DNA of 61,640 nt, filler included, from 6 parts of 6 records of this genome joined end to end with filler, not necessarily neighbours in it; one strand, 5' to 3'; shown: positions 1-61,640, counted from the whole stretch's first letter. The notes: generated by a model not told the origin, from the letters alone. Numbers and translations: made by a program.

Positions 1-19
1 TTAAAATGAGGAGGATAAA

Positions 20-1033
20 ATGAGTATAAAACTAAATGATGTTGTTGAAAAAGCTTTAAAAGCAATTAAAGAAGTTGATTCACTTGAAGTGATTGAATCA
101 CTTCGTGTGAAATATTTAAGTAAAAAAGGTGATATCTCACAAATGATGAGTGAGATTAGAAATTTACCAAATGAGGAAAAACCTGCATTTGGACAAAAAG
201 TAAACCAAGCAAAACAAAAAGTATCTGAAGCTTTATTTAACAAAAAACAAATATTAGAAGATAAAAAATTATTAGAAGTGCTTGCTACGGAAAAAATAGA
301 TGTGACACTTCCTGGATATCAACTCTATCAAGGAAGTATACATCCATTAAGTCAAGTCATTGAAGACTTAGAAGACTTGTTTATCGGTATGGGTTATCAA
401 ATTGCAGATGGTCCTGAAGCTGAATTAGATTATTATAATTTTGAAATGATGAATTTAGAAAAAGATCATCCTGCAAGAGATATGCAAGATACTTTTTATA
501 TTAATGAATCATTATTATTACGTACGCATACTTCGCCAGTCCAAGCAAGAACTATGTTGAAAATGAATGGAGAACCACTTAAAATTGTGTGTCCGGGTAA
601 GGTTTATCGAAGAGATGATGATGATCCAACACACTCACATCAATTCATGCAAATGGAAGGATTAGTGGTTGGTAGAGATATTTCACTTGCTAATCTAAAA
701 GATGCATTATTAAAAATGGCAAGACATTTATTTGGACCGGATCGTAAAATAAGACTTAGACCATCATTTTTCCCATTTACAGAACCAAGTTATGAAGTTG
801 ATGTATCTTATGTTAAAAAAGATGGAACAACAGGATATATTGAAATTCTTGGTGCTGGTATGGTCCATCCCAATGTATTAAAAATGGGTGGCTATGATCC
901 AGAAGTATATAGTGGATTCGCTTTTGGTGTCGGGATTGAACGTATCGCGATATTAAAATATAATATTGATGATATTAGACATTTCTATATGAACGACTTA
1001 AGATTTTTAAATCAATTTAAGGGGGACCTATAA
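20..1033 (+). CDS. pheS: Phenylalanine--tRNA ligase alpha subunit
   Basis: [38 protein letters not shown] and [10 protein letters not shown] motifs; GAGGAGG RBS. Confidence 0.98.
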
Positions 1034-1035
1034 TC

Positions 1036-3396
1036 ATGATTATTACTAAAAATTTATTAAAACAATTTATAGATGTTCCAAATGATATATATGATATAAC
1101 AAATGAAAAAATTATTGAAATTGAAGCATTTGGTCCAGTCAATACATCAACAAATTTAGTAGTTGGTAAAGTATTAACTTGTGAACCCCACCCAAACAGT
1201 GATCACTTAAATTTAACAACCGTTGATTTAGGCGATCGCGTTGAGCATATTGTATGTGGTGCATCAAATGTTGGAAAAGACCAATTTGTGATTGTTGCGC
1301 AAGTCGGAACAGTATTACCAGGTGACTTTAAGATTAAAAAATCTAAAATACGTGGTGAAGCATCAAATGGTATGATTTGTTCACTTGAAGAACTAGGTTT
1401 TGATGAATCTGTGATTCCAGATGATGCAAAAGAAGGTATTTATAATTTCACTGAAAAAGTTGAAGTTGGTATGCCTGCTTTGGAAGCTCTAGCGCTTGAT
1501 GGTTGGCAAATGACATTAGGTCTAACACCAAATAGAGGTGATTTACTATCAGTATTTGGATTTGCATTAGATTTAGGGTCAGTGACTAATCAAAAAGTAA
1601 ATCGTCCCAATTACACATACCCGATTGATAAAAACGTAAAAAATCCATTTGATATTAAAATCACTTCAAATGGATGTGGCAGATACAATGCAAGATATAT
1701 TGATCAAATCAAAATTAAAGAATCACCATGGTGGTTAAAAAGTGAATTAATTGCTAGAGGCATGCGTCCTATCAATAATGTTGTTGATATTAGTAATTAT
1801 GTCTTGTTGTTACTCGGGACACCATTACATATGTTTGATGCAAGTAAAATCGGTTCAAATGAAATTGTCGTTAGAGATGCAAAAGATGGTGAAGAGGTTA
1901 TTACATTAGATGGTGTGACGAGAAAACTTGTCCCTGATGATGTGGTTATAAGTAACGGGCAAGAAGCCATTGCAATCGCTGGTGTGATGGGTCTTGAAAA
2001 TACAATGGTTGATGATAAAACAACTAAAGTTTTACTAGAAGCAGCCTATTTTGAACCTAAACGTATCGCGAAAACATCAAAACGTCTAAATCTAAAAAGT
2101 GATGCGTCACTACGATTCGAAAGAGGTATTGATGATACACGTGTACAATTAGGTATGGATCTTGCAACAAAATTACTTGTTGAACTTGCTGATGCGCGTG
2201 TTTACGATGGCGTAGCACAAGCACATAATCATGAAGTGAAACTAGAAGATATCCATATAGAAAAAGGTTATATACAAAAGGTACTAGGTATTGATATTGA
2301 AGAAAAATTATTGTTACAATATTTTAACCAATATCATTATGAAGTAAAAATAACAGATAACACGTATGTGGTAACACCACCAAGTTATCGTTTTGATATT
2401 AAAATTAAGGCGGATGTTGCAGAAGAAATTGCGCGTGTTCATGGCATAAATTGTATTCCGATGCAACAAGAACAAGTCTTAACAATTGGACGTTTGTCTA
2501 CAAAACAAAAACGATTAAGAATGTTACGTCATCATCTCGCTGATTTAGGATTAAATGAATTGATTACGTATACATTAAAATCAGAAGTTGACGTTCAAAA
2601 TTACAGACATTTAGGCGAACCGATATCTGTACTTATGCCACTTAGTGAAGATAAGAAAGTGTTAAGACAAAGTTTATTAAATGGCTTATTTGAAACATTA
2701 AAATACAATCGCGCAAGACAACATCAAGATATGCATGTATTTGAAATTGGTCATGTTTTCGCAAAAGATGTTGAAAAAAACATGCTTGCGATTGCAATGC
2801 ATGGAAGTTGGCATAAACAAACATGGGCAAAAGAACAAATCAAAGCGGATTTTTATGTCTTAAAAGGTTTGATTGATGAAACTTTCCAAAGATTACATCT
2901 ATCTTTTGATTATCAAGCAACAACTGATAAAGATTTCCTTCACCCATTTAGACAAGCAGATATTTTATTCAAAGGAAAAATAGTTGGTTTTATAGGTCAA
3001 GCACATCCAAGTACATTAAAAAACTATGATTTATCACAAACCATTGTTGCAGAAATAGATCTTGATTTATTGCTTGTTGAAACACATAAATTATTATATG
3101 TTCCGATGAGTAAATATCCATCGATTTCAAGAGATTTAAGTGTTGTCGTTAAAGAAGCTGTAAATGTGAAGCGTATGCTTGATCTTATTGCTCAAACAGT
3201 AAGGAAATATTTGGTTTCACTTGAAGTGTTTGATGTTTATCAAGGTAAACATATTGAACAAGGTATGAAATCAGTTGCGTTTAACATTGTATTTAACGAT
3301 GTTCATAAAACGCTTGAGAGTGAAGAGGTTGACAAGCTCATGAAAAAAGTCATGATTAGATTAGATAGAGAATTAGATGCTAAAGTAAGAACCTGA
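1036..3396 (+). CDS. pheT: Phenylalanine--tRNA ligase beta subunit
   Basis: 786 aa; OB tRNA-binding domain (HPNSDHL, IVCGASNV), TPNRGD, RFERG, C-terminal FDX-ACB (RDLSVVV); follows pheS. Confidence 0.98.
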   Translation: MIITKNLLKQFIDVPNDIYDITNEKIIEIEAFGPVNTSTNLVVGKVLTCEPHPNSDHLNLTTVDLGDRVEHIVCGASNVGKDQFVIVAQVGTVLPGDFKIKKSKIRGEASNGMICSLEELGFDESVIPDDAKEGIYNFTEKVEVGMPALEALALDGWQMTLGLTPNRGDLLSVFGFALDLGSVTNQKVNRPNYTYPIDKNVKNPFDIKITSNGCGRYNARYIDQIKIKESPWWLKSELIARGMRPINNVVDISNYVLLLLGTPLHMFDASKIGSNEIVVRDAKDGEEVITLDGVTRKLVPDDVVISNGQEAIAIAGVMGLENTMVDDKTTKVLLEAAYFEPKRIAKTSKRLNLKSDASLRFERGIDDTRVQLGMDLATKLLVELADARVYDGVAQAHNHEVKLEDIHIEKGYIQKVLGIDIEEKLLLQYFNQYHYEVKITDNTYVVTPPSYRFDIKIKADVAEEIARVHGINCIPMQQEQVLTIGRLSTKQKRLRMLRHHLADLGLNELITYTLKSEVDVQNYRHLGEPISVLMPLSEDKKVLRQSLLNGLFETLKYNRARQHQDMHVFEIGHVFAKDVEKNMLAIAMHGSWHKQTWAKEQIKADFYVLKGLIDETFQRLHLSFDYQATTDKDFLHPFRQADILFKGKIVGFIGQAHPSTLKNYDLSQTIVAEIDLDLLLVETHKLLYVPMSKYPSISRDLSVVVKEAVNVKRMLDLIAQTVRKYLVSLEVFDVYQGKHIEQGMKSVAFNIVFNDVHKTLESEEVDKLMKKVMIRLDRELDAKVRT

Positions 3397-3414
3397 TGAA
3401 TCAGGTTTTTCTTT
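3389..3414 (+). terminator. Probable intrinsic terminator after pheT
   Basis: AACCTGA-TGAA-TCAGGTT hairpin followed by a T-rich tract. Confidence 0.6.
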
Positions 3415-3466
3415 CGTTTCTTTTTCAAACGATTATTTATCGTGTATAATATGAATAGGTGATGAA

Positions 3467-4483
3467 ATGTTAATTTACGATTTAACTTTAGATGAACTCA
3501 TTAAATATCTAGAGGACAAAAACTATAAGAAATATCGAGCTGAACAAATTTGGCATTGGTTGTATAAGCAAAAAGTATCTTCATTTGATGAAATGAAGAA
3601 TTTGCCAAATGATTTAGTATCGTTATTAAAAGGAAATTTTAAACTTGAAGCATTAGAACTTGTCGTTAAGCATCAAAGTGTTGATGGCACACTTAAATGC
3701 CTTTATAGTTTGCATGATGGCCATTTAATTGAGGCTGTACTGATGAAACAACATTATGGTAATTCAATATGTGTAACAACACAGGTTGGATGTAATATTG
3801 GGTGTTCTTTTTGTGCATCTGGACAACTTGCTAAAAAAAGAGATCTTACATCAGGTGAAATTATTGCACAAGTCATTGAAACTGAAAAACTACTAGGTGA
3901 ACGTATTAATTATATTGTTGTGATGGGTATTGGTGAACCATTTGATAATTACAAACATCTTACGCAGTTTTTATTAACTGCAAATGATCCAAAAGGTTTA
4001 GAAATTGGCGCAAGACATATTACAGTATCAACTTCAGGAATTGTCCCTAAAATTAAAGAATATGCTCATTTTGGCATACAAGTAAATTTAGCAGTAAGTT
4101 TGCATGCACCAAATAATAAAATAAGAACACAACTTATGAAAATAAATCAAGCTTATCCAGTTGAAGAAGTTCTTGATGCGATACGCTATTATTTGAAAGT
4201 TGCTAATCGACGTGTAACGATTGAATATATTTTAATTGATCAAGTCAATGATATGGAAGAAGTCGCTGTTGAACTTGCCAAACAATTAAGAGGACTTAAT
4301 GTCTATGTGAATTTAATTCCATACAATGAAGTCATCGAAGCACCCTATAAACGATCGAAATTAGAATCTCAATTGAAATTCTACGATATACTAAAGAAAC
4401 AAAAAATTCAAGTGACACTCAGAAAAGAACAGGGTCACGATATCAATGCTGCTTGCGGGCAGCTTAGAAGTCAACATCTATAG
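3467..4483 (+). CDS. rlmN: 23S rRNA (A2503)/tRNA C2-methyltransferase, radical SAM
   Basis: CxxxCxxC (CNIGCSFC), MGIGEP, SLHAP, C-terminal AACGQL; TGTATAAT extended -10 at ~3443. Confidence 0.97.
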   Translation: MLIYDLTLDELIKYLEDKNYKKYRAEQIWHWLYKQKVSSFDEMKNLPNDLVSLLKGNFKLEALELVVKHQSVDGTLKCLYSLHDGHLIEAVLMKQHYGNSICVTTQVGCNIGCSFCASGQLAKKRDLTSGEIIAQVIETEKLLGERINYIVVMGIGEPFDNYKHLTQFLLTANDPKGLEIGARHITVSTSGIVPKIKEYAHFGIQVNLAVSLHAPNNKIRTQLMKINQAYPVEEVLDAIRYYLKVANRRVTIEYILIDQVNDMEEVAVELAKQLRGLNVYVNLIPYNEVIEAPYKRSKLESQLKFYDILKKQKIQVTLRKEQGHDINAACGQLRSQHL

Positions 4484-4493
4484 GAGGCATTTT

Positions 4494-5450
4494 TTGGAAA
4501 CAGCTTTTATTACAAAGATCATCTCAAATCAATATACGATTTACGATATGCATAAACAAGAAAGTATTATTGCACAAGCACGTGGCAAACTAAGATATAT
4601 GCGTATTAACGAAGATAACACGTTTAATAAACAACTCACAAGAAAGACAAAAAAAGAAACAAAGATTATTCAAATTAGTCCTAAAATTGGTGATAGGGTT
4701 TATTATGCTAATGACCACGATCAAGTGTTTATTGAAGAGATACTTCCAAGAAAAAATGAACTCACAAGACCAGATGTTGCCAATGTGGATCAAGTATTAT
4801 TAGTATTTAGTGCAGTAAAACCAGATTTTAGTTTTTATTTACTTGATAAGTTCTTAGTAATTTTAAAACAAGAAAACTTGCAACCTGTGATTGTTATATC
4901 AAAAATTGATTTAATTGATGAACAAACCTTGTTCCAATTAAAAAAGGACTTAACGTATTATGAAAAAATAGGTTATGATTTATTTTATGTCAATAGTAAG
5001 CAAAAAATAGGTTTTGATGTATTAGAAGACATATTTAAAGATAAAATTACAGTACTTGCAGGTCAAACAGGTGTTGGGAAATCTACACTACTTAATGCCT
5101 TAATGCCACATTTAGGGTTAAAAACACAAGAAATATCCAAAGCATTAGGACGAGGTAAACATACAACAAGACACTCTGAGTTATATCGATTTAATCAAGG
5201 ATATATTGCTGATACACCAGGATTTTCAAAAATAGAATTTAAAATATATTATAAAGATGAACTTAAACGATTATATCCGGATTTTATGGCTTTATCAGAT
5301 GATTGTAAATTCAAGAATAAATGCATGCATTTACATGAGCCAAAATGTGCAGTCAAACTGGCTGTTGAAAACCAAGAAATACTAAAATCAAGATATGAGA
5401 ATTACAAAGCATTTTGCCAAGAAATTGAACAACAAAAAGCAAAATATTAA
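4494..5450 (+). CDS. rsgA: Ribosome small subunit-dependent GTPase A
   Basis: Circularly permuted GTPase (SKIDL, GQTGVGKS, GKHTT, DTPG) with C-terminal Zn site; TTG start after AGGAGG. Confidence 0.95.
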   Translation: METAFITKIISNQYTIYDMHKQESIIAQARGKLRYMRINEDNTFNKQLTRKTKKETKIIQISPKIGDRVYYANDHDQVFIEEILPRKNELTRPDVANVDQVLLVFSAVKPDFSFYLLDKFLVILKQENLQPVIVISKIDLIDEQTLFQLKKDLTYYEKIGYDLFYVNSKQKIGFDVLEDIFKDKITVLAGQTGVGKSTLLNALMPHLGLKTQEISKALGRGKHTTRHSELYRFNQGYIADTPGFSKIEFKIYYKDELKRLYPDFMALSDDCKFKNKCMHLHEPKCAVKLAVENQEILKSRYENYKAFCQEIEQQKAKY

Positions 5451-5459
5451 GGAGATTAT

Positions 5460-6089
5460 ATGTTAGTAGCCCCATCAATATTAACTGCAAATTTTGCAAA
5501 ATTAAAAAAACAATTAAAGAAAATATCTTCAGCTGATTATGTACATATTGATATTATGGATGGACATTTTGTTCCGAACATATCTTTTGGACCGAGTATC
5601 ACTGAAAAAATTAGTAAAGTGGCTCATCCTAAATTGGATGTTCATTTGATGGTCACTGACCCTCTTGATTGGATTGATAAGTTTAGCTTTAAACATGTCG
5701 AGTTTATAACGGTACATGTAGAATCTAATCATTACTATAAAGCGATGGACCGCATTAGAGAAAACGGTAAAAAAGTTGGGATTTCTATTAAACCATATAC
5801 GCCACTAGATGAGATTATAGGTTTACTTGATCAAGTTGATCTTGTGTTAGTTATGACAGTTGAACCAGGCTTTGGTGGGCAAAAATTCATGCCTGATATG
5901 TTAGAGAAAGTTAAAATGCTTAAATCATTTAAAGAAAAAAATAATTTTGATTTCTTGATAGAAGTCGATGGAGGCATTAATCAGCAAACCATCGATGTAT
6001 GTAAGGAAGCAGGGGTAGATATGGTTGTTGCTGGAAGTTATGTGTTTAATGCATTAGATAAAAAGAAAGCGATTGATTCCCTACGATGA
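5460..6089 (+). CDS. rpe: Ribulose-phosphate 3-epimerase
   Basis: APSIL, HIDIMDGHFVPN, MTVEPGFGGQ, EVDGG. Confidence 0.97.
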   Translation: MLVAPSILTANFAKLKKQLKKISSADYVHIDIMDGHFVPNISFGPSITEKISKVAHPKLDVHLMVTDPLDWIDKFSFKHVEFITVHVESNHYYKAMDRIRENGKKVGISIKPYTPLDEIIGLLDQVDLVLVMTVEPGFGGQKFMPDMLEKVKMLKSFKEKNNFDFLIEVDGGINQQTIDVCKEAGVDMVVAGSYVFNALDKKKAIDSLR

Positions 6090-6688
6090 GAGCAATTGTA
6101 GTGACATACCCTGTTCCCAAAGATATTAGACAAATATTTCAATTAAAAACAGATGATTACATCATTGCTGTTGATCAAGCTGTACTTGCGTTATATAAAC
6201 AACGTATTAAAATAGATTTAGCAATTGGTGATTTTGATAGTTTGAAAAATAAAGGTGTACTTAAAACTTTAAATACGATTGAACTTTCACCTATAAAAGA
6301 TGTTACAGATACCTATCAAGCAATTGTAGAAGCTTATCAACTTGATGTGGATGCTGTGTATTTGATTGGTGGATTTGGTGGTGCTAGAATTGAACACTTC
6401 ATGGGTCATTTAACATTATTTCATGCATTTCCTAAACTCGTGATGCTTGATGATCATAGTGAAATAACATGTGTTGAAAAAGGAGAATATCCGATGTCAA
6501 CTGATAGATATATTTCATTTTATGCTTATCCAGAAGCAACGATATCACTTAAAAATTTCAAATATGAATTAGACCATTATGCCCTTCAACTATTTGATAA
6601 TTTAGCCATTAGTAACGAAACAAAAAAAGATGCTATACTCATACTTCATGAGGGACGCATCTTAATTGTAAAATCTAAAAAAGATTAA
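6086..6688 (+). CDS. thiN: Thiamine diphosphokinase
   Basis: IGDFDS, KDVTD and GGxGxRxxH motifs; ATGA overlap with rpe; usual rsgA-rpe-thiN order. Confidence 0.9.
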   Translation: MRAIVVTYPVPKDIRQIFQLKTDDYIIAVDQAVLALYKQRIKIDLAIGDFDSLKNKGVLKTLNTIELSPIKDVTDTYQAIVEAYQLDVDAVYLIGGFGGARIEHFMGHLTLFHAFPKLVMLDDHSEITCVEKGEYPMSTDRYISFYAYPEATISLKNFKYELDHYALQLFDNLAISNETKKDAILILHEGRILIVKSKKD

Positions 6689-8208
6689 TATATCACTTTG
6701 AATTGATCATGAGATTTCATGTTTAATTCAGGGTGTTTTTTTATATAAGAAACCATCATATCAACATATTCAATATCATAGACTTCGAGTACTCTACCTT
6801 TGGTAAACATATCAAAGTCACCACCACCATTTGCTCGGTAACTATTTAAACAAAGTGTAAACAAGTCATCATCTTTGACTTCTTTTTCGTTAAAGGTTAA
6901 ATCAATTAAACGTTGACCTATAGGATTTGACACTTTATAGGTATAAGATATACCATCATAAATATCAAAGTTGTAATGCTCAAGTTTAGGGTGAATATAT
7001 GCATCATGAATAACGATTTCTTGATTTTTTGTATCAAAATACATTGCATTACGTTCTAAAGCTTCTTTTAAAAGTTTTCCAGTAATTTCCATTTTAACGA
7101 TGGCGTTAACATAGATGAAGTTAGCGGCGATTTCTCGTTTTGTCACTTTTTTAGAAATACCTAATGCTTGATTTGGAAGCGATGCTAGAGATATATCAGC
7201 TTGTGTTAATTGTTTTTGAATCATATTAATAAATTGAAAAAAGATGTGGTTATTTAGTCGATCATGAAATTGATCATGAATGGTCATATCACAAGCAATC
7301 TCACCAACTGATTCATCTAATGATTGATCAGTTTTTTCAATCACATCTTTAAATGCGTATTCAAAACTTTCGTTGGCAATAAAATCATTTTTAATCAGTT
7401 GTGTGTGGTTATTGATCAGTTGACCAGATGGATCAAATGTTAAATCTATTTGACCAAAATTAATAGCTTGATTAGCGGTTTGAATGGTTGATTTTAATCC
7501 CTTATGATAAACTGTTGGTTGATGTTGGTGTCCACACAGTAAAACATCAACTTCAGGTATTTCAAAAATTTGATAGCCTTCGTTTTCAGATGTCGGTCTG
7601 CCTATAGGCTGACCAGTTTTCAAATCTTTTTCATAGCCTCCATGATAGAGCACAATGATAGCATCCGTTTTTGATTTTAGTAAAGATGCATATGTTTTTA
7701 CAGTTTCATATGCGGATACAAAATGCATACATTTAATGTGTTCAGGTTTCTCCCAATGCGGAATATATGAGGTTGTTACACCAATAATACCAAGTTTAAT
7801 ACCTGCTATTTCTTTAATAGCATAAGGCATAAATAATGGGTTTTTCTGATCATCTAAAATATTTGCACACAAGCAGGTAGCATGCGCATTTTTTATGAAA
7901 GCATTTAACTCTTTAGGACCATAATTAAAGTCATGATTTCCAAGTGTATAAAATGCGTAATTTATGAGATTAAAAGATTTACTTACAGGGTTTTCTAGTT
8001 GATGATTTCTTGCATAATCCATCAGTGGTGATCCTTGGAGTACGTCACCATTATCTAACAGTAATAAATGATCATCAATACTATTTACATAAGTCATAAA
8101 ACGTGACAATGAAGCGGATTTTCTAGATTTATCAACAAAATTATATGTTGAAATTTGCCCATGGACATCCGAAGTATATAGGATATGTATGTTAATGTTT
8201 TTTTTCAT
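6685..8208 (-). CDS. Bifunctional metallophosphatase/5'-nucleotidase (2',3'-cyclic nucleotide phosphodiesterase family)
   Basis: TSDVHG, DNGD, GNHDFNYG, GHQH, NSYRANGGG; no signal peptide. Confidence 0.9.
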   Translation of the reverse strand: MKKNINIHILYTSDVHGQISTYNFVDKSRKSASLSRFMTYVNSIDDHLLLLDNGDVLQGSPLMDYARNHQLENPVSKSFNLINYAFYTLGNHDFNYGPKELNAFIKNAHATCLCANILDDQKNPLFMPYAIKEIAGIKLGIIGVTTSYIPHWEKPEHIKCMHFVSAYETVKTYASLLKSKTDAIIVLYHGGYEKDLKTGQPIGRPTSENEGYQIFEIPEVDVLLCGHQHQPTVYHKGLKSTIQTANQAINFGQIDLTFDPSGQLINNHTQLIKNDFIANESFEYAFKDVIEKTDQSLDESVGEIACDMTIHDQFHDRLNNHIFFQFINMIQKQLTQADISLASLPNQALGISKKVTKREIAANFIYVNAIVKMEITGKLLKEALERNAMYFDTKNQEIVIHDAYIHPKLEHYNFDIYDGISYTYKVSNPIGQRLIDLTFNEKEVKDDDLFTLCLNSYRANGGGDFDMFTKGRVLEVYDIEYVDMMVSYIKKHPELNMKSHDQFKVIY

Positions 8209-8487
8209 AATTCACCTCTTGATGATTTTATTCTATCATAATCAGTTTAAGAATATCTCATGTTTTACTACTGCATTTATATAGTGTTTCTTATTTTCGT
8301 TGAGATCTAAATGCTAAATGAAAGAACAATAAACGAATGAATGAAGTTGGTTAAAATGATGCAAGATTTATTTTTTATGTCTGGATACATATAATAAAGA
8401 TTGTATTTTTAATTATAGATGTTTCATTTGATGAAAGTAGTAAAATAAATTTCCATGGCAAGATTAATTTCAGGTGAAAAATAAAAA

Positions 8488-8587
8488 NNNNNNNNNNNNN
8501 NNNNNNNNNNNNNNNNNNNNNNNNNNNNNNNTTAATTAATTAANNNNNNNNNNNNNNNNNNNNNNNNNNNNNNNNNNNNNNNNNNNN
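8488..8587. other. Artificial contig spacer (N44-TTAATTAATTAA-N44)
   Basis: N run with six-frame stop linker at 8532-8543; composition changes across it. Confidence 0.99.
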
Positions 8588-9009
8588 TTCCTTTAGAAGA
8601 AATACTTCCTTTAGAAGCGGAACCTGAACCTGAACCAGAAGTCGAGCCTGTACCCGAGCCAGTTGAAGTTGCAGTGGTTGAACCTGAACCTGATCCAATA
8701 ATTGAGGAAGAGGAAGAAGAAGATTTTACCCCATATGTAAAACCGGACACAGATCCGCGTTACTGGGTACTTGCCGGTTCTTATAATACCATTAATGATG
8801 CCGAGATTGGGTTGAACTATTTAAGCAGAAACGGTTTGAACGGTTCCATATCAGTAATCAGTGAAGAAGATTTTCAGCTGCGGCTTGGTCCGTATGGCAG
8901 CGCACAGCAGGCTCTTGAGTTTGCGGATGCGGTAAACAGTATTTCCGGATTTATCGGTCGAGCTACGGTGAATATAACCATCCCCAGAGCTTGGGATAAC
9001 GGATCATGA
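8588..9009 (+). CDS. SPOR-domain protein, 5'-truncated (Pro/Glu-rich linker plus SPOR domain)
   Basis: EPEPEP linker, then YWVLAGSY...A...L...G...FQLRLGPYGSAQQA SPOR pattern; frame open to the contig edge. Confidence 0.75.
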
Positions 9010-9056
9010 TGTCTCGTAGGTAAGAGCCGATTTCGTAACGTAAAGGAGATTTCCGG

Positions 9057-10313
9057 ATGGAAAAACAGCATGGAAGACTCTTAGTACTGCTTATCGGTTT
9101 TATAGCAGCTATGTTCATTACAGGTCTCATTGTAGATTCTCCCGGAGAAGCTCTGCGCGGATTCTGGGAACTGCAGCTCTCTCCCGGCAGGTTGATCCAG
9201 GACTTTATGCAGGTATCCGGAATTGGTGCTGCCTTGGTGAATGCTGCACTGGCAGGGGCAGTTGGGCTTGTAATAATACTGCTGCATAAAGTAAAATTAT
9301 CCGGTCCCACATTCGCGGCGATATTTACTATTGTCGGCTTTGGTCTGTTCGGGAAAACCCCCTTTAATATCATACCGATCATGGCAGGAGTATTTCTGGC
9401 TGCAAAATTTGCCGGAAAAAGCACGAATGAATACCTGATTATTGCACTATTCGGCACTGCACTGGGGCCGATCGTCAGCTTTATTTTGTTCGAGATTGGC
9501 ATTAACGGATGGATTGCAATACCGCTTGGAATTATTGCGGGAGTTGGTACGGGTTTTATTCTGCCGTCTCTTGCGGTTTCAATGCTGAATCTCCATCAGG
9601 GATACAACCTTTACAACATGGGATTGACCTGCGGATTCTTTGCACTGTTCGCCGCATCGCTGGCAAAATCGTCAGGGCATCAATTTGCCGGAAGCTTCGA
9701 ATGGTATAACGGCGGATCCCTGCTGCTGGTGCTGCTGGTTCCGGTCCTTTCACTGATTCTCATCATCTACGGCACAATTCTCAGCGGTACTGTCAAAACC
9801 TGGATCAGGAATCTGAAACTTGTATTCATGGAATCGGGGCGGCTGCCTTCGGATTTCATGGAGTTGGCCTCTTTTTCCGGCGCGTTGATCAACAGCGGTT
9901 TACTGGGTCTGATCTTTTCGGCCTACCTGATAATAATTGGAGCCGACTTCAACGGACCGGTAATCGGCGGTCTTCTGACGGTTATGGGATTCGGTGCCTT
10001 CGGTACCCATCTGAAGAATTCCTGGCCGGTAGCCCTGGGGGTTGCCTGCAGTACACTGGTATTCGGCAGGGGATTGGCTGAACCGGGACCGGTGCTGGCT
10101 ATACTGTTCGGTACGACCCTGGCACCTCTGGCCGGACAGTTCGGTATGATAACCGGATTTATCGCCGGATTTATTCATCTTTTCATGGTCCTGCAGACCG
10201 GAGCATGGCAGGGTGGTATCAATCTCTACAATAATGGATTCACCGGCGGAATAACCGCGGCACTGATCATTGCCGTCATTCAGTGGCTGAGATCAAATAA
10301 GAAAGATTTTTAA
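9057..10313 (+). CDS. DUF1576 family multi-pass membrane protein
   Basis: Internal duplication with GFGLFGK/GFGAFG, LFGTALGP/LFGTTLAP and HQGYNLYNMG/GINLYNNGF. Confidence 0.85.
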   Translation: MEKQHGRLLVLLIGFIAAMFITGLIVDSPGEALRGFWELQLSPGRLIQDFMQVSGIGAALVNAALAGAVGLVIILLHKVKLSGPTFAAIFTIVGFGLFGKTPFNIIPIMAGVFLAAKFAGKSTNEYLIIALFGTALGPIVSFILFEIGINGWIAIPLGIIAGVGTGFILPSLAVSMLNLHQGYNLYNMGLTCGFFALFAASLAKSSGHQFAGSFEWYNGGSLLLVLLVPVLSLILIIYGTILSGTVKTWIRNLKLVFMESGRLPSDFMELASFSGALINSGLLGLIFSAYLIIIGADFNGPVIGGLLTVMGFGAFGTHLKNSWPVALGVACSTLVFGRGLAEPGPVLAILFGTTLAPLAGQFGMITGFIAGFIHLFMVLQTGAWQGGINLYNNGFTGGITAALIIAVIQWLRSNKKDF

Positions 10314-10328
10314 CGGGGAGAAAACGGG

Positions 10329-10712
10329 ATGAAAAGGAAAGATCTGATAGTAAAGCTGATTGGTGAGATATCGAGCTATATCCTGGAAAACGACCCGATG
10401 CGCATGGTGATATCTCTTCATCAGGAAGAGGACGGCATGCATCTGGCTATTCTGGATGAGAATAATCACAGTGATGAGGAGATTGCCAGGCTGGAAAAGC
10501 GGTTGAACAGCCGTAAAAGACCGGAATTGTCGGGGTATTACGGGGCGATGACCGGCCATAATTTTCTTGGCGCGGCCCAGCTGGATTTGCTTGGATGGCA
10601 AGTGAAGCACGCCGATATCGAGCGAACCAGCAGCGGTATAAAGATAGACCTCTGGCTGGGCGGGGAACGATTCGAAAGCGATCGCTTCAATATACCCAAA
10701 GAGGAATCGTAA
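10329..10712 (+). CDS. Hypothetical protein co-transcribed with DUF1576
   Basis: 127-aa ORF, GGGGAG RBS, 15 nt after the DUF1576 stop. Confidence 0.75.
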   Translation: MKRKDLIVKLIGEISSYILENDPMRMVISLHQEEDGMHLAILDENNHSDEEIARLEKRLNSRKRPELSGYYGAMTGHNFLGAAQLDLLGWQVKHADIERTSSGIKIDLWLGGERFESDRFNIPKEES

Positions 10713-10832
10713 TCGGGTTTAGGCAGCCGGCGCGATAATCTGAACATCAACCTTTTTTACTATACAAAATTGCATAATATCGGTAAGTTTGTGTTACTTT
10801 ATTCCTGAACAAAGCAGGTGTAGGATAGTGGT

Positions 10833-11963
10833 ATGAAAAAGCATGTAATAATAGGAATGAGCGGTGGGGTGGACTCCTCTGTAGCCGCGGCTTTGCTGGT
10901 GAAGCAGGGATATAAGGTAACCGGTATAACCATGAACCTCTGGGATAAAGATTCGATGAGCGAATTTGAGGGGTACTATGCCTGTTTTGGCCCTAATAAG
11001 GAAGAAGATACCGCGAAAGCAGCCGAGATTTGCGATAAACTCGGTATACAGTTCCTTCAATTTGAGCTTTCCAAAGAGTTTAGTGATATTGTTCTGAACA
11101 ATTTCTCGTATGAATACAGTCAGGGCAGAACCCCGAACCCATGCGTACGTTGCAACAGCAGGGTGAAATTCGGTGCCTTGATCGATAAGGTCACAAAATC
11201 CGGATTAGCGTTCGATTTCTTTGCCACAGGACATTATGTGCGGAAAGGATACAGCGAGTTTTGGAACAGTGATGTGCTGCTGCGAGGGATGAATCTGAAA
11301 AAGGATCAAAGCTATTTCCTCTATCGTTTGACTCCACAACAGATTGCGCGAACACTGTTTCCTCTGGGCGGAATGGAAAAAGAGGATGTTAAGAAGCTTG
11401 CATATGAGATGAATCTGGGATTCGATGAGGTGCGCGAGAGTCAGGATTTTATCAGCGGCGATTATACCGAACTGCTGGATTTTGAGTTTATCCCTGGTGA
11501 TATAGTTGATACGGAAGGCAATGTTCTCGGGCAGCATAACGGCTTTGTGCGTTACACTATCGGACAGCGCAGGGGATTGGGAATTGCGGCACCGAGGCCA
11601 TACTATGTAGTTGGAATAGATAAAGAAAAAAATCAAGTCATAATCGGCCATAAAGAGCATGTCTACGGGCATTCCCTGCAGGCAGGAGATATGAATTGGC
11701 TGGTGAATCCTCAGCTTGGATTGATAGGAGACAGCACGCAATCGGATTCCGATGGGCGAAATTTCTTCGAAGCTCAGGCAAAAATCCGATCCCAGCAGAA
11801 ACCGTTCAGTGTCAGAGTGTATCCGGAAAGTGTTGGTAACGCAGCCGATAATGGAAGGAGATGCAGAATTGAATTTATCGAACCGCAATGGGCGGTAACA
11901 CCTGGACAGTCGGTTGTACTGTATGATGGTGATATTGTGCTTGGCGGTGGTATAATTGAATAG
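10833..11963 (+). CDS. mnmA: tRNA-specific 2-thiouridylase
   Basis: MSGGVDSS PP-loop, TPNPCVRCN, ATGHY, KDQSYFL, YTIGQRRGL, TPGQ. Confidence 0.97.
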   Translation: MKKHVIIGMSGGVDSSVAAALLVKQGYKVTGITMNLWDKDSMSEFEGYYACFGPNKEEDTAKAAEICDKLGIQFLQFELSKEFSDIVLNNFSYEYSQGRTPNPCVRCNSRVKFGALIDKVTKSGLAFDFFATGHYVRKGYSEFWNSDVLLRGMNLKKDQSYFLYRLTPQQIARTLFPLGGMEKEDVKKLAYEMNLGFDEVRESQDFISGDYTELLDFEFIPGDIVDTEGNVLGQHNGFVRYTIGQRRGLGIAAPRPYYVVGIDKEKNQVIIGHKEHVYGHSLQAGDMNWLVNPQLGLIGDSTQSDSDGRNFFEAQAKIRSQQKPFSVRVYPESVGNAADNGRRCRIEFIEPQWAVTPGQSVVLYDGDIVLGGGIIE

Positions 11964-11999
11964 AAAACAACATGGAAAATACCTACCAGTGGAGAGATA

Positions 12000-13526
12000 A
12001 TGATGATCGGGAACCTTGCATTCAACAATGATGTATATCTGGAAGAACAGACGAAGGAGATTCTTGAAAGAATATCCCGGTTTGACAACAAGCTCTATCT
12101 GGAGTTCGGCGGTAAGCTGATATTTGATTATCACGCATCCCGTGTACTGCCGGGATTCGATCCCAATGTGAAAATGCGGCTGCTGCAGAAGCTGAAAGAT
12201 AAAGCGGAAATTATTCTCTGCATCTATGCCGGTCATATCGAGCAGCGCAAAACCAGAGCTGATTTTGGTATTACCTATGATGCCGACGCGATGAAGCTTA
12301 TTGATGATCTGCGCGGGACTTGGGGACTCTCCATAAATTCCGTTGTGGTTACCAGATATGAGGATCAGCCTTCGGTTGATCAGTTTATTCGTACTCTGGA
12401 ACGGCGTGATATTACCGTTCATATCCATCGTGCGACCAAAGGATATCCGACCGATATAGATCTGATAGTCAGTGCTGATGGATATGGGAAGAACCCCTAT
12501 ATTCAGACAACAAAACCGTTGGTAGTGGTTACCGGACCGGGACCGAACAGCGGAAAGCTGGGGACCTGTCTGTCGCAGCTCTACCATGAACATGAACGCG
12601 GTGTTTCTGCGGGATACGCTAAGTTTGAAAGTTTTCCCATCTGGAATCTGCCGCTGAAACATCCCATAAATGTTGCCTATGAAGCAGCTACCGCGGATCT
12701 TAAGGATATCAACCTGGTGGATCCTTTCCATCTGGAAACCTATGGAAAGACCGCCATTAATTATAATCGCGATGTTGAAGCTTTTCCGCTGCTGAAACGT
12801 ATTCTGGAAAAGATATCGGGCAGTACTTCGCTCTATCAGTCACCGACCGATATGGGGGTGAATCGCATTGGATTTGCCATAGAGGATGATAACGCAGCCA
12901 GGAACGCGGCCAGGCAGGAGATTATTCGCAGAGCATTCCGCTACTCATGTGAATATATGCTGGGACTGGGTACAAAGGATACTGTCGATCGCGCTCGCTT
13001 GATAATGGATGGAGTTGGTACTTCTGAAGAAGACAGAGTAGTGGTTCAGCATGCTCGCCTTGCCGGCAAATCGGCACAGGAGGACCCTGAGAAAGGGCAT
13101 GATGGTATCTACTGCGGAGCGGCAATTGAGCTTCCGGATGGAACAATCGTGACTGGCAAGAATTCAACCACCATGCACGCAGCTGCGGCAGCGGTGCTAA
13201 ATGCCGTCAAGATGCTGGCCGGATTACCCGACAAGCTGCATTTGATATCGCCCTCGATTCTCGAATCGGTCGAAGCGATGAAAGAGGTGGTGAAGGGTAA
13301 AGATGCAGTAACTCTGGATCTGGAAGAGATGCTGATAGCATTGGGAGCCTCAACAGCTTCCAGCAGCAGCGCCTATCTGGCAGTAAAGCAGCTGGGAAAA
13401 TTACGGAGCTGCGAGATGCATATTACCCATATGCCATCATCCGGTGATGAGGCCGGTCTGCGTGATCTTGGCCTGCATGTAACCAGCGATCCGCGCTTCT
13501 CTTCCCAGCGGCTGCTGATGTACTAA
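12000..13526 (+). CDS. DUF1846 (UPF0371) family protein
   Basis: KLYLEFGGKL, HASRVLPGFDP, GPGPNSGK, GYAKFE.FPIWN, YNRDVE.FP, SPTDMGVN. Confidence 0.92.
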   Translation: MMIGNLAFNNDVYLEEQTKEILERISRFDNKLYLEFGGKLIFDYHASRVLPGFDPNVKMRLLQKLKDKAEIILCIYAGHIEQRKTRADFGITYDADAMKLIDDLRGTWGLSINSVVVTRYEDQPSVDQFIRTLERRDITVHIHRATKGYPTDIDLIVSADGYGKNPYIQTTKPLVVVTGPGPNSGKLGTCLSQLYHEHERGVSAGYAKFESFPIWNLPLKHPINVAYEAATADLKDINLVDPFHLETYGKTAINYNRDVEAFPLLKRILEKISGSTSLYQSPTDMGVNRIGFAIEDDNAARNAARQEIIRRAFRYSCEYMLGLGTKDTVDRARLIMDGVGTSEEDRVVVQHARLAGKSAQEDPEKGHDGIYCGAAIELPDGTIVTGKNSTTMHAAAAAVLNAVKMLAGLPDKLHLISPSILESVEAMKEVVKGKDAVTLDLEEMLIALGASTASSSSAYLAVKQLGKLRSCEMHITHMPSSGDEAGLRDLGLHVTSDPRFSSQRLLMY

Positions 13527-13538
13527 GTTGGTTTCGTT

Positions 13539-14030
13539 ATGAGTACACTTGTTATGTACGTCGTCACCGGGGTGCTGCTGATTATTTCCCTGGCTGCGAA
13601 TAGGTATAAAACACTGAAAGCACTGAAGAAATCATGGAAAGCCTTTGAGAATATTCTGCCGCAGGTGCTGGCTGTTCTGCTGATTGTCGGTGTTGTTGTG
13701 ACAGCTCTGAATCCAGAGACGATTTCACGTATTATCGGTTCTGAGTCGGGATGGTTTGGCACGCTGCTGGCTGCTCTGGTTGGTTCTGTTACACTGATTC
13801 CCGGGTTCATCGCTTTTCCAACGGCGGCCTTGCTGCTGGAGAACGGTGCCGGATACATGCAGATTGCAGCATTCGTTTCGACATTAATGATGGTTGGTGT
13901 TGTGACATATCCAGTGGAGCGGCAATATTTTGGCGCTAAGCTGACTCTGATCAGAAATGGCCTAGCTTTCGTTTTTTCATTCCTGGTAGCGGCGATCATA
14001 CATTGGGTGGCATCAGGAGCAACAGTATGA
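13539..14030 (+). CDS. DUF318-type predicted permease, subunit 1
   Basis: Hydrophobic; GSVTLIPGFIAFP.AA.LL..GAG motif. Confidence 0.75.
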   Translation: MSTLVMYVVTGVLLIISLAANRYKTLKALKKSWKAFENILPQVLAVLLIVGVVVTALNPETISRIIGSESGWFGTLLAALVGSVTLIPGFIAFPTAALLLENGAGYMQIAAFVSTLMMVGVVTYPVERQYFGAKLTLIRNGLAFVFSFLVAAIIHWVASGATV

Positions 14031-14554
14031 AAAAGTACCTGAAACGTTACCGTATGTTTCTCATTATGGTTGCTGTCATGCTGGTGATCCTGGCAGTCAA
14101 TATCGATTTTGGCAAGGAATCCTTACTGATTTCCGCCGACAGTCTGCTGGAGATGCTGACTATTATCCCGCCGATTTTTATTCTGCTTGGGCTGCTTGAT
14201 GTCTGGGTTCCCCGCGAAACGATGGTCCGCTATATGGGAGAAGGGTCCGGAATAAAAGGTGTAGTGATTGCATTTATCATCGGTTCGGCTGCCGCGGGTC
14301 CATTGTATGGGGCATTTCCCATTGCTGCAGTATTTCTGAGGAAAGGTGCCAGTTTCAGGAATGTGCTGATTTTTATCGGAGCCTGGTCAACGACGAAAGT
14401 GCCTATGTTCCTGTTCGAGTACGCGTCGCTTGGGGCGCGCTTTGCCGTTACCCGTCTGCTGGTTGATATTCCCGGCATAATCCTTATCGCTGCACTGATC
14501 AATCGGTTGATGTCGCAGGAGCAGAAAGATGGGATTATTGAGCAGCTGCCGTAG
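14027..14554 (+). CDS. DUF318-type predicted permease, subunit 2
   Basis: PPIFILLGLLDVWVP, AAGPLYGAFP, GAWSTTK; ATGA overlap with the previous gene. Confidence 0.78.
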   Translation: MKKYLKRYRMFLIMVAVMLVILAVNIDFGKESLLISADSLLEMLTIIPPIFILLGLLDVWVPRETMVRYMGEGSGIKGVVIAFIIGSAAAGPLYGAFPIAAVFLRKGASFRNVLIFIGAWSTTKVPMFLFEYASLGARFAVTRLLVDIPGIILIAALINRLMSQEQKDGIIEQLP

Positions 14555-14559
14555 ATTGG

Positions 14560-15201
14560 TTACCTGCTGTCTCTTGGATGTTTAAAACATTTTGCAGGAT
14601 TGGGTATAAGCATTGGGACATTCTGTTTGTATGCGGTATAGACGTTTCCAAACTCCTTCTCCAGAAAGTGCTCTTCGGTCTTTGCCATTGCGTATATGAC
14701 CAGGCAGGCTGCCGGAAAGGCGTACATAGCATAGCGGGAAGAGAGCATAAGCGAACAGGCCGCATGGGCCAGCAGTCCGCCGAAATACTGGGGATGCCGC
14801 AGACAGGCATACATACCACTGGTTATGATGCGGTCCGGTCGATGGGTTTCAGCGGTTTTCAGCCCGGTTTCTCGAACGCCGGAAATTCCAAAATAGAAAG
14901 CCCCAATCCACAAGGGGAGAGAGATAATCAGATGCAGGATGTTTATCCTGTACCACAGGAAGTCCCATGTTGCCCATCTGCTGTCGACCGGCAGCGGACT
15001 GAAGCTTGATTGCGGTACAATCCAAATGAGAAACCAGAACAGGAAAAATCCCCATCCCGATATTCTGCCGAGCAGTTCACCGATAGAGGTGCCGAGCCTG
15101 CTGCCGAATTTCCATTTCAGATAGGCGTGGTTAAGCGAGAGATAATACAATGGCAGCATAAGCAGCAGACCGATACAGGCTGCAGGAAAGTACCACTTCA
15201 A
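14560..15201 (-). CDS. Isoprenylcysteine carboxyl methyltransferase/PEMT family membrane protein
   Basis: TSGMYACLRHPQY and EE..L...FG..Y..YK..VP motifs. Confidence 0.85.
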   Translation of the reverse strand: MKWYFPAACIGLLLMLPLYYLSLNHAYLKWKFGSRLGTSIGELLGRISGWGFFLFWFLIWIVPQSSFSPLPVDSRWATWDFLWYRINILHLIISLPLWIGAFYFGISGVRETGLKTAETHRPDRIITSGMYACLRHPQYFGGLLAHAACSLMLSSRYAMYAFPAACLVIYAMAKTEEHFLEKEFGNVYTAYKQNVPMLIPNPAKCFKHPRDSR

Positions 15202-15364
15202 ACTATGCTCCTCTGTCTGATTTTACGCCATGACAGGCTGTAAGTCATTACTTTTCAGTCAGGTATTTTTTGTTCATATGCTTCACTTGTGCTGCAACCT
15301 GTAATACAATGAACACATAGATTAGTATCCTGCGATTTGTTGCTGGGCAGACAGGAGGGTGGTA

Positions 15365-15886
15365 ATGGATAATAAGAAATCGCTGTTTTTTGGGATTATC
15401 ATGATAGCTTTTCTCGTTTCAGGATGTACGACTACGATCATCACCCGATCCATCGAGATGGAATATCGCCATGATATTGAACGGGATGAGTTAATGGCTG
15501 CCATATCGGATGTCCTGATTGATAATGGTTTCTCAATTGATTCAACTGATACACTACATGGGATCATTACCACAGACTTGCTGCCGGAAAAGCCGTTTGG
15601 TACAGATTTGTTTCAATCAACAATGCTCTATACCATTTTCGGTATTAGAACGTATACACAGGCTCTCTATATAACATTTAAGGTTCATAATTCAGGATAC
15701 ACAGTGTACCCGGCTTTGACGTACCTGGATTCCATGTATCACCTGCCGACAGGCAGTATTGCGGCACCAAAAGTGGATTCCTGGGCGGGTAATAAAGTGA
15801 ATAAGGTCGTTGCGGATATCGGGCATAAACTGAACCTGCAGGCTGAAATTGTCTGGCTGGAGGAAGTTGAGGAGATTACCTGGTAG
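15365..15886 (+). CDS. Hypothetical lipoprotein
   Basis: Signal peptide ending LVSG-C; AGGAGG RBS. Confidence 0.7.
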   Translation: MDNKKSLFFGIIMIAFLVSGCTTTIITRSIEMEYRHDIERDELMAAISDVLIDNGFSIDSTDTLHGIITTDLLPEKPFGTDLFQSTMLYTIFGIRTYTQALYITFKVHNSGYTVYPALTYLDSMYHLPTGSIAAPKVDSWAGNKVNKVVADIGHKLNLQAEIVWLEEVEEITW

Positions 15887-15946
15887 CAACCGCTGTATTA
15901 CTGGTTTCTCAGATATTTTACGTATGATACTTCTACCAATAGTGAA

Positions 15947-17458
15947 TTACACTACAAGTCCATTCCGGTATTTTTCCATATACTCGGCAAATTTATGCTG
16001 CTCCAGCGGCGGAGTAAAATAATATCCCTGAACGTAGTCAACATTGAGGCGGCGGGCGAAATCGAGATGACCGCGGTGTTCAATTCCTTTCAGCATTTTC
16101 TTTAGATGCATACTGCGGGCGGCGTTGATAATCGACTTGTAAAATCTGAATTCCCGATCGGCAAATGACGAGGAGGCGGAGAGCGGTTCCATAGCCGATT
16201 TTCCATTATCACTCCGGCTGTTATCAACGGTAGTTTCGTTATGGCGGAGGACTGACTTATGAATTTTAACCGTATCAAAAGAGTTATACAGAAATGAATT
16301 GAGAGCAAAACTGTCTGAAGAGAACATATCGATTGCCACTCTGAACCCCGCTTTCTTTAATTCGGCAATACTTGAGATAATGAACTCATCGGTCAGGGGC
16401 TCGTCCTTGATATCAAATTCAATATAAGCAGGGTCAAGCTCATAGCGATGTGCCAGCTCCTTTATACTGCTGATCGGAAGATCCCGTAATGTGTTGGCAC
16501 TGATATTGACCATCGTGATGAAGTCATCAACAATCAATCCCTTATTTCGCAGTTCCCAGACAAAATGAAAGGTCTTGTTTATTACTCTAAAGTCAATGTC
16601 TTTTAACAAGTTCTTCTCATTGGCAATCTCGGTAAAATTATGGGCTTCAATGATTCGATAACTGTTTTTCTGCCAGCGTACAAAGCTTTCACAGCCGATA
16701 ATTTTTTCATTCTCAAGATCGATTATCGGTTGAAAAAACGGATTGAACTCATCAAGGCGAAAACTCTCTTCCATCGAGAGGGTGAAATCATCAATATCCG
16801 TTTTCAGATTGCGGATGAGTTCATCTGCGATAAGGAATGGTTTATGCTGCTCCAGGGCTATCAACTTGGTGAATTGGGCCAGACGTATTAATCCATAGAC
16901 ACTGGTGAAGTCCTTGCGGACTCCCTGGGATGCGGTCCCCATAGTCAGTTTAATGAAATGACGATTATCCACAGGAAGTGTTTCCAGTAGACAGGTGAAC
17001 CTGACGGTGATTTCCCTGGTGATGGTAGCCATCTCCTGATAGCGGACCTCGAAATTGGCATCGGGATTGGTGAATTCAGCTATGATGATGGCTTGGTTCT
17101 GTTCAATGGAAAAGACATTCTTTTTACCAAACAGACTGCGTAGATTTACAAAGAATTCATCGTGATAGCTCATATCGAAATGCAGATCAAGCATTGAATG
17201 ATATTTACCCGAATTGCGGTACTCCAGCGCGATGCAGAAATAGGATTCTGCATCAATATTGCTGTATTTTTTCCTGATTGATTTGGGTGATTTCACCAGT
17301 GGATTATGCTTTTTCCCCAGTGTTGTCAGAATGGTCAGAATCAAAAGCAATATAGCCGAAGCCCCCAGCTGGATCCGTTGGTCAGCCCGGGGAATAGTGA
17401 TTAGTGCCGTCAGTGTCAGACCCAGGATATACAGCGGAATAAGTTTTTTTCTCAGCAC
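15947..17458 (-). CDS. Membrane-anchored degenerate GGDEF-EAL domain protein (probable c-di-GMP effector)
   Basis: Two N-terminal TM segments; GGDEF-like remnant (KLTMGTAS, LIRLAQ); EAL domain FQPII..ESFVRW, VNIS, QGYYF with degenerate catalytic motifs. Confidence 0.85.
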   Translation of the reverse strand: MLRKKLIPLYILGLTLTALITIPRADQRIQLGASAILLLILTILTTLGKKHNPLVKSPKSIRKKYSNIDAESYFCIALEYRNSGKYHSMLDLHFDMSYHDEFFVNLRSLFGKKNVFSIEQNQAIIIAEFTNPDANFEVRYQEMATITREITVRFTCLLETLPVDNRHFIKLTMGTASQGVRKDFTSVYGLIRLAQFTKLIALEQHKPFLIADELIRNLKTDIDDFTLSMEESFRLDEFNPFFQPIIDLENEKIIGCESFVRWQKNSYRIIEAHNFTEIANEKNLLKDIDFRVINKTFHFVWELRNKGLIVDDFITMVNISANTLRDLPISSIKELAHRYELDPAYIEFDIKDEPLTDEFIISSIAELKKAGFRVAIDMFSSDSFALNSFLYNSFDTVKIHKSVLRHNETTVDNSRSDNGKSAMEPLSASSSFADREFRFYKSIINAARSMHLKKMLKGIEHRGHLDFARRLNVDYVQGYYFTPPLEQHKFAEYMEKYRNGLVV

Positions 17459-17708
17459 AGTTGCCCCCTAGCATTCTAGTCTGTGAGTATAGAGCAGGAG
17501 CGGGATGGTATGCCGGTTCTATTGCCTGGCAAGGTTATGAGTTCGTAATATTATATATCAGTACAAGGTCGATACACTGCCGGGGAAGTTTATACGTAAT
17601 CCCCAGACAGTGCATCATACCTAACTCATACTCATCTGTTCCGAAAACGATTGAATTTCAGTCGCTGCCGGTAAATCATTACTCCTGAAATGTATTCATT
17701 TGATACAG

Positions 17709-18749
17709 CTATTCTGTTGGTTTAACAAAGTAGCTGCCGCGGTTCTTCAGCAGGAGTTTTGTTCCTTCCACGATCGCGGTCATGGGTTTCCTGGAAATAT
17801 GAAAATCCAGGGAGACGCGACTTTTCAGGAACTCATCCACACCATCAATCAGAGCGCCGCCGCCATTGATTACAATACCGTTAACGATGATATCTGCCGA
17901 TAATTCGGCAGGTGTTCGCTGCAGTACCTTGAGAATGGTGGTTGCGATAGTCTCAAAAGGTTCAACAAGGATATCCCTGATTTCCGATTCATAGATAGTG
18001 ATTTTTTTAGGGAGTCCGGTAACAATATCTCTGCCGCTGGCAGTGGTGGACCGTTCATCGGGGATGGTCTCCCGCAGTGAACCGATCTCTTCTTTGATAC
18101 GTTCAGCGGTCTTTTTCCCAATCAGTAATCCATGCTTGTACTGCAGGTGGTTGATAATTTCGGAGTCAAAATAGTTTCCTGCAACTCGTACGGATTCTGA
18201 TACAACAATATCCCCCAGAGACAGAACACCGATATCCGTAGATCCGCCGCCGATGTCGATAACCATGGTGCCCTGACTGCTGTAGATATCGAGACCTGCC
18301 CCGATTCCGCCTGCCTTGACCTCTTCTTCGATAAATACATCATGTACCCCGATTTTGAGAGCCAGCTCAATGATTGAGTTCTTTTCAAGCTGAGTCACTT
18401 CAGAAGGGCAGCAGATAAGCAGGGTAGAGGTGTTCAGGTCAATGTGGAAAGTTTCAACTTTTCGCAAAGCTATTTCGATCAGTTGCTTGGCGGCATCCAT
18501 ATCGGAGATAACTCCCTGGTTCAGGGGGCTGATTATTTTAATTCCGTGATGCCCGCGGCCAATCATAGCGGCTGCATTGTTTCCTATGGCAATAACTTTA
18601 TCGCTTTCATATTCAACCGCTATTACTGATGGTTCATTGAAAATGATTCCTTCACCATCAACATATACAAGCAAGTTTGCCGTTCCCAGATCAATTCCAA
18701 TATTAGTAGCCTGTTTTTTCATTCTTTTGGTTATGTTCTTAATATTCAT
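17709..18749 (-). CDS. mreB: MreB/Mbl family actin homologue, paralogue 3
   Basis: IGIDLGTAN, NEPS, CPSEVT, EEEVK, DIGGGSTD, GRD..TGLP, GGGAL. Confidence 0.95.
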   Translation of the reverse strand: MNIKNITKRMKKQATNIGIDLGTANLLVYVDGEGIIFNEPSVIAVEYESDKVIAIGNNAAAMIGRGHHGIKIISPLNQGVISDMDAAKQLIEIALRKVETFHIDLNTSTLLICCPSEVTQLEKNSIIELALKIGVHDVFIEEEVKAGGIGAGLDIYSSQGTMVIDIGGGSTDIGVLSLGDIVVSESVRVAGNYFDSEIINHLQYKHGLLIGKKTAERIKEEIGSLRETIPDERSTTASGRDIVTGLPKKITIYESEIRDILVEPFETIATTILKVLQRTPAELSADIIVNGIVINGGGALIDGVDEFLKSRVSLDFHISRKPMTAIVEGTKLLLKNRGSYFVKPTE

Positions 18750-18818
18750 ATTCGAAATTCTCCTGACATAATTTGATGTTACGGCGTGATGCCGTTTCCG
18801 GTATGCTCGGAATGCCTG

Positions 18819-19846
18819 CTACATCGCAAGTGGATTAATTAAATAATCACCGCGGTTCTTCAGCAGGAATTTTGTTCCTTCAGCCACACAGGTCAATGGA
18901 TTGGCGACTACACGTACCGGAACATTGATGTGCTTATTGATATATTCATCGACTCCTCTTACCAGAGAACCCCCACCGGTTAACAGAATACCATTCTGAT
19001 AAATATCGGCTGAGAGCTCGGGAGGAGTATCCTTGAGTACCGCAGCAACCAATTTCACAATCTCCTGAAAGATCGGCAGGAGTATTTCCCTGATCTCATC
19101 TGTGGCAATGGAAATCCATTTTGGAATACCTTGAACGATATCCCGGCCGGCATACTTATTGTTCAGTACTTTAATTTCGTCATGGATGTCGGCCAGCTCG
19201 ATCTTGCAGCGCTCGGAGGTCAACTCCCCGATTTCGACACTGCGGGTCTTCTTGATATACTTGGCGATTTCATCATCCATAAAATTACCCGCCATCCTGA
19301 TTGTCCGTGAAAGCACAATATCACCATATGACAAGATACCGATATCTGTTGTTCCACCGCCGATATCGACGATCATTACCCCTTTGGACTTGAAGATATT
19401 CACCCCGGCACCTAAGGCCCCGGACTTGATTTCCTCTTCAATGAAAATGTCCTGTATGCCCATGTTGTGTGCCAGATCAATCATCACGTCCCGTTCAATC
19501 TTTGTCACTTCCGACGGACAGCAAATTACGCTTGTCGTGTTGCTCAGATCCTTTTCGGTAAGCTTTTCCACCTGATTCAGGACGTATGAAAGCAACGCTT
19601 TGGCTGCACGCATGTCCGATATCACGCCATTTCTCAGCGGCTTGATTACGGAAATTTTACTATGAACCTTTCCCAGCATTTTGTGTGCATCCTTTCCGGC
19701 AGCGACAATCTTACCTGATTCCCGATCGAAAGCGATAACCGATGGTTCATTGAAGATTATTCCTTTTTTTCCAGATACACCAGCAGGTTCGCTGTACCAA
19801 GATCGATACCCAGATTTATTTTTCCATCATTCGCAGTTGTACTCAT
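18819..19846 (-). CDS. mreB: MreB/Mbl family actin homologue, paralogue 2 (frameshift in A7 run at 19764-19770; ~342 aa if restored)
   Basis: ATG at 19846 gives MSTTANDGKINLGIDLGTANLLVYLEKK; one extra A continues GIIFNEPS into the 18819-19679 ORF (EEEIK, DIGGGTTD, TPPEL, LTGGGSL). Confidence 0.9.
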
Positions 19847-19856
19847 ATCATTCCCC

Positions 19857-20888
19857 CTACAGTGTTCCCAGATAGTGTGGTTGTTCAGCTTTCAGCAGTT
19901 TCTTACAGCCGTCAATGACCGCAGTCATTGGTGATTCCGAAATATATACCGGGACATTGGTTATATCCGCAATATATTCCTGAATTCCCGGAATCTGTGA
20001 TCCGCCGCCGCTGAGCAGAATCCCGTTATCCACGAGATCCCCGGCAAGTTCCGGGGGAGTTGATTCCAGGGTTGCTATGAGGATTGATTTGATATTGTCA
20101 AAACAATTCAGCAGCAGTTTGCGAATCTCCTTGGCGGTAATGGTCACCTCTCTGGGCAGTCCTGAGACAAGATCACGTCCCATAGCCTTGCACTTGAGCG
20201 TTTTGCTGTCTTCGTCTGCTGGAAGTTTCCCAGTGAGTGAAGATAGTGTTATTTTTACCCTTTCAGCAGTCTGGGGGCCTATTTCCAGCTGATGAATCTC
20301 TTTGATATAGTCGATAATCTGTTTGTCGAAATAATCCCCGGCAGTCTTGATCGATTTGGATAATACGACATCCCCTAGGGACAGTACCCCGAAATCGGTG
20401 GTGCCTCCGCCAATATCGACTACCAGATGACCATGGGGTGCATAGATGTCTATTCCACTCCCGATGGCTGCAGCCTTGATCTCTTCATCAATGGTTATGT
20501 TCTGGATCCCCAGACCATATCCAAGTTCGATAATGGCATCCTTTTCCGTTTCGGTTATTTCCGATGGAATACAGATGATCAATTTGGTGATGGTATTCAC
20601 TTTTGACTGGAAAATGCTTTCAAGGGTAAAGATTAAAATCTCCTTGATCATGTCGATGTCCGAGATGACTCCGCCCTGCAGAGGACGGATTACCTTGACT
20701 TTGTCATGTGTTTTTCCAACCAGGCTGGATGCCTCATATCCAACCGCTACCACATTCTGCGTTGCCTGATCAATCGCTATGATTGACGGCTCATTGAAGA
20801 CGGTCCCTTGCCCTTCGACATAAATCAGCAGATTTGATGTCCCCAGGTCAATGCCCACGGAAAGATGCTTTGATGTTTTCTCTTTCAT
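19857..20888 (-). CDS. mreB: MreB/Mbl family actin homologue, paralogue 1
   Basis: VGIDLGTSN, NEPS, DEEIKAAAIG, DIGGGTTD, GRDLVSGLP, TPPEL, LSGGGSQ. Confidence 0.95.
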   Translation of the reverse strand: MKEKTSKHLSVGIDLGTSNLLIYVEGQGTVFNEPSIIAIDQATQNVVAVGYEASSLVGKTHDKVKVIRPLQGGVISDIDMIKEILIFTLESIFQSKVNTITKLIICIPSEITETEKDAIIELGYGLGIQNITIDEEIKAAAIGSGIDIYAPHGHLVVDIGGGTTDFGVLSLGDVVLSKSIKTAGDYFDKQIIDYIKEIHQLEIGPQTAERVKITLSSLTGKLPADEDSKTLKCKAMGRDLVSGLPREVTITAKEIRKLLLNCFDNIKSILIATLESTPPELAGDLVDNGILLSGGGSQIPGIQEYIADITNVPVYISESPMTAVIDGCKKLLKAEQPHYLGTL

Positions 20889-20966
20889 GTTTCACTCCCA
20901 TGTGTGTTGTAATGTCGCACCTCCGGCTTCACGATCACAACCGGATACCGGAGATTGCGGAGCTGC

Positions 20967-20999
20967 AAAAAAAGACCTTGAGGTATCTCAAGGTCTTTT
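20967..20999 (-). terminator. Intrinsic terminator in the mreB leader (riboswitch expression platform)
   Basis: Minus strand AGACCTTGAG-ATAC-CTCAAGGTCT (10-bp perfect stem) with a T7 run; between the aptamer and the mreB-1 start. Confidence 0.9.
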
Positions 21000-21070
21000 C
21001 ATAGGTATACACGCACAATATTATCGGGACTGCATAGTTAGTGAGGCAGGTAAACTATATATTTCTTCCC

Positions 21071-21177
21071 GGCAATAAATATTGCAGTCCAGCCAGCATG
21101 AGTGCCAACGACACTGGTAGCTCTGTGACTTTGCGTGTACACGTTTCCATGTACTTGCCCTTTGAATATTTATACCC
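21071..21177 (-). ncRNA. c-di-GMP-I (GEMM-I) riboswitch aptamer
   Basis: Minus strand ATAAATATT-CAAAGGGCAA-GTACATG-GAAA-CGTGTAC-ACGCAAAGTC-ACAGAGCTA...ATGCTGGCTGGACT-GC-AATATTTAT: P1 of 9 bp, P2 with GAAA tetraloop, ACGCAAAG junction, P3 with receptor-like loop. Confidence 0.88.
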
Positions 21178-21183
21178 ATGAAA

Positions 21184-21212
21184 ATGCTGTCACATGTTTT
21201 GCATCTTGTCAA
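21184..21212 (-). promoter_or_regulatory. Possible sigma70 promoter for the riboswitch-mreB transcript
   Basis: Perfect TTGACA (21212-21207), then 17 nt, then a weak CAGCAT -10 just upstream of P1. Confidence 0.4.
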
Positions 21213-21319
21213 CAAAAATCGTCATATAGTGGGGAAAATAGGTGTGAGCCTTATATGATACTGTATATAGTGCCTATATGAGTCAGGGTGGGGTTGGAAG
21301 GTTTTTTCTTATGGCAGTA

Positions 21320-22705
21320 TTATTTTTTAAAGACTGCGCACCGGTTTCGCAGGGCTGTATCACATACCTTTTCTGCTTCAGCAGCAAGAAATTCTTCATC
21401 AACACCGACGAGTTTATCATCCTGATAGACGATTTTTCCGTTGATCATAGTCAGAAAAACCGGTCCGGTCACTCCAGTTCGAGCGAGAAGGTTTGCAGGG
21501 TCATGCAGGGCACCGGCCAATTCCAGACGGTTTACATCAACCATAAAAAGATCAGCCGCTTTCCCGGATTCCAAGGAGCCGAGATCAGGACGGCCCAGCA
21601 TTTTTGCACCTTCGATAGTGGCAATCTTCAGCATCTCATAGGGGGTAGGTCCTCCACTCCGATGCGATCCGTAGTGCGACTGCATGAGAAAGGCTAAACG
21701 CAGACTGTCCAGTAAATTTGAGCTGTCATTGGTGGCAGAACCATCGCACCCGAGACTGATCGACATGCCAGCCTTCTTCATAGCCGAAATATCAATTATG
21801 TGCTGACCGCCCAAAGTAATTGGTGCCGGGCAATGGGATAATCCTGTTCCGGTCTGCCCCATGATTTCATATTCATCAGGGGTTAATTCGAACCCGTGGG
21901 CATACCATACATCCGGACCTGTGAAACCGATAGCTTCACACCATTCAAGACTTCGTTTTCCCCAGCGTTCCATCATGATCCCATTCTCGCCCTCACCAAG
22001 ATGCGTATGCAGACGAATGCCCTTTTCACGGGCAAATGTGACAGATTCAGTAAAAGTCTCCTTATAGCTGTTTATCGGCTGACAGGGGGCAAGCACAATC
22101 TGACTCATGCTGAACGGTTTACTGTCATGGTAAAGATTTATCAGCCGCTCGCAGTCGTAGAGAAATTCATCTGTCGTCTCCAGCATTTCATCGGGGATGG
22201 TGCTGCCCTTACTCCTGGGAAGAGTATTTGTCCCCCGGCCGGCATGATACCGGATGCCCAGGAGTGATGCCGCTTCCATCTGGCGGTCAACAAGCTCTTT
22301 CCCTGCCGATCTCGGAAAGCAGTATTGATGATCGAAAGCTGTCGTACAGCCATGTTTGATCAGATCAGCCATTGCCGTCAGGGAAGAGTAATAGATGGCA
22401 TCGGAGGTAAATATCTGAAAGATTTTGTAGATTTCATCCAGCCATTCGATTACTGATAATTTCTGCAGGTCGATGGCCTGAAGGTTTCTGACAAAGGTTT
22501 GAAAGAAATGGTGGTGCGTATTAACCAGGCCCGGGTAGATGAATTTCCCTTCGCCCGAAATAATGTCGGCCTGATCATCTGTCAGGTCTTTCCCGATCTG
22601 CAGGATTTGCGGTCCTTCTATCAGAATATCACTGTCATGATAGACTGTATCATTCTCGTCACAACTCACAATTGCCTTTGCGTTTCTAATCAGAGTCTTT
22701 CTCAT
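21320..22705 (-). CDS. Amidohydrolase, 8-oxoguanine deaminase/AtzB-like
   Basis: PGLVNTHHHFFQT, HTHLGE, HCP, LGCDGSATND, GKAAD. Confidence 0.85.
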   Translation of the reverse strand: MRKTLIRNAKAIVSCDENDTVYHDSDILIEGPQILQIGKDLTDDQADIISGEGKFIYPGLVNTHHHFFQTFVRNLQAIDLQKLSVIEWLDEIYKIFQIFTSDAIYYSSLTAMADLIKHGCTTAFDHQYCFPRSAGKELVDRQMEAASLLGIRYHAGRGTNTLPRSKGSTIPDEMLETTDEFLYDCERLINLYHDSKPFSMSQIVLAPCQPINSYKETFTESVTFAREKGIRLHTHLGEGENGIMMERWGKRSLEWCEAIGFTGPDVWYAHGFELTPDEYEIMGQTGTGLSHCPAPITLGGQHIIDISAMKKAGMSISLGCDGSATNDSSNLLDSLRLAFLMQSHYGSHRSGGPTPYEMLKIATIEGAKMLGRPDLGSLESGKAADLFMVDVNRLELAGALHDPANLLARTGVTGPVFLTMINGKIVYQDDKLVGVDEEFLAAEAEKVCDTALRNRCAVFKK

Positions 22706-22740
22706 GGATTTCAGCCTCGTTCTTTTTTTCGTGCTAGTAT

Positions 22741-23478
22741 TTAGAGAGAAATTGCTGTTTTAAGCCCCAACTCCATCATTTTCGTGAAGGCTTTTTCCCT
22801 CTGCTCCGAGGTGGTGAACTGCTTATTCACAATACTGTCCGATATCGTCAGGATACATGCGGCATTCTTTCCCAACTCATTTGCGTTGGCAAATAATGCA
22901 AATGATTCCATCTCGACAGCTGTCAATCCGTCTTCCACAAATTTTGCGGTCGCTTCGATAAGTGCTTCTGAATAAAATACATCGCCGGATACGATTTTTG
23001 TTTCAACAATATCGATATTATTCAGTTTGGCCTGGTTTCTGATTGCGTTGTTCAGTGTTTCGGAAGGATACATATATTTTGAGTCACTGCCGTTCATTAC
23101 TTGCGCAAAAGAGGAATCGCTGTAGACAGCTGTTGCAAGCACGACATCGAAGAGATTCAGGTCTTTCGAAATTGCTCCGCTGGATCCTACTCTGATGATA
23201 TTTTCTACGCCATAAAATGCATAAAGTTCATAGGAGTAGATGCCGATGGACGGCATTCCCATGCCCGATCCCATGACAGATACCTCTTTGCCTTTATAAG
23301 TTCCGGTATATCCAAACATATTGCGGACCTTGTTGAAGCATTTGATATCTTCAAGGAACGTTTCTGCGATAAATTTTGCCCGCAGCGGGTCGCCGGGCAT
23401 TAAAACTGTCTTGGCAATCTCACCATATTTGGCTTCATTGTGCGGTGTGGGGACGTTGTTCATTTCTTCCATTTCCAT
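22741..23478 (-). CDS. deoD: Purine nucleoside phosphorylase DeoD-type
   Basis: TPHN, VLMPGDPLRAKFIA, GSGMGMPSIGIY, RVGS.G, VEMES; start after AAGGAG at 23478. Confidence 0.95.
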   Translation of the reverse strand: MEMEEMNNVPTPHNEAKYGEIAKTVLMPGDPLRAKFIAETFLEDIKCFNKVRNMFGYTGTYKGKEVSVMGSGMGMPSIGIYSYELYAFYGVENIIRVGSSGAISKDLNLFDVVLATAVYSDSSFAQVMNGSDSKYMYPSETLNNAIRNQAKLNNIDIVETKIVSGDVFYSEALIEATAKFVEDGLTAVEMESFALFANANELGKNAACILTISDSIVNKQFTTSEQREKAFTKMMELGLKTAISL

Positions 23479-23758
23479 ATTGTATACTCCTTTCATTTCT
23501 TCATTAATCAAATTTCATTCTGCTGTATCCAGAGTCTTTACCCAGACAAGTTTGCAAAATTTATTATGGATACGTATACACTATATCCTCAGGTATGGAT
23601 TTATACAATAATGGAGTTGTTCGGTGAACGTTCCTGTATATTTTGTAAGGTAATTTCGTTGCAGTGATTCTGTAAAAATAATACGATAGTGAGATCAAAC
23701 CAGTACCTGGCAGAATAGTACGAAAAGTCAGTGTTTGAGAGTCGATGAAGGAGTAATC

Positions 23759-25096
23759 ATGAAAACACCTGTCAATGTTCTTGACGGGAGTATCAAACAG
23801 CATATGCTGCGTCTTTCTATACCATCTATGGGTGGGATGCTGGCTCTCACTATTTTCAATCTGACGGACACCTATTTTGTTTCACGGTTGGGAACCGATG
23901 AATTGGCAGCAATGGGATTTACTTTTCCGGTAGTCATGATCATTGGAGCAATAGCATCCGGAATAAGTATGGGGGCAGGTTCGGTACTTGCACGGGCGGT
24001 CGGACGATCCGCTACACATAAGGCTCATCGTATTGCTACAGATGGTATATTGCTGGCAATACTGCTGGTGCTTATCGTAAGTACAGTCGGTGTTCTTTTT
24101 GTGGATGATCTTTTTCGTCTGCTTGGAGCTGAAGGTGTTGTTCTCGAACTCGTTGTTGACTATATGAGAATCTGGTTTGCCGGTGCTTTTGCGATGATCA
24201 TTCCACCTGTGGGTGATGCCGGCATGCGTGCACTGGGGGATATGAAGAGACCTTTCTTTGTGATGTTCTCCATTGCGATTGTCAACATAGTGCTGGATCC
24301 TATCTTAATTTTCGGCTATCTGGGATTTCCGGCGATGGGAATACGGGGTGCGGTTATTGCAACATTGATATCCCGATCAATCGGCGGGGTAATTTCACTC
24401 AGTTTTGTGGGATTTCACTATAAACTAATAGATTTCAGATATGATTCATGGAAAGAACTTTTTGAATCATGGAAAGAGATAATTACAATTGGTGTTCCCA
24501 ATATTATCAATCGACTGCTGCCGCAGTTAGTCAGAGCTGCCATGACACGGTTGGTAGCTGGTACTGCCGGTATCGCAGCGATAGCGGCCATCGCTGCCGG
24601 TCAGCGGATTGAAAGCTTTGCTACTGTTGCGAGTATGGGAATCGGTACTGCAATTATTCCGATCATTGGGCAGAATTACGGAAAAGGTCAGTTTGAACGG
24701 GTGAAAGCCGTCAGGAAACTGCTGATTCAGATGGCAGTGGGCTATGGTTTAATTTTATTCCTCCTTATGCTGCCGCTGGGGCGTTTTTTCGGCAGTATAT
24801 TCACTTCCGATCCGGAAGTGCTTGATCTGACGACACTCTATCTTAGAATCATCATGGTAGGTACCATGGGGTTGAATATGTATAACTGGTTGAGTGAGGC
24901 ATTCAATGCTGTGGGAAAGCCGAGGTATGTGCTCTTTATCAATTTGGTTGGTACTATACTGGTGATTTTGCCGCTGCTGTTTCTGGGTGTAGGGATTGGA
25001 GGATTTTCCGGTATGCTTATAGGACTTTGTACCGGTCAAATACTAGTGGGAATCATGGCTGTGCTGATTTCCCGTCGGAGAATTACAGACAGCTGA
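23759..25096 (+). CDS. MATE family efflux transporter
   Basis: DTYFV.RLG...LAA, NIVLDPILIFG..G.P.MGI.GA, GQNYG motifs; ~12 TM. Confidence 0.93.
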   Translation: MKTPVNVLDGSIKQHMLRLSIPSMGGMLALTIFNLTDTYFVSRLGTDELAAMGFTFPVVMIIGAIASGISMGAGSVLARAVGRSATHKAHRIATDGILLAILLVLIVSTVGVLFVDDLFRLLGAEGVVLELVVDYMRIWFAGAFAMIIPPVGDAGMRALGDMKRPFFVMFSIAIVNIVLDPILIFGYLGFPAMGIRGAVIATLISRSIGGVISLSFVGFHYKLIDFRYDSWKELFESWKEIITIGVPNIINRLLPQLVRAAMTRLVAGTAGIAAIAAIAAGQRIESFATVASMGIGTAIIPIIGQNYGKGQFERVKAVRKLLIQMAVGYGLILFLLMLPLGRFFGSIFTSDPEVLDLTTLYLRIIMVGTMGLNMYNWLSEAFNAVGKPRYVLFINLVGTILVILPLLFLGVGIGGFSGMLIGLCTGQILVGIMAVLISRRRITDS

Positions 25097-25189
25097 CAGG
25101 CCGCTGATGGTTTTGATCTGCAGTAATAGTTCAGGGTGAACCACTAGTCTGGGGCATCCAACGCTCCAGCTTACATCAATGGGGGCCAG

Positions 25190-25821
25190 TCAATCTTTTG
25201 GTGGGATATCACCACATGATCTTGCTTGCTTAAGCAGTAAAGTATTCTGCAGACGAGTACCCAGATTTGCCGCCTCATCCAGTGCATGGTTCTGAGACAG
25301 CACATCACCTTTATTAAATGCGTGCAGTACTTTTTGCGTTCCCGTAATTCTGTATCCCATAGACTGGAAACTCGAAGATAGGACATCAGCCGTGACACCC
25401 ATGTCTTTAACATCGTTCTGCTCGCAAACTGCGATGAGGGAGGCGTATTTTGGTCCAACCAGTTCCAGGTCACTTATCCATGCCGAGCGATCATTGCTGT
25501 CAAAGGAGAACAGACAATAGCAGCGATCAATAAACTTCTTCATGAATGAAGTGATGTTATAAAAATAGGTTGGCGATCCGGCCACTATGGCATCGGCATT
25601 CAGGATTTTTGGATAGAGATCCTGCATATCATCTTTTATCACACAACGATTAGTTGTCTTGCACGCCTCACAGCCGATGCAGCCATTAAAATCCATGCTG
25701 CCAAGATATATCGTCTCTACATTCCAATTTGGGCTGTCCTGAAAAGGTTTAAGAGTAGCTTCTACTAGTGAAGCTGTATTCCCTTTTTTCTGGGACTGCC
25801 GACTATGCCTAATATATTCAT
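25190..25821 (-). CDS. Iron-sulfur flavoprotein / NADPH-dependent FMN reductase (frameshift in A6 run at 25784-25789)
   Basis: True N-terminus MNILGIVGSPRK after AGGAG; one extra A joins KGNT...CIGCEAC...C, GSPTYF, K.FIDR. Confidence 0.85.
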
Positions 25822-25829
25822 GAAAACTC

Positions 25830-26318
25830 CTATTCAATTGGTCCGCTGTCGAGAACGGGTTGGGGTAGTATGTTTTCAGCATTCATCATAGATGATACCC
25901 TCTGCAGGACAGACAGAATCAAGCTTTTTTCCCAGTCCTCCAGCTTATCAAAGCGTTCCGTGAACTCCTCCTGAAGGATTGATGGATTCGAACTGAGAAT
26001 TGCTGCAGTCTTGTCGGTTAAGCTTACATAGACCTTGCGTTTATCGATTTCACTGCGGTGCCGGGATGCGAACCCCTGATGTTCCAAGCGGTCAAGGATA
26101 CTGGTAACAGTTGCCTGTGAAAGACTTACCCGTTTGGATATCTCAGAAATAGTTGCTTCGGGAGTCTTGGCGAACTCCTTCAGCACAATGAGCTGGGGGC
26201 CGGTTAAGCCATATTTTTTCGTGAGGCGTTTGGACTGTACATCAATAGCACGAATTATTTGCCGTAATGTGCTGACAACAGCATCACTAGTATCCAAGTT
26301 AGCGGTAAATGAACTCAT
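25830..26318 (-). CDS. MarR family transcriptional regulator
   Basis: GLTGPQL..L, SQATVTSILDRLE..G, DKRKV...LT. Confidence 0.92.
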   Translation of the reverse strand: MSSFTANLDTSDAVVSTLRQIIRAIDVQSKRLTKKYGLTGPQLIVLKEFAKTPEATISEISKRVSLSQATVTSILDRLEHQGFASRHRSEIDKRKVYVSLTDKTAAILSSNPSILQEEFTERFDKLEDWEKSLILSVLQRVSSMMNAENILPQPVLDSGPIE

Positions 26319-26424
26319 ATGTGTATTCCTATATCATATTCTTAAATTATTATGCACCGTAATATTGAGAATGTAAACAGTACTAAAAATTAGACAGCAA
26401 ATAATTAGAATACTAATGAAAAAA

Positions 26425-26524
26425 NNNNNNNNNNNNNNNNNNNNNNNNNNNNNNNNNNNNNNNNNNNNTTAATTAATTAANNNNNNNNNNNNNNNNNNNN
26501 NNNNNNNNNNNNNNNNNNNNNNNN
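26425..26524. other. Artificial contig spacer
   Basis: N run with TTAATTAATTAA at 26469-26480. Confidence 0.99.
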
Positions 26525-26540
26525 AAAAATTTGATATTTA

Positions 26541-27889
26541 ATGAAACGATCCTTTCATCTCAATATCATTTTCAGGATAATCCTAATTATTCTGTTTGCC
26601 TTTGGAATTGGATGGTCTGTTTTTTCCAAACAATCTCTTATTTTCTCTTCCGTATTTTTTATCGGACTTATAAGCGTTGTTTTTAGCCTAATTGAGTATC
26701 AGAATAAAGTAAATGAAAAAATCACCTATTTCTTCGAAGCTATTAAAAACGAAGACTTTAGCCAGGCGTTTCCAGAAAAGAAAGGAGATGTTATTATCCA
26801 AAAATTAAATAAAAATCTAAACGAGGTTAATAAACAAATTCAACAGATAAAAATTGAAAACCAACAACAGGAGCAATATTTTCAAGCTTTAATTGAACAT
26901 ATTGGAACTGGAATTTTAACCCACGATGAAAATGGATTTGTAATTCATGCTAACAGTTCTGTGAAAAAGCTACTTGAATTAGAGCAATTTACACATTTAA
27001 AACAATTGGAAAAAGTAGATAAACAGCTATTCCATTCGTTCACAAACATGCCTGCTCAAGGACAAAAATTAGTTACATTTCAAGGCAAACAAGGAAGCAT
27101 AAATCTTTCAATTAAATCGAGTTCATTTAAGAATAATAATAAACCACTTGCATTGTTTTCTGTACAAGATATCAATCAGGAATTGGATGAAAAAGAACTA
27201 GACTCCTGGCTTAAACTTATTCGTGTTCTTACTCATGAAATTATGAATTCAATAGCTCCAATTACGTCTCTTTCTGAAAGTATTTCAGATTATTTTCAAA
27301 AAGATGGCATCGCTATTTCACCTACTGATGTTACTGAAAAAACCGTTGCTACAACCATTCGTGGATTGGAAATTATTCGACAACAAGGAAAAAGCCTGAT
27401 CAGTTTTGTTGATTCGTATCGAAAACTAACACGATTGCCTAAACCAGAAAAAAGAAAATACAAATACACGAGTTTCTTGAAAGAATACTTACCCTAAATA
27501 AGCCTGAACTTGATGATTACGGAATATCAATCTCAATTTCTAATATCCAATCTGATCTGACCATCTTAGCTGATGAAAAAATGATTGCTCAGGTACTAAT
27601 CAATCTGATTAAAAATGCGAAAGAAGCTCTTTCGAATACTGAAAATGGGGAAATTGAACTTCTGGCAGGAGTAAACAAGAAAGGAAGAACTGAAATTTGT
27701 ATAAAGGATAATGGACCCGGCATACCAAAAGAATTAATTGACCAGATATTTGTACCTTTTTTTACAACTCATGAAAAAGGCTCCGGAATTGGACTGAGTT
27801 TATCAAGGCAAATAATGAGGCTTCATGCAGGTAGTTTAACTGTTTCAACGATACCGGATAAACAAACAATCTTCTGCTTAATATTTTAA
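26541..27889 (+). CDS. Membrane PAS sensor histidine kinase (NtrY-like, Bacteroidota); frameshift in A6 run at 27448-27453
   Basis: LTHEIMNS H-box in the first ORF; N/G1/F/G2 boxes in the second; one extra A gives a continuous 449-aa protein. Confidence 0.88.
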
Positions 27890-28991
27890 TATTTTTCTTG
27901 TTTTAAATTAAGGCTAAAAATGAAATTTGATCCGACACCAGGTTCTGACTCAACCAGAATAGTTCCCTGATGAAGATCAACTATTTTTTTACAATGAGCT
28001 AATCCAATACCACTTCCTTCAAATTCGCTAGTATCATTTAATCGCTGAAATATTGTAAATATCTTCTTTCTATTGTCTTCTCTAATGCCAATTCCATTAT
28101 CCTTTATAGAGAATTGCCAGCCTCTATCAATCTTTTCTGCTGAAAGCTCTATGATTGGTTTTATATTTGGTTGTCTAAATTTTATTGCGTTACCAATTAG
28201 GTTTTGAAACAATAAACGAAGTTCAAGTTCATATCCCCATACTTCAGGCAAGCCGTTAAAATATATATTAGCGTCACTTTTAACAATAGCCCCACGCAAA
28301 TCATCCAAAACAGATTTAACAAGCAGTTTTGAATCCACTTTCTTTAATTCAGCATTCGTTCCAAGTCTACAAAATTCCAGCAACCCGCCAATTAAATCTT
28401 TCATTCTTGATGCCGAGTCAATAATAAATTTGTAAACCTTATCATGCTCAACATCAAGTTCATATTTTTCTGAATTCTGTAATAAATCAGTCCAGCTCAA
28501 AATTGTGTTTAATGGTTCTTGCAAATCATGGGAAGCTATATAGTTAAACTGCTCAAGCTCACTATTTCTAATTTCTAATTCATTGGTTCTTTTGCGTAAA
28601 AGCTGCTCGCTCTTTTTACGTTCAGTAATATCAATTATAGCTGCTAAAACATACATTCCATACTCCGTATCAATCGGATTTAACCCAATCTCGACCGGAA
28701 ATTCCTTTCCCTCCTTTTTCAAGGCGAACAAATCTCGACCACTCCCCATTTGGCGGGTAATCGGATTTTTAAATACATCTGAATAAAATTGAAATGGTTT
28801 TTTTTGAATCGATTTGGAATCAACATTTCCAAAGATTGTCCTTCCAACTCCTCCTTTTTATATTGAAACAACTCTTCAGTAAAAGCATTTGCATATACGA
28901 TTGAGCCTTGTGAATCTACAAGAATTAATGAATTTGGCGATGCCTCAATCATTAATTGGAAAGTAATATCATTTTGAAACTTATAAACCAT
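27886..28991 (-). CDS. Cytoplasmic PAS-PAC histidine kinase; frameshift at ~28766-28773
   Basis: PAS domain split across two ORFs; ASHDLQEPL H-box, NLIGNAIKF, DNGIG, GSGIGL; one base restores ~368 aa. Confidence 0.88.
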
Positions 28992-29076
28992 TTAAAATAA
29001 ATACTCTAGTTGCTTATTACTGAATAAGACAAAGAAAGCTTCAATAGAGTTCAATAATGATCCATTTTTATTGCTT

Positions 29077-29109
29077 AAAAGAAAAAGGGCGAGAAATACT
29101 TCTCACCCA
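29077..29109 (-). terminator. Intrinsic terminator after the PspC operon
   Basis: GGGTGAGAA-GTAT-TTCTCGCCC followed by TTTTTCTTTT on the minus strand. Confidence 0.7.
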
Positions 29110-29140
29110 AAATCAAATATTATGCTGTTTAATACTTAAT

Positions 29141-29338
29141 CTATTCTGCAGTTTTAGGATAAGGCATTGCGAATGCCAAAATAATGTATACAATTATCAT
29201 TAGAGGATTGAAGAATGTAAGTACAACAAAACCGAGCCTAGTCAATAACGGATCTAACTCAGGATTAATATACTCAGACAATCCTCCGCAAACACCTGCA
29301 ACTATCCGATCGTATGATTTTGTTAATCGTTTTACCAT
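29141..29338 (-). CDS. pspC: Small PspC domain protein
   Basis: KRLTKS.DR.VAGVCGGL.EY...DP...R...Y.I....MP. Confidence 0.88.
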   Translation of the reverse strand: MVKRLTKSYDRIVAGVCGGLSEYINPELDPLLTRLGFVVLTFFNPLMIIVYIILAFAMPYPKTAE

Positions 29339-29350
29339 GATTCTACTGTT

Positions 29351-29851
29351 TTAATCATTTGAAAAGCTTAAGCCGACTTCCTTAATTCCATCGGCATCAT
29401 CAACATCAAAATCTCCAAAAAAGGAAATTAGAAAGTGCATATCTGAAGGAGAATCATTTTTAATAAATAAATGGAACTCTTTCACCTTTTTCTTATTGCC
29501 AAGTTTCCAAATTTCAGCATCATTATCATCTCCATCAAGTTTAAGTTTGTCATACGCTGATGGCAATAAATCCAATGCTCTATTAATAAAAGAAGGACCT
29601 GAAAGATTTCCTTTTTGAGGATTATATGATAAAAATTTTATTTCATGAAGATCTCCAGTTATCGTCTTGTTTTCATCATCCAAATCTATATTGAAAGCAT
29701 CTTTCATATTTTTATTGAATGAAAAATAAGTAACCCCTTCTTTATTCCGAAATGTATCAAAAACTTTATCCGATTTGCTTTGTCCGAAAAGTCCTGTGGC
29801 TGCAGCCATCAAGCTGATTATTAATAGTACAATTAATGACTTCTTTTTCAT
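29351..29851 (-). CDS. DUF4252-like secreted protein
   Basis: Signal peptide; F..F.NKEGVTY; C-terminal FL.SF.GD. Confidence 0.7.
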   Translation of the reverse strand: MKKKSLIVLLIISLMAAATGLFGQSKSDKVFDTFRNKEGVTYFSFNKNMKDAFNIDLDDENKTITGDLHEIKFLSYNPQKGNLSGPSFINRALDLLPSAYDKLKLDGDDNDAEIWKLGNKKKVKEFHLFIKNDSPSDMHFLISFFGDFDVDDADGIKEVGLSFSND

Positions 29852-29862
29852 GACTTAATTAA

Positions 29863-31461
29863 TTATTCGTTTTTATCCAATTCAAGTCCGAGATCGGTCA
29901 TTTTCCAATATTTACCAATCATATCACCATCCCAGGTATTCGATACATTTTCAATATCATAAATAATTTTAATCAACTCATCATCAAGATAAATTCGTTT
30001 CCCTTCAGGAACTTTTACTGTAATGTCAACTTCCTGATCTAACCATCTGCTACCTTCATCAAGAGTAAAATAAGGGTCGAAATAGATTACCGAATCTTTT
30101 TGATTGAAATTGTAGAGAATCTCTTCAACATTATCTTTTGCAGCTTCCTGACTCTCTCCACGAGAGCGTTTGCGAATCATGATCACAAAGTCATTTGAAC
30201 TGCTTTCTTCAACATCGAGCCTTGGATGGCCTAGCATAATCGTTTCACCATCATCCGAAATAACACTTACCCGATCCAAATCAATTTCATAGCCTTGATT
30301 GTCTTTATAAATATCGTCTCCCAATTCGAGATACAAGGTCTGACAATCGTCACAAACTACAACCTGACTTTGATTAACACTAGTACGTTTGCTGTAATCT
30401 TTAACCTGACCTACTGAAACGATAATAACAACAACTAGTGATACCAACCAGACTCCAAATGCTCCTAAGAAAATTAATTTGTTATTCGTTTTATACCTGA
30501 ATATTAGCTTAGTTCCAATAAATAGGATTGTAAGTAGCGGAATACCTACCAAAAATCCGGATGCTACCATTAAAATAGATAATGAACCGGGACTTAAGAA
30601 GTAATTTGCAAATCCTGGCATATGAAGATCAGGAACAAACCAAGGAACAAATGATGCTGATTCAAAAATTGAATGTCCAATTACCATTGAGGTTAGGAAA
30701 CCAACTAGCCCTATAAATCCTATTAAGATCATAAATGCCCCTGCAAGAATTACGACAACCTTCAATATCACTTTCAAAACGCTAAATGCGACTTCACCAA
30801 ACTGTGACATTTGATCTTTTCCTTTGCTATAAGATTCAGAATCTTTAAACTTTTTGTAGTTATCTTTTACTTCGTTAACTTCTTCCCGAATTGATTTTTC
30901 AATGTTTGAAACTGTAGCCTCACGTCCACGCATTTCCAGGCGTTGAGCTGTTGTTCTTGCCTTAGGTACAGCTATCCAAAGTAAAATATAAACAGGAAGA
31001 GCAATTCCTCCACTAATTAGAAGAAGAACAAAGAAAATAATCCGTAGAACTACCGGATCAATGCTAAAGTATGCTCCCATACCACCACAAACTCCGCCTA
31101 AAACCCGAGAGTCTGGATCACGATACATACGACGTCTTACTTTTCCTGCATCAACCTTGGTTTTTTCGTCAGGAACTTCTTGTTCATCATCATCTCCCTC
31201 TATAAAATCTTCGGGTTTACCCATGCGTTCCATTACATCGTCAACCCATACTTCAATAACAACATCCTTTTCCTCAGATTGCATCTTCTCATTAAATAGT
31301 TCCGCAATTCGGGCTTCAATGTCTTGAAGAATTTCTCTGCCTTCTGCGTTTGCGCCAAAATGAACGCTTAGCATTTGCAGATAATTTTGCAGTTTTTCAT
31401 AAGCATCTTCTTCGATGTGAAAAACGCTACCACTTATATTAATTGTGAATGTCTTTTTCAT
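29863..31461 (-). CDS. PspC domain-containing membrane protein (Bacteroidota type)
   Basis: MKKT..INI.G..F.I.EDAY..L, DIEARIAE, RRMYRDPD..VLGGVCGG, several TMs, periplasmic C-terminus. Confidence 0.9.
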   Translation of the reverse strand: MKKTFTINISGSVFHIEEDAYEKLQNYLQMLSVHFGANAEGREILQDIEARIAELFNEKMQSEEKDVVIEVWVDDVMERMGKPEDFIEGDDDEQEVPDEKTKVDAGKVRRRMYRDPDSRVLGGVCGGMGAYFSIDPVVLRIIFFVLLLISGGIALPVYILLWIAVPKARTTAQRLEMRGREATVSNIEKSIREEVNEVKDNYKKFKDSESYSKGKDQMSQFGEVAFSVLKVILKVVVILAGAFMILIGFIGLVGFLTSMVIGHSIFESASFVPWFVPDLHMPGFANYFLSPGSLSILMVASGFLVGIPLLTILFIGTKLIFRYKTNNKLIFLGAFGVWLVSLVVVIIVSVGQVKDYSKRTSVNQSQVVVCDDCQTLYLELGDDIYKDNQGYEIDLDRVSVISDDGETIMLGHPRLDVEESSSNDFVIMIRKRSRGESQEAAKDNVEEILYNFNQKDSVIYFDPYFTLDEGSRWLDQEVDITVKVPEGKRIYLDDELIKIIYDIENVSNTWDGDMIGKYWKMTDLGLELDKNE

Positions 31462-31507
31462 TGCTATCTTTTTTTATGCTTGTGTGCTTGTGTTTTTCAA
31501 TGATTAC

Positions 31508-31840
31508 TTACGATTTCGATTTCTTAATCGTTTCAACTGCATTTACCAGTTCATTCCAGGAATTTCCCAGCTCCTCAACAAATTTTTTCCCAATTTCGGT
31601 TAACTCGTAATATTTTCGAGGAGGTCCTTGAGTTGATTCTTCCCAACGGTAACCTAATAATCCAGCATTCTTCAATCGAGTTAATAACGGATATAAGGTA
31701 CCTTCAACGACAATCAGTTTTGAGTTTTTTAACTCATCAATGATGTCACTAGCGTAAAGGGGTTTACCTTCCAGTACCAATAATATGCAGTACTCTAAAA
31801 CCCCTTTTCGCATTTGTGCTTTTGTATTCTCGATTTTCAT
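31508..31840 (-). CDS. PadR family transcriptional regulator
   Basis: QMRKGVLE, EGTLYPLL.RL, GPPRKYY.LT..G. Confidence 0.95.
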   Translation of the reverse strand: MKIENTKAQMRKGVLEYCILLVLEGKPLYASDIIDELKNSKLIVVEGTLYPLLTRLKNAGLLGYRWEESTQGPPRKYYELTEIGKKFVEELGNSWNELVNAVETIKKSKS

Positions 31841-31894
31841 AGTTTTCCCGTTTAAGCGACTGTTTCTAATATCCCACTCCTTTGGCGCAATTAA

Positions 31895-32380
31895 TTATAG
31901 CGTCCAATATTTATCATCAACCATCCAATTCTCAATCTCCAAACTTTTATCCATCCCCTGAGTGCTGTAATTGTTAAAGTGCACATCACTTTTCATCCAA
32001 TTTTCCAATTCAAGGGTCGGTTCGCTTTCAGGTTGCATCGCATCTTGGAATGTTCCAAAGTACGCATCATTAGTCATCCAGTTTTCCAATTCAAGGTCTG
32101 CATCGGTTGCTTGTTCAATATAGAAAAATGTTGTTTCTGTATTAACAGGTATACCATTGTTAGCATTACTTGCGTCAGCTGTTAATTCAGCTTCAGAGTC
32201 TTGAACCATCAACATAGCCATTTCGCCAAAAGTGTTGTTGGTCAATACTTGTTTCCAAAATCCTTGAGCGCTTACTGTAAAGCTTATTAAAACAAAGCTA
32301 ATAATTACTGCTGCACTTCTTAACAATACTTTTTGAATTTGATTGTTTCTGTTTGCTTGTTTGTTGTTTTGTGTTTTCAT
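31895..32380 (-). CDS. Hypothetical exported protein with three LE(L/I)ENWM repeats
   Basis: Signal/TM segment ending VSA-Q; LELENWM twice and LEIENWM once; AGGAGG RBS. Confidence 0.8.
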   Translation of the reverse strand: MKTQNNKQANRNNQIQKVLLRSAAVIISFVLISFTVSAQGFWKQVLTNNTFGEMAMLMVQDSEAELTADASNANNGIPVNTETTFFYIEQATDADLELENWMTNDAYFGTFQDAMQPESEPTLELENWMKSDVHFNNYSTQGMDKSLEIENWMVDDKYWTL

Positions 32381-32478
32381 GGTTTGAGCCTCCTGCTTGT
32401 TTTTGTTTCTTGTTTTCTGTTTCTGTTGCTTAATTGTTTCTAATTGCTTTGAGAACTTGTTTTCTGTTTCTGTCTTTA

Positions 32479-32505
32479 AGACGATTGTTTTTTTGTTTCG
32501 TTACA
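32479..32505 (-). promoter_or_regulatory. Putative ECF-sigma promoter
   Basis: TGTAAC-N16-CGTCT on the minus strand, the AAC/CGT architecture of ECF promoters. Confidence 0.6.
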
Positions 32506-32560
32506 CTTATATAGAACTTTCTTAAAACTATTTCTATTCTTTACCTTGAAATATGCTATA

Positions 32561-32601
32561 CAAATATATGCATAAAAGACAGTACCATGCAACACATAGT
32601 A
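32561..32601 (-). promoter_or_regulatory. Putative Bacteroidota primary-sigma promoter overlapped by an inverted repeat (candidate PadR operator)
   Basis: TATATTTG (-7) at 32568-32561 with TTG 21 nt upstream; TACCATG-N5-CATAGTA at 32583-32601. Confidence 0.45.
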
Positions 32602-33079
32602 GTATATTTTTTAAAAATATTTTTCTTTATTTTCATAACGTCCTGTTTTTAAGATCGTTATTGTGGGATAAAAATTTATATTTTTTTTCAGAATAAATTG
32701 ATGATAAGAAACACCTGCACTATATTGTTAAGCAAAGCAGGAGAAATGTAGATATTTTGGATGTAGCTACATCCAGAAAACATGCTTTGAAAGAAATTAG
32801 CTGCCTTAATAATGATCTACAAGTGATTTTTGAAGCAAAAATTTAAATATCAAATGATGATATTAGTTTTAACGAAACATTGAATAAGCTTAACTTCTAA
32901 TTTCTTAACATATCATTAATACCCAAATAAAATTTGTAAGCTTTATTTGTGAACTGTTATTAACAGAATAAATGTTTATAATTTGTTTATAATATTCGTG
33001 AAAAGAGAACATTTACCCAATCATTAAAAGTTTCATATTTATTAACTTGGAATATACTTTACAACCAAATTCTTATTCA

Positions 33080-36000
33080 ATGAAAACACAACTTTTAAAA
33101 TTAACCTTGATTACTTTGCTTGGCTTAATAAGCATAGTATGTTACCCGCAAGGACTGACTACTTCTGAGATGAATGGCTCAGTTAGCGACACAAAAGGAG
33201 AAACACTTCCTGGAGCAACCGTACTGGTTATTCACAACCCCACCGGAACACAAAGTGGAACGGTTACAAATCAAGAAGGACTATTTCGACTCCCAAACCT
33301 AACTGTTGGTGGTCCATACACTGTTAAGGTTTCATTTGTAGGATTTCATGCATTTACAAAAGAAAATGTTTATCTATCACTTGGACAAACATTTAAGCTT
33401 AATGTAGAGTTGACTTCCGTAGATATGGAAATTCCGGAAGTACTTATTGTTGGATCTATCACAAATCAACATGATTTATTTGATGGAAATAGAACCGGAT
33501 CTGAAACAGTAATTAATAAAGATCAGCTTGAAACACTTCCGAGTTTATCTGGTGACCTTAATGACTTCTTGAGATACACTCCACAGGTTGGCTTTTATGG
33601 CGATGGTATTACAATTGCTGGAAGTAATAACCGCTTCAATTCACTTATGATTGATGGAACTGTAAACAATGATGTATTTGGATTGGCTTCAAATGGGATG
33701 AATGGTGGGCAAACTGGAATTTCTCCTATTAGTATTGAAGCCATTGATCAGTTTCAAGTAGTAATTGCACCTTTTGATGTCCGTCAAAGTGGATTTACTG
33801 GAGGAGGAATTAACGCTGTAACTAAAAGGGGAACCAATGAGATTACAGGTTCAGCATATTATAAGGTAAGAAATGAAAGCTTTGCAGGAAAGACACCTGG
33901 TGATAATATTGATGGTCGCAAAAAGCTTGCTGATTTTTCGGCCAAACAATATGGTATAACTGTTGGAGGTCCAATCATTGAGAACAAATTATTCTATTTC
34001 ATAAATGCTGAGTTGCAAAAAGATGAAACCCCAAAACCGTTTAGCTTTAGTGATTATTCTGGTGATTCAAATGAATCAACATTGCAGCAAATCGCTAGTA
34101 AAGTTAATGGTTACGGATACGATCCTGGTGGGTTCGGAAATGTAAAAGAAGAGCTAAAAGGTGAAAAATTACTTTTAAAATTAAACTGGAATATTAACGA
34201 CAAGCACAGTTTAATGGTGCGTCACCAGTACACAAAAGGTGAAAACTTTTCACCAAGTACATCAAATTCTGGAAACATTTACTTTGAAAACAGAGGCGTA
34301 TATTTTCCATCTACAACTCATGCTTCTGCAATTGAATTAAAGAGTCGTTTCTCGCAGAAATTATCAAATAACTTAAAAATTGGGTATACCAACGTACATG
34401 ATAACCGTGATCCTATGGGTGGAAAATTCCCAGGAATTAAAATCGAAGATGGGTCGGGTAATATCTATTTGGGATCTGAAGTATATTCAACTGGAAATGA
34501 CTTAAAGCAATCCATACTTACAATTACGGATAACCTTCAATTGTATTCAGGCAAACACACTTTGACATTCGGAACTCATAACGAATTTTATTCTATCTAC
34601 AACATGTTTATGCGCCGTGCATTTGGGTACTATGAATTTGATAGTGTTGAAGATTTTATGAATGAAAACGCTTCCTACTATCGAATAGGATATTCATTGG
34701 TTGATGACATTCGTGGAGATGGCTCAGCAGCAGCCGCTGATTTCAACTCTTTTCAACTTGGTTTTTATGTGCAAGATGAAATTCAAATTAATAAGGATTT
34801 AAAACTAACAGCTGGTTTAAGAGCTGATATCTTCTTCTTAAATGATAATCCGTTGGCAATACCAGGTTTTAATACAACTACAATTCCAGTGCTTGAACAA
34901 TATTACGACATGAAGGGTGCTCAAGCAGGACAAATGCCTTCTGGAAATATTATGTGGTCTCCCCGTGTTGGTTTTAACTGGGATGTAAATGGTGATAAAA
35001 CAACTCAGCTCCGTGGTGGTCTGGGAATTTTTACTTCACGCATTCCATTTGTATGGCCAGCAGGTTCATATACGAATAACGGAATGATGATTGGTGACTA
35101 CAACGAACAAACGAGATATGGCGATGTAATTACATTTAATACGGATTGGGCAACACAAAAAACAGGTTCAAAAGATTTACCAACAGGAAGCCAGATTGAC
35201 CTTTATTCTGAAGATTTTAAATATCCTCAAGTATTAAGAGGTAACATAGCTGTTGACCAAAAACTACCTGGTGGTATTATCGGTACATTAGAGTTAATGT
35301 ACACCAAAACAATAAACAATGTACTTTGGAAAGATGTGAATGTTAAGCCAGCTTGGGGAAATGCAAGCGGAACTGGCGACGATCGTCCGTTATATCGTAC
35401 ATATAGAAATGGTATCGACCCAGACTATGGTCAAATTATGCTTGGAGACAATACCAATAAAGGATATACCTATAATATCACAGCTAATTTTACAAAACAA
35501 TTTGATTTTGGTTTAACTGCCAATTTAGCCTATACCTATGGAAAGTCTGAGTCGATCTTTGATGGAACAAGTTCACAGAACTCTTCTCAATGGAATTACC
35601 TAGTAAGCAGCCCAACTCCTAGAAACGAAGCTGAACTAGGAAATTCAAACTTTGATCTAGGCTCCAGAATTGTTGGTACTTTAACCTATAAAAGAGAATG
35701 GCTAAAGCATTTAAAAACAACAGTTTCACTCTTCTATAACGGACAAGATGGTAGGCGATTCTCCTACATTTATGGAAATGAAGGAAATTTCACGAATGAA
35801 GCTTACCGCGGACCTGAATTAATTTATGTTCCTAAAGACCAGAATGACATCTATCTTGTAGATCCTTCAGAATGGGCTGACTTGAATGCTTTTATTGAGC
35901 AGGATGAATATTTGAGCAGTCGTCGTGGACAATATGCTGAACGAAATGCCAGTAGATTACCTTGGACAAATATTTTCGACTTCAAATTCCTTCAGGATAT

Positions 36001-36292
36001 ATGGGTAGATGTTGCAGGAAGAAAACAAACACTCCAGGTTGGAATTGATATTTTCAATGTTGGAAACTTCATCAATAAAGAATGGGGACAAATGTATTAC
36101 GCTTCAAATAGCAATATTTTACTCATTAAATTTGAAGATATGATTGAAGATCCATCTACAGGATTGGAAACTATTCCTACTTTCTCATTCACAAGCCCAA
36201 AACCAAATAAGTTTGAGCCTTGGTATTTAGATGATTCTGGCATGAAAAGTTCTCGTTGGCAAGCACAATTAACAGTTCGATATATTTTCTAA
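33080..36292 (+). CDS. TonB-dependent receptor, Oar-like, with N-terminal carboxypeptidase-regulatory-like domain
   Basis: Signal peptide, GETLPGATV, plug (IDG..NND.FGL, GFTGGGINAVTK), SPRVGFNWD, C-terminal RYIF. Confidence 0.92.
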   Translation: MKTQLLKLTLITLLGLISIVCYPQGLTTSEMNGSVSDTKGETLPGATVLVIHNPTGTQSGTVTNQEGLFRLPNLTVGGPYTVKVSFVGFHAFTKENVYLSLGQTFKLNVELTSVDMEIPEVLIVGSITNQHDLFDGNRTGSETVINKDQLETLPSLSGDLNDFLRYTPQVGFYGDGITIAGSNNRFNSLMIDGTVNNDVFGLASNGMNGGQTGISPISIEAIDQFQVVIAPFDVRQSGFTGGGINAVTKRGTNEITGSAYYKVRNESFAGKTPGDNIDGRKKLADFSAKQYGITVGGPIIENKLFYFINAELQKDETPKPFSFSDYSGDSNESTLQQIASKVNGYGYDPGGFGNVKEELKGEKLLLKLNWNINDKHSLMVRHQYTKGENFSPSTSNSGNIYFENRGVYFPSTTHASAIELKSRFSQKLSNNLKIGYTNVHDNRDPMGGKFPGIKIEDGSGNIYLGSEVYSTGNDLKQSILTITDNLQLYSGKHTLTFGTHNEFYSIYNMFMRRAFGYYEFDSVEDFMNENASYYRIGYSLVDDIRGDGSAAAADFNSFQLGFYVQDEIQINKDLKLTAGLRADIFFLNDNPLAIPGFNTTTIPVLEQYYDMKGAQAGQMPSGNIMWSPRVGFNWDVNGDKTTQLRGGLGIFTSRIPFVWPAGSYTNNGMMIGDYNEQTRYGDVITFNTDWATQKTGSKDLPTGSQIDLYSEDFKYPQVLRGNIAVDQKLPGGIIGTLELMYTKTINNVLWKDVNVKPAWGNASGTGDDRPLYRTYRNGIDPDYGQIMLGDNTNKGYTYNITANFTKQFDFGLTANLAYTYGKSESIFDGTSSQNSSQWNYLVSSPTPRNEAELGNSNFDLGSRIVGTLTYKREWLKHLKTTVSLFYNGQDGRRFSYIYGNEGNFTNEAYRGPELIYVPKDQNDIYLVDPSEWADLNAFIEQDEYLSSRRGQYAERNASRLPWTNIFDFKFLQDIWVDVAGRKQTLQVGIDIFNVGNFINKEWGQMYYASNSNILLIKFEDMIEDPSTGLETIPTFSFTSPKPNKFEPWYLDDSGMKSSRWQAQLTVRYIF

Positions 36293-36311
36293 GAAGACTC
36301 TCATATATATT

Positions 36312-36345
36312 AAGAAGACTGGGTATTTCCCGGTCTTCTTTTTTT
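36312..36345 (+). terminator. Intrinsic terminator
   Basis: AAGAAGACTGGG-TATTT-CCCGGTCTTCTT followed by T tract. Confidence 0.85.
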
Positions 36346-36445
36346 NNNNNNNNNNNNNNNNNNNNNNNNNNNNNNNNNNNNNNNNNNNNTTAATTAATTA
36401 ANNNNNNNNNNNNNNNNNNNNNNNNNNNNNNNNNNNNNNNNNNNN
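36346..36445. other. Artificial contig spacer
   Basis: N run with TTAATTAATTAA at 36390-36401. Confidence 0.99.
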
Positions 36446-36665
36446 AGGCTATAACGATTACGACTGGTATCAGTCCTTAACCGATCTGAAAATAGCCTTT
36501 GCAGTACGACTCAAGCGCAGTGCTGTTCGCCAAGATCTACAGAAACGTAAAGAGCGTAAAGCTGACATGATCTTTGGTAATCAGCGGATCAGACTTAAAA
36601 GCATGGATTCAGGACTACGCATGGGGGGAAGACGTTAATCCGCCAACCAGGAAGTTTCACCGATC
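36446..36665 (+). pseudogene. IS4-family transposase fragment
   Basis: Translates GYNDYDWYQSLTDLKIAFAVRLKRSA, matching the IS4 (DR)GYxDY..W...L....I.FV.RLK pattern; decays downstream. Confidence 0.55.
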
Positions 36666-37012
36666 CGTCTCCAATCCCTTTAATCTCAAAGCCAATGTCA
36701 TTACCTATCTGCCTAAGATTATTTGAAATTTGCAGTTGTTCATCAAGGGGACAAAGCAAAACTTTAAACTCAACAAAATCCCTGGCACGACAGCTAGATA
36801 CGTTCCTCCGCATCCCTTGCTGTTGAAAAAAAATATAAGACAGTAAGGATTTCATATTGTTTCACAATTTAAACAAAATGATTCATCACTGTTAGTATAT
36901 AGAATTATTTACATATTGGCAAGTTTTGGTTGTAGCTGTTTGAATTTGAGAGTTCTCCCTGTAGCTGATTAACCCTCTTATGAAGACATTTCAGAGCATA
37001 TTTTCGAAAAAT

Positions 37013-38142
37013 AGTCTATACTGGAAAAGGTTATATCTATGAGGAATATAAGGTGAAAAGGAAATACAAAGTTGTAGATATCGAAATATTCAAATTACTT
37101 TTCCGTTAATTAGTTGCATATTTGCAACATGAAACCGAAATAGTATCATAGCGAAACAATTAGTACGATCTGTTTTGACCTGAACTGGGAAACACGATGA
37201 ATCCTGGGCATTGACTGGTTTAGCTTTCCAAGGTGGTAGACTGGAAAAGACTCGAGGACGTGTGTGGAGAAACATATTGTTTCGATAGTCGTCGATAGAC
37301 TATCAGCACCAGGTTGATGGTAGCACTTCATTATCTCAGGTACACTTATGATCTCAGCGATGAAGAGGTGGTTCAGGGCTGATTAGAGAACTCTTACTGG
37401 CCGTATTTGTGCGGTCTGAAGTTCTTTCAGCACAAATATTGACCCATCCATCAAGTATGTCCAGATTGCTAAACCGGATCGACGAGTCACAGGGTGAAGA
37501 ACTGCTGGAGGAGACGCTTGATACCGGTATTCCCATGAAGGCGAGTAAACAAATCCAACTCAAACGGATCAACGTGGACACAGAGTGCATGAAAAGGATA
37601 TCCGCTTTCCCACCGATGCGAGATTGCATGACCGTGCCCGGCAACTACTGGTTAATAAGGCAAAGGCAGAAGGCACCAAACTGCGCCCGAACCACAACCG
37701 TATGTCGCGAAACCTTGTCTGCCAGCAGATCTGTTATACTCATCGATACGCTCAACCAGGTTGCAAGATGATCAAAATCATCCGAACACGTGTATGATGA
37801 CTGGGGCTATTGAGGTCACGGTCGTGATGGTGATAGTCGCGTGCATATTGACAAAATTCGTCGAGGTCGAACAGCGGGGGGTGCAGCGCTGGATGAAGCG
37901 AGGAGCATCAATAGATCCCGGTATCTGTCATTTAGAAAAGGAACACCGGATAGAACGAAACCGACCAAAAGGTATAGCCGGCAACCGGACTAATGCCATA
38001 TTGACCGAAGCAGGAACGAACTTCAGGAAGCGACTGAAGTTCTTGGCAGGCTTTTATCGTTTTTTGGTCTCTGGATCTTATGAGCTGACAGATCCCGATT
38101 AAATTGTGATGCTTAAAACAGCGGCGTTTTCAAAATCGGCAA
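37013..38142 (+). mobile_element. Degenerate IS5-family element (transposase pseudogene)
   Basis: Fragments in several frames: RLMVALHYLRYTYDLSDEEVV, PSSMSR, RINVDT, EKDIRFPTDARL, R..I.P.I.HL..EHR..RN..KG..G...NA.L..AG.N; decayed terminal IR-like ends; boundaries approximate. Confidence 0.8.
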
Positions 38143-38554
38143 AACAGAGTGTTTCCCATACAGTATGGTAAAAATATTGAGCCAGAATAATAATATATCT
38201 GAAATTAGTGGGCTGTCGATCAATATTGATAATACCTGTAGGGGTATGCCTTTTAAAAAAAGTTGGCAAGGAAATCTGCGAACTCTTAAAAACTAAAATC
38301 GGCATTCATATGAAATTCAATATGTTTCCAATTTCAAAGCGATATTGAGTCAATATTATTCATAAATCCATTATCAATATTAATCTATTGAATCATAATT
38401 TCATGTAATAAAATCTTTAATTTTATACAGCACATACTGTTAATTATAAGGTTTAGAACTCTATGTCTGTTTTACGGCTTTAACAAATACACTCCGAAAA
38501 TTATTTTTCGATAATTCACAAAAAAGTATCTGGACAATGGTGTGGTGATACAAT

Positions 38555-40501
38555 ATGGGACTAGAAAAGAGATACTCCATTGCAATTATGTCCTCCAGCA
38601 AATCTATTCTAAGATCCTTGGACAAAATCACAGAAGCTGATTGTAAAATCAGTATACACAATGTAACCATGGACTTAGCTATTCCTGTTGCTAAAGAATT
38701 AGAAGAAAAAGGTGTTCAGGCTATAATTGCACGTGGGGGGACGACGTATCTCTTAAGGGAGAATCTCGGGATTCCGGTGCTAAGCATTCCTTTCTCAACA
38801 TGGGATATCATCAGTGCCATTCAAAAATTAACTGAAGATGGAGCTAAAAATATATTTTTCCCATTCTATCATCGTAATTTGTATATACTGGATAAACTAT
38901 CTGGAATTAGTAATATTAAATCAATTTTTAATGTTCAATTGGGACAGGGAGCTTTCTATAATACTGAAAATCTGGAAAAGGTTATTATTGACGCGGCTCG
39001 CTCAGGGTACGATTCCGTTGCTGGTGGGCATCTAACCGTCAAAATTGGCCGAACTGTTGGTTTAAAAGCATTCGAAATTGATTCACCCATCGAAGTAATT
39101 CGATCCCTTATTCATGAAGCAAAATCGATGATCGACATAAAAAGAAGAGAAGTCGAAAAAACGTTAAGATATCAATCCATTATTGATTCCGCATACGAAG
39201 GTATTATTGCCGTCGACAATGATGGAAGGATAACTAATATCAATCAACAAGCCAGCATGATAGCCAATGTTACTACCGAGAATGTGGTAGGCACATTAAT
39301 TACTGATATATTTAAAAATACTCCGATTTATAAAGTACTGTATGCAGAGAAAAACAAACCGATTTTAAATACAATGGAAACTGTCAAAGAAAAACAATAT
39401 ATTGCAAGTCATTTTCCAATCAAAGTTAATAATATTTGCCAAGGTGGCGTTTCAATTTATAGAGATGTATCAACGGTATTAAAAGCCGGGAGTGAAATAA
39501 AGCGATCTTTTCGAAAGAAATTTAAAACGAAATATACATTGAAAAATATTATCTATAAAAGTGGTACCATGAAAGAGGTTGTTAAAGAGGTAAAGAAATA
39601 CGCAGGAACCAAATCAACAATTTTAATTTGCGGGGAAACAGGAACTGGAAAAGAACTGATTGCTCACAGCATTCATAACTTAGGACCTATTCGAAAAGGG
39701 CCTTTTGTTTCTTTAAACTGTGCGGCACTTCCTGAAGAACTGCTCGAAAGTGAGTTGTTTGGTTACGAGGAAGGATCTTTTACCGGGGCAAAGCAAAGAG
39801 GTAAAGCAGGTTTCTTTGAACTGGCAGATGGGGGCACTATATTTCTTGACGAAATTTGCTCAACATCTACAAGTTTTCAATCACGCCTGTTGCGAGTACT
39901 TCAGGAAAAAGAAATTATACGGTTAGGAAGTGATAGCCTAATAAAGGTTGATGTGAGAGTAATAGCTGCAACTAATAGGAACTTAATTGAAGTCGTTAAA
40001 AAAGGTGAATTTCGAGAAGATCTTTTTTATCGTTTAAATGTTTTAAATATCAACCTACCTCCATTACGGGATAGGATAGAAGATATTTACCTTCTCTCAG
40101 ATTATTTAATACACAAAATTTCAACAAATTTCGAGATAGAACCTATCACGATTCCTAAACACAAACTAACAAAATTGACTAAATACTCATGGCCTGGCAA
40201 TGTTCGCGAATTAGAAAGTTTCCTCGAGCGGTTAATTTTATTAAGCGATGGAGTATTTTGCCCGAACACCTTTGACAATATATTCGAGAAATTGCTTGGC
40301 TATTATATAGTCAATTCTCAGCCAATCAATCATAAATCGAAAGATGTGGTATTACCTTTAAAGAAGGAAAAGACTGAAAAAGTAGATTATGAAACAGTTA
40401 TGGCCACGTTGGCAGAATTTAAATACAACAAAACAATGACAGCAAAGAAATTGGGAATAAGTCGTACAACCTTATGGCGTATCATTAAGTCAAATTCATA
40501 G
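38555..40501 (+). CDS. Sigma54-dependent activator, PrpR-like (PrpR_N-PAS-AAA+-Fis HTH)
   Basis: IIARGGT (PrpR_N), PAS, GETGTGKE, ESELFGYEEGSFTGA, FLDEI, WPGNVREL, LGISRTTLWR. Confidence 0.93.
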   Translation: MGLEKRYSIAIMSSSKSILRSLDKITEADCKISIHNVTMDLAIPVAKELEEKGVQAIIARGGTTYLLRENLGIPVLSIPFSTWDIISAIQKLTEDGAKNIFFPFYHRNLYILDKLSGISNIKSIFNVQLGQGAFYNTENLEKVIIDAARSGYDSVAGGHLTVKIGRTVGLKAFEIDSPIEVIRSLIHEAKSMIDIKRREVEKTLRYQSIIDSAYEGIIAVDNDGRITNINQQASMIANVTTENVVGTLITDIFKNTPIYKVLYAEKNKPILNTMETVKEKQYIASHFPIKVNNICQGGVSIYRDVSTVLKAGSEIKRSFRKKFKTKYTLKNIIYKSGTMKEVVKEVKKYAGTKSTILICGETGTGKELIAHSIHNLGPIRKGPFVSLNCAALPEELLESELFGYEEGSFTGAKQRGKAGFFELADGGTIFLDEICSTSTSFQSRLLRVLQEKEIIRLGSDSLIKVDVRVIAATNRNLIEVVKKGEFREDLFYRLNVLNINLPPLRDRIEDIYLLSDYLIHKISTNFEIEPITIPKHKLTKLTKYSWPGNVRELESFLERLILLSDGVFCPNTFDNIFEKLLGYYIVNSQPINHKSKDVVLPLKKEKTEKVDYETVMATLAEFKYNKTMTAKKLGISRTTLWRIIKSNS

Positions 40502-41199
40502 GTTATCTGAAGATGAGAATTATCCATGCAGCTGACTTTGCAATTCGTCCTTATCGCCATGTACAAAATGAACTTGCAATTTCAGCTTTTCAACTATGTA
40601 ACAAATATTGGCTATCGGGATACGGTCTCTGATATTATGCATTTAAATGAGTTAAATTATTAAATGTCACCACCCCATTGGTGGGCACTTCCCCTTTATG
40701 ACAGTTTGCTCCTTGCGCATCATGGCAGTTCACTTATCTAGGCCACGCTTAACGGTTATCTATTGATACCAGAAAAATCGATCCTTCAATGATAATCTTG
40801 TTACCCCCTGATTACCGTATATTTCACACAGCAAGAATCTCACGTATACTTTTACCCGGATTCGACAGTCACAGCCACATTACCGCTCAAAAAATGCTAT
40901 AAATGCTCGATTTCTTGCCCCCCCTGCTTCCTTTCTGGAATACACCCTAGACCCAGGAATTGAGTTTACATACCTGATATACTGGAATATGTATCATCTT
41001 CCTATAGACATGTCTGTGCGGACAATTACCGGTACTGCGCCCTTTTTGGCCTGCGTGACCAACTGGAAGTGAAGGGGCTTAAGCGAATCTTTCAGAGCAA
41101 GAGCCGTTTCCTCGACCCTGAATGTGCGTTGCGACAAGAGCATCATGATCACGCCCTCAAGAGCCTAAGCAACCGCTACCCCCAGGGCGGGGCGTATGT

Positions 41200-41960
41200 A
41201 GTGGTCCAGCTATGGTAGCGTATATATATCAACAAGTACCTGGAACATATTGTCGATGGTCACTCCTTCACCGCTCCCGTAGTAGATGTTACGTTTACCA
41301 TGGTTGCCAACCGAGCATTGGCCCCTTCTTTCAAACCTGCGATAGAAAAGTGGGCTACAGAAGGTGTCTTCTCGGTGATCGCAGGCCGCCGCAGGTGCAC
41401 CTTTTTTACCGTTCCATGGACCTGCTGCTCGGACATGAGCAAGAGATTCAGCATGAAGTACTCTGGTCTAAGACAAATTTGCTGAACCCGACCGCCGATC
41501 TGATCTTTTTCGATACGACCACCATCTGCTCTAAATTGGCCGGCCGGACCCTTCAGAGTTGAAGGTGTACGGGAAATCCAAATAGAAGCGGGACGGTCTG
41601 TCGTAAGTGACATTAGGACCTGCCGTCAACCATGAAGGTATTCTCATTCAGTGCTACGCAATGCCCGACAATCAACATGACAGCCATTGCGTAGAACAGG
41701 AACAGAGTGATCTCAATAGCTCAAACCTTGGCCGTGTTGTCTGGGTGATGGACCGGGGAATGACCAGCCAGAATAATATGGAAATCCTGCAACGTAGCGA
41801 TAGGCAGTATATCCTTGGTGAAAAGTTAAGCGGTTCCAAGTTGAACGAACAGGCTCTGTCTCACCCTGGCAGTTTCAAAGTCGTCAGCGACAGCCAGCAT
41901 ATCAGAGAAATTGATGTTGGTGAAGAATCAGCCGAGCAGCGCTATGTCGATCACCAATAA
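41200..41960 (+). pseudogene. IS1634-family transposase remnant
   Basis: DLIFFDTT and GRVVWVMDRGM.S..N...L......YILGEKL in different frames; start approximate. Confidence 0.75.
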
Positions 41961-41982
41961 TTGTTGAGGCCGGGTTTTCCCT

Positions 41983-42082
41983 NNNNNNNNNNNNNNNNNN
42001 NNNNNNNNNNNNNNNNNNNNNNNNNNTTAATTAATTAANNNNNNNNNNNNNNNNNNNNNNNNNNNNNNNNNNNNNNNNNNNN
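41983..42082. other. Artificial contig spacer
   Basis: N run with TTAATTAATTAA at 42027-42038. Confidence 0.99.
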
Positions 42083-42834
42083 TCCCGTCCCGGAACCTGT
42101 AAATCTCTCGGAAGCGGCGTTCCCGTTGCTATGACCACGGCATCGTAGTTCTTCAGGATATATTTCGCGGAAAGATCTTCACCAACCTCTACTTCTGTCT
42201 CGAACTTCACCCCTTCCTGCTCCATCTGTTCAACACGTCGTGCAATGAGCCACTTTTCCAGCTTGTAATTAGGAATTCCATACTGCAGTGTTCCACCGAT
42301 CCTGTCCGACTTCTCAAGCACGACCACATCATGCCCTTTGCGGGCCAACTGCTGAGCGGCGGCAAGACCGGCTGGTCCTGACCCTATTACGGCTACCTGT
42401 TTACCGCTTTTTACCGGGGCGGGTTCAGGTACTATCCAACCTTCCTCCCATCCCTTCTCGGCTATTTTCAGCTCTATATGCCGACAGGTAGTAGCAGCTT
42501 CATCAAGAGCCAGTGTACAGGATGCTTCACACAGAGCTGGACATACCAGACCGGTAAATTCGGGAAAGTTATTGGTCGAGTGCATCAGAATCAACGCCTC
42601 TTTCCAATCTCCCCTGTATACAGCATCTGAGTAGTCAGGAACAAGATTTCCCAACGGGCATCCGTATGAATGGCAGAACGGCACACCGCAATCCATGCAG
42701 CGGGCTGCCTGCTTTTTCAGCTCTTCATCGCTCAATGAGACCTCAATCTCTTTAAAATCTTCAACTCTCTCTTCTACCGGTCGGTATTGAGGGGCTTTTC
42801 TGTCATATTCCATAAATCCGGTTGGTTTAGCCAT
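42083..42834 (-). CDS. gltD: Glutamate synthase small subunit, 3'-truncated at contig end
   Basis: MAKPTGFME, RCMDCGVPFC, NNFPEFTG.VCPA.CE, GSGPAGLAAA. Confidence 0.95.
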
Positions 42835-45800
42835 CATATACCTCCTCGGTCGCGGATACGGTCTCTCCGTCCCTATCTTCATTCATCTTCATTCGTTCAA
42901 GAACCTTACGGTAATCAACCGGGATTACTTTCACAAAAAGCGGAAGGTGATCTTCCCAGTCCTCAAGTATGGTGGCCGCAAGTCTGCTGTTCGTCAGTCG
43001 TTGATGTTTTTCAATCAGCTGCTTCAGAATAATCTTATCTTCTTTGCTCCAGACACTCTCCAGGTCTACCATGTCAAGATTGCAGCGGGTATCGAACAAT
43101 TCGTTCGGATCATATACATATGCAATACCGCCGCTCATTCCAGCCGCGAAGTTCTTTCCGGTGCGGCCGATAATTACTACGGTTCCTCCGGTCATATATT
43201 CACAACCATGGTCTCCTACACCCTCCACAACAGCTGTTGCGCCGCTGTTTCGAACCGCGAAACGTTCTCCTGCGCGACCGTTAATGAATACTTCCCCGGC
43301 TGTAGCTCCATACAGCACCACATTTCCGCAGATTATATTACGCGCTGCCTTATATCCGGCATTTTGGGGTGGCACAACCACAATCTGTCCACCGCTCATA
43401 CCTTTGCCAACGTAGTCATTAGCATCGCCTTCAAGGCGAATATGCAGTCCTGGGGCAAGAAATGCACCAAAACTCTGTCCGGCTGATCCCTGCAGTTCCA
43501 GGTTGATGGTCTTCTCCGGAAGTCCCTCAGAACCGAATTCCTTGATAATTCTTCCGCTCAACGCGGCCCCAACGGTTCGATCAATATTTCTTACCGGCAG
43601 TTTGGCCTTAATCGGAACGGGGTCGCTCCAGAATTTACGGAGTTTTGATTCCAGCTTTTTCTCGAATTCGGTTTTCTCTTTTTTCTTTCGCTCCGGCACA
43701 TAGTGCAGCGGTGTGCCTTTATCAAGGTGGAATGGGTTCAGTATCTTTTCCAGATTGACATTATTGGCTTTCCAATGCTCAACAGCCGGTTCAAAATCGA
43801 GCTTATCTACTCTGCCGACCATATCTTCCAGCTTCCTGAAACCAAGCAGTGCCATCTCTTCCCGCAGTTCCTGAGCCAGGAATCTGAGGAATGTAACAAT
43901 ATATTCAGCCCTTCCCTTGAATTTCTTTCTCATTTCCGGATCCTGAGTGGCAACTCCCACTGGGCAGGTATTCAAGTGACATTTACGCATCATAACACAT
44001 CCGAGTGTAATCAGAAGCGAAGTACCAAAGCCAAACTCCTCGGCTCCGAGCAGAGCCGCGATGGCCAGATCTCTTCCTGTTTTCAGATGTCCATCAACCT
44101 GTACAATAATTTTATCACGAAGGTCATTTAATATAAGAGACTGCTGTGTTTCCGCCAGTCCCAGTTCCCAGGGTAGTCCGGCATGCTTGATAGCAGTTAG
44201 TGGTGAAGCACCTGTTCCGCCATTCTGTCCCGAAATCAATACTCGGTCGGCCTTTGCCTTGGCAACACCTGAAGCAACAGTACCCACACCGGCTTCCGAA
44301 ACCAGTTTTACGGAAACTTCAGCCTGATCATTTACCGTTTTCAAGTCTTTAATCAGCTGAGCCAGATCCTCGATTGAATAGATATCGTGATGCGGCGGAG
44401 GTGAGATAAGCGTTACACCCGGTGTAGTATGTCTGATTTTCGCAATATATTCGGAAACTTTATGCCCTGGAAGCTGTCCTCCCTCACCGGGTTTCGCTCC
44501 CTGAGCCATCTTAATCTGAATTTCATCGGCACTCATCAGGTATTCGGTAGTCACGCCGAAACGACCTGAAGCAACCTGCTTAATGCGTGATTTCTTGGAA
44601 TCACCATTCGGCAGCGGCTGAAATCTTACCGGATCCTCTCCGCCCTCACCACTGTTGCTTTTCGCCCCGATGCGGTTCATGGCAATTGCCACAGTCTCAT
44701 GTGCTTCGCGGCTTATGGAACCGATCGACATAGCTGCCGATACAAATCTTTTGGTAATCTCTTCAACGGATTCTACTTCATCAATTGGAACAGGCGTGCT
44801 CTCCTTATACGTAACCAATCCCCGTAAGTCTCCGTTATCCTTGTAGTAGGAGTTCATTAAAGCCGTAAATTCTTTGAATACATCATAATCTACCGCACGT
44901 GAAGCATGCTGGAGTTTATATATGCTTTCAGGAGTCCAGTAGTGTTTTTCACTATTGCGGCGAAATCTGTAAGAGCCGCCTGGTTCGAGCATTTTCGGTA
45001 CTGCCTCATTCTCCGGATATGCGTTTTTCAAACGCATAGCAGCCTCAATACTTATCTCCTTCAGGCCAATACCGCCGATTCGGGATACTGTCCCCGTAAA
45101 ATAGGTTTTGATGATATCTTCATTCAGACCCACAGCCTCAAAAATCTGTGTTCCAAAGAAACTGTGCAGTGTTGATATTCCCATCCTGCTGAAGGTTTTC
45201 AGCAAGCCTTTTTTCACGGCATTTACATAATTATCTGATGCCGATTCAGGGCTTAAATCACCAAGTTTTTTCGTTTCTGCAAGATTACGCACCGTGGAAA
45301 ATGCAATATAGGGACAAATCGCATCTACTCCGAAAGCTACGAGTAACGCAAAATGAAATACTTCCCGCACTTCTCCGGTTTCAACGATAATGCCGATCTT
45401 TCCACGCAGTCCCTTGCGGATCATATGATGATGCAGGCCGGATACTGCCAGCAGAGATGGGATTGGTGCTTTATCACGATCTACCTGCTTATCGGAAAGG
45501 ATCATAAGTGATACACCTTCATCAGCCAACTGTTCCGCTTTTCTAAACATACTATCCAAAGCCTGGCGCAGATTGTCTCCGGTATCGTCTGGTGTAAACG
45601 TTATATCTATATCGGCAGTTCGCAGGTCGGGATGACTATTGTTTCTCAGACGAACCATATCTCGACTACTCAGGATCGGATGACTCAGCTTCAGACTTCT
45701 GTACTGGGTCTGGTCTATATCAAGCGGATTGGATTCGTTTTCAATATAACTTTCCAGTGACATGACCAGCTGCTCACGCAGCGGATCAATAGGTGGATTG

Positions 45801-47413
45801 GTAACCTGGGCAAACATCTGCTTAAAATAGTTAAACAATAGCTGGGATTTTCTCGAAAGAACAGAAAGTCCGACATCATTTCCCATTGAACCAATTGCTT
45901 CCTGCCCCTGTTTTGCCATCGGTATCATGAGGGTCTTCAGGTCTTCATCGGTATAACCGAATGCGATCTGTTTCAGCAGCAGCTCCTCTTTATCCATTTT
46001 CGGAATCCCGGAAGGCATGAATAGACCACGCAGTTCAATACGTCGATCTTTAACCCAGCGCCGATAAGGATATTGTCGTGAAATCTTGGCTTTAATCTCA
46101 TTATCAGGAACAATTCTGTTCTGATGCAGGTCCACCAGAAACATTTTCCCGGGCTGCAGTCTTCCTTTACTCTGAATATTCTGCGGATTAAGTTCGACTA
46201 CCCCCGATTCGGAAGCGAGCACTATCAAGCCATCCTTGGTGATGGTATAACGGGCTGGTCTCAGTCCATTCCTGTCCAATGTCGCTCCGATATATCGTCC
46301 ATCGGTAAATACCACGGCGGCAGGGCCGTCCCATGGTTCCATGATTGTTGTATGATATTCGTAGAATGCCCGTTTATCAGCACTCATCTGGATATCGGGG
46401 GAATAGGCTTCCGGTATCATCATCATCATGACATGCGGAATTGTTCGTCCGGCCATGGTAAAAAGTTCAAGTACATTGTCAAATATAGCTGAATCACTTC
46501 CCGTTTCATCGATGATAGGTGTTATGTTCTGCAGTTCTTCACCTATAACTTTGGAAGACATAAAGCCTTCTCTGGCATGCTGTCTGTTAATGTTACCCTT
46601 AACCGTATTGATTTCACCGTTGTGGGCAAGATACCTGAACGGCTGCGCCAGACGCCATTCGGGAAGTGTATTTGTACTGAAACGTGAGTGGAGAATGGCG
46701 AATGGGCTCGTGAAATATTCGCTGGAAAGATCTTCGAAAAAGACCGGTACCTGATCTCCGGTTAGCAGTCCCTTATATATAATGAGTTTTGATGACAGGC
46801 TGCATATATAGAATTGGCTGACATCCGTTCCCTCTATACCCTCAATCCGTTTCTCTATGGTTCTTCGGATAATATAGAGTTTGCGTTCATATTCTTCACT
46901 CTGAATTTCGCCTCTGTCTATAAAAAACTGTTCTATAGCAGGTTCGGTGGAGAGCGCGAGTTCGCCAAGTTTGGAATTATCAATAGGAACTTTTCTCCAG
47001 TGCAGGAGAGAAAGGCCAAATTCCTGAATACAGGACTCTACCGCTTTTCTGCATTTCTCAGCAGCTTTCTCTTTTGATGGTAGAAACGTCATACCGACTG
47101 CGTAATCACCAAATTCCGGCAGTTGTGCTTCTGTTACTGTTCTGCGGAAAAATCCGTCTGGCAGACGAATCATGATTCCTGCGCCATCACCGGTCAGGGC
47201 ATCGCCGCCGACAGCACCCCGGTGCTGAAGGTTTATTAGTATTCTCAGCCCTTCGGTTACTACCGAATGCCTCGGTTCACCATCAAGCTGAGCTATAAAT
47301 CCAACTCCACAGCTGTCGTGTTCAAATCCTGGATGGTAGAGACCAGCTGCTTCATGTTTCCCGGCCGCGTTTCTTCTTTTATTCATTCCGGGCATGTGTT
47401 TTACGCGTTGCAT
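42827..47413 (-). CDS. gltB: Glutamate synthase large subunit
   Basis: HDSCGVG Ntn-Cys, HSRFSTNT, HNGEINT, QGAKPGEGGQLPG, C..MRKCHLNTCPVG, GXGXG domain; start after AGGAG. Confidence 0.98.
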   Translation of the reverse strand: MQRVKHMPGMNKRRNAAGKHEAAGLYHPGFEHDSCGVGFIAQLDGEPRHSVVTEGLRILINLQHRGAVGGDALTGDGAGIMIRLPDGFFRRTVTEAQLPEFGDYAVGMTFLPSKEKAAEKCRKAVESCIQEFGLSLLHWRKVPIDNSKLGELALSTEPAIEQFFIDRGEIQSEEYERKLYIIRRTIEKRIEGIEGTDVSQFYICSLSSKLIIYKGLLTGDQVPVFFEDLSSEYFTSPFAILHSRFSTNTLPEWRLAQPFRYLAHNGEINTVKGNINRQHAREGFMSSKVIGEELQNITPIIDETGSDSAIFDNVLELFTMAGRTIPHVMMMMIPEAYSPDIQMSADKRAFYEYHTTIMEPWDGPAAVVFTDGRYIGATLDRNGLRPARYTITKDGLIVLASESGVVELNPQNIQSKGRLQPGKMFLVDLHQNRIVPDNEIKAKISRQYPYRRWVKDRRIELRGLFMPSGIPKMDKEELLLKQIAFGYTDEDLKTLMIPMAKQGQEAIGSMGNDVGLSVLSRKSQLLFNYFKQMFAQVTNPPIDPLREQLVMSLESYIENESNPLDIDQTQYRSLKLSHPILSSRDMVRLRNNSHPDLRTADIDITFTPDDTGDNLRQALDSMFRKAEQLADEGVSLMILSDKQVDRDKAPIPSLLAVSGLHHHMIRKGLRGKIGIIVETGEVREVFHFALLVAFGVDAICPYIAFSTVRNLAETKKLGDLSPESASDNYVNAVKKGLLKTFSRMGISTLHSFFGTQIFEAVGLNEDIIKTYFTGTVSRIGGIGLKEISIEAAMRLKNAYPENEAVPKMLEPGGSYRFRRNSEKHYWTPESIYKLQHASRAVDYDVFKEFTALMNSYYKDNGDLRGLVTYKESTPVPIDEVESVEEITKRFVSAAMSIGSISREAHETVAIAMNRIGAKSNSGEGGEDPVRFQPLPNGDSKKSRIKQVASGRFGVTTEYLMSADEIQIKMAQGAKPGEGGQLPGHKVSEYIAKIRHTTPGVTLISPPPHHDIYSIEDLAQLIKDLKTVNDQAEVSVKLVSEAGVGTVASGVAKAKADRVLISGQNGGTGASPLTAIKHAGLPWELGLAETQQSLILNDLRDKIIVQVDGHLKTGRDLAIAALLGAEEFGFGTSLLITLGCVMMRKCHLNTCPVGVATQDPEMRKKFKGRAEYIVTFLRFLAQELREEMALLGFRKLEDMVGRVDKLDFEPAVEHWKANNVNLEKILNPFHLDKGTPLHYVPERKKKEKTEFEKKLESKLRKFWSDPVPIKAKLPVRNIDRTVGAALSGRIIKEFGSEGLPEKTINLELQGSAGQSFGAFLAPGLHIRLEGDANDYVGKGMSGGQIVVVPPQNAGYKAARNIICGNVVLYGATAGEVFINGRAGERFAVRNSGATAVVEGVGDHGCEYMTGGTVVIIGRTGKNFAAGMSGGIAYVYDPNELFDTRCNLDMVDLESVWSKEDKIILKQLIEKHQRLTNSRLAATILEDWEDHLPLFVKVIPVDYRKVLERMKMNEDRDGETVSATEEVYDG

Positions 47414-47641
47414 ATACACTCCTAATTTCTGTATATTTATACAGAATTTATACACATACAGTTAGTTAGAGTGCATAATATGAGAAATAAAATGATTGGT
47501 CAAGAAGCCGATAGCGGGTGAAAAAATGTCTTTTTATGAGGTCATTCTCCTGCAGTCTTATGTTTTCATAAGTTAAACTGCATTTTTATTCTAATTGCAT
47601 AAAAATACAATCAATTTCTTACATAAAACATGAGCTATTGG

Positions 47642-47668
47642 CGGATCATACGGATCATGCGGATCATA
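47642..47668. repeat. Short tandem repeat (CGGATCATR) x3
   Basis: CGGATCATA CGGATCATG CGGATCATA upstream of gltB. Confidence 0.7.
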
Positions 47669-47731
47669 TAAAATCATGAATAATGAACGGTCCGCTTGTA
47701 GTTATTGGTGAAATTTCCCACACTCTTTCGG

Positions 47732-47831
47732 NNNNNNNNNNNNNNNNNNNNNNNNNNNNNNNNNNNNNNNNNNNNTTAATTAATTAANNNNNNNNNNNNN
47801 NNNNNNNNNNNNNNNNNNNNNNNNNNNNNNN
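47732..47831. other. Artificial contig spacer
   Basis: N run with TTAATTAATTAA at 47776-47787. Confidence 0.99.
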
Positions 47832-48296
47832 GGGAAAAAAGATATTTCTCATCTGAGGGGACATTCCCTGGCACCTTTGATGGCCGGAAAGAAAAGTATG
47901 TACCCTGAATTCGTATACAGTGAATGTCATTCCGAGGGAAATTGTACCGGATCCTTTATGATTCGAAAAGGGGACTGGAAATACATTCATTTTACCTGGT
48001 ATGATGATTTGTTGTTTAATGTAAAAGACGATCCAGGTGAATTCAATAACCTGATTGACGACCCCAGTATTGTTGAGATTAAAAAAGAATTAATGGATAT
48101 CCTGCATTCCCAGGTTGATCCTGAAAAAGTAACCGTACGAGCCTTTCAAACGCAGGAGAAATTCCTGCATCAACTCGCTAAGAATAAAACCGAAGATGAA
48201 TTAGCAGCTTACTTTGCCGGCCGAATGGGACCCGGGCTTGCCAGAGCTTTGGCAGCAAAAGCAAAGGACGATAATCTGAATTGTTTTAAATTGTAA
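47832..48296 (+). CDS. Sulfatase C-terminal part (choline-sulfatase-like), 5'-truncated
   Basis: FMIRKGDWKYI, LFNVKDDPGEFNNL. Confidence 0.8.
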   Translation, partial: GKKDISHLRGHSLAPLMAGKKSMYPEFVYSECHSEGNCTGSFMIRKGDWKYIHFTWYDDLLFNVKDDPGEFNNLIDDPSIVEIKKELMDILHSQVDPEKVTVRAFQTQEKFLHQLAKNKTEDELAAYFAGRMGPGLARALAAKAKDDNLNCFKL

Positions 48297-48302
48297 AAAA
48301 TG

Positions 48303-48345
48303 ATGTTGTTGCGGAAACCAATCTTTCAGGTATCCGCAACAACAT
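48303..48345 (+). terminator. Hairpin after the sulfatase gene
   Basis: ATGTTGTTGCGGA...TCCGCAACAACAT 13-bp inverted repeat. Confidence 0.55.
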
Positions 48346-48620
48346 GTTGTAAAGATGTATGTTTTTCCATTCATTTTTACCCCACTTTAATCTGTTTTTT
48401 AATATTTTTTGTTTAATACCCATAAAAAGTATCGATCTGGTTAATCCTTTTTCATTCCTATAAAATAAAACTAAAAGGAATTGTAATACAGTTTACCGGG
48501 TCACGTAATTTGATTAAATAAATAAATAATTTTCCATTTATTTCTTGACTTTATTACTCTAGTTTTATAAGTTAATAAATAACTTAACGATTATGGAGGG
48601 GCGATTATGAAAGTTTGATT

Positions 48621-48665
48621 AAGGCACTTGAGAGGTTAATTATTAACCAAAGGGTGCCTTTTTTT
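48621..48665 (+). terminator. Intrinsic terminator in the long leader of the TonB receptor gene
   Basis: AAGGCAC...GGTTAA-TTA-TTAACC...GTGCCTT with a T7 run. Confidence 0.7.
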
Positions 48666-49339
48666 ATTTATTCTTCAAGATGATCTGTTTTTATTTTTTT
48701 AATAGATCCATTTCTCTTATCCGCTTTTAATCTGACTCCGGGATGATTTTGCGACGGGATATGACCTGCTTTAATAAGGAAATGGCAAGTACTTTATATG
48801 TTGGTAAGACTGTAGAGCGAATCTAATATTTTATAGTTGTATGAGACACAGTCGTCTCAAGCACGTTTATTTAGCATTCTCTATGATAATTGTATTTTAC
48901 TTGTTCTCTTGTTAACCTCAGGTTTACGCCTGAGTTCAGTGTTATGGTGGAAACATCTCATCCACGCCGAGCCTAAACTTCTTTAGGTCATTTACGAATT
49001 GTTACTTTAATTAAAGTATTTTTGATTGTTGATCGCGAATAGAATGAATCCGTAACATAATTAATAACAATGAATAAAATGACTTCCAGCTAATTAAAAA
49101 AATACAGTAACTTTATATTTACATTATAATGGATTCGACCTTTTTAAAAGGACATCCGGCTTTTTCAATTTCAAGAAAGTATCATCCCGTTATTTATTGT
49201 AAAAGGTGATATCGTTTTGTTTCTACATATATTAGATGTAGCTTGAATTTATAGAGTGATATGTTGCAGGTAACTGTATTGTCCTGCAAAAACAAAGAAT
49301 AACTATTTCATAATTGGTAGACGAACAGGAGTGAAGTTT

Positions 49340-52333
49340 ATGAAAAAACCATTATATCGAATATTACTCTTTCTATTTGTTTTCCTGTTTATATTTCATC
49401 TATCCAATTTAATGGCTGGGACGACCGGTAAAATCAGAGGTATTGTCAAAGATGCTGATTCTGGAGAGTTATTACCTGGTGTTAATGTCATGGTCAGTAA
49501 AATATGGTCTGGCAATAATGAGAAAGACTACACCAGTGGCCTGGGAGCGGCATCGGGAATTAATGGAGAGTTTATTATCCTGAGAGTTCCTCCCGGAACC
49601 TATACACTGACTGCCAGTATGATGGGTTATACTCAAACAGCAAAACAACACGTAAGAGTGAGTATCGATAGAACAACGCCTGTAAATTTTGCATTACAGC
49701 AAACAGTTTTACAGGCTGGAGAAGAAATTGTCGTTGAGGCAAAAAGAGATATTGTCCAACTCGATGTCTCGGCAACTGAAAGTTATATCTCAACCGAGCA
49801 ATATGAGGCCACTCCTTTTGCCAATAGAATTGAAGATGTTATCGCGATGCAATCCGGGGTAAGTGGGAATCTCCTTCAGGGCACAATTAAGATACGTGAA
49901 GGTGAAGCGCATGAGTTGGGATTTCTGATGGATGGTGTTGATATAAGTGATAAAAAATTTAATCGTCCAATTATGTCAATACAACCCGGTGCAGTAGAAG
50001 AAATCAAAATCATGCGGAATGGTTTTAATGCCGAATATGGACAATCTCGCTCAGGTGTTATAAATGTTGTGACAAAAACACCTTCTGACAAGCTCCATTT
50101 TGCCATTGATTATCAATATACTCCAGCTCAAAAAGCCCATTACGGACGGGATAAATATGATCCGAATTATCGCTGGGAAACGCGCCTGCTGGCAGGTCCA
50201 AATGCTTTTGAAGGGGACTCTCTCTTTATTGTTGATGGATTACACAAATCAAAATATACCTGGATTGGCTGGAATAAATACTCTGAAAATCTCCTGAACG
50301 ATAACAATCCTGACAATGATCTGACGGCTGATGAAGCATTCGAATTATGGCAATGGCGTCACCGTCCCATTGAATATGGTAAGACAAGTGGTCATAATAT
50401 TGATCTTACTTTATCGGGCCGGGTACCTTTGATTCCATGGGATTCCAATTTTATGGTGGGGGGCAAGTATGAATACAATCCCTTTAGCTACCCCATGTCG
50501 AGAGATCACTACGATGAAAGAATTACTACTGCCAAATGGGTCAATACTCTTAGCTCCAATATCAAACTAACAATAAACAGTGCCTACTCTGAAGTACGAA
50601 CTGTCACAGAAGGAAAGTCAACCAGTAGCTGGAGTGAGGAAGATCGAATTTCTTATACCGGTGATGGATTCCCTAATTATTACCCCTTTTACAAGCCAAT
50701 CATTGACAGATATACAACAATTGTTGGAGCGCGCCTTATCCATACTTTATCACCTACCATGTTCTATGAAGTAAACCTGAATCATTTTTACGTTAAATAT
50801 TTTATGGGAAGACCGGAACCATCCAAAGCAGAGGATGGTCGTTATTTTCATGACCGCTTATATTACGATCCACAATCAGGCTACATTCCCAAGGAATTGG
50901 GAGTGTCTGATGATGCGTCCGGATACCAGATGTATGGCGGATCTATGACCTGGGATAATTCGTGGAATCGACGCACATCTTTCAAGGCATCACTGACAAA
51001 TCAATTTCATCCGGCACATGAGTTTAAAGCCGGTCTTGAATATAATTATAATACAATTCGGGAAGATCGGCTGCATTGGCATAATGATGATTCAACCCAG
51101 GCCTTCATTCGTGACTATAAAGTATTTCCGGTCGAGTTTGGTGCCTTTGTTCAGGATAAAATTGAATTTCAAGGCATGATTGCCAATATCGGAGTGCGTT
51201 TTGATTATTTTGATACAAATACACTTCGTCCGGATCCGCATCGGGCCCTGGAATACGATAGCAATCGTGATATTTACGAAGCTTATATGGCCGGTGTTTA
51301 CCCGACATATCGGGCCGATGCGAACACTTATATTAGTCCTCGCATAGGCATCTCGCATCCTCTTTCCGATCGCAGTAAAATATATTTTAATTATGGTCAT
51401 TTTGTTTCAACACCAAAAACCGAAGTCCTTTATCATACGTTGGTGGATAAATCGCTTCCCCGAATCACCTTTATGGGAAATCCGGAAATAGAATTCCCCA
51501 AAACGATTGCCTATGAATTGGGATGCGATATCAGTCTGAGTGATTTCTTTTTGCTTCACCTTGGCGCTTTTTACAAAGACAATGATGATTTCGAAAGTGG
51601 TATGGTTTACGCCCATTCCGATCAGAGTCTGGTCATGGAATGGTATGACCAGAACGATTATAAGGAAATTCGCGGTTTCGAAATTGAATTGCGCAAGACC
51701 ATGGGTGAATTTGTTACCGGTATGTTGAACTATAATTATATTAAAAAAAGTGAAGCGAATCTCGAAATTCCCAATTTGAGTCAAATACCTATTGTGACAG
51801 ATGATCCGAATATTGGCCGGGATGGTGTGTTGTGGGGTGTGCCACGATCTAATATTATTGAAGTTCAACCTTATGCCCGTGGTGTTATTACCTTCTCAGC
51901 TCCACGTGATTGGGGGCCTCGAATCCGGAACACATCCATTTTAGGCAACACGAATCTGAGTCTTCAATTATACTATCAAAGTGGGGAATATAGAGATCAT
52001 CCACGGGGTAGTTTTCGGGATGCACATCCGGATGTTCGCTTTAAAGAAAAGGATAAATACTGGGCGAATATGCGCTTGTCCCGACTCGTGCATTTTAAAC
52101 AATTAAATATGGAATTCTATGTTGATGTAAGCAATATACTTCATACAGAGTTTCGAAATCTACCTGGTGGCCTGAGTCGGGAGGATTATTACGACGATTT
52201 GTTCCAATCAGGCAAAATTGACAAGCTTGGAACAACAGATCTCTCGAATCCCGGTATTTTGAATACAGAGAGTGATGATGTGTTCTGGGCGAAAAAGAAA
52301 AAAGTCATTCTTGGGTTGCGGTTGAGCATGTAA
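49340..52333 (+). CDS. TonB-dependent receptor with carboxypeptidase-regulatory-like N-domain (KSB1/Calditrichota type)
   Basis: AGTTGKIRG.V.D...GE.LPG.NV, GFNAEYG...SGVINVVTK, FVQDKIEF, SPRIGISHP, GNP. Confidence 0.9.
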   Translation: MKKPLYRILLFLFVFLFIFHLSNLMAGTTGKIRGIVKDADSGELLPGVNVMVSKIWSGNNEKDYTSGLGAASGINGEFIILRVPPGTYTLTASMMGYTQTAKQHVRVSIDRTTPVNFALQQTVLQAGEEIVVEAKRDIVQLDVSATESYISTEQYEATPFANRIEDVIAMQSGVSGNLLQGTIKIREGEAHELGFLMDGVDISDKKFNRPIMSIQPGAVEEIKIMRNGFNAEYGQSRSGVINVVTKTPSDKLHFAIDYQYTPAQKAHYGRDKYDPNYRWETRLLAGPNAFEGDSLFIVDGLHKSKYTWIGWNKYSENLLNDNNPDNDLTADEAFELWQWRHRPIEYGKTSGHNIDLTLSGRVPLIPWDSNFMVGGKYEYNPFSYPMSRDHYDERITTAKWVNTLSSNIKLTINSAYSEVRTVTEGKSTSSWSEEDRISYTGDGFPNYYPFYKPIIDRYTTIVGARLIHTLSPTMFYEVNLNHFYVKYFMGRPEPSKAEDGRYFHDRLYYDPQSGYIPKELGVSDDASGYQMYGGSMTWDNSWNRRTSFKASLTNQFHPAHEFKAGLEYNYNTIREDRLHWHNDDSTQAFIRDYKVFPVEFGAFVQDKIEFQGMIANIGVRFDYFDTNTLRPDPHRALEYDSNRDIYEAYMAGVYPTYRADANTYISPRIGISHPLSDRSKIYFNYGHFVSTPKTEVLYHTLVDKSLPRITFMGNPEIEFPKTIAYELGCDISLSDFFLLHLGAFYKDNDDFESGMVYAHSDQSLVMEWYDQNDYKEIRGFEIELRKTMGEFVTGMLNYNYIKKSEANLEIPNLSQIPIVTDDPNIGRDGVLWGVPRSNIIEVQPYARGVITFSAPRDWGPRIRNTSILGNTNLSLQLYYQSGEYRDHPRGSFRDAHPDVRFKEKDKYWANMRLSRLVHFKQLNMEFYVDVSNILHTEFRNLPGGLSREDYYDDLFQSGKIDKLGTTDLSNPGILNTESDDVFWAKKKKVILGLRLSM

Positions 52334-52435
52334 TAATGTAGGCCAATACACCCAAATACGGTTCTTTGAGTTGTAATAATGATAAAATATGACCTGAAAT
52401 GAATACGACATCGCGCCTTTTATTGGAGGTTGTTA

Positions 52436-54538
52436 ATGATTACAAGATTCAAAAGTTGTATACCTTTATTGTTCCTGATTGTTTTTATTTTTAATTCCAA
52501 TGGTATCGCTCAACTTAAAAGTCACCAAATTGGTCAACTATGGGTGACCATGTTTCCTGTTGGCACCTTACCCAATTATGCGCCGCTGCAAAATCAAATG
52601 ACCTATCCAGGCGGTGATTTCTTTTTTCATTCCCGGAAAAATATGGACAAAACAGCGGTGTGGATTGGAACGAAAAACTGGACGGATAAATTTGGTCAGT
52701 TTAAAACATTTTTTGTATCCGAAGGTGGCTACCTGAATTATGACGCTCAGGATGTTCTCGAAACTGTTTCCAATAAAAAATACGTCCGACAACGTCTGCC
52801 TGTTGTGAATGTCAATGATAACGTTGAACAACGTATTCTCGACAACACCAAAAGTAGTGTGCGAAGAACAACACTGGCATCAGATGAACAGATTATAACA
52901 AAATGGCGGACCAATGTTGGCATTGAGGTAACACGTAGTAGTTACGCCTTTTCAAATCCGACGCACGATGATTATGTTATCATTGAATATGTCTTTAAAA
53001 ATACCGGTAACGTCGACGGATCAAGTAGTATCGAGTTACCAGACCAAAATCTTGAGGGTTGTTATTTCGGCTTTTGGCGTAATTTTATTCCGTGCGGGGA
53101 CATAGGCCATGAACAAATGGAGGGACAGCATGATGAATGGTGTCATTATTATGGCAATCAGCCCGGTGATTCCTTAAGAGGACTCTGGTATGTTTATGAT
53201 GGTGATGGTAATCGACAAGCATTCGATGATATTGGTGATCCCTCTGAGGTTACCGGAGAGCTTTTGTCTCCACAATATGTGGCCTATGGTGTTTTACATG
53301 CAGATACAGATTATATGACAGAAACGGATGATCGGTCTCAACCATCCACCGTTAACTTTTGGCCGCGCCAACGTGTCCATTCTCATACAAAGGGTGATCC
53401 TGAACAGACACTGTATTATGATTTGAGCAGCAATATTCAAAGTGGCGGATCAGACACAGGAGAATATCCAGATCCGTATGATACGCAAATACAGAATCCG
53501 GACCTGCTTATGTCTTTCGGTCCATATGATTTACCTTTTGGTGAAGAAATCCGGATCGTTTTGTTCGAAGCTGTTGGTTCTATAAGCCGGGCAGAAGCAC
53601 TTACTGCTGGACGAAATTTAAAAGATGGGACCCTGGAATGGAATGGACTGTATGATGATGATGCTAAAAATGCTCTTGTTGCCACTGGAAGAGATTCCCT
53701 GTTTCAAGCTGCTTCTCGTGCGGAATGGGTGTGGGAAAATGGATACGAAGCTGTCCCGGATGCGCCCGAAGCACCAAACCTTCGAATTAATGCCGGCCCG
53801 GGTAAGGTTGAACTGGGATGGTATTATGGCAATTATGGCACTCATGATGTCACCCCACCCAAGCCAGATGTTGATACCGGGGTCGATGATTTTTCAGGTT
53901 ATAGAGTCTATCGGGCTGAAGAAACATATACAAATCCTTACAAGCTGATCTTTGAATGTGGAGGTCAGACAGGTGTGCCGGTGATAAATACCTATACCGA
54001 CAGGGATGTCAGCCGCGGTAAGAGTTATTTTTATTATGTCACAGCTTTTGATGATGGTTCAGAAAACTTTAGTGAATTGTCTTTTGGTAAATCGATAGAA
54101 TCCAGTCATTTTTCCAATCGTAACTACCAATTTGGAGCGATTCCTTTTCAAGGTGCCTATACACGACTTGATTCCATATATGTGGTCCCAAATCCCTTTC
54201 ATGCCCAGGGTCTGGAATATGGAGGGACGCTCGTTGAAGATTTTATGATTGAACCGGATATTGGTGCCAGAATTGAGGATAGAATTACGTTCGTGGGATT
54301 ACCGGCCAGGGCAATCATACGTGTTTTTACAGCTCATGGTGATTTGGTCGCAATGCTGGAGCACCCGGATCCTTATAATCCTCGTTCTGTGCCGGAATCT
54401 GCTGATGAGATGTGGTTTCAGGTATCGGATAGTTTTCAAACCATTAAAAGTGGTGTATACTTTTTTCATGTTGAAGGCTGGGATCGTGATGATAATTTTC
54501 TGGGTACCGCAACTGGCAAATTTATTGTAATTCGATAA
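52436..54538 (+). CDS. Secreted protein with FN3-like domain and C-terminal sorting-like domain
   Basis: Signal peptide; DFSGYRVYR...YTD..V..G..Y.YYVTAFD; YVVPNPF...ITF.GLP....IRVFT..G.LV...SGVYFFHV...GKFIVIR. Confidence 0.8.
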   Translation: MITRFKSCIPLLFLIVFIFNSNGIAQLKSHQIGQLWVTMFPVGTLPNYAPLQNQMTYPGGDFFFHSRKNMDKTAVWIGTKNWTDKFGQFKTFFVSEGGYLNYDAQDVLETVSNKKYVRQRLPVVNVNDNVEQRILDNTKSSVRRTTLASDEQIITKWRTNVGIEVTRSSYAFSNPTHDDYVIIEYVFKNTGNVDGSSSIELPDQNLEGCYFGFWRNFIPCGDIGHEQMEGQHDEWCHYYGNQPGDSLRGLWYVYDGDGNRQAFDDIGDPSEVTGELLSPQYVAYGVLHADTDYMTETDDRSQPSTVNFWPRQRVHSHTKGDPEQTLYYDLSSNIQSGGSDTGEYPDPYDTQIQNPDLLMSFGPYDLPFGEEIRIVLFEAVGSISRAEALTAGRNLKDGTLEWNGLYDDDAKNALVATGRDSLFQAASRAEWVWENGYEAVPDAPEAPNLRINAGPGKVELGWYYGNYGTHDVTPPKPDVDTGVDDFSGYRVYRAEETYTNPYKLIFECGGQTGVPVINTYTDRDVSRGKSYFYYVTAFDDGSENFSELSFGKSIESSHFSNRNYQFGAIPFQGAYTRLDSIYVVPNPFHAQGLEYGGTLVEDFMIEPDIGARIEDRITFVGLPARAIIRVFTAHGDLVAMLEHPDPYNPRSVPESADEMWFQVSDSFQTIKSGVYFFHVEGWDRDDNFLGTATGKFIVIR

Positions 54539-54550
54539 GTGGAGAAATGA

Positions 54551-55594
54551 ATGAGACGAAAATATAGCTTTTTGTTAAAAACCAGTTTTATTTTGTTGAT
54601 ACTGCTAATCAGCAGCGCATGGGCACGAAAGAATAAAGTGGCTCAAAGCGGTATGTCTTATCTTGGCATCAGTATGGGCGCCAGAGAAACGGCTATGGGA
54701 GATGCCGCCACTGCCAGTGTCAAGGGAATTCAGGGATCCTGGCATAATCCGGCTGTACTCGCAGATATCGAATCTTTCGAATTTGTTCTGAATCAGGTCG
54801 ACTGGTTGGTGGATACGAAATTGTATGGCATAGCCGGTGCCGTCTCTTTCAATAATTGGGGTGTATTTGGTATTGATTTGACTTATATGGATTTTGGTGA
54901 GATCATGGGCACCCGGAGGGTTGACAAATCCATTGATCCACGTGGATTTCAATTCACCGGTGAAATTAATGTTGAAGATTACGCCATTGGTTTTTCCTAT
55001 GCACGACGGATAAATGACAAGTTTTCACTTGGATTTAAAGTGAAACGCCTGCATGAAGACCTTGGACGGGCACGATATGTCACCGATGAATATGATGATC
55101 CGGAAACAGGTGAAAAGGTCCGTGTATATGATGAAAAGGAGTGGGAATTAAATGATTGGGGCCTCGATTTTGGAACAGTATATGATATTGGCTGGAAAAG
55201 TCTGACGATTGCCATGTCCATGCAAAATTTTTCTTATGATATGAAATACTGGTATGAAGAATTCCAAACACCCATGACTTTACGAATGGGCATGTCCATG
55301 AATATGATGGAAGTCTGGAATGAAGATATTGACAATATAGACCTACTTCTTGCAGTTGATGCGTTACATCCAAATGACCATACTGAAAGAATTCATTTAG
55401 GTTCGGAACTGGTTGTTATGGACCGATTCGCCATACGTGGTGGCTATAAATTTAACCACGATATTGAATCCATCACATTTGGTGTTGGTGTCAATTTTGA
55501 TTATGGTGGTGTTATAGGCTATATTGACTATGCATATGGAGCAGCCGAGTATTTTAAAGATATTAATCGATTTTCTCTTGGATTTTCCTTTTAA
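54551..55594 (+). CDS. PorV/PorQ family outer-membrane beta-barrel
   Basis: G..YL.I..GAR..AMG.A, WHNPA.LA, D.G..Y, RGGY, C-terminal RFSLGFSF. Confidence 0.88.
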   Translation: MRRKYSFLLKTSFILLILLISSAWARKNKVAQSGMSYLGISMGARETAMGDAATASVKGIQGSWHNPAVLADIESFEFVLNQVDWLVDTKLYGIAGAVSFNNWGVFGIDLTYMDFGEIMGTRRVDKSIDPRGFQFTGEINVEDYAIGFSYARRINDKFSLGFKVKRLHEDLGRARYVTDEYDDPETGEKVRVYDEKEWELNDWGLDFGTVYDIGWKSLTIAMSMQNFSYDMKYWYEEFQTPMTLRMGMSMNMMEVWNEDIDNIDLLLAVDALHPNDHTERIHLGSELVVMDRFAIRGGYKFNHDIESITFGVGVNFDYGGVIGYIDYAYGAAEYFKDINRFSLGFSF

Positions 55595-55654
55595 AATTGA
55601 AATTACATAATTCATTACTAGATTCATCAACAACTTTTTACTCAGGAGGGTGTT

Positions 55655-56785
55655 ATGAAAAACATGCTACATTACCTGTTCATCATTCTATTTATTCTTG
55701 TGATGCCAATCTCATTGCTGGCTCAAGATGAGAACCCTGTCCTTTGGCAGGATAATTTTGATGATGAAGATCCAACGGCATTTAAAAATGTTGGCTGGTT
55801 TTATTATGGGGAGGAAGATGGTCTTGTAGGTTCTGTTGTTGAACAACGTGCCGGCGAGCTTTACCTGAAAGAAGGCTCTTTTTCAGTTATCGGTGCTGTT
55901 GTAGCTGGCACTAATGGTGTACCTGAAATTGTTTTAGATGATGATGGCGATCCAACTGATGCGACAAAAGAAGCAGTCAAGCAAAATAACTATAGTAGTC
56001 CAAACCAGGTATTGACATTTCAGTTTAATAATACCAAGAATAATGGCTCATTCTTCATTGTGAGTACACGAATGACCATTGATGATGATAGCCTTGATTC
56101 CGATCCTACAGAATCTGCTGGTTATGTGCTATTCGTGAGCCCATTACAGGGCATGGTAGGTATCGGCAATTATCCTGCTGAAGAATTTAAACTTTTGGAT
56201 CCAACAGGTTATAATTATTTAGCACCATTGGCATCGTTTCCATTTGAACTTAATGTCTACTATTGGGCCAAGTTGTACCTGAATGAAGGCGATATGAAAG
56301 TCAAATTCTGGGAAGGGGATTTGTCAGATGAACCTGAGGAATGGCTTATTGAGGCCGTTGATCCGGAACCACGAGTGACGGGTCAGTTTACCTATTTTGG
56401 CCTTTTTAATCCGGATCCGAATGCTACGGATGAGATCTATATAGATAATGTCACTATGCATGGCATTGGGGCTACGGCTGTTGCCGGAACACCAACCACT
56501 GTGCCGGTTGAATTCGCACTCAATCAGAATTTTCCGAATCCATTTAATCCAACAACGGACATCAGTTACAATCTTGCAAAAAACAGCCATGTCAATCTTT
56601 CTGTTTACAATGCGAATGGTCAAAAGGTTGTTGATTTAGTGAATGCCAGTCAATCTCAGGGTCTACATCGGATTACATGGAATGGTAAAAACTCTCGTGG
56701 TCAGCAAATGACCAGTGGTGTCTATTTTGTCAGAATGGAAGCAGAGGGATTTTCACAAACAATAAAAACGATTCTTATGAAATAA
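55655..56785 (+). CDS. Secreted beta-rich protein with C-terminal FlgD-Ig/T9SS-like sorting domain
   Basis: Signal peptide; FAL.QNFPNPFNPTT.I.Y...GQKV..LV...WNG....G....SGVYF...K.ILMK. Confidence 0.85.
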   Translation: MKNMLHYLFIILFILVMPISLLAQDENPVLWQDNFDDEDPTAFKNVGWFYYGEEDGLVGSVVEQRAGELYLKEGSFSVIGAVVAGTNGVPEIVLDDDGDPTDATKEAVKQNNYSSPNQVLTFQFNNTKNNGSFFIVSTRMTIDDDSLDSDPTESAGYVLFVSPLQGMVGIGNYPAEEFKLLDPTGYNYLAPLASFPFELNVYYWAKLYLNEGDMKVKFWEGDLSDEPEEWLIEAVDPEPRVTGQFTYFGLFNPDPNATDEIYIDNVTMHGIGATAVAGTPTTVPVEFALNQNFPNPFNPTTDISYNLAKNSHVNLSVYNANGQKVVDLVNASQSQGLHRITWNGKNSRGQQMTSGVYFVRMEAEGFSQTIKTILMK

Positions 56786-56834
56786 CATTTTATTGCTAAA
56801 AAGTAGTACTGCAATTAATACACGGTGGGTACTG

Positions 56835-56870
56835 AAGGGGCCATTCGAGGAATTACTGAATGGCCCTTTT
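56835..56870. terminator. Probable bidirectional terminator
   Basis: AAGGGGCCATTC...GAATGGCCCTTT between convergent genes. Confidence 0.7.
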
Positions 56871-56887
56871 AAATTATATTAAAATTA

Positions 56888-58245
56888 TTACAAGATACCA
56901 TCTTTATTCATAACAAACATTCTCGTACTTTTCGAGGCAAGTCCACCTGTAGGATCTGGGTAATTTAGATCAATGTAAAAAGCTTTATACCCCTGTTCCG
57001 GAACGTCTACTGTTTTTTGTATGTTTTCTTCACCTTTTTGAGCACATTCCTGTGAAATCCACTTTTCATTGCGAAAGTCGCGGTCCGTGGAATTACTTGT
57101 CCAAATCAGAGCCTTCTCTAACGAAATATCTGCTTTAATATGGATGGTTACACTTTTATTTTTCTTTTCTAAGGTATAATCACATTTGGGATATTTTTTA
57201 TGTAGAATTGTTGTGGAAAAAAAGGCATTCAGGGCTTTACCTGCTTGTTTCCCGTCATCTAAATCATGTCCCGCATTCGGTACATAATGAAGATAGTTTT
57301 CACCAGGGATGTCATTTATATAGTGCTTTACCGCATCCACCGGCCAATATTCATCGTTCGCACCGATAAAGATCATTTTGGGCATAGTCATATTTTCACG
57401 ATAGGAATATGGATCGATCATGCTGGTAAGTTCGATCCCACCAGGTGTTTTTATATCCTCAGTAATTCCCAGATTAACATAATCAATTATTTCAGGACTG
57501 TAATCTCCCCAAACTTTAACCTGGTAATCCATTTGTACAGGCATATTCAGGACATCGATGACCATTGGAGCGATGGCGACTACTCGGGGATCGTGAGCGC
57601 CTGTGAGCCAGCTTGTCCAACCTCTTTTGGAAGCACCGGAAACAACAAATTCTTGAATCTCTATGTTTAGATGATCCTTGCCAAATTCTTGTACCGCATC
57701 CATGGCTTTTATCGCGCTCTTTGTCATTGGAAACAAAAGCGGCCAGGTACAATCTTTCGAGTTTTGGTATTTATGCAGTGTATAAGAGATTATTTCGTCC
57801 TCATACTTGTCTCCAAAGAGCGGTTGATTTGGCACCTGGTGAATAATGGCAACAATGGCGTTATTTTTTTTGGATATATTTTTCATCATTGAAAATGTAT
57901 CATTATGAGGATCCCGGTATTTCGGTTTTCCATCTTTATTACGTCCACCTGTTATAAATAAAAGAGCGTCCCGACTTTTTATCTCTTTAGGGACAATGAT
58001 TGCAAGTTGATGATTCCAGATAATATCGCGCCAATTTTGTGACGTGAGCTCTAAATTGTAAATGGTTAAATCCTTCTCTGCAAATTTATCAGCTACTTTC
58101 CATGCAAAGACAGGTTCCTTTTTCGCAAGATAGGACTTTAACGCATTTTGAGGTGTGACATTTTCTTTTTGACAGGCCGGAAGATTAAGGAAAAAAAGAG
58201 GACGACCATGATGTAGATGAATCCATAAGTGGACTTTTTGTTCAT
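56888..58245 (-). CDS. PhoPQ-activated pathogenicity-related protein PqaA family (alpha/beta hydrolase), probable lipoprotein; frameshift in the T7 run at 58191-58197
   Basis: LTSQ.W, VPNQPL, ED.II, PM.KS...AMD, GASKRGWT.W, IDPYSY, PNAGH; restored N-terminus MNKKSTYGFIYIMVVLFFFLNLPA-C. Confidence 0.85.
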
Positions 58246-59835
58246 GTGTCAATTCCTTTCTTTTTTAGGGTAGTAACAAAATGAAATGCCAGTTATAATT
58301 GAATAAAATAGAAATTATATTTGAGTTTTGGGGATTTCTTGCGGCAAGAATACAAGCCCCGCAGTTCCTCTGGAATATAAATCGCCTTACAGAGATGTAA
58401 ACATGTCAATGTTGATGAGGACTATTTTTGTATAGTACAACTATTTTACTGATTTTTTCCTTTATAATAAAGATACTTATTTAATTTATAAATACAAGAA
58501 ATAGAAAACCTGGATAAATGAAATATGAATATTGCAAGGTTGCAATTTATTTATACAGAAATTCACGAGTTTGAGGAAGCTGATTATTCAGGCCATGGGT
58601 AAAGAGGATGTGATGCAATCGGGATTGTCCATACCTAAATTCGGCTGCAGAGCTCTTTAAAAGAGCAGTCATTATCGCTGTTGATAAAGGAATATTCAAA
58701 AGGACTCATTTTTTACCAGAAATGCAGCTTGTAATTGATAAAATCTATCAATGTTTTCAAATGATAGAGTTCAGGAATATGATCTTCACCTTTTGAATTT
58801 CCCGAGATGTAAGCTATATCAAATCCCTGACGTGTAATACTTTTCGCGGTAGTCTTTTTGTATATGTACGATATTTTCAGATTTTTCTCCAAACTGTATG
58901 ATATCACCATCCCGGAACGTGAAAATAAAAGCGGCATCCGGATCCGCTTTGTGCATCATCTGCACAAGATTTATAAATGCCGCTTTCATGGAGATTACCC
59001 TTCAAAAAAACTGGATTCCGTGTAAAATAAAAGTGCCCCAAATGAATAGCAAATTTTACAGGTAAAAAGTTTTTTAATTTCAAGGCTTGAATATTTAGCG
59101 CAATATCGAGAATATAGTTTGACTTTTTCCTTTTTCCTTTTTATAATAATCTTACTGGATGATAGACAAATTTCTTATCGGGGTTGTAAATGACCATATC
59201 TTTTAAAAGTTCCTTGCATATTTATAACGATTGAGACCTCTCATAAATTTTGAGAGGACGTAAAATTGGCGAGAGATACATATAGCCTTCAGAAAATGGC
59301 CCGACAAAAAATATTACATTAACTATAATAATCATTATTATAGCAAGAATAATCATATTCATATTTAATGTAATTCGACCGCTTTTAACTACCATTTTAT
59401 TTTACTTACCATTATAACCAGCGTTATAAAACGAAAATAAGTTCTGCAACACACGCGTGTAATTGTTAAATCACTTGGGTCAATATACAAGCTATATATG
59501 CCCCTAATTATTTGGCATGAGGTCAGGTAATAGCCCTTTTCAATGAACTAAATATAGAAAGGAGGTCATAAAAAGATTGCACATAAGAATACTTCCGGGA
59601 TGGTATTTGGAAAAGGAAGAATTGTCTGTATTGGAGTGAGGCATGTCACGGCGTTTGAGAAAGAAAAATATCAATTGAAAAATCTGAAAGAGGTAGTAGT
59701 TCGTTTGTAACAGAACCATTTTATCCTGTCAGAAAATCAAATATAAATGCTTTCTATTAGACATGGAGATACTTTAGTTTGATCGTTAATTCTATCTTTG
59801 AAACCAATTGCTCAAATTAAATGAGGAGGTTCGCG

Positions 59836-61635
59836 ATGGATAAGCTCTTGAAAAAACTTGCAGGCATGTTGATTTTATTACTTTCTTCAACATTGTGTTT
59901 GGCGCAAGGCAACATTTTTGTTAAAGCGGCGCCAAGTGGCCCGGATGTATCTACTACTTCATCATCATTTGTTGATATCCCCGACCTGTCAATCACATTT
60001 ACTCAACACTATGCGGGAACTGTTTGCATAGGCATGGCAGCTGAGTGTGAAGTGTCAGCCGGAAAACGAATGTTTGTTCGTGCACTTGTCGATGGTCAAC
60101 CCGCCTACCCAAGTGATGTGGTATTCAAAAACGCAGGTTATACCGGAACACATTCATTTGTGTTTAACACCACACTGGATTTTGGGCCCCATACGGTAAC
60201 CATGCAATACCTGACAGACAGCGGCGGCACTGCATTTATGGGAGATCGAACTATGTGGGTGATGACTTCACCTCCAACTGGATTTACGATACCCGGACCA
60301 AGTGGACCAGACGTATCAACAACCAGTTCCCAATTTGTTGATATTCCTCATATGATCGAAATCTTCGACCTCCCTGAAAAGCAGGATGTAGTGGTGACAT
60401 TGACTGCTGAAGCGGAGACGTCAAATAACAAACGCATGTTTGTACGAGCTCTCATCGATGGCCAGCCATTACTTCCAAGTGATGTTGTTTTTGCCGTTGG
60501 CTCATTCATCGGCACCCATAGTATGACGTTTGTTGGTCACAACATTGATCCGGGACCACATGAAGTTAAAATGCAATGGTTGGTGGATTCGGGGGGAACC
60601 GCATTTATGGGAGATCGCACCATGACTGTTGGTCGCAGTTTTCAACCAGCATTGGATGAAAACCACGGCAGTGTTTTATCAAAAAGTGCACCCAGCGGAG
60701 GAGCTGTCACGACCTCCTCTTCAGCATTTTCAATTATCCCGGATATGGTGCTCAACACACATCTTCCACATAATAGTGCGGTTCGTGTGAGTTTAAGCTC
60801 TGAATGTTATACAACTTCATCCCACCGTATGTTTGTACAAGCTTTAATAGATGGTCAACCCATGCTGCCATCAGATGTGCTTTTAAAATTAGGCGCCTTT
60901 AATGGTACAAACGAGTTTACATTTGTTAAAGAAAATATTCCAGGCGGGCATCATGAAATTGTACTACAATGGCTAGTCGATGCTGGCGGTACAGCTTCTA
61001 TGGGTGATCGTAACATAACGCTAACAGCTTTTCCTGAACAATCAGTAATCGTCGATGTGCCGAATGGTGGTGAATCGTGGGAAGCCGGAACACCTCATAT
61101 CATCGTCTGGCGAACAGAGGGGATAGAAAACGATGTTCGTATTACCTACTCCACAGATGGAGGAAATGCCTTTATGCCAATTGTGGATTTCGCGCCCAAT
61201 ACCGGCACGTTTACGTGGGATGTACCCAATACACCATCTCCAACCTGTATTGTGCAAGTAGCTGATGCATTTGACCATACTCCCATTGACGAAAGCGATG
61301 CTCCGTTTACGATTTCAATGGCTACTGGCCTTATGCAAAATGAGTCGTCACATATAAGCAATTTCTATCTTTATCAAAACTACCCCGATCCCTTTAATCC
61401 CACAACAACGATTGCCTATGATCTGCCTCATGCCACAAATGTTCAACTGAATATCTATGATGCTCTGGGTAGAAAAATCAAAACACTCGTAAATAGTTAT
61501 CAAACTGCTGGACACAATAGTGTTACCTGGGATGCGACGAATCGCCTCGGCGAAAAGGTCACTACCGGACTTTATTTCTGCCGCATGCAAGCAGATGATT
61601 ATGTACATGTAATCAAACTGCTATTGACAAAATAA
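59836..61635 (+). CDS. Secreted protein: three tandem ~125-aa repeats, Ig-like PNGGE domain and FlgD-Ig/T9SS-like C-terminal domain
   Basis: GAGGAGG RBS; signal peptide; repeats start at 59929, 60295 and 60688; PNGGESW; QNYPDPFNPTT...KLLLTK. Confidence 0.85.
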   Translation: MDKLLKKLAGMLILLLSSTLCLAQGNIFVKAAPSGPDVSTTSSSFVDIPDLSITFTQHYAGTVCIGMAAECEVSAGKRMFVRALVDGQPAYPSDVVFKNAGYTGTHSFVFNTTLDFGPHTVTMQYLTDSGGTAFMGDRTMWVMTSPPTGFTIPGPSGPDVSTTSSQFVDIPHMIEIFDLPEKQDVVVTLTAEAETSNNKRMFVRALIDGQPLLPSDVVFAVGSFIGTHSMTFVGHNIDPGPHEVKMQWLVDSGGTAFMGDRTMTVGRSFQPALDENHGSVLSKSAPSGGAVTTSSSAFSIIPDMVLNTHLPHNSAVRVSLSSECYTTSSHRMFVQALIDGQPMLPSDVLLKLGAFNGTNEFTFVKENIPGGHHEIVLQWLVDAGGTASMGDRNITLTAFPEQSVIVDVPNGGESWEAGTPHIIVWRTEGIENDVRITYSTDGGNAFMPIVDFAPNTGTFTWDVPNTPSPTCIVQVADAFDHTPIDESDAPFTISMATGLMQNESSHISNFYLYQNYPDPFNPTTTIAYDLPHATNVQLNIYDALGRKIKTLVNSYQTAGHNSVTWDATNRLGEKVTTGLYFCRMQADDYVHVIKLLLTK

Positions 61636-61640
61636 AAAAA

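Follow-up and report, generated by a model that had tools for sequence, protein, structure and literature searches.

A c-di-GMP-I riboswitch heads an operon of three MreB paralogues and a membrane-anchored GGDEF-like/EAL protein in a spirochaete

The window, i.e. the whole stretch of 61,640 nt analysed here, consists of six contigs that are unrelated to one another and are strung together with spacers of 100 nt (N-TTAATTAATTAA-N). The piece between the spacers at 8488-8587 and 26425-26524 carries an operon in which a c-di-GMP-I riboswitch and an intrinsic terminator are followed by four genes, namely, mreB-1, mreB-2, mreB-3 and a gene for a membrane-anchored GGDEF-like/EAL protein (Table 1). 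Each of these parts had been listed in a preliminary description of the DNA and was found on the minus strand. The other five pieces are DNA unconnected with the operon, a division that the preliminary description had missed. MnmA encoded on the operon piece shares 72% and 66% identity with MnmA of the relatives G005 and G003, respectively. PheS on piece 1 matches proteins named for Acholeplasmataceae/Tenericutes and is only ~34% identical to PheS of the spirochaete relatives of the operon.

Table 1. Position of the operon features, counted from the first nucleotide of the window
Feature	Position	Strand	Details
Operon-carrying contig piece	8588-26424		17,837 nt, GC 46%
Promoter-like hexamers	21212-21165	-	TTGACA 21212-21207; GTGACA-17-AATATT 21193-21165; weak
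c-di-GMP-I (GEMM-I) riboswitch aptamer	21169-21080	-	RF01051 covariance-model match
Conserved P1-mimic segment	21022-21005	-	AAUAUUGUGCGUGUAUAC; resembles P1 5' strand
Intrinsic leader terminator	20999-20967	-	AAAAGACCTTGAG-ATAC-CTCAAGGTCTTTTTTT; 11-bp stem, AUAC loop, U7 tract
mreB-1	20888-19857	-	343 aa; PF06723 373.7 bits
mreB-2	19846-18819	-	two frames as written; PF06723 305.6 bits for 286-aa ATG-started ORF 19679-18819
mreB-3	18749-17709	-	346 aa; PF06723 378.1 bits
Membrane GGDEF-like/EAL gene	17458-15947	-	503 aa; EAL by Pfam 128.5 bits

The covariance-model check proposed beforehand gave a strong match for the aptamer, which scored 60.5 bits (E 2.2e-9, gathering score 35 bits) over model positions 1-87 of 87 and is the sole gathering-level Rfam match within the window. 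The RNA recurs at the equivalent site in orthologous loci with 50.4-73 bits. The mreB-1 ATG lies 191 nt beyond the aptamer end, and the aptamer thus sits in a 5' leader with an expression platform. A putative P1 helix can be read from the strands AAAUAUU (21171-21165) and AAUAUUU (21083-21077). The covariance model assigns the aptamer to the c-di-GMP-I class, by which c-di-GMP binding and a change in expression are predicted. The terminator that had been claimed was borne out with a folding energy of -15.9 kcal/mol, and terminators of comparable kind were found in 10 of 13 orthologous leaders. The segment AAUAUUGUGCGUGUAUAC can form base pairs either with the 3' strand of P1 or with the aptamer core, and a similar AAUAUUGUG segment lies immediately 5' of the terminator in nine folded leaders; its role would be an alternative, anti-aptamer pairing. 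The promoter fared less well: the TTGACA named earlier is literally present, but no -10 hexamer was found at 16-18 nt from it and promoter-like sites were not above chance (16 in the region compared to 12.2 ± 3.9 in shuffles).

The gene order mreB1-2-3-EAL on one strand was found at 16 loci beyond the window and is conserved in two phyla, as the synteny check suggested at the outset had called for. Among 46 family loci, mreB-3 lies directly upstream of the EAL gene in 30, while control loci with generic EAL genes contained no MreB of any kind (0/38). An aptamer precedes mreB-1 at 13 of the 18 loci where 200 nt or more of sequence before that gene was available; none was found at L005, L072, L073, L075 and L076, of which L005 and L073 were rescanned at E ≤ 1. 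Exactly one RF01051 match per genome was detected in six of the 10 relatives searched (G001, G003, G005, G006, G009 and G010); five of these matches lie immediately before mreB-1 and the G003 match lies at a contig end. At L056, the EAL gene comes first and two tandem aptamers are present. The cassette, usually with the riboswitch, is common to the operon's spirochaete group and Izemoplasmatales; the tree settles neither the mutual branching order of the window, Sphaerochaeta and Izemoplasmatales groups nor the direction of transfer.

Cd1 of Clostridioides difficile, a c-di-GMP-I riboswitch located ahead of the flagellar flgB operon, is an OFF switch and silences the motility apparatus at high c-di-GMP. 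The leader described here likewise has a class-I aptamer and then a terminator ahead of a large structural operon, but the genes controlled are actin-like MreBs, the terminator lies ~80 nt past the aptamer with no overlap, and the sign of the switch is one that we infer. c-di-GMP would gate transcription of the operon, most likely as an OFF switch, a sign to which the analysis only leans. With the ligand bound, the aptamer would keep its 5' core and P1 helix, so that the terminator folds and ends transcription. In the ligand-free state, the conserved P1 mimic downstream would open the aptamer, and the freed core would pair with the terminator 5' arm and permit read-through. When leaders were truncated ahead of the terminator 3' arm, the 5' arm paired with the aptamer core in 9/9. 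This antiterminator pairing is weak, as shuffled arms equalled its pair number in 2-24% of trials (83% for L009) and, for the window and three further leaders, the reverse-complement arm paired equally well. The full-length minimum-energy folds retained the terminator in either state. Concerning the supply of c-di-GMP, 9-31 GGDEF matches were counted per relative genome. Transcriptional control by c-di-GMP is not obligatory, because Sphaerochaeta-type loci retain the four genes without any riboswitch.

All three MreBs belong to the MreB/Mbl family (PF06723), with scores above the cut-off and the nucleotide-binding motifs of the actin fold, DLGT, EE, DIGGG[TS]TD and GGG, intact in their translations. 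MreB-1 is 82-83% identical to its orthologues in L001 and L002 and 67% to those of low-GC loci. In the E...T-X-[D/E] ATPase motif (defined in PMC9597168), MreB-3 reads S-T-D and MreB-1 and MreB-2 read T-T-D; in 20 MreB-3 orthologues, S170 is conserved to at least 90% and T171 and D172 are invariant. The phylogeny asked for earlier was built from window, spirochaete and low-GC sequences and 10 canonical Spirochaetia MreBs, with Haloplasma and Spiroplasma sequences absent. Each paralogue formed one clade (SH-aLRT 100) that contained window, spirochaete and low-GC members, and a long branch set all three apart from the canonical MreBs, to which their identity is only ~40%. The MreBs hence do not group with Rod-complex MreB. 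They are ancient paralogues, one-to-one orthologous by sequence to the MreBs of wall-less Izemoplasmatales (Ca. Izimaplasma/Xianfuyuplasma, 65-77% identity). MreB-1 of L052 is identical to a protein that NCBI assigns by name to Ca. Izimaplasma HR1 (P0072), and the named anchors P0072 and P0093 were placed inside the MreB-1 clade. The best solved-structure matches of all three were Spiroplasma MreB5 (7bvy, 275-287 bits) and MreB3 (7e1c, 267 bits), i.e. SciMreB5 and SpeMreB3 (PMC9597168), followed by weaker matches of 229-255 bits to Caulobacter, Thermotoga and 7zpt/8azg MreB. "Izemoplasmatales/Haloplasma-type" is a better wording than the label "Spiroplasma-type" given before. None of the three outcomes named beforehand as speaking against the proposal, namely, no covariance-model match, grouping with ordinary MreBs and no synteny, materialised.

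The second gene was claimed as mreB-2 and does lie at the expected place, but its sequence as given contains a -1 frameshift that breaks the gene, at an A7 run (19770-19764) one A short of A8, which had gone unnoticed. The operon might therefore be decaying in this organism, with mreB-2 a pseudogene and no current function. One relative, G006, has one in-frame stop each in mreB-1 and the EAL gene, and its mreB-3 is short; the mreB-2 and mreB-3 matches of L046 are broken. However, the break in the window is a single base in a homopolymer: in a public run, a contig of 151 nt (depth 2.1) differs from the window only by having the in-frame A8, and the orthologues L003 and L005 have A8 at the matching place, which makes mreB-2 intact. 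Intact copies of the gene also occur in L001, L002, L003 and L005, and at the 12 metagenome loci that gave the tree its full-length MreB-2, and mean column identity across the 20 MreB-3 orthologues is 78%. Decay is given very little credence on these grounds.

The preliminary description had noted no mreC, mreD, rodA or pbp2 nearby, and this holds genome-wide in the relatives. MreC and MreD were each found in 0/5 relatives searched, whose genomes are MAGs and possibly incomplete. All five have a single SEDS and a single class-B PBP, neither family having a further member to serve as RodA or PBP2, and the triple-type MreBs are the sole MreBs found in relatives of the operon contig. Judged in these relatives, the MreBs do not belong to a Rod complex (MreB with MreC, MreD, RodA and PBP2). 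In spiral spirochaetes and model rods, the canonical mreBCD-rodA-pbp2 elongasome contains an MreB of the same Pfam family (MreB_Mbl), but intact canonical genes score 438-486 bits, compared to 330-402 bits for the triple type, whose loci lack an adjacent mreC. In a sample of 101 Spirochaetia genomes, the two types were mutually exclusive. The nine triple-type genomes (MAG-based, possibly incomplete) showed no canonical MreB, MreC or FliG, whereas MreC was present in 79 and FliG in all of the 80 canonical-type genomes. The paralogues could still be ordinary wall-elongation MreBs like Bacillus MreB/Mbl/MreBH that guide peptidoglycan synthesis, with a riboswitch that merely tunes the growth mode. 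The intact nucleotide motifs and the single SEDS and class-B PBP kept by the host spirochaetes would suit this. It is nevertheless a very unlikely explanation in view of the missing MreC, MreD and second SEDS/class-B PBP, the distribution of MreC between the two genome types, the low identity to canonical MreB of the same class and the orthologues in Izemoplasmatales, which are described as wall-less (PMC8397711).

In the fourth protein, EAL alone was detected by Pfam. In its AF2 model (pLDDT 84.3), a pair of N-terminal membrane helices (2-21 and 27-50, with a gap of five residues, 22-26) is followed by an alpha/beta domain (73-210) and an EAL barrel; the EAL domain spans 238-497 and has partly substituted catalytic residues. 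Foldseek alignments with structures of tandem GGDEF-EAL proteins cover 440-500 columns (5m3c with E 6.9e-24, MorA, DosP and LapD). The GGDEF motif is absent from the GGDEF-like fold: no PF00990 match was obtained at E ≤ 1e-3 and the hairpin 115-128 reads VFSIEQNQAIIIAE, which departs from the GG(D/E)EF of active diguanylate cyclases. A complete catalytic EAL set comprises E-R-N-E-E-DD-K-E-Q with DFG(T/A)GYSS in loop 6. Throughout the family (48 sequences), E257, R261, N318, D349, D377, K398, E460 and Q477 are invariant. Family-wide replacements affect the second Asp of DDFGTG (A/M, with the GTG loop lost), the first Glu of ExxE (Asp, D349, in 48/48) and the first Glu of EGVE (Lys, K457), which we take from work on RocR/TBD1265 to be the general base. 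The earlier reading as a membrane protein with degenerate GGDEF and EAL domains is right in its helices, GGDEF-like fold and EAL domain, but it overstates how far the EAL domain has degenerated. The fourth protein may simply be a phosphodiesterase, because most EAL catalytic residues are retained. Its build resembles, as far as the model goes, LapD and FimX-like receptors (3pjw, 4j40), which are membrane or polar proteins with a non-catalytic GGDEF fold and then an EAL able to bind c-di-GMP; the LapD match had an E-value of 4.5e-18. Differing from LapD, the model has no periplasmic domain and no HAMP between the membrane helices and the GGDEF-like domain, and the protein retains the EAL-motif Glu and most metal ligands, which LapD does not. 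Among its sequence matches, the active enzyme Bd1971 came first (140 bits).

The core of the system could be a c-di-GMP feedback circuit in which the riboswitch controls an active EAL phosphodiesterase and the MreB genes merely ride along on the same transcript, without being directly linked to the EAL protein; an OFF switch would give a bistable loop and an ON switch homeostasis. The match to Bd1971 and the invariance of all residues listed above save D349 speak for such a circuit. Moreover, at four loci that lack MreB (L047, L049, L060 and L078), the riboswitch immediately precedes an EAL-family gene standing alone, because of which the RNA may be tied primarily to the EAL gene. The protein may also be a main phosphodiesterase in G001, G003, G006 and G010, since only 1-3 EAL matches were found in each. 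The family-wide replacements argue against it, as does the position of the gene beside mreB-3 or mreB-1 in 32/46 family loci of two phyla, riboswitch-less loci included. On balance, a mere feedback circuit is regarded as rather unlikely.

Spiroplasma possesses five MreB classes plus fibril, compared to three MreB classes plus the GGDEF-like/EAL protein here, and to our knowledge no second-messenger control of the Spiroplasma system has been described. The likeness lies in multiple MreBs that act without peptidoglycan synthesis, in one paralogue (here MreB-3) with a variant T-X-[D/E] motif and in the swimming apparatus MreB1-5 (PMC9597168) as source of the best solved-structure matches. Ca. Izimaplasma HR1/HR2 and Ca. 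Xianfuyuplasma coldseepsis likewise have three ancient paralogues, I1, I2 and I3. As here, I1-I3 and Haloplasma HMreB form a Mollicute-type clade distinct from Rod-complex MreB, according to the available portions of two preprints (bioRxiv 10.64898/2026.06.16.731841; bioRxiv 10.1101/2020.05.13.095042). The same portions report no function for I1-I3 and contain no occurrence of riboswitch, c-di-GMP, EAL gene or spirochaetes. The contractile HMreBs of Haloplasma form membrane-associated ribbons and move syn3B cells (bioRxiv 10.64898/2026.06.16.731841). The comparison hosts are wall-less Mollicutes, whereas the host here is a diderm spirochaete with peptidoglycan genes. No paper linking c-di-GMP riboswitches to MreB was found in the literature.

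Taken as a whole, the cassette is probably a horizontally acquired, c-di-GMP-gated MreB filament module that is independent of wall elongation and coupled to an EAL protein. It would have been acquired from the Bacillota/Mollicute side by a spirochaete lineage that had lost its native mreBCD-rodA-pbp2. Membrane-associated MreB filaments would give the cell its shape or deform it without depending on wall elongation, and the fourth protein would bind c-di-GMP at its partly degenerate EAL site and relay the signal to the filaments at the membrane. This protein might instead, or in addition, trim c-di-GMP as feedback. A cytomotive or shape-changing role and an action of the EAL protein on the MreBs are suggested from sequence. 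Cultured Xianfuyuplasma, with orthologous MreBs, is described as non-motile and coccoid (PMC8397711), which counts against this reading. In round, flagella-less spirochaetes as well as in wall-less Izemoplasmatales, the cassette seems to function in the absence of the machinery that normally drives cell-wall elongation.

There is firm support for a conserved cassette in which a c-di-GMP-I riboswitch stands ahead of three genes for Mollicute-type MreBs and one for a membrane-anchored GGDEF-like/EAL protein. The aptamer claimed in the preliminary description was recovered by the covariance model over its full length and far above the cut-off, and no Rfam family other than RF01051 reached its gathering score anywhere in the window. 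Behind the terminator, a GGGAG ribosome-binding site precedes the four genes. The TTGACA hexamer described as promoter-like is present at 21212-21207, but no -10 hexamer accompanies it at proper spacing. With 16 promoter-like matches, the surrounding region is not enriched over shuffled sequences (12.2 ± 3.9), and the hexamer is not taken as support for a promoter.

Positions of the cassette features, the coiled-coil-like genes of related loci and the spacers (window coordinates unless a locus is named)
Feature	Position	Strand	Details
c-di-GMP-I aptamer (RF01051)	21169-21080	minus	60.5 bits (cut-off 35), E 2.2e-9, all 87 model positions
Terminator hairpin	20999-20967	minus	11 pairs, U7 tail, -15.9 kcal/mol; about 80 nt past the aptamer
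mreB-1	20888-19857	minus	Pfam MreB_Mbl, 373.7 bits
mreB-2	19846-18819	minus	Pfam MreB_Mbl, 305.6 bits; frame broken as written
mreB-3	18749-17709	minus	Pfam MreB_Mbl, 378.1 bits
GGDEF-like/EAL protein, 503 residues	17458-15947	minus	Pfam EAL only, 128.5 bits
Coiled-coil-like protein P0361	L049:2744-5206	EAL gene's strand	820 aa
Coiled-coil-like protein	L047:2873-4651	EAL gene's strand	at least 593 aa, cut by contig end
Coiled-coil-like protein	L052:7370-10069	EAL gene's strand	tblastn homologue of the L047/L049 protein
Spacers	8488-8587, 26425-26524, 36346-36445, 41983-42082, 47732-47831		100 nt each

As written, mreB-2 consists of 29 N-terminal codons ending at TAA, with the remainder in the -1 frame. 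The frame is lost at a run of seven A (A7, 19770-19764); the related loci L003 and L005 have A8 at this place. A 151-nt contig of the single public DNA run, which contains only one tenth of the sampled words, carries the extra A at a depth of 2.1 and is otherwise identical to the window. The frameshift is read as an assembly error or slippage variant and not as gene decay. Breaks were also seen in two relatives: in the cassette of genome G006 (C27:35627-40142), mreB-1 is interrupted by an in-frame TAA, the EAL gene contains a TGA and mreB-3 is short (284-aa frame), and the mreB-2 and mreB-3 matches of locus L046 are broken. These reflect either poor assembly or local decay.

The window is composed of six pieces with GC contents from 31% to 47%, split by five spacers (N run, TTAATTAATTAA, N run). 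PheS on piece 1 shows up to 85% identity to Acholeplasmataceae/Tenericutes-named proteins among the matches carrying a name, but only about 34% to PheS of the operon's relatives, and by this protein piece 1 looks Acholeplasmataceae/Tenericutes-like. On the operon piece, MnmA shares 72% identity with its counterpart in relative G005 and 66% with that in G003. Since the piece identities differ and the window is a composite, genomic context is limited to the genes on 8588-26424, and context readings across a spacer are unsafe. TonB-receptor, sigma-54 and T9SS-tail genes were accordingly ruled out as operon context, as they are located on other pieces (TonB-receptor genes on pieces 3 and 6, T9SS-tail genes on piece 6). 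On the operon piece itself, two overlapping ORFs of 163 and 183 aa (13539-14554) correspond to the rear and front halves of the ArsP_1 permease family in swapped order and may represent a split or rearranged gene. The contig begins within an ORF rich in Glu-Pro repeats (EPEPEPEVEPVPEP..., 8588-8760), which is cut by the contig end. None of ten flanking window proteins matched beside the cassette in any fetched locus (E<=1e-10); the unit is self-contained, as had been proposed.

The species-genome scan with the EAL protein yielded five loci, namely four Spirochaetales/Spirochaetia MAGs and Sphaerochaeta sp. S2. A metagenome scan with the family alignment added 41 further family loci, together with 38 loci with generic EAL genes as controls, and gene order in both sets was judged by tblastn. 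The arrangement mreB-1, mreB-2, mreB-3, EAL on one strand recurred in 16 loci, and mreB-3 was directly upstream of the EAL gene in 30 of the 46 family loci; in ten, the upstream sequence was too short to judge. In L056 and L063, the EAL gene comes first, followed by mreB-1 to mreB-3. No MreB was found in any of the 38 control loci. The gap between mreB-3 and the EAL gene (17459-17708) measures 250 nt in the window, is untranslated, and ranges from 122 to 400 nt in the related loci L001-L003, while the Izemoplasmatales-type cassettes have almost none. This spacer is unconserved (31% mean column identity, one row masked) and gave no Rfam match. That the cassette is horizontally shared is firmly supported.

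MreB was missing from four low-GC family loci (L047, L049, L060 and L078), in which the riboswitch stands directly before the EAL-family gene. The riboswitch is therefore bound to the EAL gene at least as tightly as to the MreBs. In L047 and L049, the gene after the EAL-family gene encodes a K/E-rich, coiled-coil-like protein that matched no Pfam family. Its weak homologues (21-34% identity, tblastn E 4e-15 to 9e-6) fall in open frames of 883-900 codons and come after the EAL gene, on its strand, in the Izemoplasmatales-type cassettes L052, L058, L059, L065, L067 and L069. The spirochaete version lacks the gene. The coiled-coil-like protein is a possible fifth component. That the EAL-family protein has filament-type proteins as neighbours in two arrangements speaks for a function at a cytoskeletal structure.

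All three MreBs found their best solved structures in 7bvy (275-287 bits) and 7e1c (267 bits), compared to 229-255 bits for those of Caulobacter (4cz*), Thermotoga (1jce) and 7zpt/8azg. The former two are Spiroplasma citri MreB5 and S. eriocheiris MreB3 (PMC9597168). Window MreB-1, -2 and -3 share 82-88% identity with L001-L003, 71-78% with the Sphaerochaeta-type and 65-77% with the low-GC loci. Orthology is one-to-one, with only 41-50% identity between paralogues. Among the first-listed named matches of MreB-1 were proteins of Sphaerochaeta and Pleomorphochaeta (71-73%); those of Ca. Izimaplasma and Ca. Xianfuyuplasma coldseepsis reached 67-70%, and Izimaplasma HR1, ZiA1 and Izemoplasmatales MAGs are represented in the EAL family too. 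In the MreB tree (69 sequences), each paralogue formed one clade (SH-aLRT 100), and a long branch separated the three clades together from ten canonical Spirochaetia MreBs. The MreB-1 of L052 is identical to a protein that NCBI names for Izimaplasma HR1, and L069 is the sister of Xianfuyuplasma. Within each paralogue, the relative order of the window, Sphaerochaeta and Izemoplasmatales groups was not resolved, so that the tree alone gives no direction of transfer. We infer a Bacillota/Mollicute origin of the cassette MreBs, because the Haloplasma-Izimaplasma clade is placed between Spiroplasma MreBs and Bacillus MreBH in published trees, as far as the accessible part of that source goes (10.1101/2020.05.13.095042), and because the MreB of other spirochaetes is quite different and vertically consistent. 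In a 2026 preprint (10.64898/2026.06.16.731841), the three Izimaplasma/Xianfuyuplasma clusters are called I1-I3, and their Haloplasma relatives make membrane ribbons and move syn3B cells; its accessible part is silent on riboswitches, c-di-GMP, EAL and spirochaetes.

In the five first-found relatives, the clustered cassette genes were the only strong MreB matches. Weaker matches (frames of about 480-650 aa with at most 58 bits, a 199-aa frame with 29 bits and frames of about 420 aa with at most 27 bits) are taken to be Hsp70 and FtsA because of their length and Pfam cross-hits. The preliminary description had seen no Rod-complex genes nearby, and this extends to the genomes: neither MreC nor MreD was detected in any of the five, and each has exactly one SEDS protein and one class-B transpeptidase. 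In G001, G003, G004 and G005, the SEDS gene lies on the contig of the FtsA-like match, 0.4 to 1.6 kb apart.

Among 101 genomes evenly drawn across the class, nine carried the triple type (Pfam MreB 330-402 bits, full-length matches), and none of these nine had canonical MreB, MreC or FliG. Canonical MreB was present in 80 genomes (438-486 bits, intact genes), of which 79 had MreC, adjacent where both were listed, and all 80 had FliG. The remaining 12, with no MreB at E<=1e-60, included one with MreC and four with FliG. The MAGs are of unstated completeness; even so, gaps hardly explain why three independent searches each gave an absence in all nine genomes. The gene set of the triple-type genomes agrees with the absence of rodA and mreC reported for Sphaerochaeta and Bullifex, most Sphaerochaeta keeping mreB, in the accessible part of PMC7738495. 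It is firmly supported that the cassette is the only MreB system found, without Rod-complex partner genes, in the spirochaete relatives searched. It would shape or deform the cell independently of the wall.

The fourth protein had been described as a membrane protein with degenerate GGDEF and EAL domains. Its AlphaFold2 model (48-sequence alignment, pLDDT 84.3, pTM 0.75) has two N-terminal helices (2-21 and 27-50) separated by five residues (22-26), an alpha/beta domain (73-210), a connecting helix and an EAL barrel (238-497). The best Foldseek matches were tandem GGDEF-EAL structures with 440-500 aligned columns, among them PA0575 (5m3c, E 6.9e-24), MorA, DosP, PA0861 and LapD (3pjw, E 4.5e-18). 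Together with precomputed GGDEF Pfam matches in four family members, they show that the architecture had been assigned correctly. The GGDEF motif is absent from the protein, its hairpin having the sequence VFSIEQNQAIIIAE. Residues E257, R261, N318, D349, D377, K398, E460 and Q477 of the EAL domain are invariant in 48 sequences. In an alignment with Bd1971, an active enzyme (140 bits), ExxE has Asp in place of its first Glu, DDFGTG lacks its second Asp and the GTG loop, and EGVE has Lys in place of its first Glu. The general base, as we assign it from work on RocR and TBD1265, is presumably among the altered residues. The site very likely retains c-di-GMP binding, and we infer a receptor or clutch role. 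A complex prediction of MreB-3 with residues 55-503, in which alignments were not used, scored 0.00 and says nothing either way. P0168, a 410-aa protein from a 3753-nt contig with MreB and EAL Pfam matches, was set aside as a natural fusion; the first 53 residues of an MreB-3 are joined there to the middle of the GGDEF-like domain, and it is probably a deletion or chimeric contig.

RF01051 was found in six of ten relatives' genomes searched (G001, G003, G005, G006, G009 and G010), exactly once in each, and in five of these the single aptamer is directly upstream of mreB-1. In G003, the aptamer is at the end of one contig and mreB-1 at the start of another. The metagenome loci L046, L052, L058, L059, L065, L067 and L069 also have an aptamer before mreB-1. 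Overall, of the 18 loci in which 200 nt or more are available ahead of mreB-1, 13 contain it. The other five (L005, L072, L073, L075 and L076) keep all four genes in Sphaerochaeta-type cassettes, with EAL proteins of only 28-30% identity to that of the window; four of them were placed in the Sphaerochaeta-type group of the MreB tree. Rescanning L005 and L073 at E<=1 gave no aptamer. Such cassettes offer a natural control for what the riboswitch does. Two tandem c-di-GMP-I aptamers (5251-5338 and 5773-5862) precede EAL, mreB-1, mreB-2 and mreB-3 in L056, and a T-box leader on the opposite strand of this contig (2461-2710) suggests a Bacillota-type host. With 9-31 GGDEF matches per genome, the relatives possess predicted enzymes for making c-di-GMP, and EAL proteins are few (1-3 per genome in G001, G003, G006 and G010).

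A strong terminator lies ahead of the mreB-1 ribosome-binding site in 10 of 13 leaders. P1 is formed by AAAUAUU pairing with AAUAUUU. Its 5' strand is duplicated in a conserved segment, AAUAUUGUG, immediately before the terminator, and this copy could therefore strip the 3' strand from P1. When nine leaders, each ended before the 3' arm of the terminator, were folded, the 5' arm paired with the 5' core of the aptamer (UUCAAAGGGC) in eight and with the ACGC junction in one. With the aptamer locked, the arm was free or paired locally only. On these folds, an OFF switch is modestly favoured, in which the ligand would secure P1 and the core, the terminator would form and transcription would halt. 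This reading is weakened by the controls: shuffled arms matched the pairing in 2-24% of trials, and for L009 in 83%, and an arm replaced by its reverse complement equalled the real one in the window and three other leaders. A terminator overlapping the aptamer is a design described for many GEMM RNAs (PMC1950547). An ON switch was set aside as less likely: the terminator does not overlap the aptamer, and inspection by eye showed neither complementarity of the P1 mimic to the terminator arms nor any pairing in the leaders that would give an ON switch.

The observation of the preliminary description is confirmed and its testable predictions on aptamer, MreB type and synteny held. A wider joint reading as a portable c-di-GMP-gated actin machine is tentative and, taken as a whole, rather unlikely. 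The three MreB isoforms would assemble into a membrane ribbon; with no wall-synthesis partner, this ribbon would bend, extend or contract the cell. The GGDEF-like/EAL protein would serve as a c-di-GMP-dependent membrane clutch, and the Izemoplasmatales machine would also include the coiled-coil protein of about 890 residues. If true, transfer into spirochaetes that had already lost flagella and Rod system would explain the pleomorphic forms of Sphaerochaeta and Pleomorphochaeta.

MreB is usually seen as a housekeeping guide of wall synthesis. To our knowledge, its wall-independent use is known only from Mollicutes, and we know of no regulator of such use. No paper was found, supplementary tables (including those of riboswitch surveys) being outside the search, that connects mreB with a c-di-GMP riboswitch or describes MreBs of this kind from spirochaetes. 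New are a second-messenger input to wall-independent MreB, through the sole riboswitch of its class found in each genome where it occurs, and a conserved fourth gene as the evident candidate link between c-di-GMP and the filaments. There is further evidence that the cassette moves as a whole between phyla and that, in coccoid spirochaetes, it has replaced the MreB system native to them. Sphaerochaeta, Pleomorphochaeta and Xianfuyuplasma are available in culture, and syn3B expression has already been applied to Haloplasma MreBs; the role and control of the three MreBs in Izimaplasma-like bacteria are now testable.
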